Source: Felis catus (Eukaryota). Taken from it: a stretch of DNA of 64,000 nt. The position numbers were made by a program, and so were the translations under genes. The stretch spans positions 69,814,001 to 69,878,000 of the forward strand of contig NC_058368.1 of the NCBI RefSeq assembly GCF_018350175.1. Direction: 5' to 3'. Positions within the stretch are counted from its first letter, which is position 1, and each line of letters opens with the position of its first letter. Under the pieces are notes generated by a model. That model was not told the origin of the DNA. It worked only from the letters and a program-made list of their open reading frames with translations, and searched no databases. Shown here piece by piece: positions 1 to 64,000 of this stretch.

Positions 1-35
1 CAGTCAGGCACTTGACTAAGCCATCCAGGCACCCC
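1..35 (-). mobile_element. Can-SINE 5' head, cut by the window edge
   Basis: gactaagccatccaggcacccc is the reverse complement of the SINE head. Confidence 0.75.
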
Positions 36-3000
36 AAAAGCAGTGATTACTATTACTGAAGACTTAGTGTATTGAGTATTTGAGAAAGACTCAGCCCAAA
101 GAGACAAGACCGAGTCAGGTGAGTATGGCTGAGAAAGAATAAAAACTTCACTGTGTACTGCAAATTTTTAAGGAAGTGCCTTCAGTGTCACAAGATATTT
201 ATGGATTTGGTAGATTCACAAAAAACAAATGCTGTATTTTAAAATGCGGGAGTGCAAGTTCATATTTAGACTCTTATTGCCATGCGTGGAGTTTAACCTC
301 AAGGCAAGTGGCTTCTGACGCAAAGGACTCTGCACTGCGCTGGTCTGTTCAGTGCCTGATTGTACAGCCTCTGCTTCTTCCTTCCAACCTGCGGGCTGCT
401 TCAAGCCGTCGCTATTTTCTGCACAGTCCTGTTCTGAGTGAACAGTTAGACGCACGCATGCGTTCTCAAGCTATACCAAGCTTGTTAATGATGAGCTCCT
501 GAAAACACTCAAGCTGTGCTTGGATCAGGTGTGCAAATCCCAGGTGCCCTCACCGAGCAGCCCTGCGGCTCAGAGGTCAGGTGACCCACGGCTGAGGGCA
601 CAGACTAGTGCTTTCTGCCCCCACGTCCCACCATGGCACGAAACGGCACCAGCACCAGCCCCAGCCCTGTGTCCGCCCCCACGAGGAAGACCCTGTTACC
701 GCATGTGAAAATGCACACAACGCGACCACAGACTCGTACAAAAGAGCCCGCCTCGTTGCTCTGGCTGGCACCTGGCAAAATATGTTCCTGCCAGGCAGGA
801 TTCAATAAAAGGATGGGTTCTGACAGTCCATTTTCCTTATTTTGAAGCAGATGTCTTTATTTACTCAAATGCCTAAACGTCCTGCTGGGCTGCATGAACT
901 ACTGAATGAGGAAAGAGTATACTTAGCTCCCTGGGAATGAGTCTTCCCTTTAATTACATACCAAACAGCCTCGCTTTACATAATCTAAGATCTGTGATAT
1001 CATATATCATACCATTTTTTAGAAGTTTACTCAGAAATATGTAAGTTTTAGAAAAGAAAGCATATGGCATAATTATTTTATCTAAATGCCTCAGCTGCGT
1101 TTTCATCCTCCAGATGGAAGTTTAAATATGCAGAACATGGATGTTGAGACAGAACGAGAAATACAATTAATACTTACTTTAATTTATAGGTAGCATTAGC
1201 CAAAAAAACAGAGTTGAGTTTCTTTTTTGGTGAAGCAAAATATTTAGCCTAATTGGAATTTTAATTCATTCAACTTTCTGGATAGAAAAACAGAAAAAGG
1301 AGCTGCCAAATGTCTTCGGGGACTTTCTTCAATTACACTAGGACAGTGTGTTCAGGAGAGAGAAAGGGATCCAGTCCCCATCCTCAGAAACATTTCAAAG
1401 CACATCTTTTATATTATCTTTGGCACTGAGCCTACGACTTTCCCCCGTGACTGATTGCAAAATGAAATGTATTCCCTTGTGATTTGAAAGCAAGATTTAC
1501 TTTCAGATCTGTTCAATCCGCCCGAAAGAAAAGTTTTGTTTTTGCCCACGGTCAGCCTGGAGTCTGATAACTGGGGACTCAACGTACCGTGTCTGTTTTC
1601 CCCAGAAACGCAAGGACGGACACTTGCAAAGTGAGAATCACTCTCAGAGAAAACACATGTGCTGCTCCCTCTCCCAGAAGCTGCAGCTGTTCTGGGCTGT
1701 TCTGGGGGATGCAGCTGATGCCTTCCAAATGGCAGTGGAGGGAAGGAGGCGTCCACCACGTGCTGCCTGTGGGGGTGGGCGTGGGCATGGAGCCTGCTGT
1801 CCCACTGAGGGCCCCTTCCCCTTCGGCTGAACCACAGTGCAGATGGGTACCCATTAAAGCAGGGGAAGGACCCCTCTGCAGGGAGCGGGGGAGGGGAAGC
1901 AGAGCCTTGGGCTCATGGTAGAGGGGGAGAGGGGGAGACATCCAAGCTCGCTCGCAAGGAGAGGACTTCCAGAATCAACACGGATGATCTCCCAACCTCG
2001 ACAAGGCAGCAAAAGTGGAAAAGAGAACCGTTAAAATTCTATTTGAGTCACAAAGAAAAAGCTTTTGTTTATTGCTCAGAAAAAGGGAATTCTCATGGAA
2101 AAAAAGCAGTGTGACAGCATATCAAAGAGGACAGGAGGCCACTGCCCAAGGAAAAAGCTGCCCCCAGGGTTGGGAGGACCCAACAGGTTACTGAGCCAGT
2201 TCTCTGTGCAACCAGAAACCCAAAAACAACGGGTGAAACCACTCAGCCCCCAGCAAACTCAAACCCTCAGTGTCCCCAGGACAGGCTCTGCCTAGGCCAG
2301 CATCAGTGTGTCCTCTGGGTGCTCTATCAACAATCTGGCCGTTCTTAAAGAACACTGTACCTCCTCCTCCACGACATAAAAAATCGAATTTACCAACATC
2401 TGGGAAATTACTGCTCAAATAAGTCTTTTAAAGAGCTGTGCATCTAACCATGTATATAAATTGCACATGAATTTCCTTTTTTTTGGAGATTCAACTTATT
2501 ATATTTGTGTACTTAAATGGAATATTTCCAAAACCAATTCTCCGTAAAGTAGATTAACTGAATCCAACAAAGAGCAAAAAGAGAAAGCAGCAGCACAGAT
2601 ATTTGGAAGTGACTCCAAAATCAGTTTTGTTTAAAGTAACGAGCCAAAAATCTAAGAAAACAACACAGAGGAATCACAAAACGATAAAATGGACAAGTCA
2701 TATCATTTCCTGGCACACATTCTACTCTCCCTTCCAAGTTTTAATTTACTTAGAGTGAGTGTAACAATGTTAGGTCAGGCATTTCTAGAAGCAACCAGCA
2801 TATTCCAGATTCTTCTACCAGGTTCTGGCACAGGCCAGGGAAGCAAGCAAGTCTCACACAGAAGCATTCCTTAGCCACCAGGCAGGCTGCTCCTGGCTCC
2901 CCTGCCCACAGCACTCTTCCTCCAAATAGCCACCTGCTCAGCAACCCCCTGTGTGCTCCCACCACAGGAGCAATGAGACAGCCACTGGTGAGAAATGTTC

Positions 3001-3359
3001 TGGTAACTGTGTGTCCTAGAGACCACTGGTGATTTCATGAGGGCCTTCAACACGGTGCCCTTAAAAACACAGCTTCATATAAGGGCCTAATATTCTTGAC
3101 ATGTTCACCCTTATAAAAGCACTGGCCACATTTCTAAGGTATCTTCCAATGCATGGCCTAAGAGGGATCCTGCACTTCAGAAATTTAAATTGAGCTGTTC
3201 ATCAATGCAGCCAGGTCACTGTCTCCAGACCCCAGGTGAGGGATGGGGTGGGGCATCTGCAGTTTTCCAAGCCCTTTCAAATGTTCCTGCTTTAAGTTAC
3301 TATCTCTGCCTTAAATAAGTTCCTTCTAATCAATCCCTTCCTACCTAATGGGAACTTCT

Positions 3360-3569
3360 TTTCTAATTTTTGTTTGGTTTTTTTGGCGGGGAGGGGGGGG
3401 GAGTGCACACGCAAGAGGAGGAGAGGGGCAGAGAAGACAGAGAATCTTAAGCAGGCTCCAGGCTCAGGTGCAGAACCTGACATGGGGCTCGATCGCACAA
3501 CCCTGGGATTGTGACCTGAGCCAAAATCACGAGTTGGACTCTCAGCCAACTGAGCCACCCAGATGCCTC
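3360..3569 (-). mobile_element. Can-SINE
   Basis: Reverse tRNA-derived head and body; imperfect TSD taatgg(g/t)aacttct. Confidence 0.85.
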
Positions 3570-4687
3570 CTTAATGGTAACTTCTGATTTCACACAAACC
3601 TAGCCCGCCCATCAGAGAGAAAAATCCACTGCTTTGGGCATGTCAACTGCAAAGTTCCCATGGGACGTTCTAGAGGACTATCTGGCAGATGCTCCCATTA
3701 AATGGATCTGAGGCCTGAGGAGGGTTCAGGCCAGACACTGAAGCTTGGGCAGGACTCAAGAGCCTGGACTAAAGGAGTATGCAAAGAACAAGCAGGAAAA
3801 GCAAGCCAATCACTGATGGTCGCCAAGGTAAAGAATGGCCAACAGATGGTAGAAATTCTGATCAAAGATCAGGAACTGTCACATTCCCCAAGCCAGTCAC
3901 CTCTGCCATGCCCTTAGCTGCACTCCACACCCCAATATAGGGACCCACCCTGGCAGCTTATGAAGATTCAAGCATTAGGCAACACCTCTTTCCTCTCACA
4001 CCTCACTAGACTCCCTTCTCTCCACCCATGGAGCCCAGTTACAGTGATGATAATAGGTTCAGCATAAAGACAAAGGCTGCATGGGCCCAACCCAATGAAA
4101 TATAGTGTAAGTGCTATTTGGTGGCAAATTTTCATTATTCAAGAGACTGTGAGAACAATAGGCTGCTTCCATTTTTAATTACACATCTAGACTTTGAAAG
4201 CCTCACACCTCCATGTCCTCAAGCGCCCACACCTTCTCCTGTAATATACAATAAGTAAAACATGCATATCCACGGCAGGCCAGCAAACACTGTCGTTCCA
4301 GAACCAATCTGGTCATTCCAGTTACTGCTTAAACTCTGAAATCAGGAGACAAGAAAAAAAGAAAGGGAAAGCACAACAGAGGTTTCCAACAATATTTATA
4401 TACCATCATTCACACCTCGCATGTGTGCTCTGAAACTCATGAGTCTCTAATTAATTACCCAAATGAGTGAAAACAGTTCAGACTTCAGAAACTGAAGAGG
4501 CGGTGGCCTGCACAGTCTCCCAGGAGCAGAACAACCCCAGGCAAGGGCCATGCTGGGTCTGCATAGCCCTCCTCGCAGACCCTGATGACCCCTCCTCTTC
4601 CTCAGCCAGCCAGGGGTGGGCAGAGCACTGGCAACAGCCAAGAGAGACAGGAAGAGACTCAGGACAACTGTCAAACTTTCACCTGTC

Positions 4688-4890
4688 GGGGGCCCCTGGG
4701 TGGCTCAGTCAGTTCAGCATCTGTCTTTCGGCTCAGGTCATGATGTCACGGTTGGTGGGTTTGAGCCCTGCATCGGGCTCTGTGCTGACAGCTCAGAGCC
4801 TGGAGCCTGCTTTGGATTCTGTGTCTCCCTCCCTCTGCCTCTCCCCTGTTTGCAATCTCGCTCTCAAACATAAACAAACATTTTTTTAAA
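4688..4890 (+). mobile_element. Can-SINE
   Basis: Head, CT-rich segment and A tail; TSD tttcac(c/t)tgtc. Confidence 0.9.
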
Positions 4891-5158
4891 GCATTTCACT
4901 TGTCAAGTGAAAATTTTATTTGAATTTAGGAACAGAAAACCATGCTATCTGGATAATAAACTACAAAAACTGGGCGCATGTATAGAAGTGACTGGTGTGA
5001 TCAAATCCAGTTCAAACTCAAGTTGCCTGTCACTGAACAACACACTTACCTACGGCCCCCACAGTATGACAGGCACAACACAGCAGTCACAGAATGACTC
5101 CTTTCTACGGCCCAAAGCTCCAGGATGTTTTCCTTTCTCCCTCCTTCAGTTGGGTGTC

Positions 5159-5326
5159 TTTTTTTTTTTTTTTTTTTTAATGTTTATTCATTTTTGAGAC
5201 AGCACGAGCAGGGGCGGGGCGGGGGGAGGACAGAAGATGTGAAGCAGGCTTTGAGCTGTCAGCACCGTGAGATCACGACCTGAGCCGATGTCAGGCGCTC
5301 AACCGACTGAGCCACCCAGGCACCCC
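5159..5326 (-). mobile_element. Can-SINE (internally shortened)
   Basis: T tail, then ...caaccgactgagccacccaggcacccc. Confidence 0.85.
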
Positions 5327-7521
5327 AGTTTTTTTCCTTTTGTCAAAATGCATCCACGTTGTCATAAAGGAAATGGTTCACCAAGGTCACTAGAACTGCA
5401 CGGGCTCCCACTGACCACAGTCGTCAGGCAGCCAACACACAGTCACTCTGCACAGCGCCTGGTGTGCTCCCCGGGGCACAGCCACACAAGAGCCGGTGTC
5501 CCTTCTCACACCTGCAAGGGCCAGCAAGTCCCGAAACACCCAAACACACTCCTCTCCCAGTCACTGTCAACAAGGGGAACGGGAGGTCTATTAAGAAAGA
5601 TCACACTTGGGTCAAAATCAATTTCAACAGCCACACTGAAGCTTTTCAAGCTTCACACTGGAACGGTCAGAATGAGACTTTGCTTCCAGCAGCTTTTCTC
5701 AAGGAGATGAAGTTAAAATCTGTCCTCATTTCAACCCTGCAACTGAAGCCTTTAATTGAAGGCAGAAAATAATTAAAACAACATAAATATGCTAAGAAAC
5801 ACACTAATTCATTCTGATATGGCTAGTCCTTTAAGAAAAAAAAAAAAACAGTACAGCAAGAGGAAGCAGAATCCCTACCAACGACAATCACACCTGTCTA
5901 GGGTTGCAATCCACTTTCTAAGGAAACGTGAACGTCTGGTGCACCATGCCCTCCCTGGGTCAAGACTTGGAGCATCATCTTCTAGAAAGTTCCAAGCTTG
6001 GTCTCTGAAATTGCACACGCCTACACCAGAGGCCAGGGTACTCACCACAGTGGTTACCAGCAACTCCATCAACAGTATCTCCCCTAACGGAAACAGGAAG
6101 AGACATACTCTGTGCAACCTGTCCCCAAATAGCAACAGCTGCTCACAGTGACCAGAATTACGCCCGAAGCACGGTGAGAGACAGACACGAAGCCATCAAG
6201 GACTGACCGTGCGTTCAAGGCCACCAACTTGCAAGTTCTTTGTCCTCAACCAAGAGAAAACTGCCACAGCTGTCTCTCACTCCATTCATTTCTAACCTCT
6301 GTGGAAGGGCTACCTGTCACCTGAGGAAGAAAAAAAAAGCCTCCAGTCCTCGACCACAAGTGTACAAGGTGTGGACAGAGGCTGGGCTCAGGGCCGCCGA
6401 GGAAGGCACCTGCCTGTCTGGGCAGCATTGGCAGAGCAGCTTACCTCGGTGGAAGGCTGTCGATGCCAGGGTCATGTGCCCACTGTCCATCGGGCTGCCA
6501 TCCCTTTGAGGAGAGGGAGACATTGATGGGAACCAAAGGTCTTCTAAAGGCAAGTTCTTACTGCAAGCTGGCCCAAAGGTCCCTGCAATCAAAGAAATCA
6601 TTGTGGTTTTGCACTTGGCATATTTATGCCCCCTTTCTTCTAGGAACAAGCCTGTCAGCCTCTGAATGGACCTCAACTTTCAGAAAAGAAAAGAATCCAG
6701 GAATACAGATCCACCAAAGGCACGAGAGAAAGGCAAGAAGTCTTCGTGCTACCAACCACAAGCCAACTGTACCTCATCAGGTCTGTTCAAAATATGTGAG
6801 CAGTAATGACTGCAAAATCCGTGTGTTACCCTATACCGGCCTTTGCTAGAGGCAAGAGGAAAGACTTGTACATAAACAAGAAACGTAGGTGTTTAGCTTC
6901 CGTAAGCACTGGTCTATCATCAACCTTGCCATTGTCCCGTCTCTACTGATTTTCACTTATAATGACAGGGAAAAGTCATTAGATCCAATCAAACCATATA
7001 ACCAGAAAGCCTATCTCATTCCAAGTCAACCGAAAATCATGAGAATTCAGTGAACTAAGTAATCCGGTGTAACAATTCTTGGTCTACTTAAAAGGTTAAA
7101 TTGTTTTTAGCAATTCCATCTGCACTAAGCCAACAGCACCCCAAAGCCAAAACAGCAACACTTCTCAACTAACTGCATAACCAGCAAAGCCATTTGTGTA
7201 TGTTCTATTATGTATCATCTCACAATTTCCTTTCTTAAAAAATCCTTTCCCTCAGGCAAAGAAATGCCTCAAGATAGGTGATCCCTGCCACTGCAATAAT
7301 GCAAATAAACAGAAATCAGAATATTCTGTTTACAGTTATCTGTGCATCAAGCACACCAAGAAAAGAAGGAAAAAAAAACCTACCCATAGTTTTATGAGAC
7401 AGAATGTTTCTGTGTTTTAAAAATTTGACTCAAATGTTTTTTGGGTTTTTTTCAAATGCATGTTGTAGACATCTATTTAAAGGGCAGGGAGAAAAGTCAC
7501 CTTTAAATTAATTTGCTTCTT

Positions 7522-7737
7522 GGGGCGCCTGGGTGGCGCAGTCGGTTAAGCGTCCGACTTCAGCCAGGTCACGATCTCGCGGCCCGTGAGTTCGAGCCCC
7601 GCGTCGGGCTCTGGGCTGATGGCTCAGAGCCTGGAGCCTGTTTCTGATTCTGTGTCTCCCTCTCTCTCTGCCCCTCTCCTGTTCATGCTCTGTCTCTCTC
7701 TGTCCCAAAAATAAATAAATGTTGAAAAAAAAAATTT
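7522..7737 (+). mobile_element. Young felid SINE (SINEC_Fc-type)
   Basis: gcgcagtcggttaagcgtccgacttcagccaggtcacgatctcgcgg head with CpGs intact; perfect TSD aaattaatttgcttct. Confidence 0.92.
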
Positions 7738-8033
7738 AAATTAATTTGCTTCTCTAAAGATGAAGCATCACAAAAGATCTCTTAAACATACCAATAAAAC
7801 CGTTAGGTCCGGTGGGTTCTCAAAAGGCAAGCATCTAAACCACTTCTCTCCTGCCCCAAAGGACTAGAAACCAGCTCCACATCAGTCAATCCTCCAGAGC
7901 CCAAAGGATCTCAGATGTCAGGCCAAAAAAGCAATGTTAGCATAAAGGACCTGACCTGGGACGTACAGGTGAAGAAGGAAAAAGGCAAGTTATCTGGATG
8001 AACTTGACCCTGCAGAAAGCAAGTTGGCTAATA

Positions 8034-8472
8034 CAGTAATTCCCCCTCATCCATGGTTTTGTTCTTGGCAGTTTTAGTTATTTACCGGCACTAAACCACA
8101 GTCTGGAAGCAAATGATCTTCCTCCTGATGAACAGTCCCAAAAGGTCAATGCCTACGTCACTGATGTCACTTCATCTCAGCATGTAGGCATTTTATTCTC
8201 TCACATCACAAGGGGGGGATGAGCACAGTACAGTAAAATATTTTGAGGGAGAGAGAGAGCCCACACTTACATAACTATTATTTCTATATTACTACGGTTG
8301 TTCTATTTTTAGCTATTGTTAGTAATCTCTTACTGTGCTTAATGTACAAATCATGTATGTACATTTAAGAAAAAACATAGTATATACAAGGCTTGGTACT
8401 ATCGCAGTTCCAGGCATCCGCTGGGGGTCTGGAACTTACCCCCATGCCTGAAGTAACTGGTACCAACCACTG
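8034..8472 (+). mobile_element. Tigger-family (MER44/Tigger7-like) DNA transposon relic
   Basis: TA|CAGTAATTCCCCCTCATCC start and ...CACTG|TA end (TA target site). Internal aaaaaacatagtatatacaaggcttggtactatcgcagttccaggcatccgctgggggtc resembles the MER44 3' end. Confidence 0.75.
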
Positions 8473-8869
8473 TAAGAAGGAACGTAAACTCTGCCAGATC
8501 ATTTTATGGGCGACCACAGAATCAACCACAGGTGAGGAACAAGGAAGGTGGTGCTAACAAAGAAAGCTACAGGACCACAAAACCAAAATGGGATTCCTGG
8601 CAGAGACTGGGTGTAAGCAAAGGAGGGACAGGGCTGCCCTGCATGGCTCATGTGACAGCCAGTTCTAGCAGCCAGGCAGCTCCTCATTATCGCAAGGGAG
8701 TCCAGTTACCAGCCACGGAAGACTTTCTAGGTGTTGGCTAGGCCTCTGGATCTACTTCAAAGTGGGCCACAGCTACTGAAACAAATTCAAATTCACCCAT
8801 TCAACACACAGGAGCTACAGAGGTGTCCATCATCTAGGCACCGAAGAGTGAAGAAACCATTTAAACATG

Positions 8870-9509
8870 TGAAAGGGAGTAAAGGAAATCCTGTTTAAAA
8901 TGGGAGTTCGGAGGCCAGGAGACCACTCTTTGCGGCCTTTTACAGACCCAACAGAAAGCAGCCTATACCACTCCCGCAAGGGGAAGGCTTTCCGCTCCCT
9001 GCAACACCCCAGTAAATGAGAAACAGTCACAGCTCAGCCAATGAGAAGCGACTACACTTCCAATTCCCAGTTCACTCCAGTGGCCTTTCTGTTTATAGCA
9101 GTCCCGCCCAGCTTCCCTTTTCTCTATAAAAGAGTGGGTCATTGGGCACCTGGATGGCTCTGTCGGTTAAGCTTTGGCTCAGGTCATGATCTCTATGGTT
9201 AGGGAGTTCAAGCCCACCCCCCCACCCCCCCCAGCTCTGTGCTAACCAGCTCCAAGTCTGGAGCTTCAGATTCTGTGTTTCCCTCTCTCCCTTTGCCCTT
9301 CCCCCACTCCTGCTCTATCGCCCGCTCTCTCTCAAAAATAAATACTAAAAAATTAAAAAAAAAAAAAAAAAAAGCGGGTCAGTCTTCTCCTTTGTTCTCT
9401 GGACTTGACTTCGGCTTTTGCTACAGCTTGGTTGTGCCGAGTTGCAATTCCTCTTCTATTCCCAAATAAATAGACTTTACTGGTAAAATAACAGGCTGTT
9501 TTAAGGTCA
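8870..9509 (+). mobile_element. Solo ERV LTR interrupted by a Can-SINE
   Basis: TG...CA termini flanked by ACATG direct repeats (8865-8869, 9510-9514). CCAAT at 9038, TATAAAA at 9125, AATAAA at 9465. Confidence 0.7.
9143..9373 (+). mobile_element. Can-SINE inserted into the LTR
   Basis: Head plus long A tail; TSD ag(t/c)gggtca. Confidence 0.88.
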
Positions 9510-9829
9510 ACATGTTGGGCAAGAATTTCCCTTGCTGAACTACCCAAGAAATAAGGTGGTGTTAAGTAAAAACTCGGCACTAGGACATCTTTTAAAGATG
9601 ATATCTCAGTCTCAGATTCAAGGCAGGCGTGAAAAGATGACCTAGGGCCAGGTGCCAGCAAGTCCAGTGTCTGGCTTATTTGATATAGCCTCCAATTGGA
9701 TCTCAACAGCCACCAGCAAAGCAAGTGCTCACAGGTAAGCAAATAGCAGATTCCACAAGACGGTGGTAGCAGAGCTCCCCACAAATGAGCGCATCCAGGG
9801 CAGGAACTAACAGAATCCCTTTTCAGAGG

Positions 9830-10440
9830 CTCTGATGGTTGATCTACTCAACCAACACCTCCCCATTCTCCCTCCCTTGATTTTGTGCCTCTGGCTACGC
9901 CCACTCTTCTCCAGCGTAAGAAGTAAATCCTAGGGGCGCCTGGCTGGCTCAGTGGGAGGAGCATGCCCCTCCTGATCCAAAGGTTGAGAGTTCGAGCCCC
10001 ACGTTGGCTGTACAGATTACCAAAAATAAAAATAATAGTAAGTAAACTTCAAAAACAAAACAGTAAGTCCTATTTGGTGGGAGCCAACAAGGTGGCCCCA
10101 TCCCTCCAACCAGGAGGTGACTGAAGCATCAGCCTATGAACCAGTTCTGAGGAGTCAAAATAGGTAAGGAGGTGGCCTGGGGAGGCTGTCTGAGAAAGGT
10201 TTCCTGCACCTGAAGAAAACTCTAACAGAGTGGGGAAAAATGCCCCTTCATCTGCCCACAGGCAAAGCCAAGACCCTAAGGACTACAGGATGAAAAGGAA
10301 CCTGGATCCTCGATGACACCAGTTACCACCAGCTGCACTACACCTGGCGCTGCCCTTCTGGAATTTGTGTGGTGTAAGGAAACGCACACCCTTCTTGTAT
10401 AAACCTTCTGAGTCAGTTTTTTCTCTAACATTGAAAGCAT
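9830..10440 (+). mobile_element. MaLR (MLT1-like) LTR remnant, interrupted by a SINE
   Basis: Degenerate MLT1-like motifs (gaacctggatcctcgatgacacc; 3' end gtcagttttttctctaacattgaaagcatcct). Confidence 0.45.
9933..10061 (+). mobile_element. Short, older Can-SINE
   Basis: ggggcgcctggctggctcagt...gagttcgagccccacgttgg plus A-rich tail; TSD agtaa(a/g)tccta. Confidence 0.85.
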
Positions 10441-13400
10441 CCTTAGTGGTCGTTTACCTTCTGTGTGCTGCTCTCTGTTGACGCTGATGCTTTTCACCCC
10501 TGGTGAAATCACCCGGGGAGCTTTTAAAATTCCCTCTGTCTAGACCACAGTTGAGAACAAAGAAATCAGAATCTCCAGGTGCAGCCAGGCCTCAGGGGTT
10601 TGTAAGCGCAACCCCCCCCCCCCCAAACACAGGTGATGCTCCCGCCCATCACACCTCTGCAGGTGACTGATCACCCACCCCAGGGGGAGAACAGGGTGGT
10701 GCCTAATTAAGCAACAGTAAGGCACCCCTTCCTTGGGGCTGAATGGCTCAGCTCATGCAAAAATGGTTAAACTACTGGCTAGATGTCTGAAATCTCCCTG
10801 GTAGAAGGGGGAACAAGCCACCAGGGAGAGGAAGCCCAACAAGGAGAATGGGAAAGAAGGATGTCACAGGACAACAGTCAGGTGCAGGGAGGCCACCGGG
10901 GGACAAGGAATGAGGAACCCGCAGGAGTGAGTCCTGAACCCAGCTTAACTGTGATACCGGGAGAAAATGAAACCAATCAGCTTGTCTGTGCCTTGGTTTT
11001 CTAATCCAGACAATATAGAGAGTGTGTCAGGAGCCCCCAAAGTCCTTTCCTGCTCTGATAATCTATGGTTCTAATTTCCCTGCCTATATGTAAGGAATAC
11101 TTATTAAATGGCAAGTGAAGCTGAATTAGAGACAGGAAGGAACTTCATTTTGCAGATAAGGACACAGGTCCAAGATGAAGTGACCACACCACTGGTTTAA
11201 CTCAGGGCCAGGGCTACATCTTCAGAGGTAAGACCCTAGCTCCCTAGGGATGGGGTCAGAGGGGCTAGAAAACAGAAAGGTGATAGGTAAAGGCGACCTC
11301 TCCCTTTCTAACTAGGTCTCTTCTCTAGCTCCTGTAGAATACTGCCCAAAAGCAAATTTGCAGACCTTTTCCCCAATCCCCAAGCCTCTATCCCACGTCA
11401 AGTTGGAGCTGTTATTAGCTTACAAACCTACCTACCTCAAAATGCAGAAAGAAATGACCAAAGTGGAATCTAAAACCAACGGATGAAGAATATTTAGTAT
11501 TACAGTAAATTAAAAAATGTAAAGACATGTGGCTCCCCAGGGCAGATCAAACCACCCAGGATCCATCCTTCCTCTCCACAGCTGCCCACCACCTAAAATA
11601 CTCCTGTTTTGTCTTGGATGGTCCCCAGCAAAGGGAGAAAACAATTCCAAGTTGAAATGATGACCACCCAGACCTTCCAGACACCATCTGAAGGATTCTG
11701 AAAGAGACAAATCTGCCAAGGTGTCACCCCACAAGTAATCCGTCGTTGCCAGTTTCAAAGACAAATATTTTCTGCAACCTGGAAACATCTCCTCAATTCA
11801 ACATTGCAAGCCAGAACAAAGTGTTTTCAGTTCAGGTGCTTTGAGCCAGGTTACCCACCACACCAGGAACCCACAGAAGACTCAGGAGCCAAGATGCACA
11901 GTAACTGCCACCACAGATGTGAGTACATCACTCAGTCATCAATTGAACAGTCAGCTAAAATTCTCTGCCTGAGCATCATTCCTAACCCATGACCAGGAAG
12001 GAAACACTGGGGAGGGGATCAGAAAGAAGATCAGAAAGAAGCCAGTTACAAAAATGGGGTCTCTGCCACAGCCCATCATCCAAGGCAAGGTCAGGTTCTA
12101 CTTCTCTGCAAAACTGCAGACCAAATGTAACAGACTGCCTCAGAAGCGGATCCTACCAGTCTCCACTAATAAAGCCAACTCTGGTCTTCTGGAAGCATCT
12201 GCTAGATAGAGACCTTCTTCCTGTGTGAAGCCAAATCTCTCTCTGAGAAGTCAGGGCACACCTTAGATCTAGCCAACTGCTATCTGTTTACACCAAAACT
12301 GAAGACAGAAAAATCACGTAACTATCTTAAAAAACTACAGGGGAAAAAAAAAAAAAAGGTGGTATTGTTTGTTACTTTGTTTTTAAAAAGCCCTCTAACT
12401 AGGAAAAGAGTCTGACTTTAAAAAGACAAAAACAAAAGTCCATACACCAAAATTCTATACGAAACACCAAACCTGTTAAAGAAAACTTTAAGATGCATTC
12501 TCTTTAAGATCAAGACCAAGACAGGTATATCCTTCCTATCCCTACATAGTCAACACAGTACTAGAGGCCACGGCCAAAACCTAAGACGTAAGACACTGAT
12601 GAGGTGGTGTAAGGGAAGACAGAAAACTCATTATTTATAGGTGCAAGTATATGCATAGAAAACAGGAATTCAGCAAGATTACCGAAAACAATGTGGGAAA
12701 AAAAAATCTTCACAGTGCCCTAAACTAGGCAATCCAAAAATATATCATGCCAAATAGCCATAAAAAGTTTATGTCCAGGAACTGACCTACAAATCCACAA
12801 GATCTTTATGGCAGAAAATTTAACTTTATTAAAGTTCACAGAAGACAACCCCCCAAAAAAGGCAGGTGTTTGTATTCAAGGATAGAATGGCTTAAGACAT
12901 CAATTCTCAAAAATAAATTTTTAAATTCCAGTAGGATCTTAAACAGAAAATGTACAAATTCATTCTAAACACTGTATGGAAAAATAAAGACCTTCAAACA
13001 ACTCATGCAAATGCTTTTGTTGCATGTGGGAAAGGTGAAGTGGGTTATCCCTTCCGGATATTAAGACTTAAAGCCAAGCCAATAATCACACACTCAAACA
13101 CACACAAACCATGAATGATACCAGTCTTGCAAGAGAATAAAAAATCCATAAACAGGTCTAGAAATACAGAAGACTCATACCTGTATGGGGGAAGGACAGA
13201 TCGTTTATAGAATAGTAATGGACAGCCTGTACCACTACATGGGGAAAAATAAAACCCCTCCTTCCTACTATATACCGACAGATTAAAAATCTAATAGAAG
13301 TTAGGCTAAAAGAAGAAAAGAAAAATTTAAACACTTTATCTCCTTAGTGAATTCGCAGATTCTTTAAAAAGGATCCCAAAAGCAGAAACCAGAACGTGAA

Positions 13401-13672
13401 AAATTGATGGATTGAACCATATCAGAATTAAGGATTTCTTTCAACAAAGGATACTCTCAGTTAAAAATACAACACAGTCCAAGAAGATACTTCATGATAA
13501 TCTAAAATGGATTTAAAAAAAATCAGTAACCAAAATATACATATCAAACCCTAAAAAACAGGAATGTGTATGTGATGATATATACGTGCAATGCACTACT
13601 ATTCAGCAATAAAAAGAAATGAATTATCAACACATCCTATAATAAGGATGAATTTTGAAAACAGTATGCTAT

Positions 13673-13770
13673 GGGCACCTGGGTGGCTCAGTTGGTTGAA
13701 TGTCTGACTGGTGGCTTCGGCTCGGGCCATGATCACGGTTCATGAGTTCAAGCCCAGGCTCCACGCTGCT
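13673..13770 (+). mobile_element. 3'-truncated Can-SINE within L1
   Basis: Head only; no CT segment or A tail. Confidence 0.8.
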
Positions 13771-14282
13771 TGTAAAAGGAGTGAAAGAAGCCAGTTACAA
13801 AAAGCACAGACCATAGGATCCCATTTATATGAAGCTTTCAGAATAGGCAAATCGATACAGACAGGAAGTACATCATTGGTGCCTAGGGCTGGGGAAGTTG
13901 GGAGGAAACGCAGGGTGACCAGTAATGGGAAAGGCTTCTTTCTGGGGTGATGACAACATTCTAAAGTTCACTATGGTGATGGCTGCACAACTCTGTGACT
14001 ACACCAGAAGCCACTGCATGGTGCATTTTTTAAATGGATGAACTATGTGGCATGTGCAATCTATCTCCTTAAAGCTGTTTTTAAAAAGGAAAAACAAAAA
14101 ATAGAGAAACCAGAAAAACGCAGAGTATAAGGTAGTAAAGCTATTCAGAACATGCTGGTATTAGCTAAATAAGTATCCCACTCCAGAATATACAGTCCAG
14201 AGGGCTGACAGGAATAAGAACCTCATGAAAAGATACTCAAAATCCTAAGTCATTGGAGAAATGCAAATTGAAACCACAATGA

Positions 14283-14385
14283 GGGACATCTGGCTGGTTC
14301 GGTCGGAAGAGCATGCAACTCATGATCTTGGGGTTGAGTTCAAGAGTCATGCTGGGTTTAGATATTCTTAAAAAAAAAAAAAAAC
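14283..14385 (+). mobile_element. Short, older Can-SINE within L1
   Basis: Degenerate head plus A tail. Confidence 0.75.
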
Positions 14386-15260
14386 CCCACAAGGAGATAC
14401 CATTACACGCTTACAAAAATGGCTAACATAAAAAATGCTGATAATGCCAACGCAAAAAGGTACAGTCACTGTAGAAAATCAAACATACACTTACCATATG
14501 ACCCAGCAATCCTACTTCTAGTATTTATCCTTGAGAAAGGAAAACTTATGTTCATATAAAAACTGTATGTGAGTGTTTACAGCAACGTTATTCACAACCG
14601 CCAAAATCTGGAAACCACCCAACTGCCCTTCGACAGGCCAATATGGCACACATCATTACAAAAGTATACCACTCGACAATACAGAAGCACAAACAACTGA
14701 TAACATGCAGAAACACGGATTAATCCCAAATGCATTATGCTAACTGCAAGAAGCCAGTAACAAAGGTGTGTGATTCCATTTATATGATGCTCTAGAAAAT
14801 GCAAATCACAGGGGCAACAAACAGATCAATGGATGCCAGGAGTTGAGGTGAGGGATGGGTCGGGAATTCTTTGGGATACTGGGATTGTTCTGTGTCCCAT
14901 GCGTGGTGGTTGTAAGAAGCCATATGCCTGTAAAGATGCACAGAACTGTAAGAATTATACATCCAAAAAAGTTTTCACTGTGCAAATTTTGAAAAATAAC
15001 TGTGATTGGGAAAAATAAACTCATACACAGTACACAAAATGTTTATCTATTGAAGACACACATATCTTAAGACATATCAAAACCTACGCTACAGAAGAAA
15101 AAGGCAATGGGGATGAAGGAGGAAACGTAGCAAATGGGAACAGACCAGGGTCTTACACAGATCAGTGATGATGGTGCCACAAACTGAAAAATAGGGGGGA
15201 AAAAAAAAGCTCCAAATGGAAAAGGTGGAAAGAAATCCAGTAAGAAAATGACCAAAGCTT

Positions 15261-15508
15261 GGGGCGCCTGGGTGGCTTGGTCGGTTAAGCGTCCAACTTC
15301 GACTCAGGTCATGATCTCACGGTCCGTGAGTTCGAGCCCTGCGTCGGGCTCTGGGCTGACAGCTCAGAGCCTGGAGCCTGTTTCAGATTCTGTGTCTCCC
15401 TCTCTCTCTGCCCCTCCCCCGTTCATGCTCTGTCTCTCTCTGTCCCAAAAAAATAAATAAACGTTGAAAAAAAAAAATTAAAAAAAAAAAAAAAGATTTT
15501 TTTTTTTA
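15261..15508 (+). mobile_element. Felid Can-SINE
   Basis: Full length; perfect TSD aagaaaatgaccaaagctt. Confidence 0.92.
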
Positions 15509-15651
15509 AAGAAAATGACCAAAGCTTGATTTGAATAAAACAGGCCACTTGATTGGTTAGGCAGTTAGCCTAAAGCTCGGAGAGGCTATAATAAGATCTC
15601 TGCCTTAGCACCAAGAATGATGCTCCTGGTTCAAAAACAACAGAGGCCAAA

Positions 15652-15880
15652 GGGCGCCTGGGTGACTCAGTCGGTTAGACATCCGACTTCAGCTCAGGTC
15701 ATGGTCTCGCAGTTCCTGGGTTCGAGCCCCGTATTGGGTTCTGCAGTGACAGCTCAGAGCCTGGAGCCTGCTTTGGATTCTGTGTGTGTGTGTGTGTCTG
15801 TTCTTCCCTCGCTTATGTGATCTCGCTCTCTCTCACTCAAACTCAGACTCTCTGTCTCAAAAATAAATAAACTTTAAAGA
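15652..15880 (+). mobile_element. Can-SINE with internal (TG)n
   Basis: Head, body and tail motifs. Confidence 0.88.
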
Positions 15881-16703
15881 AGTGACCAAAAAGGGTTAAA
15901 AAATTAAAAACATCTTACAATACACCAATAAAAAAGGAAAGAAAGCAACCAAGATAACAGCATCTCACTTGCTTTTTCATGCATTAACTTCTGACATTGG
16001 TTGTCATCAATCTGCCAGAAAACACAGAAAATGTTAAAAAGATGAGGGCCTCCTATTATCCAGCACTAGTCCAGATATTAATTAATGTCCCAGGGATATG
16101 AATTTTGCAGTAAGCCCACAAGTGCTCAAGGAAGACTCACACTTCCCATGAAGACACCCGTCAGTGAGGGGAAGGACTTCTCCCTCTCACTCTGGTGAAC
16201 TGCATCCCTGGGAAACCAGACCAGCACCGCTCTCCACTGCTTTGTTTAAAAACAGCAGAGTTTATATAATGGACACTGGACTAGAAAGGCTCAGAGACAG
16301 TATTTAGGTAAATGATGCCTGCTGTGAACAAGCTTCTTTGGCCCATAATGTCCTGAGGAATCCTACTGCCTTTGTCCTGTCTTCTGTCAGAACAAAAGTC
16401 ACCCAGAAAAGCATCTTTCGGATACCACTGTCCCCAAAACACTGACACTGCACAGTTTAGCCTAGCATACAAAGCCGTATAAAATCACTGTCCCGAATTT
16501 GGACACCTCCTGCTGGTGATGCTCACAAAACCCAAAAATCTGGTCTGGCCCTAAAAATCACACAGGCATAATCATGGTCTCTGAGACTCTCTGTCCAAAA
16601 TGCCCCTTGGGATATTTCCAAGAATCTCAATGCCAGCCCTAGAAATACCATCCCTTCTACCTATACATCTGGAGACAAAAGATCGCTGTTCATTCCACAG
16701 GGC

Positions 16704-16880
16704 AGCATTTTCTCACCACTGGCACTATGGGCGCATGGGCCATGTGATTCTTTGTTGTGGGGGCTGTCCCCGTGCAGTGCAGGGCATGTAGCAGCATCCC
16801 TGGTGCACACCCCCTGCCAAATGCCAGCGGCAGCATCCCCCAGTAACAACAACTAAAACGTCTCCAGACATGGCCGCAGG
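16704..16880 (-). mobile_element. MER20 (hAT-Charlie) relic
   Basis: attctttgttgtgggggctgtccccgtgcagtgcagg...gcagcatccctgg...aaaacgtctccagacatggcc matches reverse-complement MER20. Confidence 0.75.
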
Positions 16881-17796
16881 TACCGTGAAGTGTGGGCGGG
16901 TGCATGATGGGGCAGCTGGCGAGAGATACAGCAAGAACTGTATTTAGGTGGCTGGGCCCCAATGTCACATGCTCTTTGTCACAACCACAGAAAGTCCCAC
17001 GCTCCGTAGGGACTTCTCCAAACAGGAGTCCTGACTCTCTTCTCTGGCCCTTTAAATCTGCCTTTTTGACTCAAGTTCAGTTAAGCTGCAAATCACGTCT
17101 CACATACTGTACCAAGAGTATCTTATTTTCTGTACCTCCAGGAGAATGTGCCAGGACCGTCTGCCTTCAGGGGTGGGGAAGACATGAGCAAGAAGGAATC
17201 CATGCACTTGAATGAGAATTCCTGCAGCGCAAGAGAGTTTGTACCCGTACCAGGCATATATGTTGAACGCAAATGCTTCCCAAAACTGAATAACCCATCT
17301 GTGTTCCTAACTCTGTCAGAAACCAGGTCAAAACAAAAGCAGGATCTACCATGGGGCAGTTTGGGAAAAAGTGTGAGTAAAGATAAATTCGGACGTGTCC
17401 CAACAGGTATGTTTATTATCATGTAGCAACATTAATATTTCTTCTCTGAGATAAAAAGATCATGAAATTATAATACAATACAGGGAAGCAAGAGACTGTA
17501 GTTTTGTTTTGTTTTCTTTCTGGAGATAAAGCGTAATGGGCTGATTATGTTATCTAAACTTGGATGTGTCTGAAAGTCAAGGGAGAGGCGATTAGCAGTC
17601 ACACTGGGACAAGGAGTCCTAAGAAGTGGGTGGATGGTAGCCTACCCAGCAGCCTCATTCACAAACACGCCGCCATTAATATGTTTTTCTTTTACTTCTT
17701 TTCCTAAAGGCAAAATGATTGGTTTTTCTATTTCATCAGGAGCTACTATTCGCCCCTTGGAAAAGAAGAAAAAAAAGAGACATGAGAAATCAAAAT

Positions 17797-18012
17797 GGGG
17801 TGCCCGGGTGGCTCAGTCAGTCGAGCATCTGACGACGTTGGCTCAGATCATGATCTCAGTTTGTGGGTTCGAACCCCGAGTCAGGCTGCGCTGACAGCTC
17901 AGAGCCTGGAGCCTGCTTCGGATTCCTTGTCTCCCTCTCTCTCGCTCTCTGTCCCTCCCCCCCTTTTCAAAAATAAATAAATATTTTTAAAAATTTTAAT
18001 AAAAAAAATTTT
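17797..18012 (+). mobile_element. Can-SINE
   Basis: Head, body and tail motifs. Confidence 0.88.
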
Positions 18013-18482
18013 AAGTCAAAATAATTTAACCCTTAAAAAATCACTGCAAAGTGTACTTGTAAGGTACATGACACAGCCAATCCTTTTACCAGCAGAATTT
18101 GTATTTACACAGAGTAGTCAATTTTCTAAAACTCATCAGGGGACTTTTCCATATTAGTTTTCTAGTGAATCTGATGAGTAAAACTACCCAAAAAATTTTT
18201 AGGAACTGAAGAAAAACCTAACTCTTCCGTTGGGGATCTGAATCCACTTTAGACTCCATGGACACGTTTCCTTAGCATCAATACTACAACAAAAACAACT
18301 AAGATAAACAGCTTTTCTGTTTTCTAGATTTTTTTGCCTTGCACTTGATTTGCTCTGGTTACGCTGGCTTGATGTTTGAGAGTACTAAGTAATTTATTAT
18401 AAAAGAAAATGACAAACCTGATTTTTAGAATTTTGAAGCATCTGGCACAGATATCTTATCTCTTATTAAAAAAAATAATTAA

Positions 18483-18690
18483 GGGGCACCTGGGTAGCTC
18501 AGTCGGTTAAGCGTCTGACTTCAGCTCAGGTCATGATCTCGCAGTTTGGGAGTTCGAGCCCCACATTGCGCTCTGTGCTGACACCTCAGAGCCTGGAGCC
18601 TGCTTCAGATTCTATGTCTCCCTGTCTCTCAGCACCTGCCTCCTTCCCTCCCTCCCTCAAAAATGAATACACATTAAAAAAAAATTTAAG
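18483..18690 (+). mobile_element. Can-SINE
   Basis: Full length; TSD aaaaaataattaag. Confidence 0.9.
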
Positions 18691-20329
18691 TAATAAAAAA
18701 TAATTAAGTCATCACTTGCTAAAAGTCTCCTATATGCCAGGCACTTTATCTATATGTTCTCAATCTTGATCAGTAATCCTGCAAGATAACTGTTATGTTT
18801 CTGTCTTTCATCCTCAGGAAGTCAGCAGCCTGGAGAAAAAAACCCTGACAGTCGAGTATCTATGCTAGGATCCAAGACTAAAATCCTGGCTTTGATTCCA
18901 AGTGAATCTCAAAGTGGAGATTCTAATAATCTGCCTATCTCTGCAAAACAAAACAAAACACCTGAGAGATCTGTACAGCTAAACAGAATAAGTAGAATTT
19001 GTAACCACTGCAAAAGAAGAAAAGAGGCTTAGAATCCTATGTGACATCATCATGCCCTGTTAAGATCTTACTATGCCCTTGCTGCCTAACTAAAAAACCA
19101 AACAATTCTCTCTCTCTGCACACCAACCAGATCACCCCCTGCATGCACACATATGCATGCACACACACAGTTTTATTATGACCTTGAGGATAGTATTTTT
19201 GTGACATAAGATTCCAGGGTTTATGGCTGGGACACAGAAGCTTCTGGTTAATTAAATATCCTCACTGGTTTAATCTCCCTAACATTAAACCCCTAAACTA
19301 CAACAAAGGAAGATCTTCTTTGGTGTGTAGCAATACCCTTTAAGGACCCATCCAGGCGTCAGATTCATCAAAAGAAACTCAAGTTCTCACTGCTGAAATT
19401 AATTCCCTCTGCTCCTTCATCTGACCTTGTTTTTGTTTTTAATCTTTGGGGGGAAAACTTGCCACACCACACTGAAGCTCTGTGATTTGATCCCAGCCAC
19501 CAAGTGGAAATCAACTCCACTCACCTCATCTTCGGTAACATTCAGTATATTCAGACCACTACTTACCTATTGTTCTTAATCTCTTTTTCTGGACGGGATG
19601 ATTGAAACTGACACAGTTAGAGACCTCTGAATGCTAACCCAGTAGGAAGAAACTAGTTTCTGCTCATTTCTTCTTTGCCCCATCTTGGTATGTGAAAGTC
19701 CTTCACACCAGGTGAAGTCGAAGGCCCTCTCTCCCATCACCACTTAAGGAACTAATGAGAATATTACCTCTGAATGCCATGAGGAGCTTTTAAAAGGGCA
19801 ACAAAAACCAGAGAGCACAGGAATTTGCAACTTAGTGTCAAAGACCCATTGACCCATTCGTCTTTTGTGTCGATTTATTTTGTATCTGACTGGACAGTTA
19901 GGACTATACAAACTTAAACTTCATGAGCCTACCGAGATGATAGAAGAGCCTCTGGCTTGTCACTGAGCGTCTTCCCTGGGCCAAAGAACTTCATGAACTC
20001 TGTTATACGAGAACCAGCGGACAGAGTCACAGGTCTGGACTCGTGTTCTGCCCAACTTACAACAGCCAATATTGTTTAACTAGAGAAGTCCCTTATGTTT
20101 TTAATTAGACAGAATCATCCATCTTTTATACGGTTTAAGAAATCAAGGTTTCACGGTGGTGATTATTATTTTTGGCATTCTTGAGGCAGTTATAGTCTCT
20201 AAAAGACAATCTGCCTAGTAAACTATAAGACACTCTAGACAAAGTTATCCAAATTTTTCATCCTGTCTGAAGACAGTCAGTGGAAAAAATCACTCCATGA
20301 GTTACTCCACTTCCTTTACAGAGTAAGTG

Positions 20330-20720
20330 ACTTTGAGCACCAAGCCCATTGCCTGTTCGATGACGCACATGATGACACGCCATTTGCCAGCCTCTCCAGA
20401 GTCAGGTGTGGCAGCGTGGTGGCGCTCTGGCCAGGGGAATGTGGGCAGGAAGAATGTGCTCTTTATCTAGGCCTGTGCACATGAACACTTCTCACGGGAG
20501 CCTCCATTTTGGCCCTCATGATGACTTAAGGCAGACGAGCACAGCCATGTATGGAAGACAGAAGGAAGAACAAGACAGAAGAAACTAGGATTCCTACAAA
20601 ACTGGAGGAAAACCACTCATCAATCAGGACTACCAGGGAACAAGAAATAAACTTCTGTCAGATGTGCGCTATTAGAAATGTGGGAGGTTATTCTAGCAGC
20701 TGGCATTATGCTAACCAAAC
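20330..20720 (+). mobile_element. MaLR (MLT1-like) LTR remnant
   Basis: 3' end caagaaataaacttctgtcag...gggaggttattctagcagc...ctaacc is typical of MLT1. Confidence 0.55.
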
Positions 20721-22735
20721 AAATTTACTGGGCAACTCTAGATCAAGGTTAGGCTGACTTGGAATGGATGCTCTAGAATTAGTGACTCAGGCAAGAACAG
20801 GACATACCAGATGGAATCTCTAAATATGTACAGTGAACACCATGTTTGGCCATAATAAAGCAATCTATTCCAGTAAAAATTTTGCTGGAGAACTGAGGTT
20901 GAAAAGATACTTTTGAACCACTGATCCTTTATTTCCATAGCTGGCATAAATCACCAAAAATCTGTGAGAATCTTCAACCCTGCCTTTGCCGAAGGTACCA
21001 TAATTCATATTAAAATACAACACCAGCATACCACAGGAAACCCAACTCTGAATTTACTATAAAACTACTGTTGAAGTCATTTCACAAAGGATATTATGTG
21101 ATACAGCAGAGTTCAAGTTGAGTTTCTTTAACTATTTGTTTTTTTCGCAGTAGAAATTTAAGATCAAGACGACCTTTGCTTTCTCGTATGCAAGTCACAT
21201 GTGTTCTCTTGGAAGAGAATCAAAACATATAGTGCTTCCCTTCCTGCCCTCTCGAGACCGAAAATGGATGTGCACCCCCCCCACACACACACACATACAA
21301 CATTCACTGTCATCACTGGGGTCCTTCCTCCTCCTTGCTTTGACCTCAGTGAGCATGTCCTTCACTGCTAGATTACTTCAGAGATGAGGTATGAATAAAT
21401 TCATCAATTAAGGAAGGAAACGAACACTCGTTAAGTACCTACCACATGGTAGGTTATTTTTACACGGTCTTCATACCATTTAATCTTTGCAACCGTGAAA
21501 TGTATATACCATAATTTTCCATTTTACAAAGGAGGAAGCAGGGAATTTTTTTAAAAAACAAACAAACTTGCTCAAGGCCATACACGAAGACAAGATCAAG
21601 TCCAAGACATAGGACTTCAAAACTTAAATCTTTCCATTTCAAAATGCTGCATTTGACCTACGACCATCCTCCGGGCCATCCTTTGCCATTGGACCTACGC
21701 CATATTGCCAAAATAAGAAAACTGGATTACTGCTCAATTTTTATTTCATTAAATATTCATTTTTAGTGAATCGATGGTTCTCAAGTTGGCCATCCTTCCG
21801 CTTATACCTTATTATCACATTTCCGCAAAATCAAAGCGTGTACTGCGCACGCTACCCCGTGAAGATTTTAGAGGATAAACCCAGGGCAGGAGGAAGCACA
21901 GCCGTGCATTATCTGGGCTCACCGCTGCCTCTCTCAGGAAGTAGTTCTTTCTACCTAGGAAGTGTTGGTTTCCCCAAGGGTTATTCTAGAATTTTTGTTC
22001 ACCAATTCTTAAACATTTCCAAAACTCCCTCTGGGAAGATACTACATTGCTAAGGTCAGTAAACAGGCACAGGCCAAGGAAGCTGAAACACAAGCGACAG
22101 TCTTCTACTTTCTCAGCGGGGCGGCAGGAGTGCCCTACAACATCTAAAATGGTTCCATGCCGGACTAGAAAACGATTTTTAATGCTCTTCTTTTTCCTAC
22201 TTACAGGACAAGGTGAAATCAAGGACAATTTGTAGTGCTGTATCACAACTCTTTTAAGTAATTATTTACTTCCCTAGAATTCTTCAAAGTCAAATATAGA
22301 TAAAGTAGTTCACAAAATATTATCAGTTCCAGCAGTTATTTAAAACAGCATTAAACTACAGTTGATCAGTGAGACTATCAAAAGGCTAATATTCTTAGGT
22401 TAGCACAAGTTTTCACCATGCTAAAATTAGGTAAATTCATGGTTGTCAGTTACAATACCTTCATAATCAATGTGTCTCTGGTGACCAAGTCCTGCTCAAA
22501 AATACGCTTTCCTGTTTGAAAGGGAATTTCAACACACGCTTTAACCAGAATATATTTCTATAGGTGACATTTAAGATGATAAAACTATCGACGCCAGGTT
22601 CTTTTGACTGCTAAGGTCAGAACATTTCTCCTTCCTCTGAAAGCCTGCTGTGCTACCGACGACCTTTATGTACGCCACTCCAGCTCGGTCAAGCGCTGCG
22701 TCACGGAAAATCACGCTGTTATTTTCAGGCCTTAC

Positions 22736-22966
22736 CTTCAGGTAGGATCCATAATATTTCGTTACGTATGGACTGTCACACTGACTCAGCACTGTGATTT
22801 CTTGTTGAATGTCCTCTATCTCATCTTCAGCTTCTTCCAGATCAATGATTTTTATGGCAACCACTTTCTGAGTCCGAAGGTCAATGCCTTTGAACACCTC
22901 ACCAAAAGAGCCCTTTCCAATTTTCTCCAGTTTTGTAAAAAGCTCTTCTGGATCTGCTTTCAGGTT
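22736..22966 (-). CDS. STK24: STK24 (MST3) common coding exon 2, kinase N-lobe, 231 nt, phase 0/0
   Basis: Translates to [77 protein letters not shown], with the GxGxxG loop, VAIK lysine and alphaC Glu. Acceptor is ccttctcttctacAG after a polypyrimidine tract; donor is AAG|GTAAGG. NLKAD, LEKIG, QKVV and SPYV match STK24 rather than STK25 or STK26. Confidence 0.97.
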
Positions 22967-23654
22967 CTGTAGAAGAGAAGGAAAAGAAGGGAGACTTCAA
23001 TAACTCACAGTATGGGGACGGATTTTTCCTTTTACTCATAACATACACAACACGGTCTTCCAAGGACTGATCCATTTTCTTAAGGGTCACGCTGGTTGTG
23101 ACCACAGTTCCTCACATTCGGGACACAGAGACTTCTAAGCCTCACCTCCACGAAACACGGCAAGTGTGCAAATAAGACTAACCCACATTATAACAACTGG
23201 GAAAGGCTCCAGCATTTGCATAATTAAATAAAAACCCAAACACTTATTTGAACATATTATGATATATGGATTTATTGAAAAACACTCTTGTTTAAGCAAA
23301 TATTCCACTTTTCTCCCTTCCTTCCCCCCCGCTCAAAATTTCTAAGTGCAGGTTGGTATATACTAAATTTAGGTTAAGTAGTACTTAATCGTTTCCTAAG
23401 AGGCCATGTTTTAAAGTCCAACAAATACAGTCCTATGCATCTTCACTTACAGCCTAAATATTTTAACCAGATCCCAGAAAACAAGAAGAACCTGATTGCT
23501 TCTGTCTTGTTAACATTACCTCCTTGAAATTGCTGCGAAAGCTCTTAACCACCAACAGGATCGCACGAACACACACAGCGTACGTTTCCAAGGGGCCCAG
23601 ATGTAGGGACTCTGGCACCCATCCTAACGGCTTCCTGACCACAGAGGTATGAGC

Positions 23655-23835
23655 AGCTGAATTCTCAATGGGCAACACCCTGTCATCCCCAGGGGATGTC
23701 TGGAAATGGTATGAGGCGGTGTTTGTCCCAAACCGAGGGGCGAGCCTGACGTTCAGCAAGGAGACCTGAGGATGCTGCATATCTCGGCACAAGGAACTGC
23801 CCAGCCCAAAACGCTGCTGGCATCACCTGAAACCC
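23655..23835 (+). mobile_element. MER20/MER20B-like relic in the intron between the two exons
   Basis: ttctcaa...ccccaggggatgtctggaaatgg...gaggatgctgc...aaggaactgcccagcccaaaa pattern. Confidence 0.5.
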
Positions 23836-24471
23836 CACAGAGCAGGAGAGGACCGGGCGAGCCGCCACCTTACACACCTTCCCTCGGTGTACGTGAGCAA
23901 GAGGACACCGGGCCCCCCCTCAAGGTCTCCCAGTCCTTGTAAGAAACTGAAATATGGAAAAGGGAGTAAGATGGGGAAGGAGGGGGGCTAAAGAGGCGGG
24001 ACACAGGCACAAGGAGAGGACGTATGGGGGGGCAGCGAGTAAAGAGGGGAGAGACAGAATCACAGCATTTCAGTGGCGCTGTCGGACAAGCTCTGCGGGC
24101 TAACCAGGCGCTAACTGGTAACTTGTTCCCACGGGGAAACACAAAGAGTTCCAAGCACGAGCTGGAGCCCAGCCAGCCGGGCCCTGATGTGGAGGTGCTG
24201 CTGTGCCAGCGTGAGCCCTGTGGAAATCACGTACCCCAGTAACGCCTGGGCAAACTGACAGTCGTGGGTGGTCTCAGGGACCCCAGAGAGGTCCCGTTTC
24301 TGAGAATGCACACCAAACTGTAAAAGCTCACAAAACCCACCAACCCTCTCAGTAAAAATGAGCAAAGGACGCAAGAAACGCATCCTGTGGTCGCCAGGAA
24401 AAAGGAACAGGAGACAGACCACGTCCATTTACAGCAGCTAGAAACCCCTGTTTACAAACCCCTTCCCTTAC

Positions 24472-24549
24472 CTCCTTCCCTCCACGATGAGGGGGGGTGG
24501 CCCTCCTTTTCCTCAAGGCTAATCCTAAACGCTGAGCTTTTGAGTCCAT
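24472..24549 (-). CDS. STK24: STK24 alternative first coding exon (long, MST3b-type N-terminus), 26 codons
   Basis: Encodes MDSKAQRLGLALRKRRATPPHRGGKE, aligning without gaps to the human long-isoform N-terminus MDSRAQLWGLALNKRRATLPHPGGST. Strong Kozak context (agaaggATGG). Phase-0 donor GAG|GTAAGG is in frame with exon 2. Confidence 0.92.
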
Positions 24550-24900
24550 CCTTCTGTCCCCCAGGATGTGGCTTCATCAGTAGCCCCCTTCGTCGCTCCC
24601 TCTTCCGTTCAGCCCTCTCTACAGACCCTTCGCCCTTGGCGGACGGATCCAGTTTCTCCCATTAAAAGAAAACAAAAACAAAAACAAAACCACCTGGCTT
24701 CTCTGGTCACCCTCCTCCTCCTCCACTCTCTCCCTCCTTGAGAGTTCCCTGCAAGTCCCCGGGACCAGCCAGGCGCCCCGCCCCTCACGGGTCACCGCTG
24801 CAGTCTGGCTCTGGCTTCAGGTGGCGCAGTGCCGGATCTGAACCTCCTCCACGAAGCCCTCCCTCTGGGAACTTTCCAGTCCCTTGGCATCTAAACCCTG
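24550..24900 (-). promoter_or_regulatory. Putative 5'UTR and internal promoter of the MST3b-type isoform
   Basis: Lies immediately 5' of the alternative first exon. Locally GC/CpG-rich with a GC-box-like GGCGCCCCGCCCC at about 24772-24784. The TSS is not determinable from sequence. Confidence 0.5.
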
Positions 24901-25648
24901 CCCTCCACTCGTCTCCTCCCCAGGCCCTAGTTCCAGAGGAGTCTTCCCACAGACTCTACCCACGCGGCCGAATCACAGGTATTCTCCCCGTGGCTCCATG
25001 CTGGCCTCCCAGCCCTTCTCTACTCGTTCTCCCAGTATAGTTTCAAGGTTTGATACCAGGTTCCCCAAACCCAGCTGGTCAGAATTACCTAGGATGCTTG
25101 GGAGATCCCCAAAACATCCTCAGTCATACACGGGGGGGCAAGAGTACACAATCCATGTTTTTAAAAAACCCCAACACCTTTGAGGAAGAACTGTTTTTAA
25201 ACTATCATGTATACAGTAACTTTCAAATTGCTAGCGCCAGCCTTGCCTTTTGAATTTTAATTCCTCGGATCAGTTACTAGATACATATTTCTACCTGGAC
25301 ATTTCAAGCACAACATACGTGAACTGAATTTGTCATCGCCCTACTGAACTGGCCATCCTCCCAGAGCACACTAGCTCCTTCACCAGACCATAAGCTGAAG
25401 GAACTGAGGGACCATGTTTTTCACTGCTGTGCCCACGTGCCCGGGCACAATGACTGCTGGCCGGTAAAGGTCCCCTGAGTAATAAGAAAGCCCCAGCCTT
25501 ACACTGACACAAACACAATCTAGGGGGAGTAGATACTACGAAGAATACCCTAATTCGGACAGGGACAGAGAGTCCAAGAAAGTAGGGGAGGGGGGCCATA
25601 TCTCTGGCTTACAAGGGTAAGGAAGTGGCAGTAAGAATTTGCAGGAAT

Positions 25649-25814
25649 GGGGGCACCTGGGTGCCTCAGTTAAGTGGCCGACTTCAGCTCAGGTCATGAT
25701 CTCACGGTTGGTGAGTTCGAGCCCCGCATCCCCGCATCAGGCTCTGTGCTGACACCTCAGAGTCTGGAGCCTGCTTCAGACTCTGTGTCTCCCTCTCTCT
25801 CTGCCCCACCCCTG

Positions 25815-25847
<33 letters not shown>

Positions 25848-25907
25848 TCTCTCTCTCTCTCTCTCTCAAAAATAAATAAACATTTTTTAAAAATTAAAAA
25901 ACAAAAC
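25649..25907 (+). mobile_element. Can-SINE with (CT)n(CA)n(CT)n microsatellite
   Basis: Full length; TSD gaat(t/c)tgcaggaa. Confidence 0.9.
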
Positions 25908-25919
25908 GAATCTGCAGGA

Positions 25920-26075
25920 ACAGTGATTCTCAAGTCTCAGGGGCACCGGAATCACCTGGCAGGCGTGTTAAGAGCACAGACTGCCTGGCCCACCCCTGGA
26001 ATTTCTGGTTCAGCAAATCTGGGGTGGGGCCCAAGAATCAGAGTGTGCCCAGGTGACACAGAACCACAACGGTCA
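25920..26075. mobile_element. MER5A-like DNA transposon relic
   Basis: cagtgattctcaa...gaatcacctgg...gcccacccctggaatttctggttcagcaaatctggggtggggcccaagaatc. Confidence 0.65.
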
Positions 26076-26299
26076 GGAAATCTGGGGAAAGGAGGAGAGC
26101 AGCCTTGACAAGGTGATGTGCCACCAAGATGTGACTTGTTTTAGGTTAGCTAACCTGCCAACCCTCTGCTAAGTCTCCCACCCCCAGACTAAGAAAAAAC
26201 AGTGACATTTCCTTTTCAAGAATTAATAGAAAACGAAGCCAACCAAAACGTATCCAAACTCCTACAATGGAGGGGATGACAGCGTGGGAGCCTACTACC

Positions 26300-26712
26300 A
26301 AAATAACCAAACAATTCATCACGTCTATGTTCACGCCCCTTTACGATGTGACTGGCACTCCTCCCAGCAAGAGAGAGCCCACATCCCCATCCCGGAATCT
26401 GGGCGGATCCAGACCCGTGTTCTGGCAACAGAATGTGATTTCTAAACCTAGGCCCCAAAAGGGCCAGTGAGGCTGGGAATGGAAGCATGTGGAAGGGACC
26501 CGCTTCAGCCTCTGCACGCAGACCAGGTCAGATCACCCTCCGCCATCCAGCCTCAGCCCCGGCCATCTGCTCCCTGCAACCACCTGACAGCACCCAGTAG
26601 AGGCCAGTCCACTGCCCAGTCAACCCACAGAATCATGAGATGTAATAAATCTGCTGTTTTGAACCACCCAGCTTTGGTGGGCTGGTTACTCACCACCAAT
26701 GACTGACACCAC
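26300..26712 (+). mobile_element. MaLR (MLT1-like) LTR remnant
   Basis: cccagtcaacccacagaatcatgagatgtaataaatctgctgttttgaaccacccagctttgg...gactgacac is an MLT1-type 3' end. Confidence 0.6.
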
Positions 26713-26904
26713 AACTGATGCCCAGATGGCATGTGCTGGGCTAGACCCCAGAGCTGCTGGGGACAGTTTACTGCTGTATGCTGCTCACTACCCACCCCCC
26801 TCTTTGAACAGTTACCTTGTTCCCACCTTGCCATGTTTGTGTGTTTGTTTTTGGGGGGTGTCTTTTCAATTCACAGCTCTCTGAATCAAGAGGAGCCAGA
26901 CCTA

Positions 26905-27120
26905 GGGGCACCTGGGGGGCTCAGTCGGTTGAGCATCTGACTTCGGCTCAAGTCATGACCTCACGGTTCGTGAGTTCGAGCCCCGTGTCAGGCTCTGTGC
27001 TGACCGCTCAGAGCCTGGAGCCTGCTTCAGATTCTGTGTCTCCCCCTCTCCCCGCCCCTCCCCTGCTTGTGCTCTGTCTCTCTCAAAAATAAACTTAAAA
27101 AAAAAAAAAAAAAAAAAAAA
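26905..27120 (+). mobile_element. Can-SINE
   Basis: Full length with long A tail; TSD aagagga(g/a)cca(g/t)accta. Confidence 0.9.
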
Positions 27121-27289
27121 AGAGGAACCATACCTAAGGAACTATAACCTAGTGGCCCTGCTGCAGCCATCCTTAGCTGAGGCAGGCAGGGCACAGATTT
27201 TCAGGCCGATGCTGTGCCACAAAGGACGGACAAAAATGGGAGAGGAATACGTCCTACAGGTGTGAGGGACACGAATCCTTGGAGACAGA

Positions 27290-27750
27290 GGCAAGCTGGT
27301 AATTCCAGTAACAACTCCATCCTCCTATGTCCACACCCCAAAGCCATTATACCGCTCACTCCCACCAAGAGGTGGCTTGAACCGGGACTGGCCTTGAGGA
27401 TTTCCTGTGATGCTGTGCTATTTCCAAGGTCAAACCTTAAGAGGCCCTGCAGTGTTTGCCTTGCCCTCTTGCAATGCCTCCGTCAGCACAAAAACGGGCC
27501 TGGGCTAGCCTGCGGAAGAGGTCACATGGAGAAGTCACTAGCCTCACACCCAGGCCAACTGCAGCCAGCCAGTTCTCCAGCTGACCACAGACATGTGAAT
27601 GAGCCCAGACGAGGCCTGCAGGACCCCCCACCCCCACCCCCTGGCCTGCCGCCACCCCTAGTCAATGTCAGGAATCATGAGAAACACTAAATCATCGCTG
27701 TTTTAGGACCAAAGCTCTAGGGTGATGTCACACAACGATAGGTGACAAAG
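27290..27750 (+). mobile_element. MaLR (MLT1-like) LTR remnant
   Basis: cagacatgtgaatgagccc...gaatcatgagaaacactaaatcatcgctgttttagg...gataggtgaca. Confidence 0.55.
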
Positions 27751-28514
27751 TCAACAGAGATCACAGATCACTGCAGGAGAAAAGTGTCCATCCTGGGAGA
27801 GGGAAGCAGGTACAGATGGATGTTCTATACTCTGGAGGATGTTTCATTGTAATACACCGCCTGAATTCCCTTTGGCCTCATTTAAGACGGCTGTTCACAC
27901 CGCACTTCGACCACCTTCCCCAAAGCCCTTTTCCCCGAAGCCCGTACTGTCCGAGGCAGCTGCTTTGTCTCACATCTGCTCGAGGGTGGGGTGTCATTCC
28001 CCACTCTCTGCCACGGTGTCGGCAGCTGTAAACCAGGCTACAAACTGTCCCTGGTACGAAGGAAGACATCTGCTAATTCGGTGACAGCAGGGGACTACAC
28101 AAGCAGGGTCCCTTGCCCTTTGGCAATTCATTATCACGTAGTCAGAAGAAAACCAGTGGCAACGATGGCCTAGTTCAAAGAGGAACGTCAAGATTCTGTT
28201 GCCGGCATCTGTTCTATGAGCAAAGTGGATTTCTCTGGTAGAAGAGGTGCCCACTCTGCCAGCCGCCTTGAGGACTTTCTGTTCAGAAAGGTTTATGATG
28301 AACGAAGCACTGGCCTTCATCCCAGACGAGAAAGGCCTGCCAGAGCCTCAACCCACCTATGCCACCTGCCTGACGGGCAGCAGAGCCCCCACTGCTGGAG
28401 TCCCAGCCAGGTGGCAGGCAGAAGCCAGGACACGCAGTGGCACAGCCTTCTCTGAAGCAGGGGCAGGTCGGGACCCTCCTGCCAGCACTCGCCTCTCCTG
28501 GATCAACATGGCTT

Positions 28515-28545
<31 letters not shown>

Positions 28546-28900
28546 GGAGCCCCAGGTGGGGTCCTGCCTGCACAGAAACATCCCACCCCTCAGCTCCCGG
28601 ACTCGTCGCTCAGAAAGACCAATTAGGTGCGTCCGGGAAAATTCCCACCCACGCTGCTGACCTAGAGACCCTCATTCCGAGGCAATGAAGGAAGGCGAGG
28701 CTTCTCCTGATGGAAGAGCAAGAATCTCATTTACATCTCATTTACATGTTTGCTAAACCCTATGGCCCCATTAGCAGCATCTAAAAGTCTGTTTCCTCCT
28801 GAGGGAGGGGTCAAGGGGATAGAAAAGTAACAGCAGAAATGACAGCATCTCCAGATACAAGCACTACTGTGACTCACGGAGAGCACAAGGCCCACACTTA

Positions 28901-28949
28901 GGTTCTCCAGCAGAGAGGGGGTTCTCCAGCAGAGAGGGCTCTTCTCCAG
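28901..28949. repeat. Short tandem duplication, 19-bp unit x2 plus partial
   Basis: ggttctccagcagagaggg at 28901-28919 and 28920-28938, followed by a partial ttctccag. Confidence 0.85.
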
Positions 28950-30614
28950 GCCTGGCTCTCCAGCCCCCTCGAAACCTCCACTGCTGCGTCCAGAAACGTC
29001 CGGGAAACCACACTTGGATTCCACTTCTGGCTGCTTTATTCTCTTTCCCATCACCCTTTCTTCCTAACGACACCAGGCCGCCTGCCCCATTAAACCTTAG
29101 CTAAATCCTGGACCTTCCTGGGCACTCACGCCTCGGCTTGCCTGTTTTTAATTACAAGATCTAGGGAAACCGGAGCCTGTGTTGTATGTACTTCCTCCTA
29201 TTAGGTCAGGATCCCTGAGAACGGACCGAAATAACTGGAAGACGCATTCCCTCAGATGCAAGGATCGGACACAAGTCTGGACTCTAAAAATGCTCCAAAG
29301 CCCTACCCCCACAAGCCCAGAAAACCTTCAGGCTCAAGGATTGTGGGAAGAGCCAAAAAGCCACCAGGGAAAGTGCCCCAGGTGAATCCAGAGTCAATGG
29401 TTTCACCGAAGTTTCTCACTGATCAAGACCTGGAAGTTTCAGGGTGACCAGCTACCCCAAAAGCCAGGATCTCCTACCAGCCCCGGTTTGTAACAAACAA
29501 ACACATCCACAGCAGTAGTGTTGCACAGGCCACCTGCACCTTCAAGATTCCTCTGGAAAGAAATGCCACGTGGGCAATGTCCTCCCCGCTCCAAGACTCT
29601 GAGACGCTGCAGGGCTGTGTCCTTCTGAAGTTCAGGCTTCTGCAACAATTCACTGTATTTCATAATCCCTCGAGAGAATTCATTAAAATAGTTCTACGAT
29701 GACAAGTATTCTGTATTTTTAAACCTGAATAGCTCTTGCTGTTTTATTTGGATCGTTTCTGGCAACAAAACACGCATCTGGCATTACTAATCAACTTTCA
29801 AAGCTCCTTGGCTTTAGATGGACCGCTCACACAGCCGTGCCGTACTACACCGCTCTGGGTTAAAGCCAAGCTTTTCTCTTTGTTTCTCCAGAAAGAGAAA
29901 AAGGAGCCAAGTTTGATATGTTCGAACGCTTGCTACCTGTTACATTACTACCCCTGCAGCGTCAGAGGGAACATTGGATGGGGAGGGGGAGTCCGTGGCA
30001 GGAGTGCCCCATCCCCACCTCTGGACCGGGGAAGCATCCGTCTGGCAGCTGAGCTCGGCCTCGAGTCCTGCTCCCCACCCCCACCCTGCCACCACCCCAG
30101 GCGGCCACCACCAAGGCAGCCGACAGGCACACAGCTGCACCTACGTGCCAGCCAGATGCACCCCACCCCCAACCTGCCTCCGCCCTGGCTGCTGTCACTT
30201 CCCTTCCCTATCTGCCCGGCTCTGCCACCCCGTGCTCCAGCGCCACTAGTGTTACTGCCTACCATTGCCAAAGCTGCAAATTCCGGCACCCCAACTCCTC
30301 TCCCATCCCTCCCTCCAAACCGTACACATCACCCTTCTGAGACGTCTCTCCGCGCGGAGCCCCCTGCCTGACTCGACAGCGGGTGTGCCTCCCACTGACC
30401 CACTACGCGACCTTCCAAAACCTGTTGGCAGATTTCAGCTTCCAGAGAGCCCACGGTTTTCCTCTGCCGCTTAGAACAGCTGAGGACAACGCGTCATCTG
30501 GAGACCGAAGTCACACTCAACTGTGAAATCTGAACCTCACGGCTCCTTCCTTACCCCACTTTTCTGCCCCCACCCCCACCGATCCTCCCATCGCCCACCT
30601 TCTCAACACGGTCT

Positions 30615-31022
30615 ACAAACACCAAGGGCTGCATAGTGTACGATTCCACTTACAGGGCATTCCTGGAAGCGACAGAATTAAGAGTGATGCAGAATAGCTG
30701 CGGGGTTGCTGGGAAAGAAGGGACAGGCAGAGTCTCTGCGGCAATGCAACAGTCCTGCATCGCGACTGTGGTGAGGAAATTGCACAGAACTATACACCCC
30801 AAAAGAAAATAGTCCAAGCAAAAACCAGTGACTTAGGCCTGCACCTGAGTGAACAGCTGTGCCAACAACTAACTGGTTTTGACGCTGGAAGATTCAGTCA
30901 CCTGGGAAGGCGAGGCGAAGGGCACACTGGGACTACACAGCGTTTTTTGCAACTTCTGGTAAGTCTTAAGCCACTTAAAAATCAAGTTATTAAAAATTCT
31001 TAAAATATTTAAGAAAAAAAAA
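30615..31022 (+). mobile_element. Old L1M 3'UTR fragment
   Basis: tgtacgattccacttacag...aattgcacagaactatacac...ttttgcaacttctggtaagtct followed by an A-rich end. Confidence 0.6.
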
Positions 31023-32149
31023 AAGCCCAATCTCAAATCTGTGTCTTTCTACACCTTCTTCCTTGTGCCCCAGAGAGGCCACCCCTATTTCCAGGCTCTA
31101 GGCAGGAAATTCCCATTTACTGCTTCGTGCCCCTCAAACCCCACCGCTCCCTGAGCAAAAGCAGCGGTCTCCTTGTCCAGGGAGCACGTTTTTTTTTTTA
31201 GGCTGTGGGTTGAAAACTGTATTAATGACATTTTACAGGTTGTTTGCCTGCTCAAGATTGTGATCAACCGCTGAAGAATGTGTCTTATAATCTTGCCAAC
31301 TAACCGGGCCAAGAGGTGAGCAGCAAGACAGCATCCACACTTCCTTAGAAAGCAGCCTCGGCCACCCTCAAACACTCGAAAAGCCCAGCCCAGATCCAGA
31401 GCATTACAGGGAGGAGACAAGGGAAGTGTAGGCACAGCCTCAGAACGCACCCAGTATGAGCCCAACGGCTGCTTTGCGCTTGTTTCGCAAAACCTCGCAT
31501 TTGGGGCGGCAGCTATCGGAGATCTGGAGAGAGGAGACCCAAAATAAACTACCGGACAGGTACTCGATACTGACCTTCTCAATACATAAATCGTCTGCCA
31601 AAACCTATGGTTCCTAGGGGGCCATAAGCACTTGGGAGGCCAAACACAGGAGTTCAGACCTCTGCTCTGCCAAATTACTAACTAGCAAGTTACTGAACCA
31701 CCCAAGACTGTTTCCACATCTGTAAAATGAGGCAATACTACACCTGTTAAGGTGCTGAGAAAAGAACCTAAGAAAAACTTCTTGTATATGTGCTGAACAG
31801 TAAATACTTCATAGAAACCACTTTTGTTGTAGTTAATCCTGAGCTACTCTTTCTGACAATACTTGGTCACGATTCAGCAGGATCTTAGAGGCCTTTCACT
31901 TGAGCTAGAGACAGAAGTAAAGCCCAGATCACCTACCTCACAGACCAGGGCACATTCCACTGCACTACCCTAAAATCAACTAAAGCAATTAATCAGTCCT
32001 CTCCTCCTTCAGGAAAGGGACCAGGGGAATCCTAGGAGGCCTGAGGGCTCATCGTCAGAAAGGGAGAAGGCAGCATCTGCAAAAATCCTAAGGCGTGGAG
32101 GCCAGCCCCCTGGAAGTCGATGAACCACTGACCAAGGAGGCCAGAGGGT

Positions 32150-32630
32150 CCAACCGCCTGAGGGGCTCAGTTAGTTAAGTGTTGTCAGACTCTTGATTTC
32201 AGTTCAGGTCATGATTTCACAGGTGAGTTCGAGCCCCCACCTCAGGCTCTGCACTGATGGTGCAGCACCTACTTGCGATTCTCTGTCTCCCTCTCTTCTC
32301 TGCCCTTTGCCCACTCACAATCTCTCTCTCTCTCTCTCTCTCTATCTTTCCCTCTCACTCCCTCCCTCCCTCCCTCCCTCGCTCTCTCAAAAAATAAAAA
32401 ACATTAAAAGGGTAGCTGGGTGGTTCAGTCAATTAAGCCTCACGCTTCAGCTCAGGTCATGATCTCACAGTTCATGGGTCCAAGCTCCACGTAGGTCTCT
32501 GTGCTGACAGCTCAGAGCCTGGAGCCTGCTTTGGATTTTGTGCCTCCCTCACTCTCTGCCCCTCCCCGCTTGTGTTCTGTCTGTCTCTCTCAAAAATGAA
32601 TAAACATTAAAAAAAAATTAACAAAATAAG
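32150..32630 (+). mobile_element. Two tandem Can-SINEs (junction about 32410)
   Basis: Two consecutive head/CT/A-tail units. Confidence 0.85.
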
Positions 32631-33203
32631 CATTAAAAGGCTCGGAGGTCTAAGGAATGTGCTAGGAACTATCAACAATGAGAACCTTCTGAAGACCTTA
32701 AGTTCCCTACAATGGTGGCTACTAAATCCCGTAAAATGGGACACCCTAGAAGGCTGGCTCTGCTCCACAGGCAGTCTCAGGAGAAGGGACTCGAAGTTAG
32801 ATGAGCATAAGCAACTTTAAATGGAAAAGAAGAAATACTGCAATGTAGGAAAGAGGCAAAAGGCACTGCCCCGGGGGACACAGCACGCCCAGGAAGCTTG
32901 TCAACAGGTTCATGTGGTTCCCAGACAGAAACCTACTTTTAGACAATTTATGAGACATTCTACTAATAATTCCTGAGCAGAACCTTGAACCTAAGAGACT
33001 GTCTTGCAAAATAATCTGCAGAAGATTTGAACACATAAGGCAGCTGTATTCTGACACCCAGAGAGGAACCAGAATCCCAGAGTTCCTGGCCTCCCCTCAT
33101 TTCACAGATCAGATGAAAGCTGCAGACGCAGGCTGTGACACTCTTTGGTCTTGGATGTGCCCTGGGCAGAATGAAGCCCTAAGAAAAATTAAGCACCCAC
33201 TCT

Positions 33204-33350
33204 GGGGCGCCTGGGTGACTCAGCTGCTTGAGCGTCCAACTTCGGCTCAGGTCACGATCTCACGGTTCTGTGAGTTCGAGCCCCGCATCAGGCTCGCAGC
33301 TGTCAGCTCCTCTGCACCCGTTCTAATAAATTTTAAAAATTTTTAAAATA
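33204..33350 (+). mobile_element. Internally deleted Can-SINE
   Basis: Head joined to a short tail; TSD ttaagcaccca. Confidence 0.85.
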
Positions 33351-33693
33351 AAACTTAAGCACCCAAAGAGGTATCCCCACCCGTGTGCAGCAGTCATGCG
33401 ATTAGTCCAAGGACACAGGGTATGTGACAAACCCTGAACTGGAACTCAAGGCCACCTGATTCCGAAGTTTGAGCACTTCCAGCCCTGCCTCCCAAGCTCT
33501 GGTGGCAAAATACCTAGAGCATAAAAAGACCCTACTGTCCCCCTGCAGCAACGTGACTCCATGACCTTGAGCAAGTTCTTCACTTCTCAGTAAAACAGAA
33601 CAGCGGTGCCTTGAGCATTTATTTACCTCCCCACCGTGTCAGAGGATCAAATTAGCCTAAGTAACAGGGAGAGGGTGGCACACGGGTGGCTGA

Positions 33694-33714
33694 CTAGTGC
33701 TCCCTCTGCTGGAG
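33694..33714 (-). promoter_or_regulatory. Candidate CTCF site
   Basis: Minus strand reads CTCCAGCAGAGGGAGCACTAG, close to the CTCF core CCASYAGRKGGCRS, within a small CpG-retaining patch. Confidence 0.45.
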
Positions 33715-34904
33715 CTGGCGTGGGCTGCGCGCAAGCACTTCGAAGAACGAGCGAGGTCATCCTGACAACACTCGATTTTGGAGACCTTTTTAGAAATCAC
33801 TGAAAACACGGGCCAAAACACTTACTGAAAACATACCATTTATAACACGACGCAACACGGCCCCAAAGAGAGATGGAAAACCTGTCATGTTTAAGCATGG
33901 CTTACCTGCACAAGCCTATTTTTAGTACAAGTCATTCTTCTCACAAATAAGACCTCTGAAAGCTGATTACCAGCAAATAAAATGCTCCGAATGCCCATCT
34001 CCTCAGATTAATCTAGCCGTTATATTTCAAGAGGCCTTCTGCATGGAGAGTAAGATGCGCGAATTTGTCTACTCACGCCCATTAACCTGTAAAGGCTTTC
34101 CCCCCTTGTATCAAGTTTAAAGCTCGTTCTTTATCGGGGTCTTTCCCATGCCTCCCCATCTGAAAAAAAGCTGCCCTTTTTATGGAATGCATACAGGAAT
34201 ATATACGTACGAAGCCACTATAGTATCTATAACCTCCCAACCGCCCCTCCCCAAAAAAGACCCCAAAAAAGCCAATGCCTTTTCATGAGTATTTTCCCAG
34301 AAATCCTGTCACCAGAAGTCTCTGAGATGTCTGAATCCCCTTCAATTCTGGGAGTGGAAGCAGCAAAGAAACTTGGTGGTACACGCCTGGCCTGCTCCCT
34401 TGCCCGGGAAGCCCCCTGCACGCTGCTGGGAAGGGTATCCTGGTTCAAGGAACTGAATCGTCACACATTAGTAGATTCCCCCCACAATCAGATCACTGGG
34501 GATCCCCCTGCAGCCAACCCTGGGCGCGTTCTGACACAAACAGAACTAGGGAAATTTTGAGCTCCCCTCTCTGACTCGATAAGGGAAGTGTCTGGTTAGG
34601 ACTCTGGTTTTCACACCCAATGCTGATTCAGGACACCAGGCTCCTCTGCAGGGGGAGGGACAAATTTGCACAACGGTGTCCCACTTAAGTAACAGGTTGT
34701 GGCCGGAAGGAACGACTCACCACCCAATGGGGCCAAGATGGCCTGAGCCTCCTTCAGAAGGGAGCAAAAGCCACACCAACCAGGACATAGGACCAAGAGA
34801 GCGGGTGGGGAAGGGCGTGAAGATGACCAGCCACCCCCCTTGCCCTGCAAGCCCACAGTGAGTTCCAGGCAGTGGCCCTCCCCGCTGCGTGTGGGTGAAG
34901 ATCC

Positions 34905-35032
34905 CAGCAGGGGCTGCACGCCAGCCCGGCCCCAGACCATGAAATCCGAATCTCTGGGGATGGGGCCCCAGCCTCAGTACATTTTAAGCTCCTTAGAAGG
35001 TTCCACCGCGCCCCCAAGGCTGAGAACCAGTG
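34905..35032. mobile_element. MER5-like relic
   Basis: ccccagaccatgaaatccgaatctctggggatggggccc...ttttaagctcc...ggctgagaaccagtg. Confidence 0.55.
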
Positions 35033-36982
35033 GTCTGGGGCAGGGACAGCACAAACTTGACCTGGAGAACTTTCACCTCACCCATCTGCTTTTCCCCACC
35101 CGGGAAGCAATCACATCAGGGTGACTAGGGACACGATCAGGGCTGGGCTATCTCGCCGAGGCTCAGCTTTTCAATCTTCCCCACCCCTGACACCCCAGCC
35201 TCCATGGACTTCACCCTCCTAGTAACTAGCCAACCCTGCAAACCCCTTCTCCACCTGTAGCCCCCAAGGGTGTTCTGTGTATTAACTAGCTGGTTAACTT
35301 AAGGTCTCCAAAATAAAAACCTTTATTTACCACACAAAGACCTTTAGACAGCAAATGGCTTCAATCAGCTCAAAGAACGGACAGAGTTTTCCAGTCCTCG
35401 TAAGAAGTCTCATTCCTGGCTAACTGATGAAAGACCATTTTGTCATTGGAGGCCTGAGTCCCAGGTTTATGCAGAAATGACGATGAATCCACGAACACGC
35501 ACAGGAGGAGCCGCTCAGGGGCCTGGCTCCAGGAACAGAACAGAGAACCTCCTTCTCTCGGCGGGAGCCCTGGCCTTCTTCACCTGAGCTCTCTGAAGCC
35601 ATCGCAAAGCCACTAACCACCCCACAACCTGACTTGGGAAACACTACTCCCCATTCTGTACACTTCATTTCAACCCTGCAAAAACCACATATTCTAGAAG
35701 AAACTGAGTAAATATTCTACAGCATTTGGCAAAAAAAAAAAAAGAAAACTGAGAAAAAGATGTTAAATCCTATGAATTTTCATGTCTAGGCTTACATGTC
35801 CATACCACCAGGAGTTTTAGGGATTCCTAGTTCCAAGTATCTACTCTTCTTTAAATGGATGTTTGCTTAAGGTAGAAACTGCTTAAGTTTTAAAAACACA
35901 AATACCAGTTTGGGGTTTTTTTTAAACATTATAAATGAGGGGGGGAAATGTACCACCTAGCTGAATCTACTGTTTTGTCCTCAGTACCTAATAATCCCCC
36001 CTCACACACACACACACACACTTGTCCCTTAGGAAAACACTGTCTGAAACTCTGAGCTCAGAGCTCAGGGAGATGCCACTTTTAGGAAAGGGAGGGCAAG
36101 CTGAGACCCATGTGCCAGGGAGGGGAAGGGTCCAGGCCGAAAAGACCACTTGGGCTCACGCTGTTTCTCAGTGCAGACTGAGCAAAAGGGTCTGAGGCTC
36201 TTACCACCTGCCCAGGGCCAAATGCTCATCCACAACCCCATGGACCACAGGGGGACTGATCGCAGAGGGAACTGAGGTCACCAGGGCCCAGGTCACAGAT
36301 CTTTGTGCCAGCCCCGGCCTGGCTGAGCTTCTCTACGCCCCAGAGTCCCCACAAAACAAACCTCTGACCCCTTCCAGGGGTTACTGGGTATACTTCCCTC
36401 CCATCAAAGGCTCCCTGCTGACCAATGGTGGCCTAGGGTTTCTCTGGGATGGTGAGCAGGCCCAGACACCCAGGCAAAGACTGAAATCAGGACGGCTTTG
36501 TAGGGCAAGCACGCGATGAGAAACACACAATGCATTCCAAATAAATGATCTAGAGCTCACTGAGGAATGGGTGATGGCACCTCCTTTACTGAAACCGACC
36601 CATGCAAACAGGCTTGCGCCCTACTGGAAGCCATGACAAACAGCAGCCCCTCCAGTTTCCAAAGCTCCCCCACTCCCCAGGCTCTGTGCTAAGTGGTCCG
36701 CCTAACTATGCCTTTCCAGACCTCACCACCACCCCAGGGAGAAAGAGAACATGATCCTTGTGACGCAGCTGAGCGCAGTCGGGTGCTGAAGCGAAGTCAC
36801 TTGTGCGCAGTCCCCCGCAGCTAATAAGGGGCTTAAGCCCTGCTACCTATGCATCAAGGGTCATCCTCCGTGTGGGAAAGTGCACGCTGGCAGCATGCCT
36901 GGCTGAGCAGAACCCAGCCGGCAAGGTGTACCCTCGGGTTGTCACCACGGAATACTACAATGAGCAGGAGGAGTGCAAAAAG

Positions 36983-37125
36983 CATTTGATTTGCTTTTCA
37001 AGTGTTTAGTTCTCTTTTTGGGGAATGCAGCAGCTCTGTACTATCCTTGGGTAGGGACGGATTTCACTGAAGTGGTGAACTTGTGGAGGGTGGTGTGACT
37101 GGCCATTTCTTCTCACTCAGCCAGG
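36983..37125. repeat. 143-bp inverted duplication, copy A
   Basis: Reverse complement of 43555-43697 with 2 mismatches, both in the T-run (tctttttg vs tttttttt). Confidence 0.95.
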
Positions 37126-37725
37126 TGAACCCCCCCCCCCCACCGCCTGTATTTTACAGAAGATTTGCAGTAACTAGCATCGGGGACTGGTCTAAAAACC
37201 AGATCAAATAGTTGTCGATGTATTTATATTTCAATCAATAATCACATTTCCTCTTACTTGAAAATCCTCAGCTTTTAGAGTGAGGCATGAAGGGGAAAAT
37301 GGATGAAATAAAAACGCTAACGCAAAGAGCAAGGTTGATCTGTCACGAGTAGGAATACAGGCACCCCGCCACCAGGGACACAGAAGGCATCCCCGAGCGT
37401 TCTTCTAGCCCTACGAGGGGTGGCAAGGGTGACAGAGGGTGCATTCAGTGTTGGCCAATCTCCCGTTTCTCAGAAGCCCTGCTGCTCCCACTCAACCGGT
37501 AAGACAACTGTCAGGTCAGCTGTCCTGTGTGATCCTGAGGAGGGTTCAGGCCCTGATGGCAGGGACAGCAAACCGCTTCCAGGAGGAGACAGTAAACACC
37601 TGAGCTTTGGAGGCCAAACAGTCTCTGTTGCATATTCTTCTTTTCCCTTTTTCTTTAAACAACTCTTTAAAAATGTAAAAACCATCTTGGCTCAGGAGCT
37701 GACAAAATGGGCCAAGAGGAGTGGC

Positions 37726-38170
37726 AGGCACTTGGGTGGCTCAGTCAGTTGAGCCTCTGGCTCAAGACTCTGGCTCAGGTCATGATCTCACGGTTCATAG
37801 GTTAGAGCCTCACACCTGGATCTGTGCCAGCAGCTCAGACCCTGGAGCATGCTTCCTATTCTGTGTCTCCCCCTCTCTCTGCCCCTGCCCCACTCTCACT
37901 CGGTCTCTCTCTCTCTCTCTCTTTCAAAAATAAACAAACACTTAAAAAAATTTTTTTAGGGGCGCCTGGGTGGCTCAGTCGTTTGGGCAACCGACTTCAG
38001 CTCAGGTCATGATCTCATGGCTAGTGAATTCGAGCCCCACGTCGGGCTCTGTGTTGACAGCTTGGAGCCCAGAGCTTGCTTCAGATTCTGTGTCTCCCTC
38101 TCTCTCTGCCCCTCCCCTGTGTTCTCATCCCCCCCCCCCCTCTAAAACAAACATTTAAAAAAAATTTTTT
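37726..38170 (+). mobile_element. Two tandem Can-SINEs (second starts at 37959)
   Basis: Two units; the pair is flanked by aatgggccaag. Confidence 0.88.
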
Positions 38171-39949
38171 AATGGGCCAAGGGCAGCTGTAGTCTGCCCA
38201 TCCCGTCAGACCTCCAAGACGGTTAATACATAAGACTTTGTCTACCGCCTACTGTGTGCTCCCAGTGCAGGACAGAAGCTGTGGCCTCAGAAATAACTTC
38301 CATGCCTCCCTCAACAGAACCAAGAAACACCCATCCTCCCATCTCCTCACTGCCATGCCCCTTCGCTGGTCCTTTAGCTTCCCAAAGGCAAAGAAAGGGA
38401 GACATATGACCTGTGAGCACGTGTAGAGTTGTACCCAGAGCTCTGTTCTCTTGGGCTAGTCTCATCTCCTCACCACACCCTCTGAAGAAAATACTTCTAC
38501 AGGTGAGACAATGGAGGCTCAAAGAGTTTGTGCTCCTCAGAGCCAGAGGGGTGGTGTTTAGCTCTAAAGCCCAAGTTCTATTGCCCTACACCATGACCCC
38601 TAAAGACGCATCTCAGACGGACAAACTACCCGGTAAGGACACTTATTTCTCCAGTTAGTGCCAGTGATGGCATCTCTTTGGGTCGTGGTCCCCAGGCGGG
38701 GTCCCAGGGAGACAGGCCCGTCGGGGACAACTGCTGAGAAGGGGAAAGAACTACCCATCTTCAAACCACCCTCTAATAACAAACACAAACACCTTCAACC
38801 TAGCATGCAATTTCTCCACCGTAGGCCAGCTCTCAGCTCCGCTCCGCTGCACGGCCCGCCCTGAACAGCGCGCAAGGCCGTGAGTCTGTATCGGCCTCCC
38901 CTGATGTACAGAAGGAGACAGTCACAGCAGCCCACTGCCTGGCATGGAGCGGACCCTCGTACGTGTCCCACTGCATGAATTAACGGGGAAAGCGACGCAC
39001 AACCTAGAGGTCTTGAGGCCACAGCTGCCGTGCCAGCAGAGGGGCAGCAGACAGGCCCTCCTAAGTTAAAGCAGCAGCTGACGCACGCCCGGGGGCCTGG
39101 CGTCACCGGCCACAAGGCAACGGCTCCCATCCGGCTTGCATGCTAAAGGTGGAGACCGTCGGTGGCTTTCAGGCAGTCAGCTCTGTTCTCTGCACTCCCT
39201 GCTGGGGAATGTTCAACAGGGAGCGAGAAGGAGCAAAACTATTTCTAGTCCTCGTCTGGGTCCATTTCCACTGCCTTGCATCCCGACAGCAGTTAACAGA
39301 CCGTGGAGCCCGACCGCCTAGATCTGACCCCCCGCTTTGAGGAGGGACCCTGGACAAGCTGCTGAGTTGCTGTGGGCCTCTGTTTCCTCTTCTGTAAATG
39401 GGGACAATAAAAGCACTTGCATTGGGGGCGGTGGGAGGTTAAGTGGGTTCACCGGCGCGAAGGGACTTGGTACCCAGCTGCGTGAGATAGCCAGCAGCAT
39501 TATACCTCGCTACTTGGTTGCAGGTTCGGTTCAAGTTCACAACCGGCAGACCCTACCATGCAGATTTTACTGGCAGCCTGCATCCTGGTTTTCCAGCGTC
39601 ACATCAGATACGTGCTTTCCATCGCCCCTCATCAATGTCACAAATCCACAGGGATGCAGCAAATCCTCATCACTTCCAGAATCTCCTTCCGGAGGACCAC
39701 ACCAGACTTCAGGTTTTAGTAAAGAAAGAAGTGTTAGACCCTACAGCACAGTGTCTGGCCCAGGGAAAATTTCTCATCCTTTATCCAGTTACCTGCACCT
39801 TAAGTTGGCCTTGGGCTCCAGAGCAGAGATGCTATCCTATTCACTTTCTGCGCTGTGTCATCCTCTGTCCCCTCCGTGGACCTTTCTTCCCTCCCACACA
39901 GCCCCTGCCCTCCCCCTCCCTTCTTGCTCCTTCACCAGACCCGAGGTGA

Positions 39950-39986
<37 letters not shown>

Positions 39987-40257
39987 ATGAGCACTGAGGA
40001 AACCACAGTAAAGGTATTACTTTGTTCTGTCCTACCAACGGCTGTCACGACTCCTGGACGATATCAGAAGAAACATTAAATGAGGAGACGCAGGAGTCCA
40101 GGGCTGGGCGGTGACTGAAAGGAAAGCTGTAATAACTAAACCTTACAGAAAGAGTTACACCACAGATCCTCATGCCCACCAAACGAAATAGAAAGGACAA
40201 GATGTTTATATTAACTCAGCCTGCAGTCCACCTGGCACACTGGTCTCAATTTCTATT

Positions 40258-40493
40258 CTTTTTGTTGTTGTTGTTTATTTATTTTGAGAGTGAGCACGAG
40301 TGGGGGAGGGGCAGGGAGAGAGGGAGAGAGAGAGGGGAAGGGAGAGACAGAGAGAGAGAGGGAATATCTCAAGCTGACTCAGCGTTGTCAGCGTGGAGCA
40401 CGACGCGGGGCTCAAACCCACGAACCATGAGATCATGACCTGAGATGAAATCAAGAGTCAGATGCTTAACCGACTGAACCACCCAGATGCCCC
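40258..40493 (-). mobile_element. Can-SINE
   Basis: Reverse orientation; TSD tcaatttc(t/c)attct. Confidence 0.88.
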
Positions 40494-40719
40494 TCAATTT
40501 CCATTCTGTTCACTCCAATCACACTGCCCTGAAGCACACACCTCTTCAACCAGTGGGTACAGACAGCTACAACCATAAAATGCCTCCAAAGGGGTAAATA
40601 ATGTAACAATTTTTTTGTTGCTTTTCTCCATTTTGCCATGTTAATGGAACAATATCAATATTATTATATTGGATGTACTGGTAAGTCTATTAAATCTACT
40701 AGAAATAGGTCGCCCCTCC

Positions 40720-41290
40720 CTAAATTGCCAGTTGGATATAAAATGGTATGGCCACTTCAGAAAGCAGTTTGGCAGGTTCTCAATAAATTAAACACAAGAC
40801 CACCATACGACCCAGCAATTCCACTTCCAAGAGAAGTGGAAATCCTAAGGGTCCACACAAAGACATACACGCGAATGTTCACTGGAACACTGGAAACAGC
40901 TTAGATGTTCCTCAGCTGGTGAAGGGACAGACACAATGAGGCACATCCATACAATGGGGCACTATGCGGCAATAAAAGGGACCAAGCTACTGACAACACA
41001 TGCCACATCACGAACCTCGAAAACATGCTAAGTGAAAGGAGACAGTCACAAGAAACCACAGACTGTACGAATTCCCTTCTATGTATGACGTGTCCGGAAA
41101 AGTCAAAGCAATGGAGACGAAGGAGAGTAGGGGCTGCTGGGAACAGAGGTCGACTGTAAATCAAGCACAAGGGGTCATACTGGGGAGACGGCAATGTTCT
41201 CTACTGACTTACCGGGAGGGCTGCACCGCTCGGGAAAGTTCCTAAAAATCACTGAACTGTACACCCGAGGGACTACATTTTGTGGTCAAA
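40720..41290 (+). mobile_element. Old L1M 3' fragment
   Basis: aaatggtatggccacttcagaaagcagtttggcagg...ccatacgacccagcaattccactt...aacctcgaaaacatgctaagtgaaagg. Confidence 0.75.
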
Positions 41291-41703
41291 TACAACACAC
41301 CACCATCCCGCAAGCACATCGCACATCGCGTGCCCGTATTCACGTGTGTCCCCCAAAGGACTGTGAGGCCTACAAGGGCAAGGACTTCCCACGGCTCGTC
41401 TTCTCACATCAGCTAGCGCAATACCTGGCATGCGGGGAGCGCGGCAATGTCCATAAATGAATGGTTTTGTGGAAAACAAAACAAACAAGCTTTGGGGTTT
41501 TCCATAGCTTCCACAGATCCCCCAAAACTTCTCACTGCTGTCTACTCTTCCACCCAACCTGCCCCCAAACACAAGGGCCACGGCAGGCCACAAAGCAAGG
41601 ATATCCATGAAACTTCAAGCTGCTCAACAGCAAGATGTATCCTGATCAACTCTATGAAGAGCAGTGTCGGTCTCTGTTCCAAGCTTAAAAAGAAGAAGAG
41701 GTT

Positions 41704-41912
41704 TTGGCGCCTGGGTGGCTCAGGCGGTTAAGTGTCTGACTTCGGTCGTGATCTCACGGGTTCGTGAGTTCGAGCCCCACACTGGGCTCTCTGCTGTCGG
41801 CGCACAGCCCACTTCAGATCCTCTAACCCCATCTCTGTCCCTCCCCTGCTCGCACATGTGCGCACTCTAAACATTAAAAAAATAAAAAAGAAGTTAAAAA
41901 AAAAAAAAGAAA
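41704..41912 (+). mobile_element. Can-SINE
   Basis: Head, body and A tail. Confidence 0.88.
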
Positions 41913-43163
41913 AAGAGGCTGTCTTATGTCTTCATTATGGCATTATCACGAAAACTTCCGGGATCGTTAAGAGGAGAAGAGCATGATCTTTAGGATCAGA
42001 TTCCAAAAAGATGGCGGCTCAGGGAACTTACAATCGAATCTAAAATAAAATCTTAACGTCTTTCAGGAAAGATTTATTTTTGACTCAGAAGCAGCCAATT
42101 TAATAAACACACCAGATACTGTCCCAAGAGGATTAAACACAGCAAGCAAAGCGATAAAGTAAGTCGTGGGCTCACTTGCGCTCTGCGCCATTTTATCTGC
42201 CTAGTGAACAGTCCCCAAGAAGGGGATGCTTCAAAACACCGTAATTATTACGGAAGAACTACATTAACCTTGCCTTGGAAATGCAAGAGTTTATTTTCTC
42301 AACCAGTACAGTAGCAAAAATAGTGCAGCAGTGAGGAAAAATGTTTTTGCTCACTGTATCCCACACGGCCTAGAACTCATGTACTTCCTACCATCTCATA
42401 CCACGACCTGTTGTTGAACAGAGAAATACCACATACTTCCTCGTGGCAGAAACGTGAAGTGAGTGGTTAAGGGTGTAGGCTTTTGAGACAAACTCGTTCA
42501 AAGTCTGCCTGCCTCTACCACACATTTGCCTAATGATCTTGGGCGACTCACCTAAGCTTTGTGTTGTGGTTTCCGAATCTTTTGAGGGGATAAAGATTCA
42601 ATGAGTTCATTTCCCCTAATCATAGGCCACTTATCCCACCTGGAAGACTCAGGTGGTTCACAAAACTGCCTTATTTTCTGGACAAGGTGATCAACTCTCA
42701 TGACTTAATATTTTCCGGCACCACGTTCTGCCAACCCCAGCGGAGGCAGGTATGTCAGCCATTCTCAAATAGTATAAACAGGGACTACAACAGGCAGCCC
42801 TCTGGAAGGTATGCAAACCTACATCGATGCTGCTAAATAAGGACCGCTCCCAGCCAACACTCGGGGTCGAGGAGGTACGGGCAGCAACTCTGACAAAAAA
42901 ACAACACACTTACCCTTTGCATAGTCTCAGAAACAATCTCTACTAAATAAGGAGGCTGGTTCCAACTTCCTCCAACCTCCACCCTGCATTTTATTGACCG
43001 TGACTAAAATCGAGCCCACCTCATAGACTCTGGGCTCAATTCAACTATAACACAGTAATCCCGCACACCCCTCATACATACGACATCTTAGACTCCAGAC
43101 AAGAGTACAAAAAATAGTTCACTTCAGATTAAGAAACAGACACATTAAATCTCACATAGCTGA

Positions 43164-43385
43164 GGGGCACCTGGGTGGCTCAGTCAGTTAAGCGTCTGAC
43201 TCTTGGCTTCGGTTCAGGTCATGATCTCACAGTTTGTGAGTTCAAACCCAGCATCAGGCTCTGCGTTGACGGTGCAGAGCCTGCTTGGGACTCTCTCTCT
43301 CTCTCTCCCCCTCTCTCTGCCCCTCCCCCACTCGTGCTCACTCGCTCACTCTCTCTCTCTCAAAAATAAACATTAAAAAACAAAT
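43164..43385 (+). mobile_element. Can-SINE
   Basis: Head, body and A tail. Confidence 0.88.
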
Positions 43386-43554
43386 TTTAACAATACGTAA
43401 ATACTCAGGTTTCCTGGCTCCTAATTTCCACAGCACCTTTGTGTATCAAATCCCCTTTTCAAGGAGGGGAAATACTCGGGGCATGAGGGAAAAGTCGCCT
43501 CACCAGAAGGCCACCAGGGTAACAGGAGAGAAAAGATGGTCCCGGGCTCTGCTC

Positions 43555-43697
43555 CCTGGCTGAGTGAGAAGAAATGGCCAGTCACACCACCCTCCACAAG
43601 TTCACCACTTCAGTGAAATCCGTCCCTACCCAAGGATAGTACAGAGCTGCTGCATTCCCAAAAAAAAGAACTAAACACTTGAAAAGCAAATCAAATG
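43555..43697. repeat. 143-bp inverted duplication, copy B
   Basis: cctggctgagtgagaagaaatggcc...gaaaagcaaatcaaatg is the reverse complement of 36983-37125 at 141/143. Confidence 0.95.
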
Positions 43698-44255
43698 AAT
43701 AATGCAACAAAGTCCCCCACCCCCACCCTGGGCTGGACTGCAGCATGAAGGGGGCATAGATTTAAGGGACGCTAGCACGATGCTTGTTCCCAATTGTTCC
43801 CGTAGAGCAACTCCACTTTGATTCAGAGGTCAGGTTTTAGAAACCTCAACCCTGAGGAAGCACGATGCCTTCCACTTCCAAACGCAAAAAGGCCTCCGAG
43901 CACAGAAATAGTGGTCACGAATGCTAAGCCCTGAATTCACCTGCACCGCTCTGCCCAGGAGGGGACCTCAGTCCCTCTCTCAGAACGTTCTGGTCCACAA
44001 CACACACTCTGAGAAAGGTCCCTAACCCACAGCAGATTAGACGCAGCAGCCCGGGAGAAGGGGGGCCAAAGAAGTGGCTCTGCTCGCAGTGGAAAGAGGG
44101 AAAAGGCAGAGAGGAGCCACCCCTCCGTTCCCAAGGTCGCATCCAAGGACACCCCTGACTTAAAGACCTCCCAACTGGCAGAAAATGCCAGCCATCCCCC
44201 ACCTCCAAGGGTGAAGTCTGAAAATACTATGCTGAAATAATGAAGAGGATGCCCT

Positions 44256-44462
44256 GAGATGCCTGGGTGGCTCGGCAGTTTAAGCGTCCAACTTCAGCTC
44301 AGGTCATGATTTCGGGGTTCGTGGGTTTGAGCTCCGCGTCGGGCTCTGTGCTGACAGCTCGCAGCCTGGAGCCTGCTTCAGATTCTGTGTGTCTCCCTCT
44401 CTCTGCCCCTCCCCCACTCATGCTCTGTCTCTCTCAAAAAACGAATAAACTTAAAAAAATGA
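44256..44462 (+). mobile_element. Can-SINE
   Basis: Head, body and A tail. Confidence 0.88.
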
Positions 44463-45339
44463 AATACAAAAGTGCTTCTGCGCTTCTGACACAGAAAGAT
44501 TCCAGACTTGCACCAATGGTAAGTTTCTCCTTAAAATTATCTTTTCAGTATTTCTTCAATTCTCTGACTGCAGTCAGGGAGGTAACCTCTGCGAGGTCCC
44601 TTCCATAAGGAAGCTGTTGTGCTCCCGTTGCAGGGAAGGAGCTGGGTGGGGCGGGCTCCTGCCATCCCTACTGACCACAGTGACATACTGTCGTCTCCCG
44701 CCAGCGGAAAAGAGTAAGTCATCAATAAACACTATGGAAGGAAGCTTTAAACCAACAGGCACATCTTTAAAGGACATCACCAGAGCAGTGAGCCATCTCC
44801 TGCTGGACACCTGGGAGACCCAGTCACCCGTGCACCTGTCTAGGCCACACAAACCACGTGCTACACAAAAGCTTCATTTTCCTCCGGGGTCCTCCTTGGC
44901 CCTACGCCCAAGGAGAACAGCTCAGCAGGCAGACTGGCCAAGTGTGAGTATCTGGGCGTCAATTCACAGTCGATTACGTTGACGGAACCCAAGCTTCACA
45001 CCCTCACTGCAACGAGACTCCCAGAGAAACAAAGCCCACGAAAGGCCCATCTATGCCGCTCTCCTCCGATCCACACTGAAGGTAATGAAGGATGCCACGA
45101 GAAGTCCGCCTCCAACAGGAGGAGAAAAGAGCCATCACGCTGAAGACTGCCTGCCAAGTAGAGGGACACCTGAGCCAAGCTGCGGGAAGAGGAGGGACCC
45201 AATCCACAACTTGCGGGGCCCCAGGCAAGCAGCAGCTTCTCTGAACATGAGATTCTTTTCTAGGAAAAGCAGGGGCCAAGGCTGCGGGCAGGGGAATCGT
45301 TTCAAAGACTTCTCTTCACTCAAAGAAACTAGACAGGGC

Positions 45340-45436
45340 TGATGTATGGAAGTGCTGAATTACTATACTGTACACCTGAAACACTGTATGTTAACTAACT
45401 GGAATTGCAAATTAAGTAAAATTAAATTAAAAAAAA
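45340..45436 (+). mobile_element. Carnivore L1 extreme 3' end, directly followed by a SINE
   Basis: gatgtatggaagtgctgaattactatactgtacacctgaaac...tgtatgttaactaactggaatt plus an A tail. Confidence 0.7.
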
Positions 45437-45439
45437 GGG

Positions 45440-45640
45440 GGGGGGGGCGCCTGGGTGGCTCAGTCGGTGAAGTGTCCAGCTTCAGCTCAGGTCCGTGGGT
45501 TCGAGCCCCACATCGGGCTCTGTGCTGACAGCTCAGAGCCTGGAGCCTGCTTCAGATTCTGTGTCTCCCTCTCTCTCTGCCCCTCCCCCACTCGTGCTCT
45601 CTGTCTCTCTCAAAAATAAATAAACATTAAAAATAAAAAA
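45440..45640 (+). mobile_element. Can-SINE at the tail of an L1 fragment
   Basis: Head, body and A tail. Confidence 0.88.
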
Positions 45641-45907
45641 ACTAAAGAAAATCAGAACACTCCTTTAAAGATTTTTTAGTCCCCCCCCAAAAAAATCTAG
45701 TCACCACAGTTGAAGGTAATAAAAGCCATTATCCTAATAAACATCCATGTTAAAAGCAGAAAAAGTAAAATACTGCTGGCAAACAATGAAAAAGAGAACA
45801 AAAATCACCTAAAAAGGAAGAACTAAAAAGATACACGTGATCAGAGAAGGTGCCAGCTAGGGAAGCAACAACATACATGAACCATACCTAAAAACAGAAG
45901 TAAATAC

Positions 45908-46130
45908 AGGGCGCCTGTTAAGCATCTGACCTCGGCTCAGGTCATGATCCCACGGTTTGTGGGTTCGAGCCCCACGTCGGGCTCTGTGCTAACAGCTCAG
46001 AGCCTGGAACCTGCTTTGGATTCTCTGTCTCTCTCTCTCTCTGCCCCTCCCCTACTCACATGGTGTCTGTCTCTCTCTCTCTCAAAACTAAATAAAAACA
46101 TTTAAAAATATTTAAAAAAAAGAAAGAAAG
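45908..46130 (+). mobile_element. Can-SINE with a deletion in the head (A-box region missing)
   Basis: ggggcgcctg is joined directly to ttaagcatctgac. Confidence 0.85.
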
Positions 46131-47444
46131 AAATGAAAGTCCTTCTACCAATATATCCTAAGGAAATAACTAGGTAAGTGGAAAGATTCGTATAATCATT
46201 GGCATTTCCCTTTTTTTTTTTAAGTTGCAAACTACCTGAGCAGTTATCAACGTAGGATTAATTTCAGGAATTATTCTGCAGCCTTACAATGAAATACCGA
46301 GCAGCGACTCAAAATAACGGTTTGCTGACCTGCAGAAACATTCCACGGTTTAATACGAAAAAAAGAACATTACAGAACAGTACATACAGAATGGTTCTGG
46401 TTTTGTTGTATGTGGCAGGACAGGTGGGTGATTCACAGAAAGGACTTCAGAAGAACGTACGTTGAAATGTTAACAATGGATGTTTATGGGCTTTTTTTAT
46501 TGATGTTTTTCTGCATTGTCCCAAGTCTTAAAACAAGTAAGCTTATTTTACAAATTTATACTAAGAAAAAAGCAGAGCTGTAACATTTCCATTTCTAATG
46601 AATACAGACAAACACATACATAACCTGAAAGATTTTTTTTTTTTTTTTGGAAGTCCAGACTTGACTTTAGGGTGATTTTAAGTTTATGGTCCAGAATGCT
46701 TGGCTCAAACCATTCTGGTTGGGAGAGGCCAGTTTTTGGGCATCTCTAATCCATTACCCTCAATCAATGTGGACAATAATCAAGAAGCTAAAAGCAGCAA
46801 ATGGGCTCCTATAATACATTAAACATCCTGAACTGTATTACACCGAACACTGTAATTACTCCATTCCTCTTAAACAATTCTCTCCAAAAGAACCAATAAA
46901 CAAAAGCAAAAGGCTAAAAAAAAGATAAATCACCTGAAAGAAGAAAACTTAATTTCTGCTATATTTGCATTTACTTTAAGCCCATTACAATGTTTCTTCT
47001 GAAGCTAAAAAAGGAAACATGAAAGTTGAAAGAAACCGGGAAAAATCACAGGAATTTCTTAAGAAATGGGTGTGATTCAATACCCCCCTCAAAATCTTTG
47101 TCATTCTAGGTTCCACTGAAGAATGAGAGAAATAGTTTCAATATACGAAATCGATCAGTTAAAAGGACAGTGGCTCCTCACTTGCAGGCAGAGAGCAAGG
47201 TAACAGTGGCAGCAAAGGCTGCAGAGGCTGCAGGGCCCAAGTGGAGTATGACGCCCCTTTCCCAATGAACCCCTGATAAAGGGCAGGCCTGCACAGGGCA
47301 CGGATCACCTTGCCCAGTGACGCTGGGTTCTCCCACCAGAGATGTCCCAGATCTCAGATGGCTCATCTGAGACCCTTCGCTATCAAAGGCCGACTTCTCT
47401 TCTTTCCACTAAATGTTACAAAAACAAAATGGTGGAGTAATTCA

Positions 47445-47672
47445 TTTTTTAACTTTGTTTTTATTATTTTGAAAGAGAGAGAGCGCGCACACAAGAGAGC
47501 GAGCGAGCACAGGGAAGGGGCAAAGAGAGAGAGGGGGAGAGAGAATCCCAAGTAGGCTCCGCATTGTCAGCGCGAAGCCCAATGTGGGACTCTAACTCAC
47601 GAAACCTGAGATCATGACCTGAGCCGAAACGGAGAGTCAGACGCCTAACCGACTGAGCCACCTAGGCGCCCC
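47445..47672 (-). mobile_element. Can-SINE
   Basis: Reverse orientation; TSD tggagtaattcatttt. Confidence 0.9.
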
Positions 47673-49922
47673 TGGAGTAATTCATTTTATAAAAGACTTT
47701 CTTAATATTTTTGGTTTTGCTTTCCTTTTTTGAATGATGAAAATTATCAGACCTGTCAAAAAGCTTAAACTATGGGTGATATTGCTATAAAGTGACTAAG
47801 TTTGCCAAGAATATGATGAACAGAGGCTTTCTTCCATCCACTGGCCAACGCCACTGCTCATGGGCAGCGAAGGCCTCACCCACCACCCCACTGCCTGCCG
47901 TCCTCCTCCTCGGCCTCCTTTCAACCAACCCAAAGGTGAGCGGGCTGCTTGTTCACCTTCCTCATGAGCACCCACAACAGGGCTTCCCATCTCTGATCCC
48001 ACAAATGCAGGCAGCACACACGCCATCATGGAAAGTCAAATTCCCATTTCTCACTTTCTACAATGTGTCCAGAACCAAGCAGCAGGCTCAAATAAGCAAC
48101 AAGATGGATTTTCTCAACTCAAAACTGACATAACACATGAATAACTCTTCACGTGTCTCAGCTCCCCTTTTTAATGCACTTTTTAATTGAAAAAATTTAA
48201 AAGATACAATTTTTTTTTTTTTTTTTACATCAATAGAGCGCTGGCTGTGTGTTGTTTTCCCAGTATTGGTACTGAGACCCCTCTTCACTGATTCCTGCAT
48301 AGGTCTCCCACAGGGGTAGGGAGGTAAGAGGAGGAGATGAAATCATAATTGTGAATCACCGTTTTCTCTGCAAGGGTCCCAGATACACTCAGCAATCAAC
48401 CCAGAAACCTTGGCCTTATTACCAACTCTTTCTGACCAATTGAACAAACTGAAAAAATGCATAACACGTACAAGTAACCTTTTCTAAATCTCAATATCAC
48501 AGCCTCCATCACCTACCCAAATATTCCAATAAACCCATCCCAAACTGTAATTAATTCGTCATACAGAACAATGGTCCGCTGCTAAGCCCTCAGAGTAGGT
48601 GATGCCATTAATGAAGCTAGGTCACCAATTCCTCCCTTCTCCCTTGAGAACTCAACTGAAAACCCTAACTCTCCAGATCAGTAGGCCAATCCACTAGAGA
48701 ACCTGGCATAGTGGAAAGAAAAGAATATGGCGCCCACGGCCAGATGCACGTGGGTTCAAAGCCATCTCCGCTTCTTGCTAGCTACTCGTTTCTGCAGGCC
48801 TAAGTTTACTCATCTGTAAAAGGACAGACAAATGCATAAATATAGTTTTCCTGAGAATAACAGATGAAAAAAAAATTTTTTAAACCAGTATATAACAAAT
48901 GCTCCTATGTTCCCATTATAGTCTGACCTGAAGCCCTACTCGAGTTTTTCTTCTGAGTCACAACTGCTAAAATTACATGCAGTAGTTGAAACGCAGATGA
49001 CGGGCACTCAGTGAACTTCACTAATGGCTGGAGATGGGAAGATAAATCATGCAGGTGTCAAGGAGCTGACCTGTCCCAAGGGTTTATCCTCAAATCACAC
49101 ACAGTAGCCACATACACATGCCACCACGCCCCCTCATGCCACATCTTTCTCTAAGAAAAATGAATAAACTGCTTAATCTCCTTAATAAAACTATTCAATC
49201 CACTGTATGGCCTTCAATCCGCATCTGGATCTTTCCGGTAAGCCCTAAGTAACGTAAGTAGAGAAGCCCCCATTGTTAGCCAGGGCTAGGACCACAATGG
49301 TCACGATTCAGAGGCCTCTGCAACTGGACTGTTGCTAACACAACTCCACTGGCAACCCCACCCTGACACCGTGTAGATGACCACAATGTGACACACAAAG
49401 GTTTCGGGTAAAGGGAGTTTTTCACCCCAACCACATGAACTATCTTCAGCTAATCACAAACTAAGATGATCAACTTCCTGTATCAGCCTGATGCCACCCA
49501 CTGTTCCCCGCTAAGCCTGGTGTAACCTCACAGAGCAGGCAGTCACATCTTACAACTCTTCAACTTAATGATCTGGACTTTTCTACAGGAATCTCACAGC
49601 AGCAGGTTCCCCCTCAGCAGCTAACCTCAGAGCGGTTCTCATCCCAAGTCATGACACATCGCTAACGCTGACGGTCGTTGCCAACTGAAGAGACTCTTCA
49701 GAGAAGGCGAAAGTTTCCTTGTTTCTTTTTTTTTTTTTTTTTTTACTAGGAGCTGCCTCCGTCCCATAGTTGTGTCTCCTCAAAAGACAAGCCACCCGTA
49801 ACTGCTTCTGAAATCCACCTGGGCGTCCTCACACGCCAGCCTCCTGAGAAAGCTCAGGGACACAGCCAGCCTTCTTCCAGGTGAATGCAACCCAAAGGTC
49901 TGGGCTCAGAAGTAAAAACACT

Positions 49923-50100
49923 GGGGGCGCCTGGGTGGCTCAGGTGGCCAAGTGCCCAACTCTTGGTTTCAGCTTAGGTCATCATCTCACGGTTCGTGGG
50001 ATCAGACCCCACGTCAGGCTTTGCGATGACAGTGCGGAGCCCGCTTGGGATCCTGCGTCTCCTCTCTCTCCAAATAAATAAATAAACATTTTTTTTAAAA
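49923..50100 (+). mobile_element. Can-SINE
   Basis: Head, body and (AAAT)n tail. Confidence 0.85.
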
Positions 50101-51956
50101 GGTAAAAATGCTCATTTGCATGGTATTTTTGCTTAGTTCCAGAGGCCCAACTGTAAGCATGCAAAATATACAGCCTTCTGTCCTCAATGTGTTTTTAGCC
50201 CAATTTAAAACAAAACAAAACACTTCCGAATCAGGAAAAAAGACTAAGTTCAACTTCCAAAAACGTGTATGTATGTAATATACTAGGACCAGCCTGTAGA
50301 AATCAAGACCTACCTAGGTTTTCCAATCTCGACTTATTATCTGTCCTCCAAGCAAATCAGAAATAAACTGGGAAGCCACCTAAGCCACTTTAGGCCAGTT
50401 TTGGATAATCTGGATTATCCAATCCATTAAGGAGACACCACCTGACTCGAAACCCCCAGATGTCACCTTTTTTAGCACTCTTACCCTACTCCAAACTGAA
50501 ATCTTTCCAATGCCTTTTCTTTCCCATTTTCTTAGGTAGGAAGAAAAAAACATTAATCTAACTCATCTACACCAGTTACCCCAGACTACAGCCAATTCTA
50601 TGAAAAGACCCCATCTGCTTGGAATGCCCTTCACCCACTAGCACTTTAAAAAACTACTCAGATACACACTCAAATGCCACCTCCTCCAGGAAGGCTTCCT
50701 TCCTTTCACCCACTTTGACTAGTATCACCTCGCACTCCCAGCACTTGCCGGGCATGTCAGAATGTCTGCAGGACAATGGGCTGCGAGCGCATTAAGAGCA
50801 GGCATAGCTCATCCACTTCCCCAGCCTCCAGCATGGGGCTTCAACATCGCAGACATCCAATATATCTGTTGAGGAAGGAGTTTCCCGTCTCATCAAGACT
50901 ATGAAAAGCACTTAAGTGCTGGCAGAAACTGGATTGCTTAAGAGGTCTTAGAGGTTGGTGACATTTCTGACGGAGCTGCTGAGATAGGGAAGAAAAAACA
51001 TCAAAAGGCACTCCCAGCCTTCCCCTTCAGTTCTGAATGGAGAAGAGTGAACGCCCCACCCCGCCTTTGTAATTAATGCAACCACAGAATCCTAACCCTC
51101 AACATTAGCTACCCCTGGGGAATAAAAACCATACAATTCTGCATTGTTTGATTTTTTTACAGTTAATTATGTATTCCTTCTGTAATATTTTAAATAAATT
51201 AAAATTTGTAATAGCTCAATTTTTTTAAAAGGTATCTACATTAGTTTGGGGCGGGAGAAGGGGGGGTACCACGTAGATTTTTTCCCTTCATACCATCCCC
51301 AACAGCCTTCCACAGAAACTGAGTTATAGGAAGGGGTTTAAACCCTAACTACCAAACCGAGGTCAGAAGCATGAGAGACGCTGAGGACAGGTCAGCGTGA
51401 GGGCAGCTTCTCGGAACCTCAGGACATGAAGGCGTGAGGCCACAGGTGGAGGCAGAACAGGCTCAGAAGCAAATCACCTGCAAAGCACCCAATTCCACCT
51501 AATTCACACCTAATTCGAGATGTCCTTCCACCCCACCCTGCTGGGAAAGGAGGGGATGAGGGAAATTTCAGGGAGTCAAAACAAAAAGGGAGATCTACTT
51601 AGAGAAGAAGGTACGACATTCGTACCTTCATGTTCTGTGTCCTTTAACTTAACATGTCTGTTAACAGTCACAAGATAATTGAAGGAGCAGAGAACCAAAA
51701 AGGAAGTGTGCAGAACCCCCCCCCCCATTAGAATCTCCCCAGGGTCAGGTTCCTGGATGGCTGCCAAGAGCCACTAACTTCCCAAGACATAATTTTGGAT
51801 GCATGCATCTTGATAACTCCAAATGCATGCAGCTTTCGCGATGACAGAGACCAAGGAACCCAGGCTCTCCCACACTGAGAGAAACTACTTGGTCAAGTCA
51901 GAAACTAAAAAAGCCAATGAGGAGAAAATGGGGTACAGATAAAAAAATATTCCAGT

Positions 51957-52200
51957 GGGGCGCCTGGGTGGCGCAGTTGGTTAAGCGTCCGACTTCAGCC
52001 AGGTCACGATCTCGCGGTCCGTGAGTTCGAGCCCCGCGTCAGGCTCTGGGCTGATGGCTCGGAGCCTGGAGCCTGTTTCTGATTCTGTGTCTCCCTCTCT
52101 CTCTGCCCCTCCCCTGTTCATGCTCTGTCTCTCTCTGTCCCAAAAATAAATAAACGTTGAAAAAAAAAATTAAAAAAAAAATAAAAAAATAAAAAAAAAA
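51957..52200 (+). mobile_element. Young felid SINE (SINEC_Fc-type)
   Basis: Near-identical to the 7522 copy; TSD aaaaaaatattccagtg. Confidence 0.92.
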
Positions 52201-52235
52201 TATTCCAGTGAACCAAAAAGACATGTTTTTAAAAT

Positions 52236-52500
52236 ACAGAGGCTTGCAGGGCAGTGAAACTATTCTTTATACTATAAAGGCGGATGCATGTCATTACATT
52301 TTGTTAAAACCTATAGGATGTGCAACGGTTATTCAAGCCCTAACATCAACTAAGGACTTTGGATGATAATGATGTCCCAATGTAGGCTCATCAATTACAA
52401 CCAATATAATCTGGTGCAGGATACTGACAGCGGTGGGGAGGGGAGCGGACAGAAGGGAAAATCTCTGTATCCTCTGCTCAATTTTGTTGTGAACATGAGT
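52236..52500 (+). mobile_element. Old L1M 3'UTR fragment
   Basis: agggcagtgaaactattct...ggatgcatgtcattacattt...ggactttggatgataatgatgtc...ctctgtatcctctgctcaattttg. Confidence 0.7.
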
Positions 52501-54323
52501 CTCTTTGTTGTTCCAGTCACTCCCCCCAGAGTCCGCACTTCCCCAAAACACGTATTGCCCACCGCTCTTTACGGAACAGAACTGCAAAATGAGCCATTTC
52601 ACTTTACCTATTAAAATTAGTTCTGGCTAACAGAGTAAAAAAACTGAGCAGTTCTGATTTAACCCAGCAACTTTCATAAATTGTCATCTCCAGACCCCCA
52701 AGTTACCTAAACCATCAAGCCTTAGAGATTAACTAAAAGTAAACCAACTAGATAAAACTCCAAAATCCTTTTCTCATGGGAACTGGCATCTTATCATGCT
52801 TAAGTTTTACACTTATTAAAGAAAAGGATTTTAACAATGCAATCACCGCAAACAACCCACCCCAACACTGCTTTCATTCTTCCCAATTCCCTCTCAGGTT
52901 GAACCAGGTGGAGTAAGGAGCCCCACAGGAAAATCAGCATCATCGATGGGGCTTAAAACGAAAGCTCTTTGTTTAGCTGATCTAGAGGCTTCTACACCGA
53001 TTTTTCCAGGTGTAACTAAAGACTAAAATGTGTGAACGCGCTTGTTGAATTCTGCTCTCCAGCTCATTGGAAAGCTGCTTTCTGATCCACCCCAGGAGCC
53101 ACATCCATTAAACCACCCATGAAAGAGATTCAGAGTGAAAAATTAAACAAATGCTAGGTACTTGGAGCTCTGGCATAGGATTTAATCTATTACAACTTTT
53201 TCAAAAGAAACTCCTGCCACCTCAGAACACTGCAAGCTGCTCCTGACTTCAGGGCAATCAGCTCGTGAACTCTGCCCACTGACAGCGGATTAACACCCAT
53301 TCCTCCACCCTGGGGCCTCGGGTGGCAATGCTCTGATGCCGGGGACAGCAGAGCTCAGAGCACGACGACTCACAGGTCTCGAACAGAGCTCGGGCACCAT
53401 TTCTTTTATCGATTTTCAAGCTGCCACCTCCTGGTTTTTCATTACTCCCTCCTCTGTGCTGCTTCCGTGCCTGACACTTCTGCAGCTGCCTTGAGCCCAC
53501 TGACAAGCATGTGTACATACATGCCTCCTGCTATTAGAATGTAAGCTCCCTGAAGACAGGGCTTATCATTTACCTTCCCAGTTCCAGTGCCAGCACTGGC
53601 GTATGACATGGCAGACCCATCTTCCTCAAGCATATACGTCTTCGCCTACAGATGCCATCGACCTTTCACTGCCTGACACTCTGCATTTTAGGTAGCTACT
53701 TAGAGTAACACATTCTCCCTACAATCAAGGACTACTGCTTGTAGCAAGTAGTATAGATGCTTTCCCAACAGCCAGCTAAAATCGGTTTTAAAACAAGGAA
53801 TCGGATCTTTAATTGGAAACTACTGAAACCTATTGCAGGGGGTGCAGTAAAGAGGTCCCATACCAGAGCCATAGTACCAAGGAGGCGTTAACAGATGGAG
53901 GACAAAGGGCCTGGGAGTAACAGAGCCAGCACCCTGCAAGAGGCCACCCTGGCCTGCACAGGGCCAGTCCTACACCAAGAAACGAAAGGAAAAGGCTTCC
54001 CTCTCCTCCAGCTGTCTTCTACCAACTGGCTTCCTGCCTTCAGAACCAGGACTCTGACCCTTAAATTATAGCTCAGTTAGGCTTATCTAGCCTAGCCTCA
54101 CAATTTACCCACCATTTATAAACTCATTTCTATAAGAAAACACGTAGGCATTCTAACCAGCAAACTTACAAATGAAATCAGAAATGAATTTGGTGAAGAT
54201 CTGTATTTTAAACTTTATTTATGACACATGAAAAATTTTACTTCTGTTTGCATCAAACTGTAACCGTGATTATGGCAATAAATTACAATCAAAATATTAA
54301 TATATCCCTTACCAAATTTTTCT

Positions 54324-54542
54324 GTTTTTTTTTTTTTTTCAATGTTTATTTATTTTTGGGACAGAGAGAGACAGAGCATGAACGGGGGATGGGCAGAGAG
54401 AGAGGGAGACACAGAATCGGAAACAGGCTCCAGGCTCTGAGCCATCAGCCCAGAGCCTGACGTGGGGCTCGAACTCACGGACCGCGAGATCGTGACCTGG
54501 CTGAAGTCGGACGCTTAACCGACTGCGCCACCCAGGCGCCCC
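54324..54542 (-). mobile_element. Young felid SINE (SINEC_Fc-type)
   Basis: Reverse orientation; TSD aaatttttctgtttt. Confidence 0.92.
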
Positions 54543-54576
54543 AAATTTTTCTGTTTTATAAAATACTACAACGCAT

Positions 54577-54970
54577 GGGGCGCCTGGGTGGCTCAGTCAA
54601 TTAAGCATCCAACTCTTGATCTCAGCTCAGGTCGTGATCTCGTGGTTCATGGGTTCGAGCCCTGCATCGGGCTCTGTGCTGACACAGTGGGGCCTGCTTG
54701 GGATTCTCTCCCCCTCTCTCTCTGTCTCTCAAAATAAATAAACTTGGAGCATCTGGGTGGCTCAATCGGTTAAACATCTGACTTTGGTTCAGGTCATGAT
54801 ATCACAGTTCATGGGCTCAAGCCCCACATGGGGCTCTATGCTATCAGTGCAGAGCCCACTTCAGATCTTCTGACTTCCTGTCTCTCTGCCCCTCTCTCAC
54901 TCTCGTTCTCCCTCTCTCTCTGAAAAATAAACATTAAAAAAAATTTTTTAAGAAACTTTAAAAAAATTTT
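54577..54970 (+). mobile_element. Two tandem Can-SINEs (junction about 54745)
   Basis: Two head/body/tail units. Confidence 0.87.
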
Positions 54971-55067
54971 AAATGCTACAAGGCAAATGGCCGGCCAGTC
55001 TACACTTTCAATGTTTCATCTTAAAATAGCAAAAACTTTTACCACACAGTATCTGACAGCACTTCCT

Positions 55068-55493
55068 CTTTTTTTTTTTTTTTTTTCAATGTTTATTTAT
55101 TTTTGGGACAGAGAGAGACAGAGCATGAACGGGGGAGGGGCAGAGAGAGAGGGAGACACAGAATCAGAAACAGGCTCCAGGCTCTGAGCCATCAGCCCAG
55201 AGCCTGATGCGGGGCTCGAACTCACGGACCGCAAGACCGTGACCTGGCTGAAGTCGGACGCTTAACCGACTGCACCACCCAGGCGCCCCAACTTCCTCTT
55301 CTTTTTAAATGTTTTTATTTTTATTTTTGATAGAGAGAGGAAGAGCACAAGTGGGGGAGGGTCAGAGGGAGACACAGAATCTGAAACAGCCTCTTGGCTC
55401 CGAGCTGTGAGCACAGAACCTGCCACGGGGCTCGAACTCACAAACTGTGAGATTATGACCTGAGCTCAACCGACGTAGCCACCCAGGCGTCCC
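55068..55493 (-). mobile_element. Young SINEC_Fc-type copy (55068-55289) abutting an older Can-SINE (55302-55493)
   Basis: Both reverse; the young copy is flanked by acttcctctt. Confidence 0.9.
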
Positions 55494-55807
55494 TACTTCC
55501 TCCTCTTCTTTAATTGCATGTCTATCCACCAACACCCATTTTCGTGTCCACGCTCATAAGAGCTAAACAAAGACAATAAATCATACAATAAAGAAAAATT
55601 TCTAAATTTGAATAAAGAGAAAAGGCAAACGAGTTCCGGCAGAATTCGGTAATGCTAAATTCCCTTATCGTTTGCCTTGTATTTCTCAAATGTTTCTATT
55701 CGTTAAAAACATACGTATCATAGAAGGGTACTAGTACAGGTTCATGTCCCTTATCCCAAGTTCCAAAACCCCCAAGTCTCTGAAACGCAACCGTTTTTCC
55801 TAAGTCC

Positions 55808-56040
55808 TTTTTTTTTTTTTTAATTTTTTTTTTTTTAACGTTTATTTATTTTGGAGACAGAGAGAGACAGAGCATGAACGGGGGAGGGTCAGAGAGAGGG
55901 GGAGACACAGAATCCGAAACAGGCTCCAGGCTCTGAGCTGTCAGCACAGAGCCTGACGCGGGGCTCGAACTCACGGACCGCGAGATCATGACCTGAGCCA
56001 AAGTCAGCCGCTTAACCGACTGAGCCACCCAGGTGCCCCC
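55808..56040 (-). mobile_element. Felid Can-SINE
   Basis: Reverse orientation, full length. Confidence 0.9.
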
Positions 56041-57245
56041 CTAACTCCTTTAGAGGGAAGATCTAAACTGATCTGAAACCAGCTGGCAGAACAGGGGCAA
56101 GTGACATGGCGCGATCCCCTCTTTGCACTAACAGACTGTGGTGGCTCCCGCCCCGTGGCCACTCCATGCAGCCAGGCATACGGACTTCAACACTGGGACC
56201 ACTGCTGCCAGCAGCCCCTCGCTCATGTGTGCACCATGTACAGGAAGGAAACACGAATACCCAGCATGAATCATATGCTATGAAACTGCTACAAAGTAGC
56301 CTGGTCCTATTCAGGGTGAATGTTTGTTCAGAGCAGTGATCTTAAGTCACCATGTTTGTACCTCCCGTGGTCCTGCCAGTTTCCATATCATCTATTACCT
56401 CTCGTTAAAGCAAAAGACTGGAAAGAAACATACATGATATTAAAGCTACCTTAAAACTAGAAAAGCTTATCACATATATAGTCTTCATCTGAAGAACAAT
56501 TCAGAAGAATACAATTCAGCCAGGCAGAATTCCTGCCGTTCACCTCCCTCAGGTCCCTACAATTTGCCTGACCCGCTGACTAGAGGACGCCCGAAAGGAG
56601 AGTGGTTTTGTGGTTGAGTTACCGTGCACACCAGTGTAGGCATGCACACACACGCACAGTCTTTGCGGGGGGGCCCCAGTCCATATGCACTGTCCTCCTC
56701 CTCCTCCAGCAGGGGATAAGGAGCCCAGCAGGAATTTGCAATACCACCTCATCAGTGGTCCAGCTTATCAACGTAAGCAAAGCAATTAACCGCAAAAACA
56801 TTAAATAACAATAACAGTGCTCTCCAATAATCCAGTTAAAGGAGAAGGAATGATGAATAAGCTTTTCTTTCTCCAAAGGTAAAAGAAAGTGGCAAGATTA
56901 CTCCAACCAGCAGAGCCAAACAGGACTGTGCTTTCTGGCTGGAGCTCTGTGTCCCACAGAAGAGGCACGCCTTACACGGAGGAGGCAAGGGTAAGTCTGT
57001 TAAGGTGATAAAACAAATCACGTGGAAATGGGGGACAATATCTATGATCCATTTCTGAATGGAAAATATAAAACGTGCACCTGTGTATGTGTAACTGCAA
57101 TGTCTTAAATATATGTATGCACAGAGACAACCAGAAAATAAGCAAAAAAAAAAAAAAAGAAAAAGGACCAAAAAAAACCCCAGCTATATTCAAGTAGTGG
57201 AACCAAATATGCTTCCGCTTTAACAATAATTTAATGGGGGACCAG

Positions 57246-57635
57246 GGCTCCTGGGTGGCTCAGTCGGTTGGGCATCTGACTCCTGATTTCGACTCAGGTC
57301 ATGATCTCGCGGTTTGTGGGTTTGCGCCCCTGCACTGGGCTCTGAACTGACAGTGCGGAGCCTGCTTGGGATTCTCTCTCTCCCTCCCTCTCTGCCCTTC
57401 CCCTGCTTGCTCTCTATATCCCTCAAAATAAATAAAACTAAGGGTGCCTGAGCAGCTCAGTCGGTTAAGAGTTCGACTTTGGCTCAGGTCATGATCTCGC
57501 GGTTTATAGGCTTGAGCCCTGCGTTAGGCTCTGTGTGGACGACAGCTCAGAGCCTTGAGCCTGCTTTGGATTCTGTGTCTCCCTCTCTCTCAAAAATAAA
57601 CATTAAAAAAAATTTAACAGATAAATAAAAATAAA
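57246..57635 (+). mobile_element. Two tandem Can-SINEs (second starts about 57441)
   Basis: Two head/body/tail units. Confidence 0.87.
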
Positions 57636-57648
57636 AGCCTTTAAAACA

Positions 57649-57870
57649 TTTTTTTTAATTTTTTTTTCAACGTTTATTTATTTTTGGGACAGAGAGAGAC
57701 AGAGCATGAACGGGGGAGGGGCAGAGAGAAAGGGAGACACAGAATCGGAAACAGGCTGCAGGCTCTGAGCCATCAGCCCAGAGCCTGACGCGGGGCTCGA
57801 ACTCCCGGACCGCGAGATCGTGACCTGGCTGAAGTCAGACGCTTAACCGACTGCGCCACCCAGGCGCCCC
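57649..57870 (-). mobile_element. Young felid SINE (SINEC_Fc-type)
   Basis: Reverse orientation; TSD taaaacattttt. Confidence 0.92.
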
Positions 57871-58271
57871 TAAAACATTTTTAATAATAATAATAATTCA
57901 ACGGGGGAGAGAGTGAGAGTATTTTCCCAGAGGCGGGGGGGGGGGGGTCCTATTTCTGGACCCATCTTCAACCCCACGTTTCACATTACTTTTTAATAGA
58001 CTACACACAGGAAACGTGGCCAGAGTTAGCGGTGGGGCTCTCACACTACAGTGGATCACCACGTGAAGGCCTTCCACTGGTTTTCAAAGAGCTTTACGAT
58101 CACAGACTCCTCAGCAGAAGCAAACGCAATTATCGCTACTCTGACACAAGAGGACAAAGGGAAGAATCATTTCCATGGAATTTCAAGACCAGCCTTGACT
58201 TCTATGGCTAAAACATGAAGAAATAATATGTGCAACAAACCCTTTAGAAAAAGTACTGAGAACTTCACCAT

Positions 58272-58520
58272 CTTTATTTTTTTATGTTATCTTTTAATTT
58301 AAATCCAAGTTAGTTAACATGCAGTGTAATAATGGTTTCAAGAGTAGTATTTAGTGACTCATCACTTACATATAACACCCAGTGTTCATCACAAGTGCCC
58401 TCCTGAGTACCCATCATCCATTTAGCCAACCCCCCCACCTCACCCCTCCAGCAACCCTCCGGTTGGTTTCTGTATTTGAGTCTCTTACAGTTTGCCTCCC
58501 TCTCTTCCCTTCCCCTATGC
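58272..58520 (-). mobile_element. Carnivore L1 3' end (5'-truncated)
   Basis: tccaagttagttaacatgcagtgtaataatggtttca...gactcatcacttacatataacacccagtgttcatcacaagtgccctcc is a reverse-complement carnivore L1 3'UTR. Confidence 0.8.
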
Positions 58521-58898
58521 CACTTAAAAGGGCTTTACATATTTTATCATTTAAAGTAACTTTCACTCTTATTTTTCAGGAATCAAAGAGTTTGTTCCTT
58601 TTGAAAATAAAATCTAAATTGTGTTTTTTTTTTTTTTTTTTTTTTTTGCAACTACAAAGAGGAAAAACAACTTCTGACCAGGAGTGCTACAGCACAAGCT
58701 TTTTAAAGGCTACTGATAGATTACAACAAAGAAAAAAGAAAATAACACACGTTATCGGCCCACACATTCATTAACATAAACATACACACACATTTATGTT
58801 GGTGGTGGGCTGAAGGGAGGGATCAGGTGGATCCTTGGCAAAACTGCTTTTCAACTCAAAACTGTTTTAAACTATGTAATCACTTAAAAACATGGCCT

Positions 58899-59100
58899 GG
58901 GGCTCCTGGGTGGCTCAGTCACTTGAGCGTCTGACTTCAGCTCAAGTCATGATGTCACAGTTCATGAGTTCAAGCCCCGCATCTGGGCTCTGTGCTGACA
59001 GCATAGATGCTACTTGGGATCCTCTCTCCCCCTCTCTCTGCCTCTTCCCTGCTTGCATGCTCTCTCTCGAAAATAAGTAAGGGTTAAAAAAAAAAAAAAA
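58899..59100 (+). mobile_element. Can-SINE
   Basis: Head, body and A tail. Confidence 0.87.
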
Positions 59101-60000
59101 TGACCCTGCTTCATGCCTAAGCAGAAATGAAATTTCAGCCCCCAATATCTACAGTCACACCCTGGGCTGCTGGTGCTAATGACCCCAGGCCCCTTTGGAA
59201 GTGTGAGCTGAGACCACCACCACCATCAGGTGTGTCCCCCTCCAGCCACATTCCACCTCCCTCCCCCCACACTTGGGAGACAAATACAGGCAGCCTAGGT
59301 AACTACAATGAGGCCAGGCCACGTAAGCACCTCGCTGTCTCCTAAAGGAGGCAAAATGGAGAAAAGCCCTCAGAATGACACAAAGTCTATTTTTAGAAAG
59401 ACTTCAGATTCTTCACTGACAAATGAGAGAGAGGAACCCAAACATCACAACTACCCTTCCTGACACAGTCCATCTCCTAAGTCTGCGTAATATCCCGTTT
59501 ACCCTTATACCGGACAAAGCCCTATAACCAACCTCAGAAAAATTACAACGCACTTTCAAAAAACATCAAGACCTCTCCCTTCCCCCCAAAAGCCATCCTC
59601 AAATAAGCAAGTGTGGTAAAACTAGAGTCTAGCTAATCACAGAACACTCCAATATAAGACTGCTAATACAGAAATACAAATCATTTTTTGAGTTAAAAAT
59701 GAAATCAACTATTTATACATAAAAGCACAAAACCTGTCACATCCCAAACATTAAAGAGTCTACTGCCCCAGAATGTACTTTTCCCAGTTTAAACATATAT
59801 GTGTATGTGAAGTGTTAAACAGAACACCCACAAGAAAGAAAAGCAAATTTGCCAGGAGACAGCCCATTCATTTCCTGACTGCCCTTCCCCCACCAGGTGC
59901 TCCTCTTGGGGACCTGTGCTCTAGCGCGGTCAGGGAGCTAGCTGGACGGTACACACCTTCCCTGAAGGTCTGCCCTTCAAATCCAATTAAGAAAAAAGAA

Positions 60001-60230
60001 GGCAACTGGGTGGCTCAGTTGGTTGACCGCCCGACTCCAGCTCAGGTCATGATCTCACAGTCCGTGAGTTCGAGCCCCATGTTGAACTCTGTGCGGACAG
60101 CTCAGAGCCTGGAGCCTGCTTCGGATTCTGTGTCTCCCTCTCTCTGCCCATCCCCCACTCATGCTCTGTCTCTCTCTGTCAAAAATATATAAACATTAGA
60201 AAAAAAAATTTTTTTTTAAAAAAGGAAAAA
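60001..60230 (+). mobile_element. Can-SINE
   Basis: Head, body and tail; flanked by aaaaagaaggcaac. Confidence 0.87.
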
Positions 60231-60508
60231 GAAGGCAACATGATATAAATACTAACAGCTCACCAGAGGTTAGTTACTGGGCAAAGGAACCAGGGGATAC
60301 CCTGCTAGGTGAGCAGATAGATGAGCAGAGGCAGAGGGGAGCAGTGAGCTGACCAGGGAGGACTGAAAAGCAGGACAAGAGGAAGCCCTCTATTAACAAG
60401 AGGCCCTGAGTTTTAAGCTGGAATTTGTATTTGATCAGGAAACAACCAGAGATTCTTAAGCAGGGAATGTCATGATAAAAACAACAATTATGAGAGGTTA
60501 TCCTCATT

Positions 60509-60710
60509 GGGGTACCTGGATGGCTCAGTCAGTTAAGCATCTGACTCTTGATTTCGGCGCAGGTCATAACCTCACGGTTCTTGAGTTCAAGCCCCACATC
60601 AAGCTCTGTCCTCCCAAGCACAGAGCGAGAGCTTGGGATTCTCCCTTTCCCTCTCTGTCCCTCCTCCACTCACCCTCTCTCAAAGTAAATAAATAAACTT
60701 CAAAAAAAAA
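60509..60710 (+). mobile_element. Can-SINE
   Basis: Head, body and tail; TSD gagaggttat. Confidence 0.85.
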
Positions 60711-60993
60711 GAGAGAGAGAAAGAGAGAGAGGTTATACTGTGGAAGACTATCAGGTTCAGGACTTATGTACTGGTTCGGGGTTTTCCAAAAGAATCATGG
60801 AATGCCAGCTCTCAGAGATGCAGTCCTTACAAAGTAAGGTTCTGACATCAAAAAAATGCAGAACACACATCTTCCTCTATTCCCCCAAAGTTTTATAATA
60901 CATGCTAAAATGGTAAAGGCTCTAACAAGTCTCACAAAAGTCTATTCAATTCCCAAAGTCAGTCTTCTACAATCCGTAAGTTCCAAGCATTGG

Positions 60994-61091
60994 TTTTTTT
61001 TTTTTTTTTTTAAGATTTTATTTTTGAGCAATCTCTACACCCAACGTGGGGCTTGAACTCATGGAGATCAAGAGTCACATGCTCCACTGAG
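60994..61091 (-). mobile_element. Short, older Can-SINE
   Basis: T tail then ...gagccagccaggcgccc. Confidence 0.82.
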
Positions 61092-61209
61092 ACTGAGCCA
61101 GCCAGGCGCCCTTAGCACTGACTTTCAATTGAGCTTTCAAATGGGCATCACTATAGAGTGTCCCACAGCGGGGAGCAGTAGGCATTTAAGGATTCTGAAT
61201 TCTCCAGTT

Positions 61210-61355
61210 TAATGGTTTCCAAAATTGTGGTCCCTGAGGCAGCCACGCACCTGGAAAACTTTTTAGTTTCTATCCCAGACCAACAGCCTAGCAGTGTGCA
61301 GTTCATCAAGCTCTCCAGGTGATGACAATAGATGCTAAACCTTGAAAACCACTGG
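61210..61355. mobile_element. MER5A-like relic
   Basis: tggtttccaaaattgtggtccctgag...aagctctccaggtgat...aaaccttgaaaaccactg. Confidence 0.55.
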
Positions 61356-63946
61356 TTTAACTAACTATGGGTACTTTTCTCAGCTAATCCGGGCAATAAC
61401 TGAAAGGCACTAAACAGAGGCCAAAGGCCCCCATCCCACCCTGGGGGATGGGGTGGGGGGGCCCTAGGGGCTCAGGAGAGGGACTGGGGATCAGGAATAG
61501 GGAAAACATCTTACTATCCAAGTCACCACCCCCCACAGCCACAATCCAGAATGCTAGGAAGCCACTTAAAAATAATACTGGAGCATGGACAAAATCTTTA
61601 AAAGTCCAAAAGAAAAAAAAAAGTGGGAATAAAAGTGCCCAAGGTACCATCTCTTATCAGGCCTGGACTGGTTTCATAGAAGCCATAAACACAATTTGGC
61701 CCTTAGGGAAACAGGGGCCTCCAGGGCAGGACCTGAGAGGCTCAATGGCAGGACTTCTGGTATAAGGAAGACCACTACCACCACCAATGCTGGCATCAAA
61801 AGTTAGGACTCTACCCCCAACAGGGCTGTTTTCGAGCTGAGGGGCCCTGGTTAAGCCTCCTGAACCTCAGTTTTCCCATCTGTAAAACCGGTGTCCGAGC
61901 CCTTCCATGCCGGGCAAGGGCCTTGAGGGTTGCCCAAGAGCCTAAGCTGCCCACCAGAGCCCTACCCTTGAGAGGAAGGCCAGATAGGTTCGTCCTACTC
62001 CTTCAAGGCTTCCTTCCACAAAGAGCAACAAATATTTACTTTCTCAACTGATCAATACAGCAAAGCCAAAGGCACCTTTACTATTCAGGGACAGGAGCAA
62101 GAGGAGAAAGAAAAGCCGCCTACCAGTTGGAGCCACTGAGGAAGTGAGTAACTCTTTGTACGTGACGCCTCTTCTTCTCTTTTTTTCTTTTCGAATTACC
62201 TCTCAAGTAATGTTTGCTATGATGAGAGCGCATCAAACACAAGGAAACTCAAACAATACCTTTCTTCGGCTGACTCTCAGTTTGTCAGGAGTTCAGGAGG
62301 CAATTTAACAACTATAACCACGCTACACGTAACTTCAAAAATTATCCTACGAGAAACTGCTCAAGATAACTGCTAACCAACGTCCAGCCCCCAAGTTCCG
62401 GGTTACTTTTCATTTTTCCTCAGTGATTTATCACTGTAAATTCCTACCCGAAAAAAGTACTTGGTTCTTAAGTAGGAAATCATTCTAGGGGAACGTCCCA
62501 AAGAGCTGCCTTCCCTGTTCATAACACGGGGTATTTAAGGAGCAGCGTCGGGCCAGGCGTCAAGGTTGCAAGGGGCAGGGAGCGAGCGGGGACCCCCCAT
62601 GGCCCTCAGTCCCCAGCACACAATTCTCTAATGTGGGGCTCTGCCATGTGTCGCCACAACACCCCGGCGGCCATTCAACACCTGCTCCGTCTCCCCCCAC
62701 AACCTGGCCAACCACCACAGAACCCATGGCCTTAACGGACACCGCCCCCACCTGCCCCCTCCCCCGGGTGGCACGCACTCAATTCCAGGCCGCGGGCTGG
62801 GCCCACCAAACCTACAGCCACCAAATAAAACGCTTCTCCCAAGAGCTACACGGAGGCTCCCAGCAATGGTCCTATGCCCACACGATCCTAAGACTAGAAA
62901 ATGGGGCACAAAGTGGAGACAAGCAGGTTGGCAGCCCGAGTTAGGGAAGTGGAGGTCACTGTTGGGGATATGGAAAAACAGGCATGTATTTACATCATCA
63001 CTGACTTACAGAGAGAGAACAGAAGGCACACTCTCCTGAAGGGAACAGGGCCTCGGGAGTCCTTCCCGGCGCCAGGGTGCTGCGAAGTCCTGACCGCGGA
63101 ATTCACATTGTACTCTTCCTGTTCATTCATTCATCTGTAACAACTGGAGAGAGGGACGTCCAGGTAGAGAGCGTCTACTCTGGTCAATCCTGAAATCCCA
63201 CTAAAACCATAATGAAAGGAGTTTTCTTAAAAGGCTAAGACTCTTGCCTACGAGGAGGGGAAAGAAGACCAAGAGCAATGAAATTCCAGAAGTGGGAAGA
63301 AAGATAGAAGGAGGGAGCGATGCTAAACTTGAGGTGGAGAGAGCAGAGAACCAAGCCCATTCGCAGCGCTGAATCCCCACAACTCAGGAACCGGCAGCAT
63401 CTAAAACAAGGAATCAAAGTCAATTAACAAAGTGGTTAGACACCCAGAAGGCCTTCCTCGCTCGGAGCTAGGCAGCTGCCCCGCCTTCCCAATCAAGGAA
63501 CTAGGGAAAGCACAGTCCCCAGAAAGGAAGCTGAGGGGGTATGGAGCCAGCAGCAGCAGACACAGCTGAGGACAGAGGCGGTGTGCTAAAAAACGGGGGA
63601 TCCAAGCTACCTGCACCCACACGCAGTCCGTCCCCTCCACCCAGTGCTCCGTGGGCATCAGGCCTCGGGAGGGAGAAGGGGTCGGCCCAGGGGAGCATCA
63701 GGTGTGGGCAATAAACGGTGCAGACAGGAGCAGGTCAGAGGCTTCTCCCGGAAGGTGAACTGCATAAAAAGCTGAAAGAAACTGACATCAGCCATTCCTT
63801 ACCTCTCGCGTCAATAGAACCACCCGGTATCACTGAGGTTGGAAAAGTTCCATTCAAGGGCTCAGATTTCCAACCAGCTCAATTGTTCCCCCACTCATAA
63901 ATACATTGGAAGGTGACCTCTACCATTAGAAATAAAAACCACAAGA

Positions 63947-64000
63947 GGCACCTGGGTGGCTCAGTTGGTTAAGTGTCTGACTTCAGCTCAGGTCGTGATC
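63947..64000 (+). mobile_element. Can-SINE head, cut by the window edge
   Basis: ggcacctgggtggctcagttggttaagtgtctgacttcagctcaggtcgtgatc. Confidence 0.85.

Follow-up and report, generated by a model that had tools for sequence, protein, structure and literature searches.

The STK24 (MST3) gene occupies the minus strand of the 64-kb window, a term used here for the whole stretch of Felis catus DNA that was analyzed. It was recognized from a coding exon at approximately 22736–22966 (minus strand), whose translation corresponds to the N-lobe of the STK24/MST3 kinase and whose best PDB matches are to STK24 (E 2e-39). Two copies of a short sequence in inverted orientation lie upstream of this exon, in one large minus-strand STK24 intron, which we take to be intron 1; the exon supports the initial annotation in naming STK24 as the host gene. 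Peptides expected from the first exon of STK24 had no match in the 64-kb window. Three SINEs at 54–56 kb are spaced by ~748 bp, and a tandem duplication was considered for this spacing and rejected. STK24 is not listed in the supplements of a cat paper (PMC12789764), and 10–15 intronic SVs per STK24 transcript are tabulated, without coordinates, in a cat study (PMC7581003). Comparison of a 22-base flank pattern with metagenomes returned one locus, on a GC-rich bacterial-type contig, where the match spans 28 bases only and represents chance.

In the assembly sequence, the copy at 36983–37125 (plus strand; the acceptor) is identical to the reverse complement of the copy at 43555–43697 (minus strand; the donor) at 141 of 143 positions, confirming the near-perfect inverted duplication, 6.4 kb apart, from which this work started. 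The mismatches, at 37014 (C vs. T) and 37020 (G vs. T), fall six bases apart in the same T/G tract, and the self-match has a BLAST bit score of 250 (E ~1e-68). A self-comparison of the window, proposed earlier as a check, identified the pair as its sole low-copy match above 80% identity; among exact words of at least 18 nt outside SINEs, the pair likewise gave the sole match longer than 21 bp. The acceptor insert measures 143–152 bp, the larger figure being the unit counted across a block at its left end (96% identity). With a size of at least 50 bp and a separation of more than 50 bp (a gap to the donor of 6,429 bp), the duplication is non-tandem. Neither a poly-A tail nor a terminal inverted repeat was found on the pair, and there is no TSD, the best shared flank word being 3 nt in length and 22 bases off; the claimed absence of all three features was thus borne out. 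An L1-driven retrocopy (class 1 TSIP) was rejected because of the missing TSD and poly-A tail. Beyond the arms, no homology was found apart from a 4-base block (P 0.09 and 0.66), and a tile scan with permissive gaps gave spurious alignments only. The ends had been described as sharp, but the left one is not entirely so, a 4-base in-register match being present past a 5-base block.

The strand composition of the intron distinguishes the two copies. The A+C skew of the window is +0.11 on the plus strand. The 43.6 kb copy has a skew of +0.30, the same sign as the gene, and 23 of 350 non-overlapping 143-bp tiles reach +0.28. The 37 kb copy has a skew of −0.29, opposite to the gene, and none of the 350 tiles reaches −0.28. 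With overlapping tiles, the frequency of the skew band is 0.079 for the donor value vs. 0.0003 for the acceptor value, or ~250:1. Because the skew of the 43.6 kb copy has the sign of the window while that of the 37 kb copy is reversed, the former is the donor, in native sequence, and the latter is the newcomer, a polarity that strand skew settles without outside data and that agrees with the donor position originally claimed. Together with the anatomy of the junctions, the skew also supports the proposal that the 37 kb copy probably arose as a locally templated insertion.

The 6,429-bp spacer (37126–43554) is oriented like the rest of the intron. Its masked skew is +0.109 (halves +0.091 and +0.127), compared with +0.118 on either side, and all 89 tiles outside it are skew-positive (minimum +0.056). 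SINE orientation, with four plus and one minus in the spacer and 26 plus and nine minus outside, gives a likelihood ratio of 24 for a spacer that is not inverted. Since the spacer skew has the same sign as the window, the spacer has not been inverted, and the suggestion that the pair could mediate its inversion finds no past event here. These measurements also decide on a 6.4-kb inversion by staggered breaks with inverted duplications at its ends, a mechanism that, in the model of Ranz et al. (2007), leaves duplicates of unique sequence in just this inverted arrangement. Had the spacer been inverted as recently as the pair arose, however, its skew would be reversed, whereas both the skew and the SINE orientation bias match the flanks; this explanation was rejected and is scarcely credible. 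As a point of method, intron strand skew polarized donor and acceptor and excluded inversion without an outgroup.

The donor may lie within a decayed MIR-like context (43541–43706, plus strand), a label assigned from two short MIR motifs fitted after the sequence had been viewed. The motifs match 43541–43552 and 43693–43706, flanking the donor, with chance means of 0.03 and 0.01. A profile built from 11 noisy MIR-like seeds in the window gave no match, and summed pairwise scores against the MIR-like copies of the window gave P values of 0.27 for the donor and 0.21 for the acceptor. A six-copy window profile HMM matched weakly across 43555 (top 1.2% of 600 nulls), and the match vanished with seven or 10 copies; these profiles missed 1 of 6, 2 of 7, and 5 of 10 held-out copies. 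The MIR-like donor context of the initial annotation is hinted at by the motifs on both sides, but window-built profiles gave no stable match to it.

Both acceptor junctions carry words that are repeated within the copy. At the left junction, alignment reveals a 4-base in-register microhomology, TGCA (36974–36977, plus strand), with the donor flank at 43703–43706, followed by a 5-base block, AAAAG (36978–36982, plus strand), which replaces donor TTATT and has the signature of a fold-back or short-range template switch. Extended by bases 1–2 of the copy, AAAAG forms a 7-bp inverted repeat with 36992–36998 across a 7-nt loop, and the predicted hairpin has a free energy of −4.7 kcal/mol vs. −1.6 at the equivalent donor position. 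The full left-junction pattern, which was set post hoc, occurs at 247 of 108,354 window positions (P 0.002). At the right junction, the bases TGAAC (37126–37130, plus strand), taken with the two terminal copy bases that precede them, repeat 37074–37080 in the copy interior, 50 nt away; TGAAC could be templated filler or a microhomology that guided a broken end to the donor. A C12 run (37130–37141, plus strand; G12 on the transcribed-sense strand), one of eight C/G runs of at least nine in the window, adjoins the insertion and is a candidate stall or break site. The donor’s own junctions have spanning words of 4 and 5 bases only. All junction statistics were defined post hoc, after the junctions had been seen: copy-templated words at both acceptor junctions have a joint P of 0.0006–0.002 with thresholds fitted to the observation, a looser spanning-word statistic for both ends gives a joint P of 0.005, and each end by itself gives P 0.02–0.12.

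The pair is probably a repair-mediated, templated short duplication of an ordinary, described kind. Following a germline break or a stalled fork at ~37.0 kb, a DNA end may have used a few bases of microhomology to invade the intron at a distance of 6.4 kb, ~150 bases would have been copied in reverse orientation, and the other end would then have been rejoined. In the simplest order, the nascent strand would be the minus strand. Its 7 terminal bases at the right junction have a match in the donor, 50 nt from the start of copying, and would have served for priming. After copying of the donor, this strand would fold back near its end, templating 5 bases, and would finally anneal to the left flank at the 4-base microhomology, a course that would leave the donor intact and the spacer unturned. 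The enzymes were likely those of polymerase theta/SD-MMEJ or of microhomology-primed SDSA, and the resulting insertion is probably a neutral scar. The single locus has little weight, with hundreds of like duplications per mammalian genome already catalogued, and provides a tidy example in which repair signatures are readable at both ends. It is a possible homoplasy-free presence/absence marker for carnivore phylogeny or population work, and short-read callers may falsely report a 6.4-kb inversion here.

The closest described class is that of the repair-mediated duplications (RDs), of which 824 are known in human and 192 in dog (Pace, Sen, Batzer & Feschotte, 2009; PMC2671141), together with the “doublets” of Thomas et al., which that paper also describes. 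Proximal RDs have a mean of 162 and a median of 147 bp, RD breakpoints show microhomology of 2–9 nt and filler of 1–68 nt, and an inverted intronic RD has been described in ACSBG2 (PMC2671141). The present pair is like them in consisting of a single additional copy of short, locally derived sequence, 143–152 bp vs. the median of 147, with an intact donor, junctional microhomology and filler, and no poly-A, in a class known in dog and other mammals. It is unlike the proximal set, in which it is not filed, in that its copies lie 6,429 bp apart, past a 5-kb cut-off called ad hoc by the authors and beyond which 41% are estimated to be true RDs (PMC2671141). RDs are further recognized by an interrupted annotated TE or an orthologous empty site at the acceptor, whereas the present assignment draws on the pair, its junctions and the strand skew. 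SD-MMEJ-consistent junctions contain a repeat motif of at least 4 bp within 30 bp, plus primer and microhomology repeats (Khodaverdian et al., 2017; PMC5728401). The left junction resembles such polymerase theta joining, with a 2-nt primer repeat and a 7-nt motif within 30 bp in snap-back geometry, whereas the right direct repeat lies 50 nt away and the main insert was templated 6.4 kb off, far past the range of SD-MMEJ. Both the distance, in exceeding the 5-kb confidence range of Pace et al., and the right-hand repeat, in lying beyond 30 bp, speak against the repair reading. The left block also follows the four-point model of short-range template switching, as a 5-base cluster that is the reverse complement of nearby sequence and makes a perfect inverted repeat before the alignment returns to register, although the cases of Walker et al. 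(2021; PMC7954356) differ from a block of merely 5 bases at an insertion edge. Class 2 TSIPs (Onozawa & Aplan, 2016; PMC5110952) similarly are templated patches with microhomology and without TSD or poly-A, but their donors are distant rather than 6.4 kb away, and they are polymorphic, whereas the present copy is known from one assembly.

The template itself could have been RNA. For class 2 TSIPs, the authors favor an RNA source (PMC5110952), and an analogous repair in cis would copy the patch from nascent STK24 pre-mRNA tethered by RNA polymerase II: a broken minus-strand end would be primed on the pre-mRNA, in which transcription passes the donor 6.4 kb ahead of the break site, and synthesis would finish by fold-back. 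The simplest junction model does have a minus (RNA-like) template strand and a donor upstream in transcription. At this locus, however, copying from RNA and copying from the coding DNA strand look alike, proximal RDs are attributed to DNA templating (PMC2671141), and the TSIP authors allow template switching as an alternative; we consider RNA templating unlikely. If it did occur, the duplex that the copies can form, with its unbroken run of 105 bp, would be a by-product of repair, and skew would offer a reference-free way to polarize doublets genome-wide and to test for a donor-upstream bias.

That the 37 kb copy came from a chimeric read or misjoin is suggested by the location of both internal differences in one homopolymer tract and by the C12 run at the right end, but misjoins do not usually yield a small inverted segment that carries microhomology and fold-back bases at its ends and is followed by the original sequence, and the 64-kb window contains no ambiguous bases (N), making an assembly artefact quite improbable. 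We give similarly low credence to a young dispersed repeat, or to derivation of both copies from a third locus. In the 64-kb window, to which the copy count applies, two copies of the 143-mer contrast with ~40 SINE pieces, TSD, tail and TIR are absent, the donor bears the long-term skew of the gene, and no Rfam family was found at gathering level (four matches at E ≤ 1, all under gathering scores). Gene conversion between two old MIR copies would draw on the MIR-derived appearance of the donor, itself presumed from the two short motifs, and on the abundance of MIR-like pieces in the window; a converted paralogue should nevertheless run on as a diverged match, and none continues past the ends save the 4-base block, which renders this origin very improbable.

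The initial annotation had also envisaged a duplex of roughly 143 bp in the pre-mRNA, and the arms are indeed computed to pair very stably, at a predicted −282 kcal/mol. A dsRNA role of the predicted duplex, whether in editing, small RNAs or splicing, is possible. On the minus strand, the arms contain 51 A (36983–37125) and 25 A (43555–43697), and SINE pairs are present at 52–58 kb. Each arm folded alone was no better than shuffles (z +1.17 and +0.61), and a hairpin RNA in either arm was rejected on that basis. Editing of intronic inverted repeats is highest at a separation of 300–400 nt and levels off near 1% as the arms lie farther apart (Athanasiadis et al., 2004; PMC526178). Like these ADAR substrates, the present arms lie opposed in one pre-mRNA and can pair; unlike the SINE substrates, they are unique sequence, shorter, and 6.4 kb apart. 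The same intron contains many inverted pairs, including longer and closer inverted SINE pairs, and among the pairs compared in it the 105-bp perfect run of the computed pairing is the most perfect intramolecular duplex.

The initial annotation had described a near-perfect 143-bp inverted pair, and this pair is real at the assembly level: positions 36983–37125 match the reverse complement of 43555–43697 at 141 of 143 positions in the assembly sequence. The two differences between the copies (37014 and 37020) both fall in a single T/G tract. Inspection of the junctions confirmed the earlier statement that the pair lacks a TSD, a poly-A tail and terminal inverted repeats. Self-BLAST of the window yielded three low-copy matches, the remaining two being fragments at 76–77% identity, and exact words of at least 18 nt outside SINEs formed five pairs in the window, the four besides the inverted pair measuring 21 bp or less. 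A minus-strand exon at ~22736–22966 codes for the STK24 kinase N-lobe, so that both copies lie upstream of this exon in one intron, which we take to be STK24 intron 1. The exon (22736–22966) reads GIDLRTQK, where the human protein presumably carries Asn instead of Leu. The SINEs of the window appear to us to resemble carnivore SINEs. A metagenome scan for the locus gave one match, by chance, and a narrow search of the cat/felid structural-variant literature found no paper on this STK24 locus.

The polarity of the duplication can be read from strand composition. In mammalian introns, an excess of T + G builds up on the non-template strand (PMC2927911), and a minus-strand gene is therefore expected to show an A + C excess (skew) on the plus strand. 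The skew is +0.30 in the 43.6 kb copy (43555–43697) and −0.29 in the 37 kb copy (36983–37125); of the window's 350 non-overlapping 143-bp tiles, 23 have a skew of +0.28 or above and not one is as low as −0.28, and the minimum among 49,872 overlapping tiles is −0.273. These signs identify the 43.6 kb copy as native sequence and its 37 kb counterpart as foreign, at odds of about 250 to 1, which bears out the donor originally proposed, independently of the MIR argument used at the time. As to that argument, two short motifs that we take to belong to the MIR consensus match the donor surroundings (43541–43552 and 43693–43706; chance means 0.03 and 0.01), one of them also matching at 30215. The motifs were fitted after the sequence had been seen and weakly suggest a possible MIR-like origin of the donor context; profiles built from MIR-like copies in the window itself gave no consistent match there. 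That two old copies were made alike by gene conversion is very improbable, as no homology continues past either arm of the pair.

The acceptor junctions are themselves informative. At the left end, TGCA-AAAAG-core in the acceptor stands against TGCA-TTATT-core in the donor; AAAAG plus the first two core bases form an inverted repeat of 36992–36998, with a 7-bp stem and a 7-nt loop. This is the scar expected of a fold-back switch returning to register, as described in PMC7954356 and PMC5728401. Of 108,354 window positions taken as mock flanks, 247 show the same pattern. At the right end, TGAAC together with the two final core bases runs into a C12 tract and duplicates 37074–37080, which lies 50 nt inside the copy, so that this end departs from the 30-bp distance rule given for SD-MMEJ, a polymerase-theta-type end joining (PMC5728401). 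P values for the two ends were 0.03 and 0.016 (joint 0.0006, or 0.002 allowing donor flanks) when thresholds were fitted to the observation; a looser spanning-word statistic gave 0.12 and 0.04 (joint 0.005), with spanning words of 7 and 7 bases at the acceptor junctions versus 4 and 5 at the donor's own. Since these tests were designed after the junctions were seen, the statistics, which point to templated ends, are suggestive rather than decisive.

We consider it likely that the pair is a local duplication of an ordinary kind, templated during repair, whose junctions still carry legible scars. The most economical reading would be a single repair event in which the minus strand was nascent: priming at the right junction would be followed by copying of ~150 bases of the minus strand of the donor, fold-back close to the end of copying, and annealing of the nascent end at the 4-base microhomology on the left; we infer not only the order of these steps but also the break itself and the enzyme. 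A plus-strand route, with TGCA priming and slip-back at the right, is possible and requires an additional event on the left. An RNA template, as for class 2 TSIPs (templated sequence insertion polymorphisms; PMC5110952), is an unlikely alternative. It would be compatible with the preferred geometry, where the template shares its sequence with the RNA and is transcribed before the insertion site, but this geometry does not favor it. The divergence of 1.4% (2 differences in 143 bases; 95% range 0.2–5%) corresponds to an age of about 7 My (0.8–25) at an assumed rate of 1e-9 per site per year, although the duplication may be much younger, even polymorphic, because both differences fall in one homopolymer tract.

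A staggered-break inversion (PMC1885836) would offer another origin, and an inversion of the pair's young age would flip the skew of the 6,429-bp spacer (37126–43554). With SINEs masked, the 89 overlapping 6.4-kb tiles that lie outside the spacer all have positive combined skew, averaging +0.109 and never below +0.056, and the spacer, at +0.109 (halves +0.091 and +0.127), keeps the same sign; the model was therefore rejected. SINEs are oriented 4 plus to 1 minus in the spacer and 26 plus to 9 minus outside. What we take by eye to be an old plus-strand L1 3′ fragment at 40750–41300 would agree with a spacer that was not inverted.

Pace et al. (2009; PMC2671141) described repair-mediated duplications (RDs; mean 162, median 147 bp) in human (824) and dog (192), with breakpoints showing microhomology of 2–9 nt, filler of 1–68 nt and no poly-A, including an inverted intronic case; that paper also describes the ‘doublets’ of Thomas et al. 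and notes that RD pairs may promote inversion. The STK24 pair works like these RDs and shows those of their features that were tested here, but its membership is provisional, since its two copies are farther apart than the 5 kb that delimits their operational set, the former empty site is deduced, and copy number was counted within the window. Elsewhere in the window and outside masked SINEs, 12034–12054 and 13783–13803 form an exact 21-bp direct pair separated by 1.75 kb, which may represent another tiny doublet or else an old repeat that escaped masking.

Pairing of the two arms is computed at −282 kcal/mol; the duplex contains a single G-U and a single U-C position, and its perfect run of 105 bp exceeds the 53–57 bp of the three best SINE pairs. 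Of the 115 inverted BLAST matches of at least 100 nt in this part of the intron, however, 44 lie within 6.5 kb, and four score above the STK24 pair. A young SINE (51956–52181) is 95–96% complementary to three inverted young SINEs (54318–54543, 55069–55290 and 57649–57870) over arms of 222–226 nt, 2.1–5.5 kb apart; at about −445 kcal/mol, these pairs make better candidates for ADAR substrates than the 143-bp pair does. Editing of human Alu pairs peaks at 300–400 nt and drops to ~1% with distance (PMC526178). Some editing of the STK24 pair is plausible; a selected role for its duplex is not indicated. An Rfam search and folding against shuffles detected no structured RNA in either arm alone. On the minus (sense) strand, two hypothetical splice signals occur: a weak 5′ splice-site-like word (37111–37119) introduced with the acceptor copy and, in the donor, a pyrimidine tract that ends in CAG (43560–43574). 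An Rfam Fibro-purF match at 37515–37587 (35 bits versus a gathering score of 60) is probably due to chance, being well under that score and folding no more than modestly better than shuffles (z −1.19). The dense SINE cluster at 54317–57890 holds five of the nine minus-strand SINE pieces outside the spacer, and tandem duplication was rejected for its three copies spaced 747/749 bp. The SINE copies at 7521–7740 and 51956–52175, 44 kb apart at 97% identity, apparently represent a very young subfamily.
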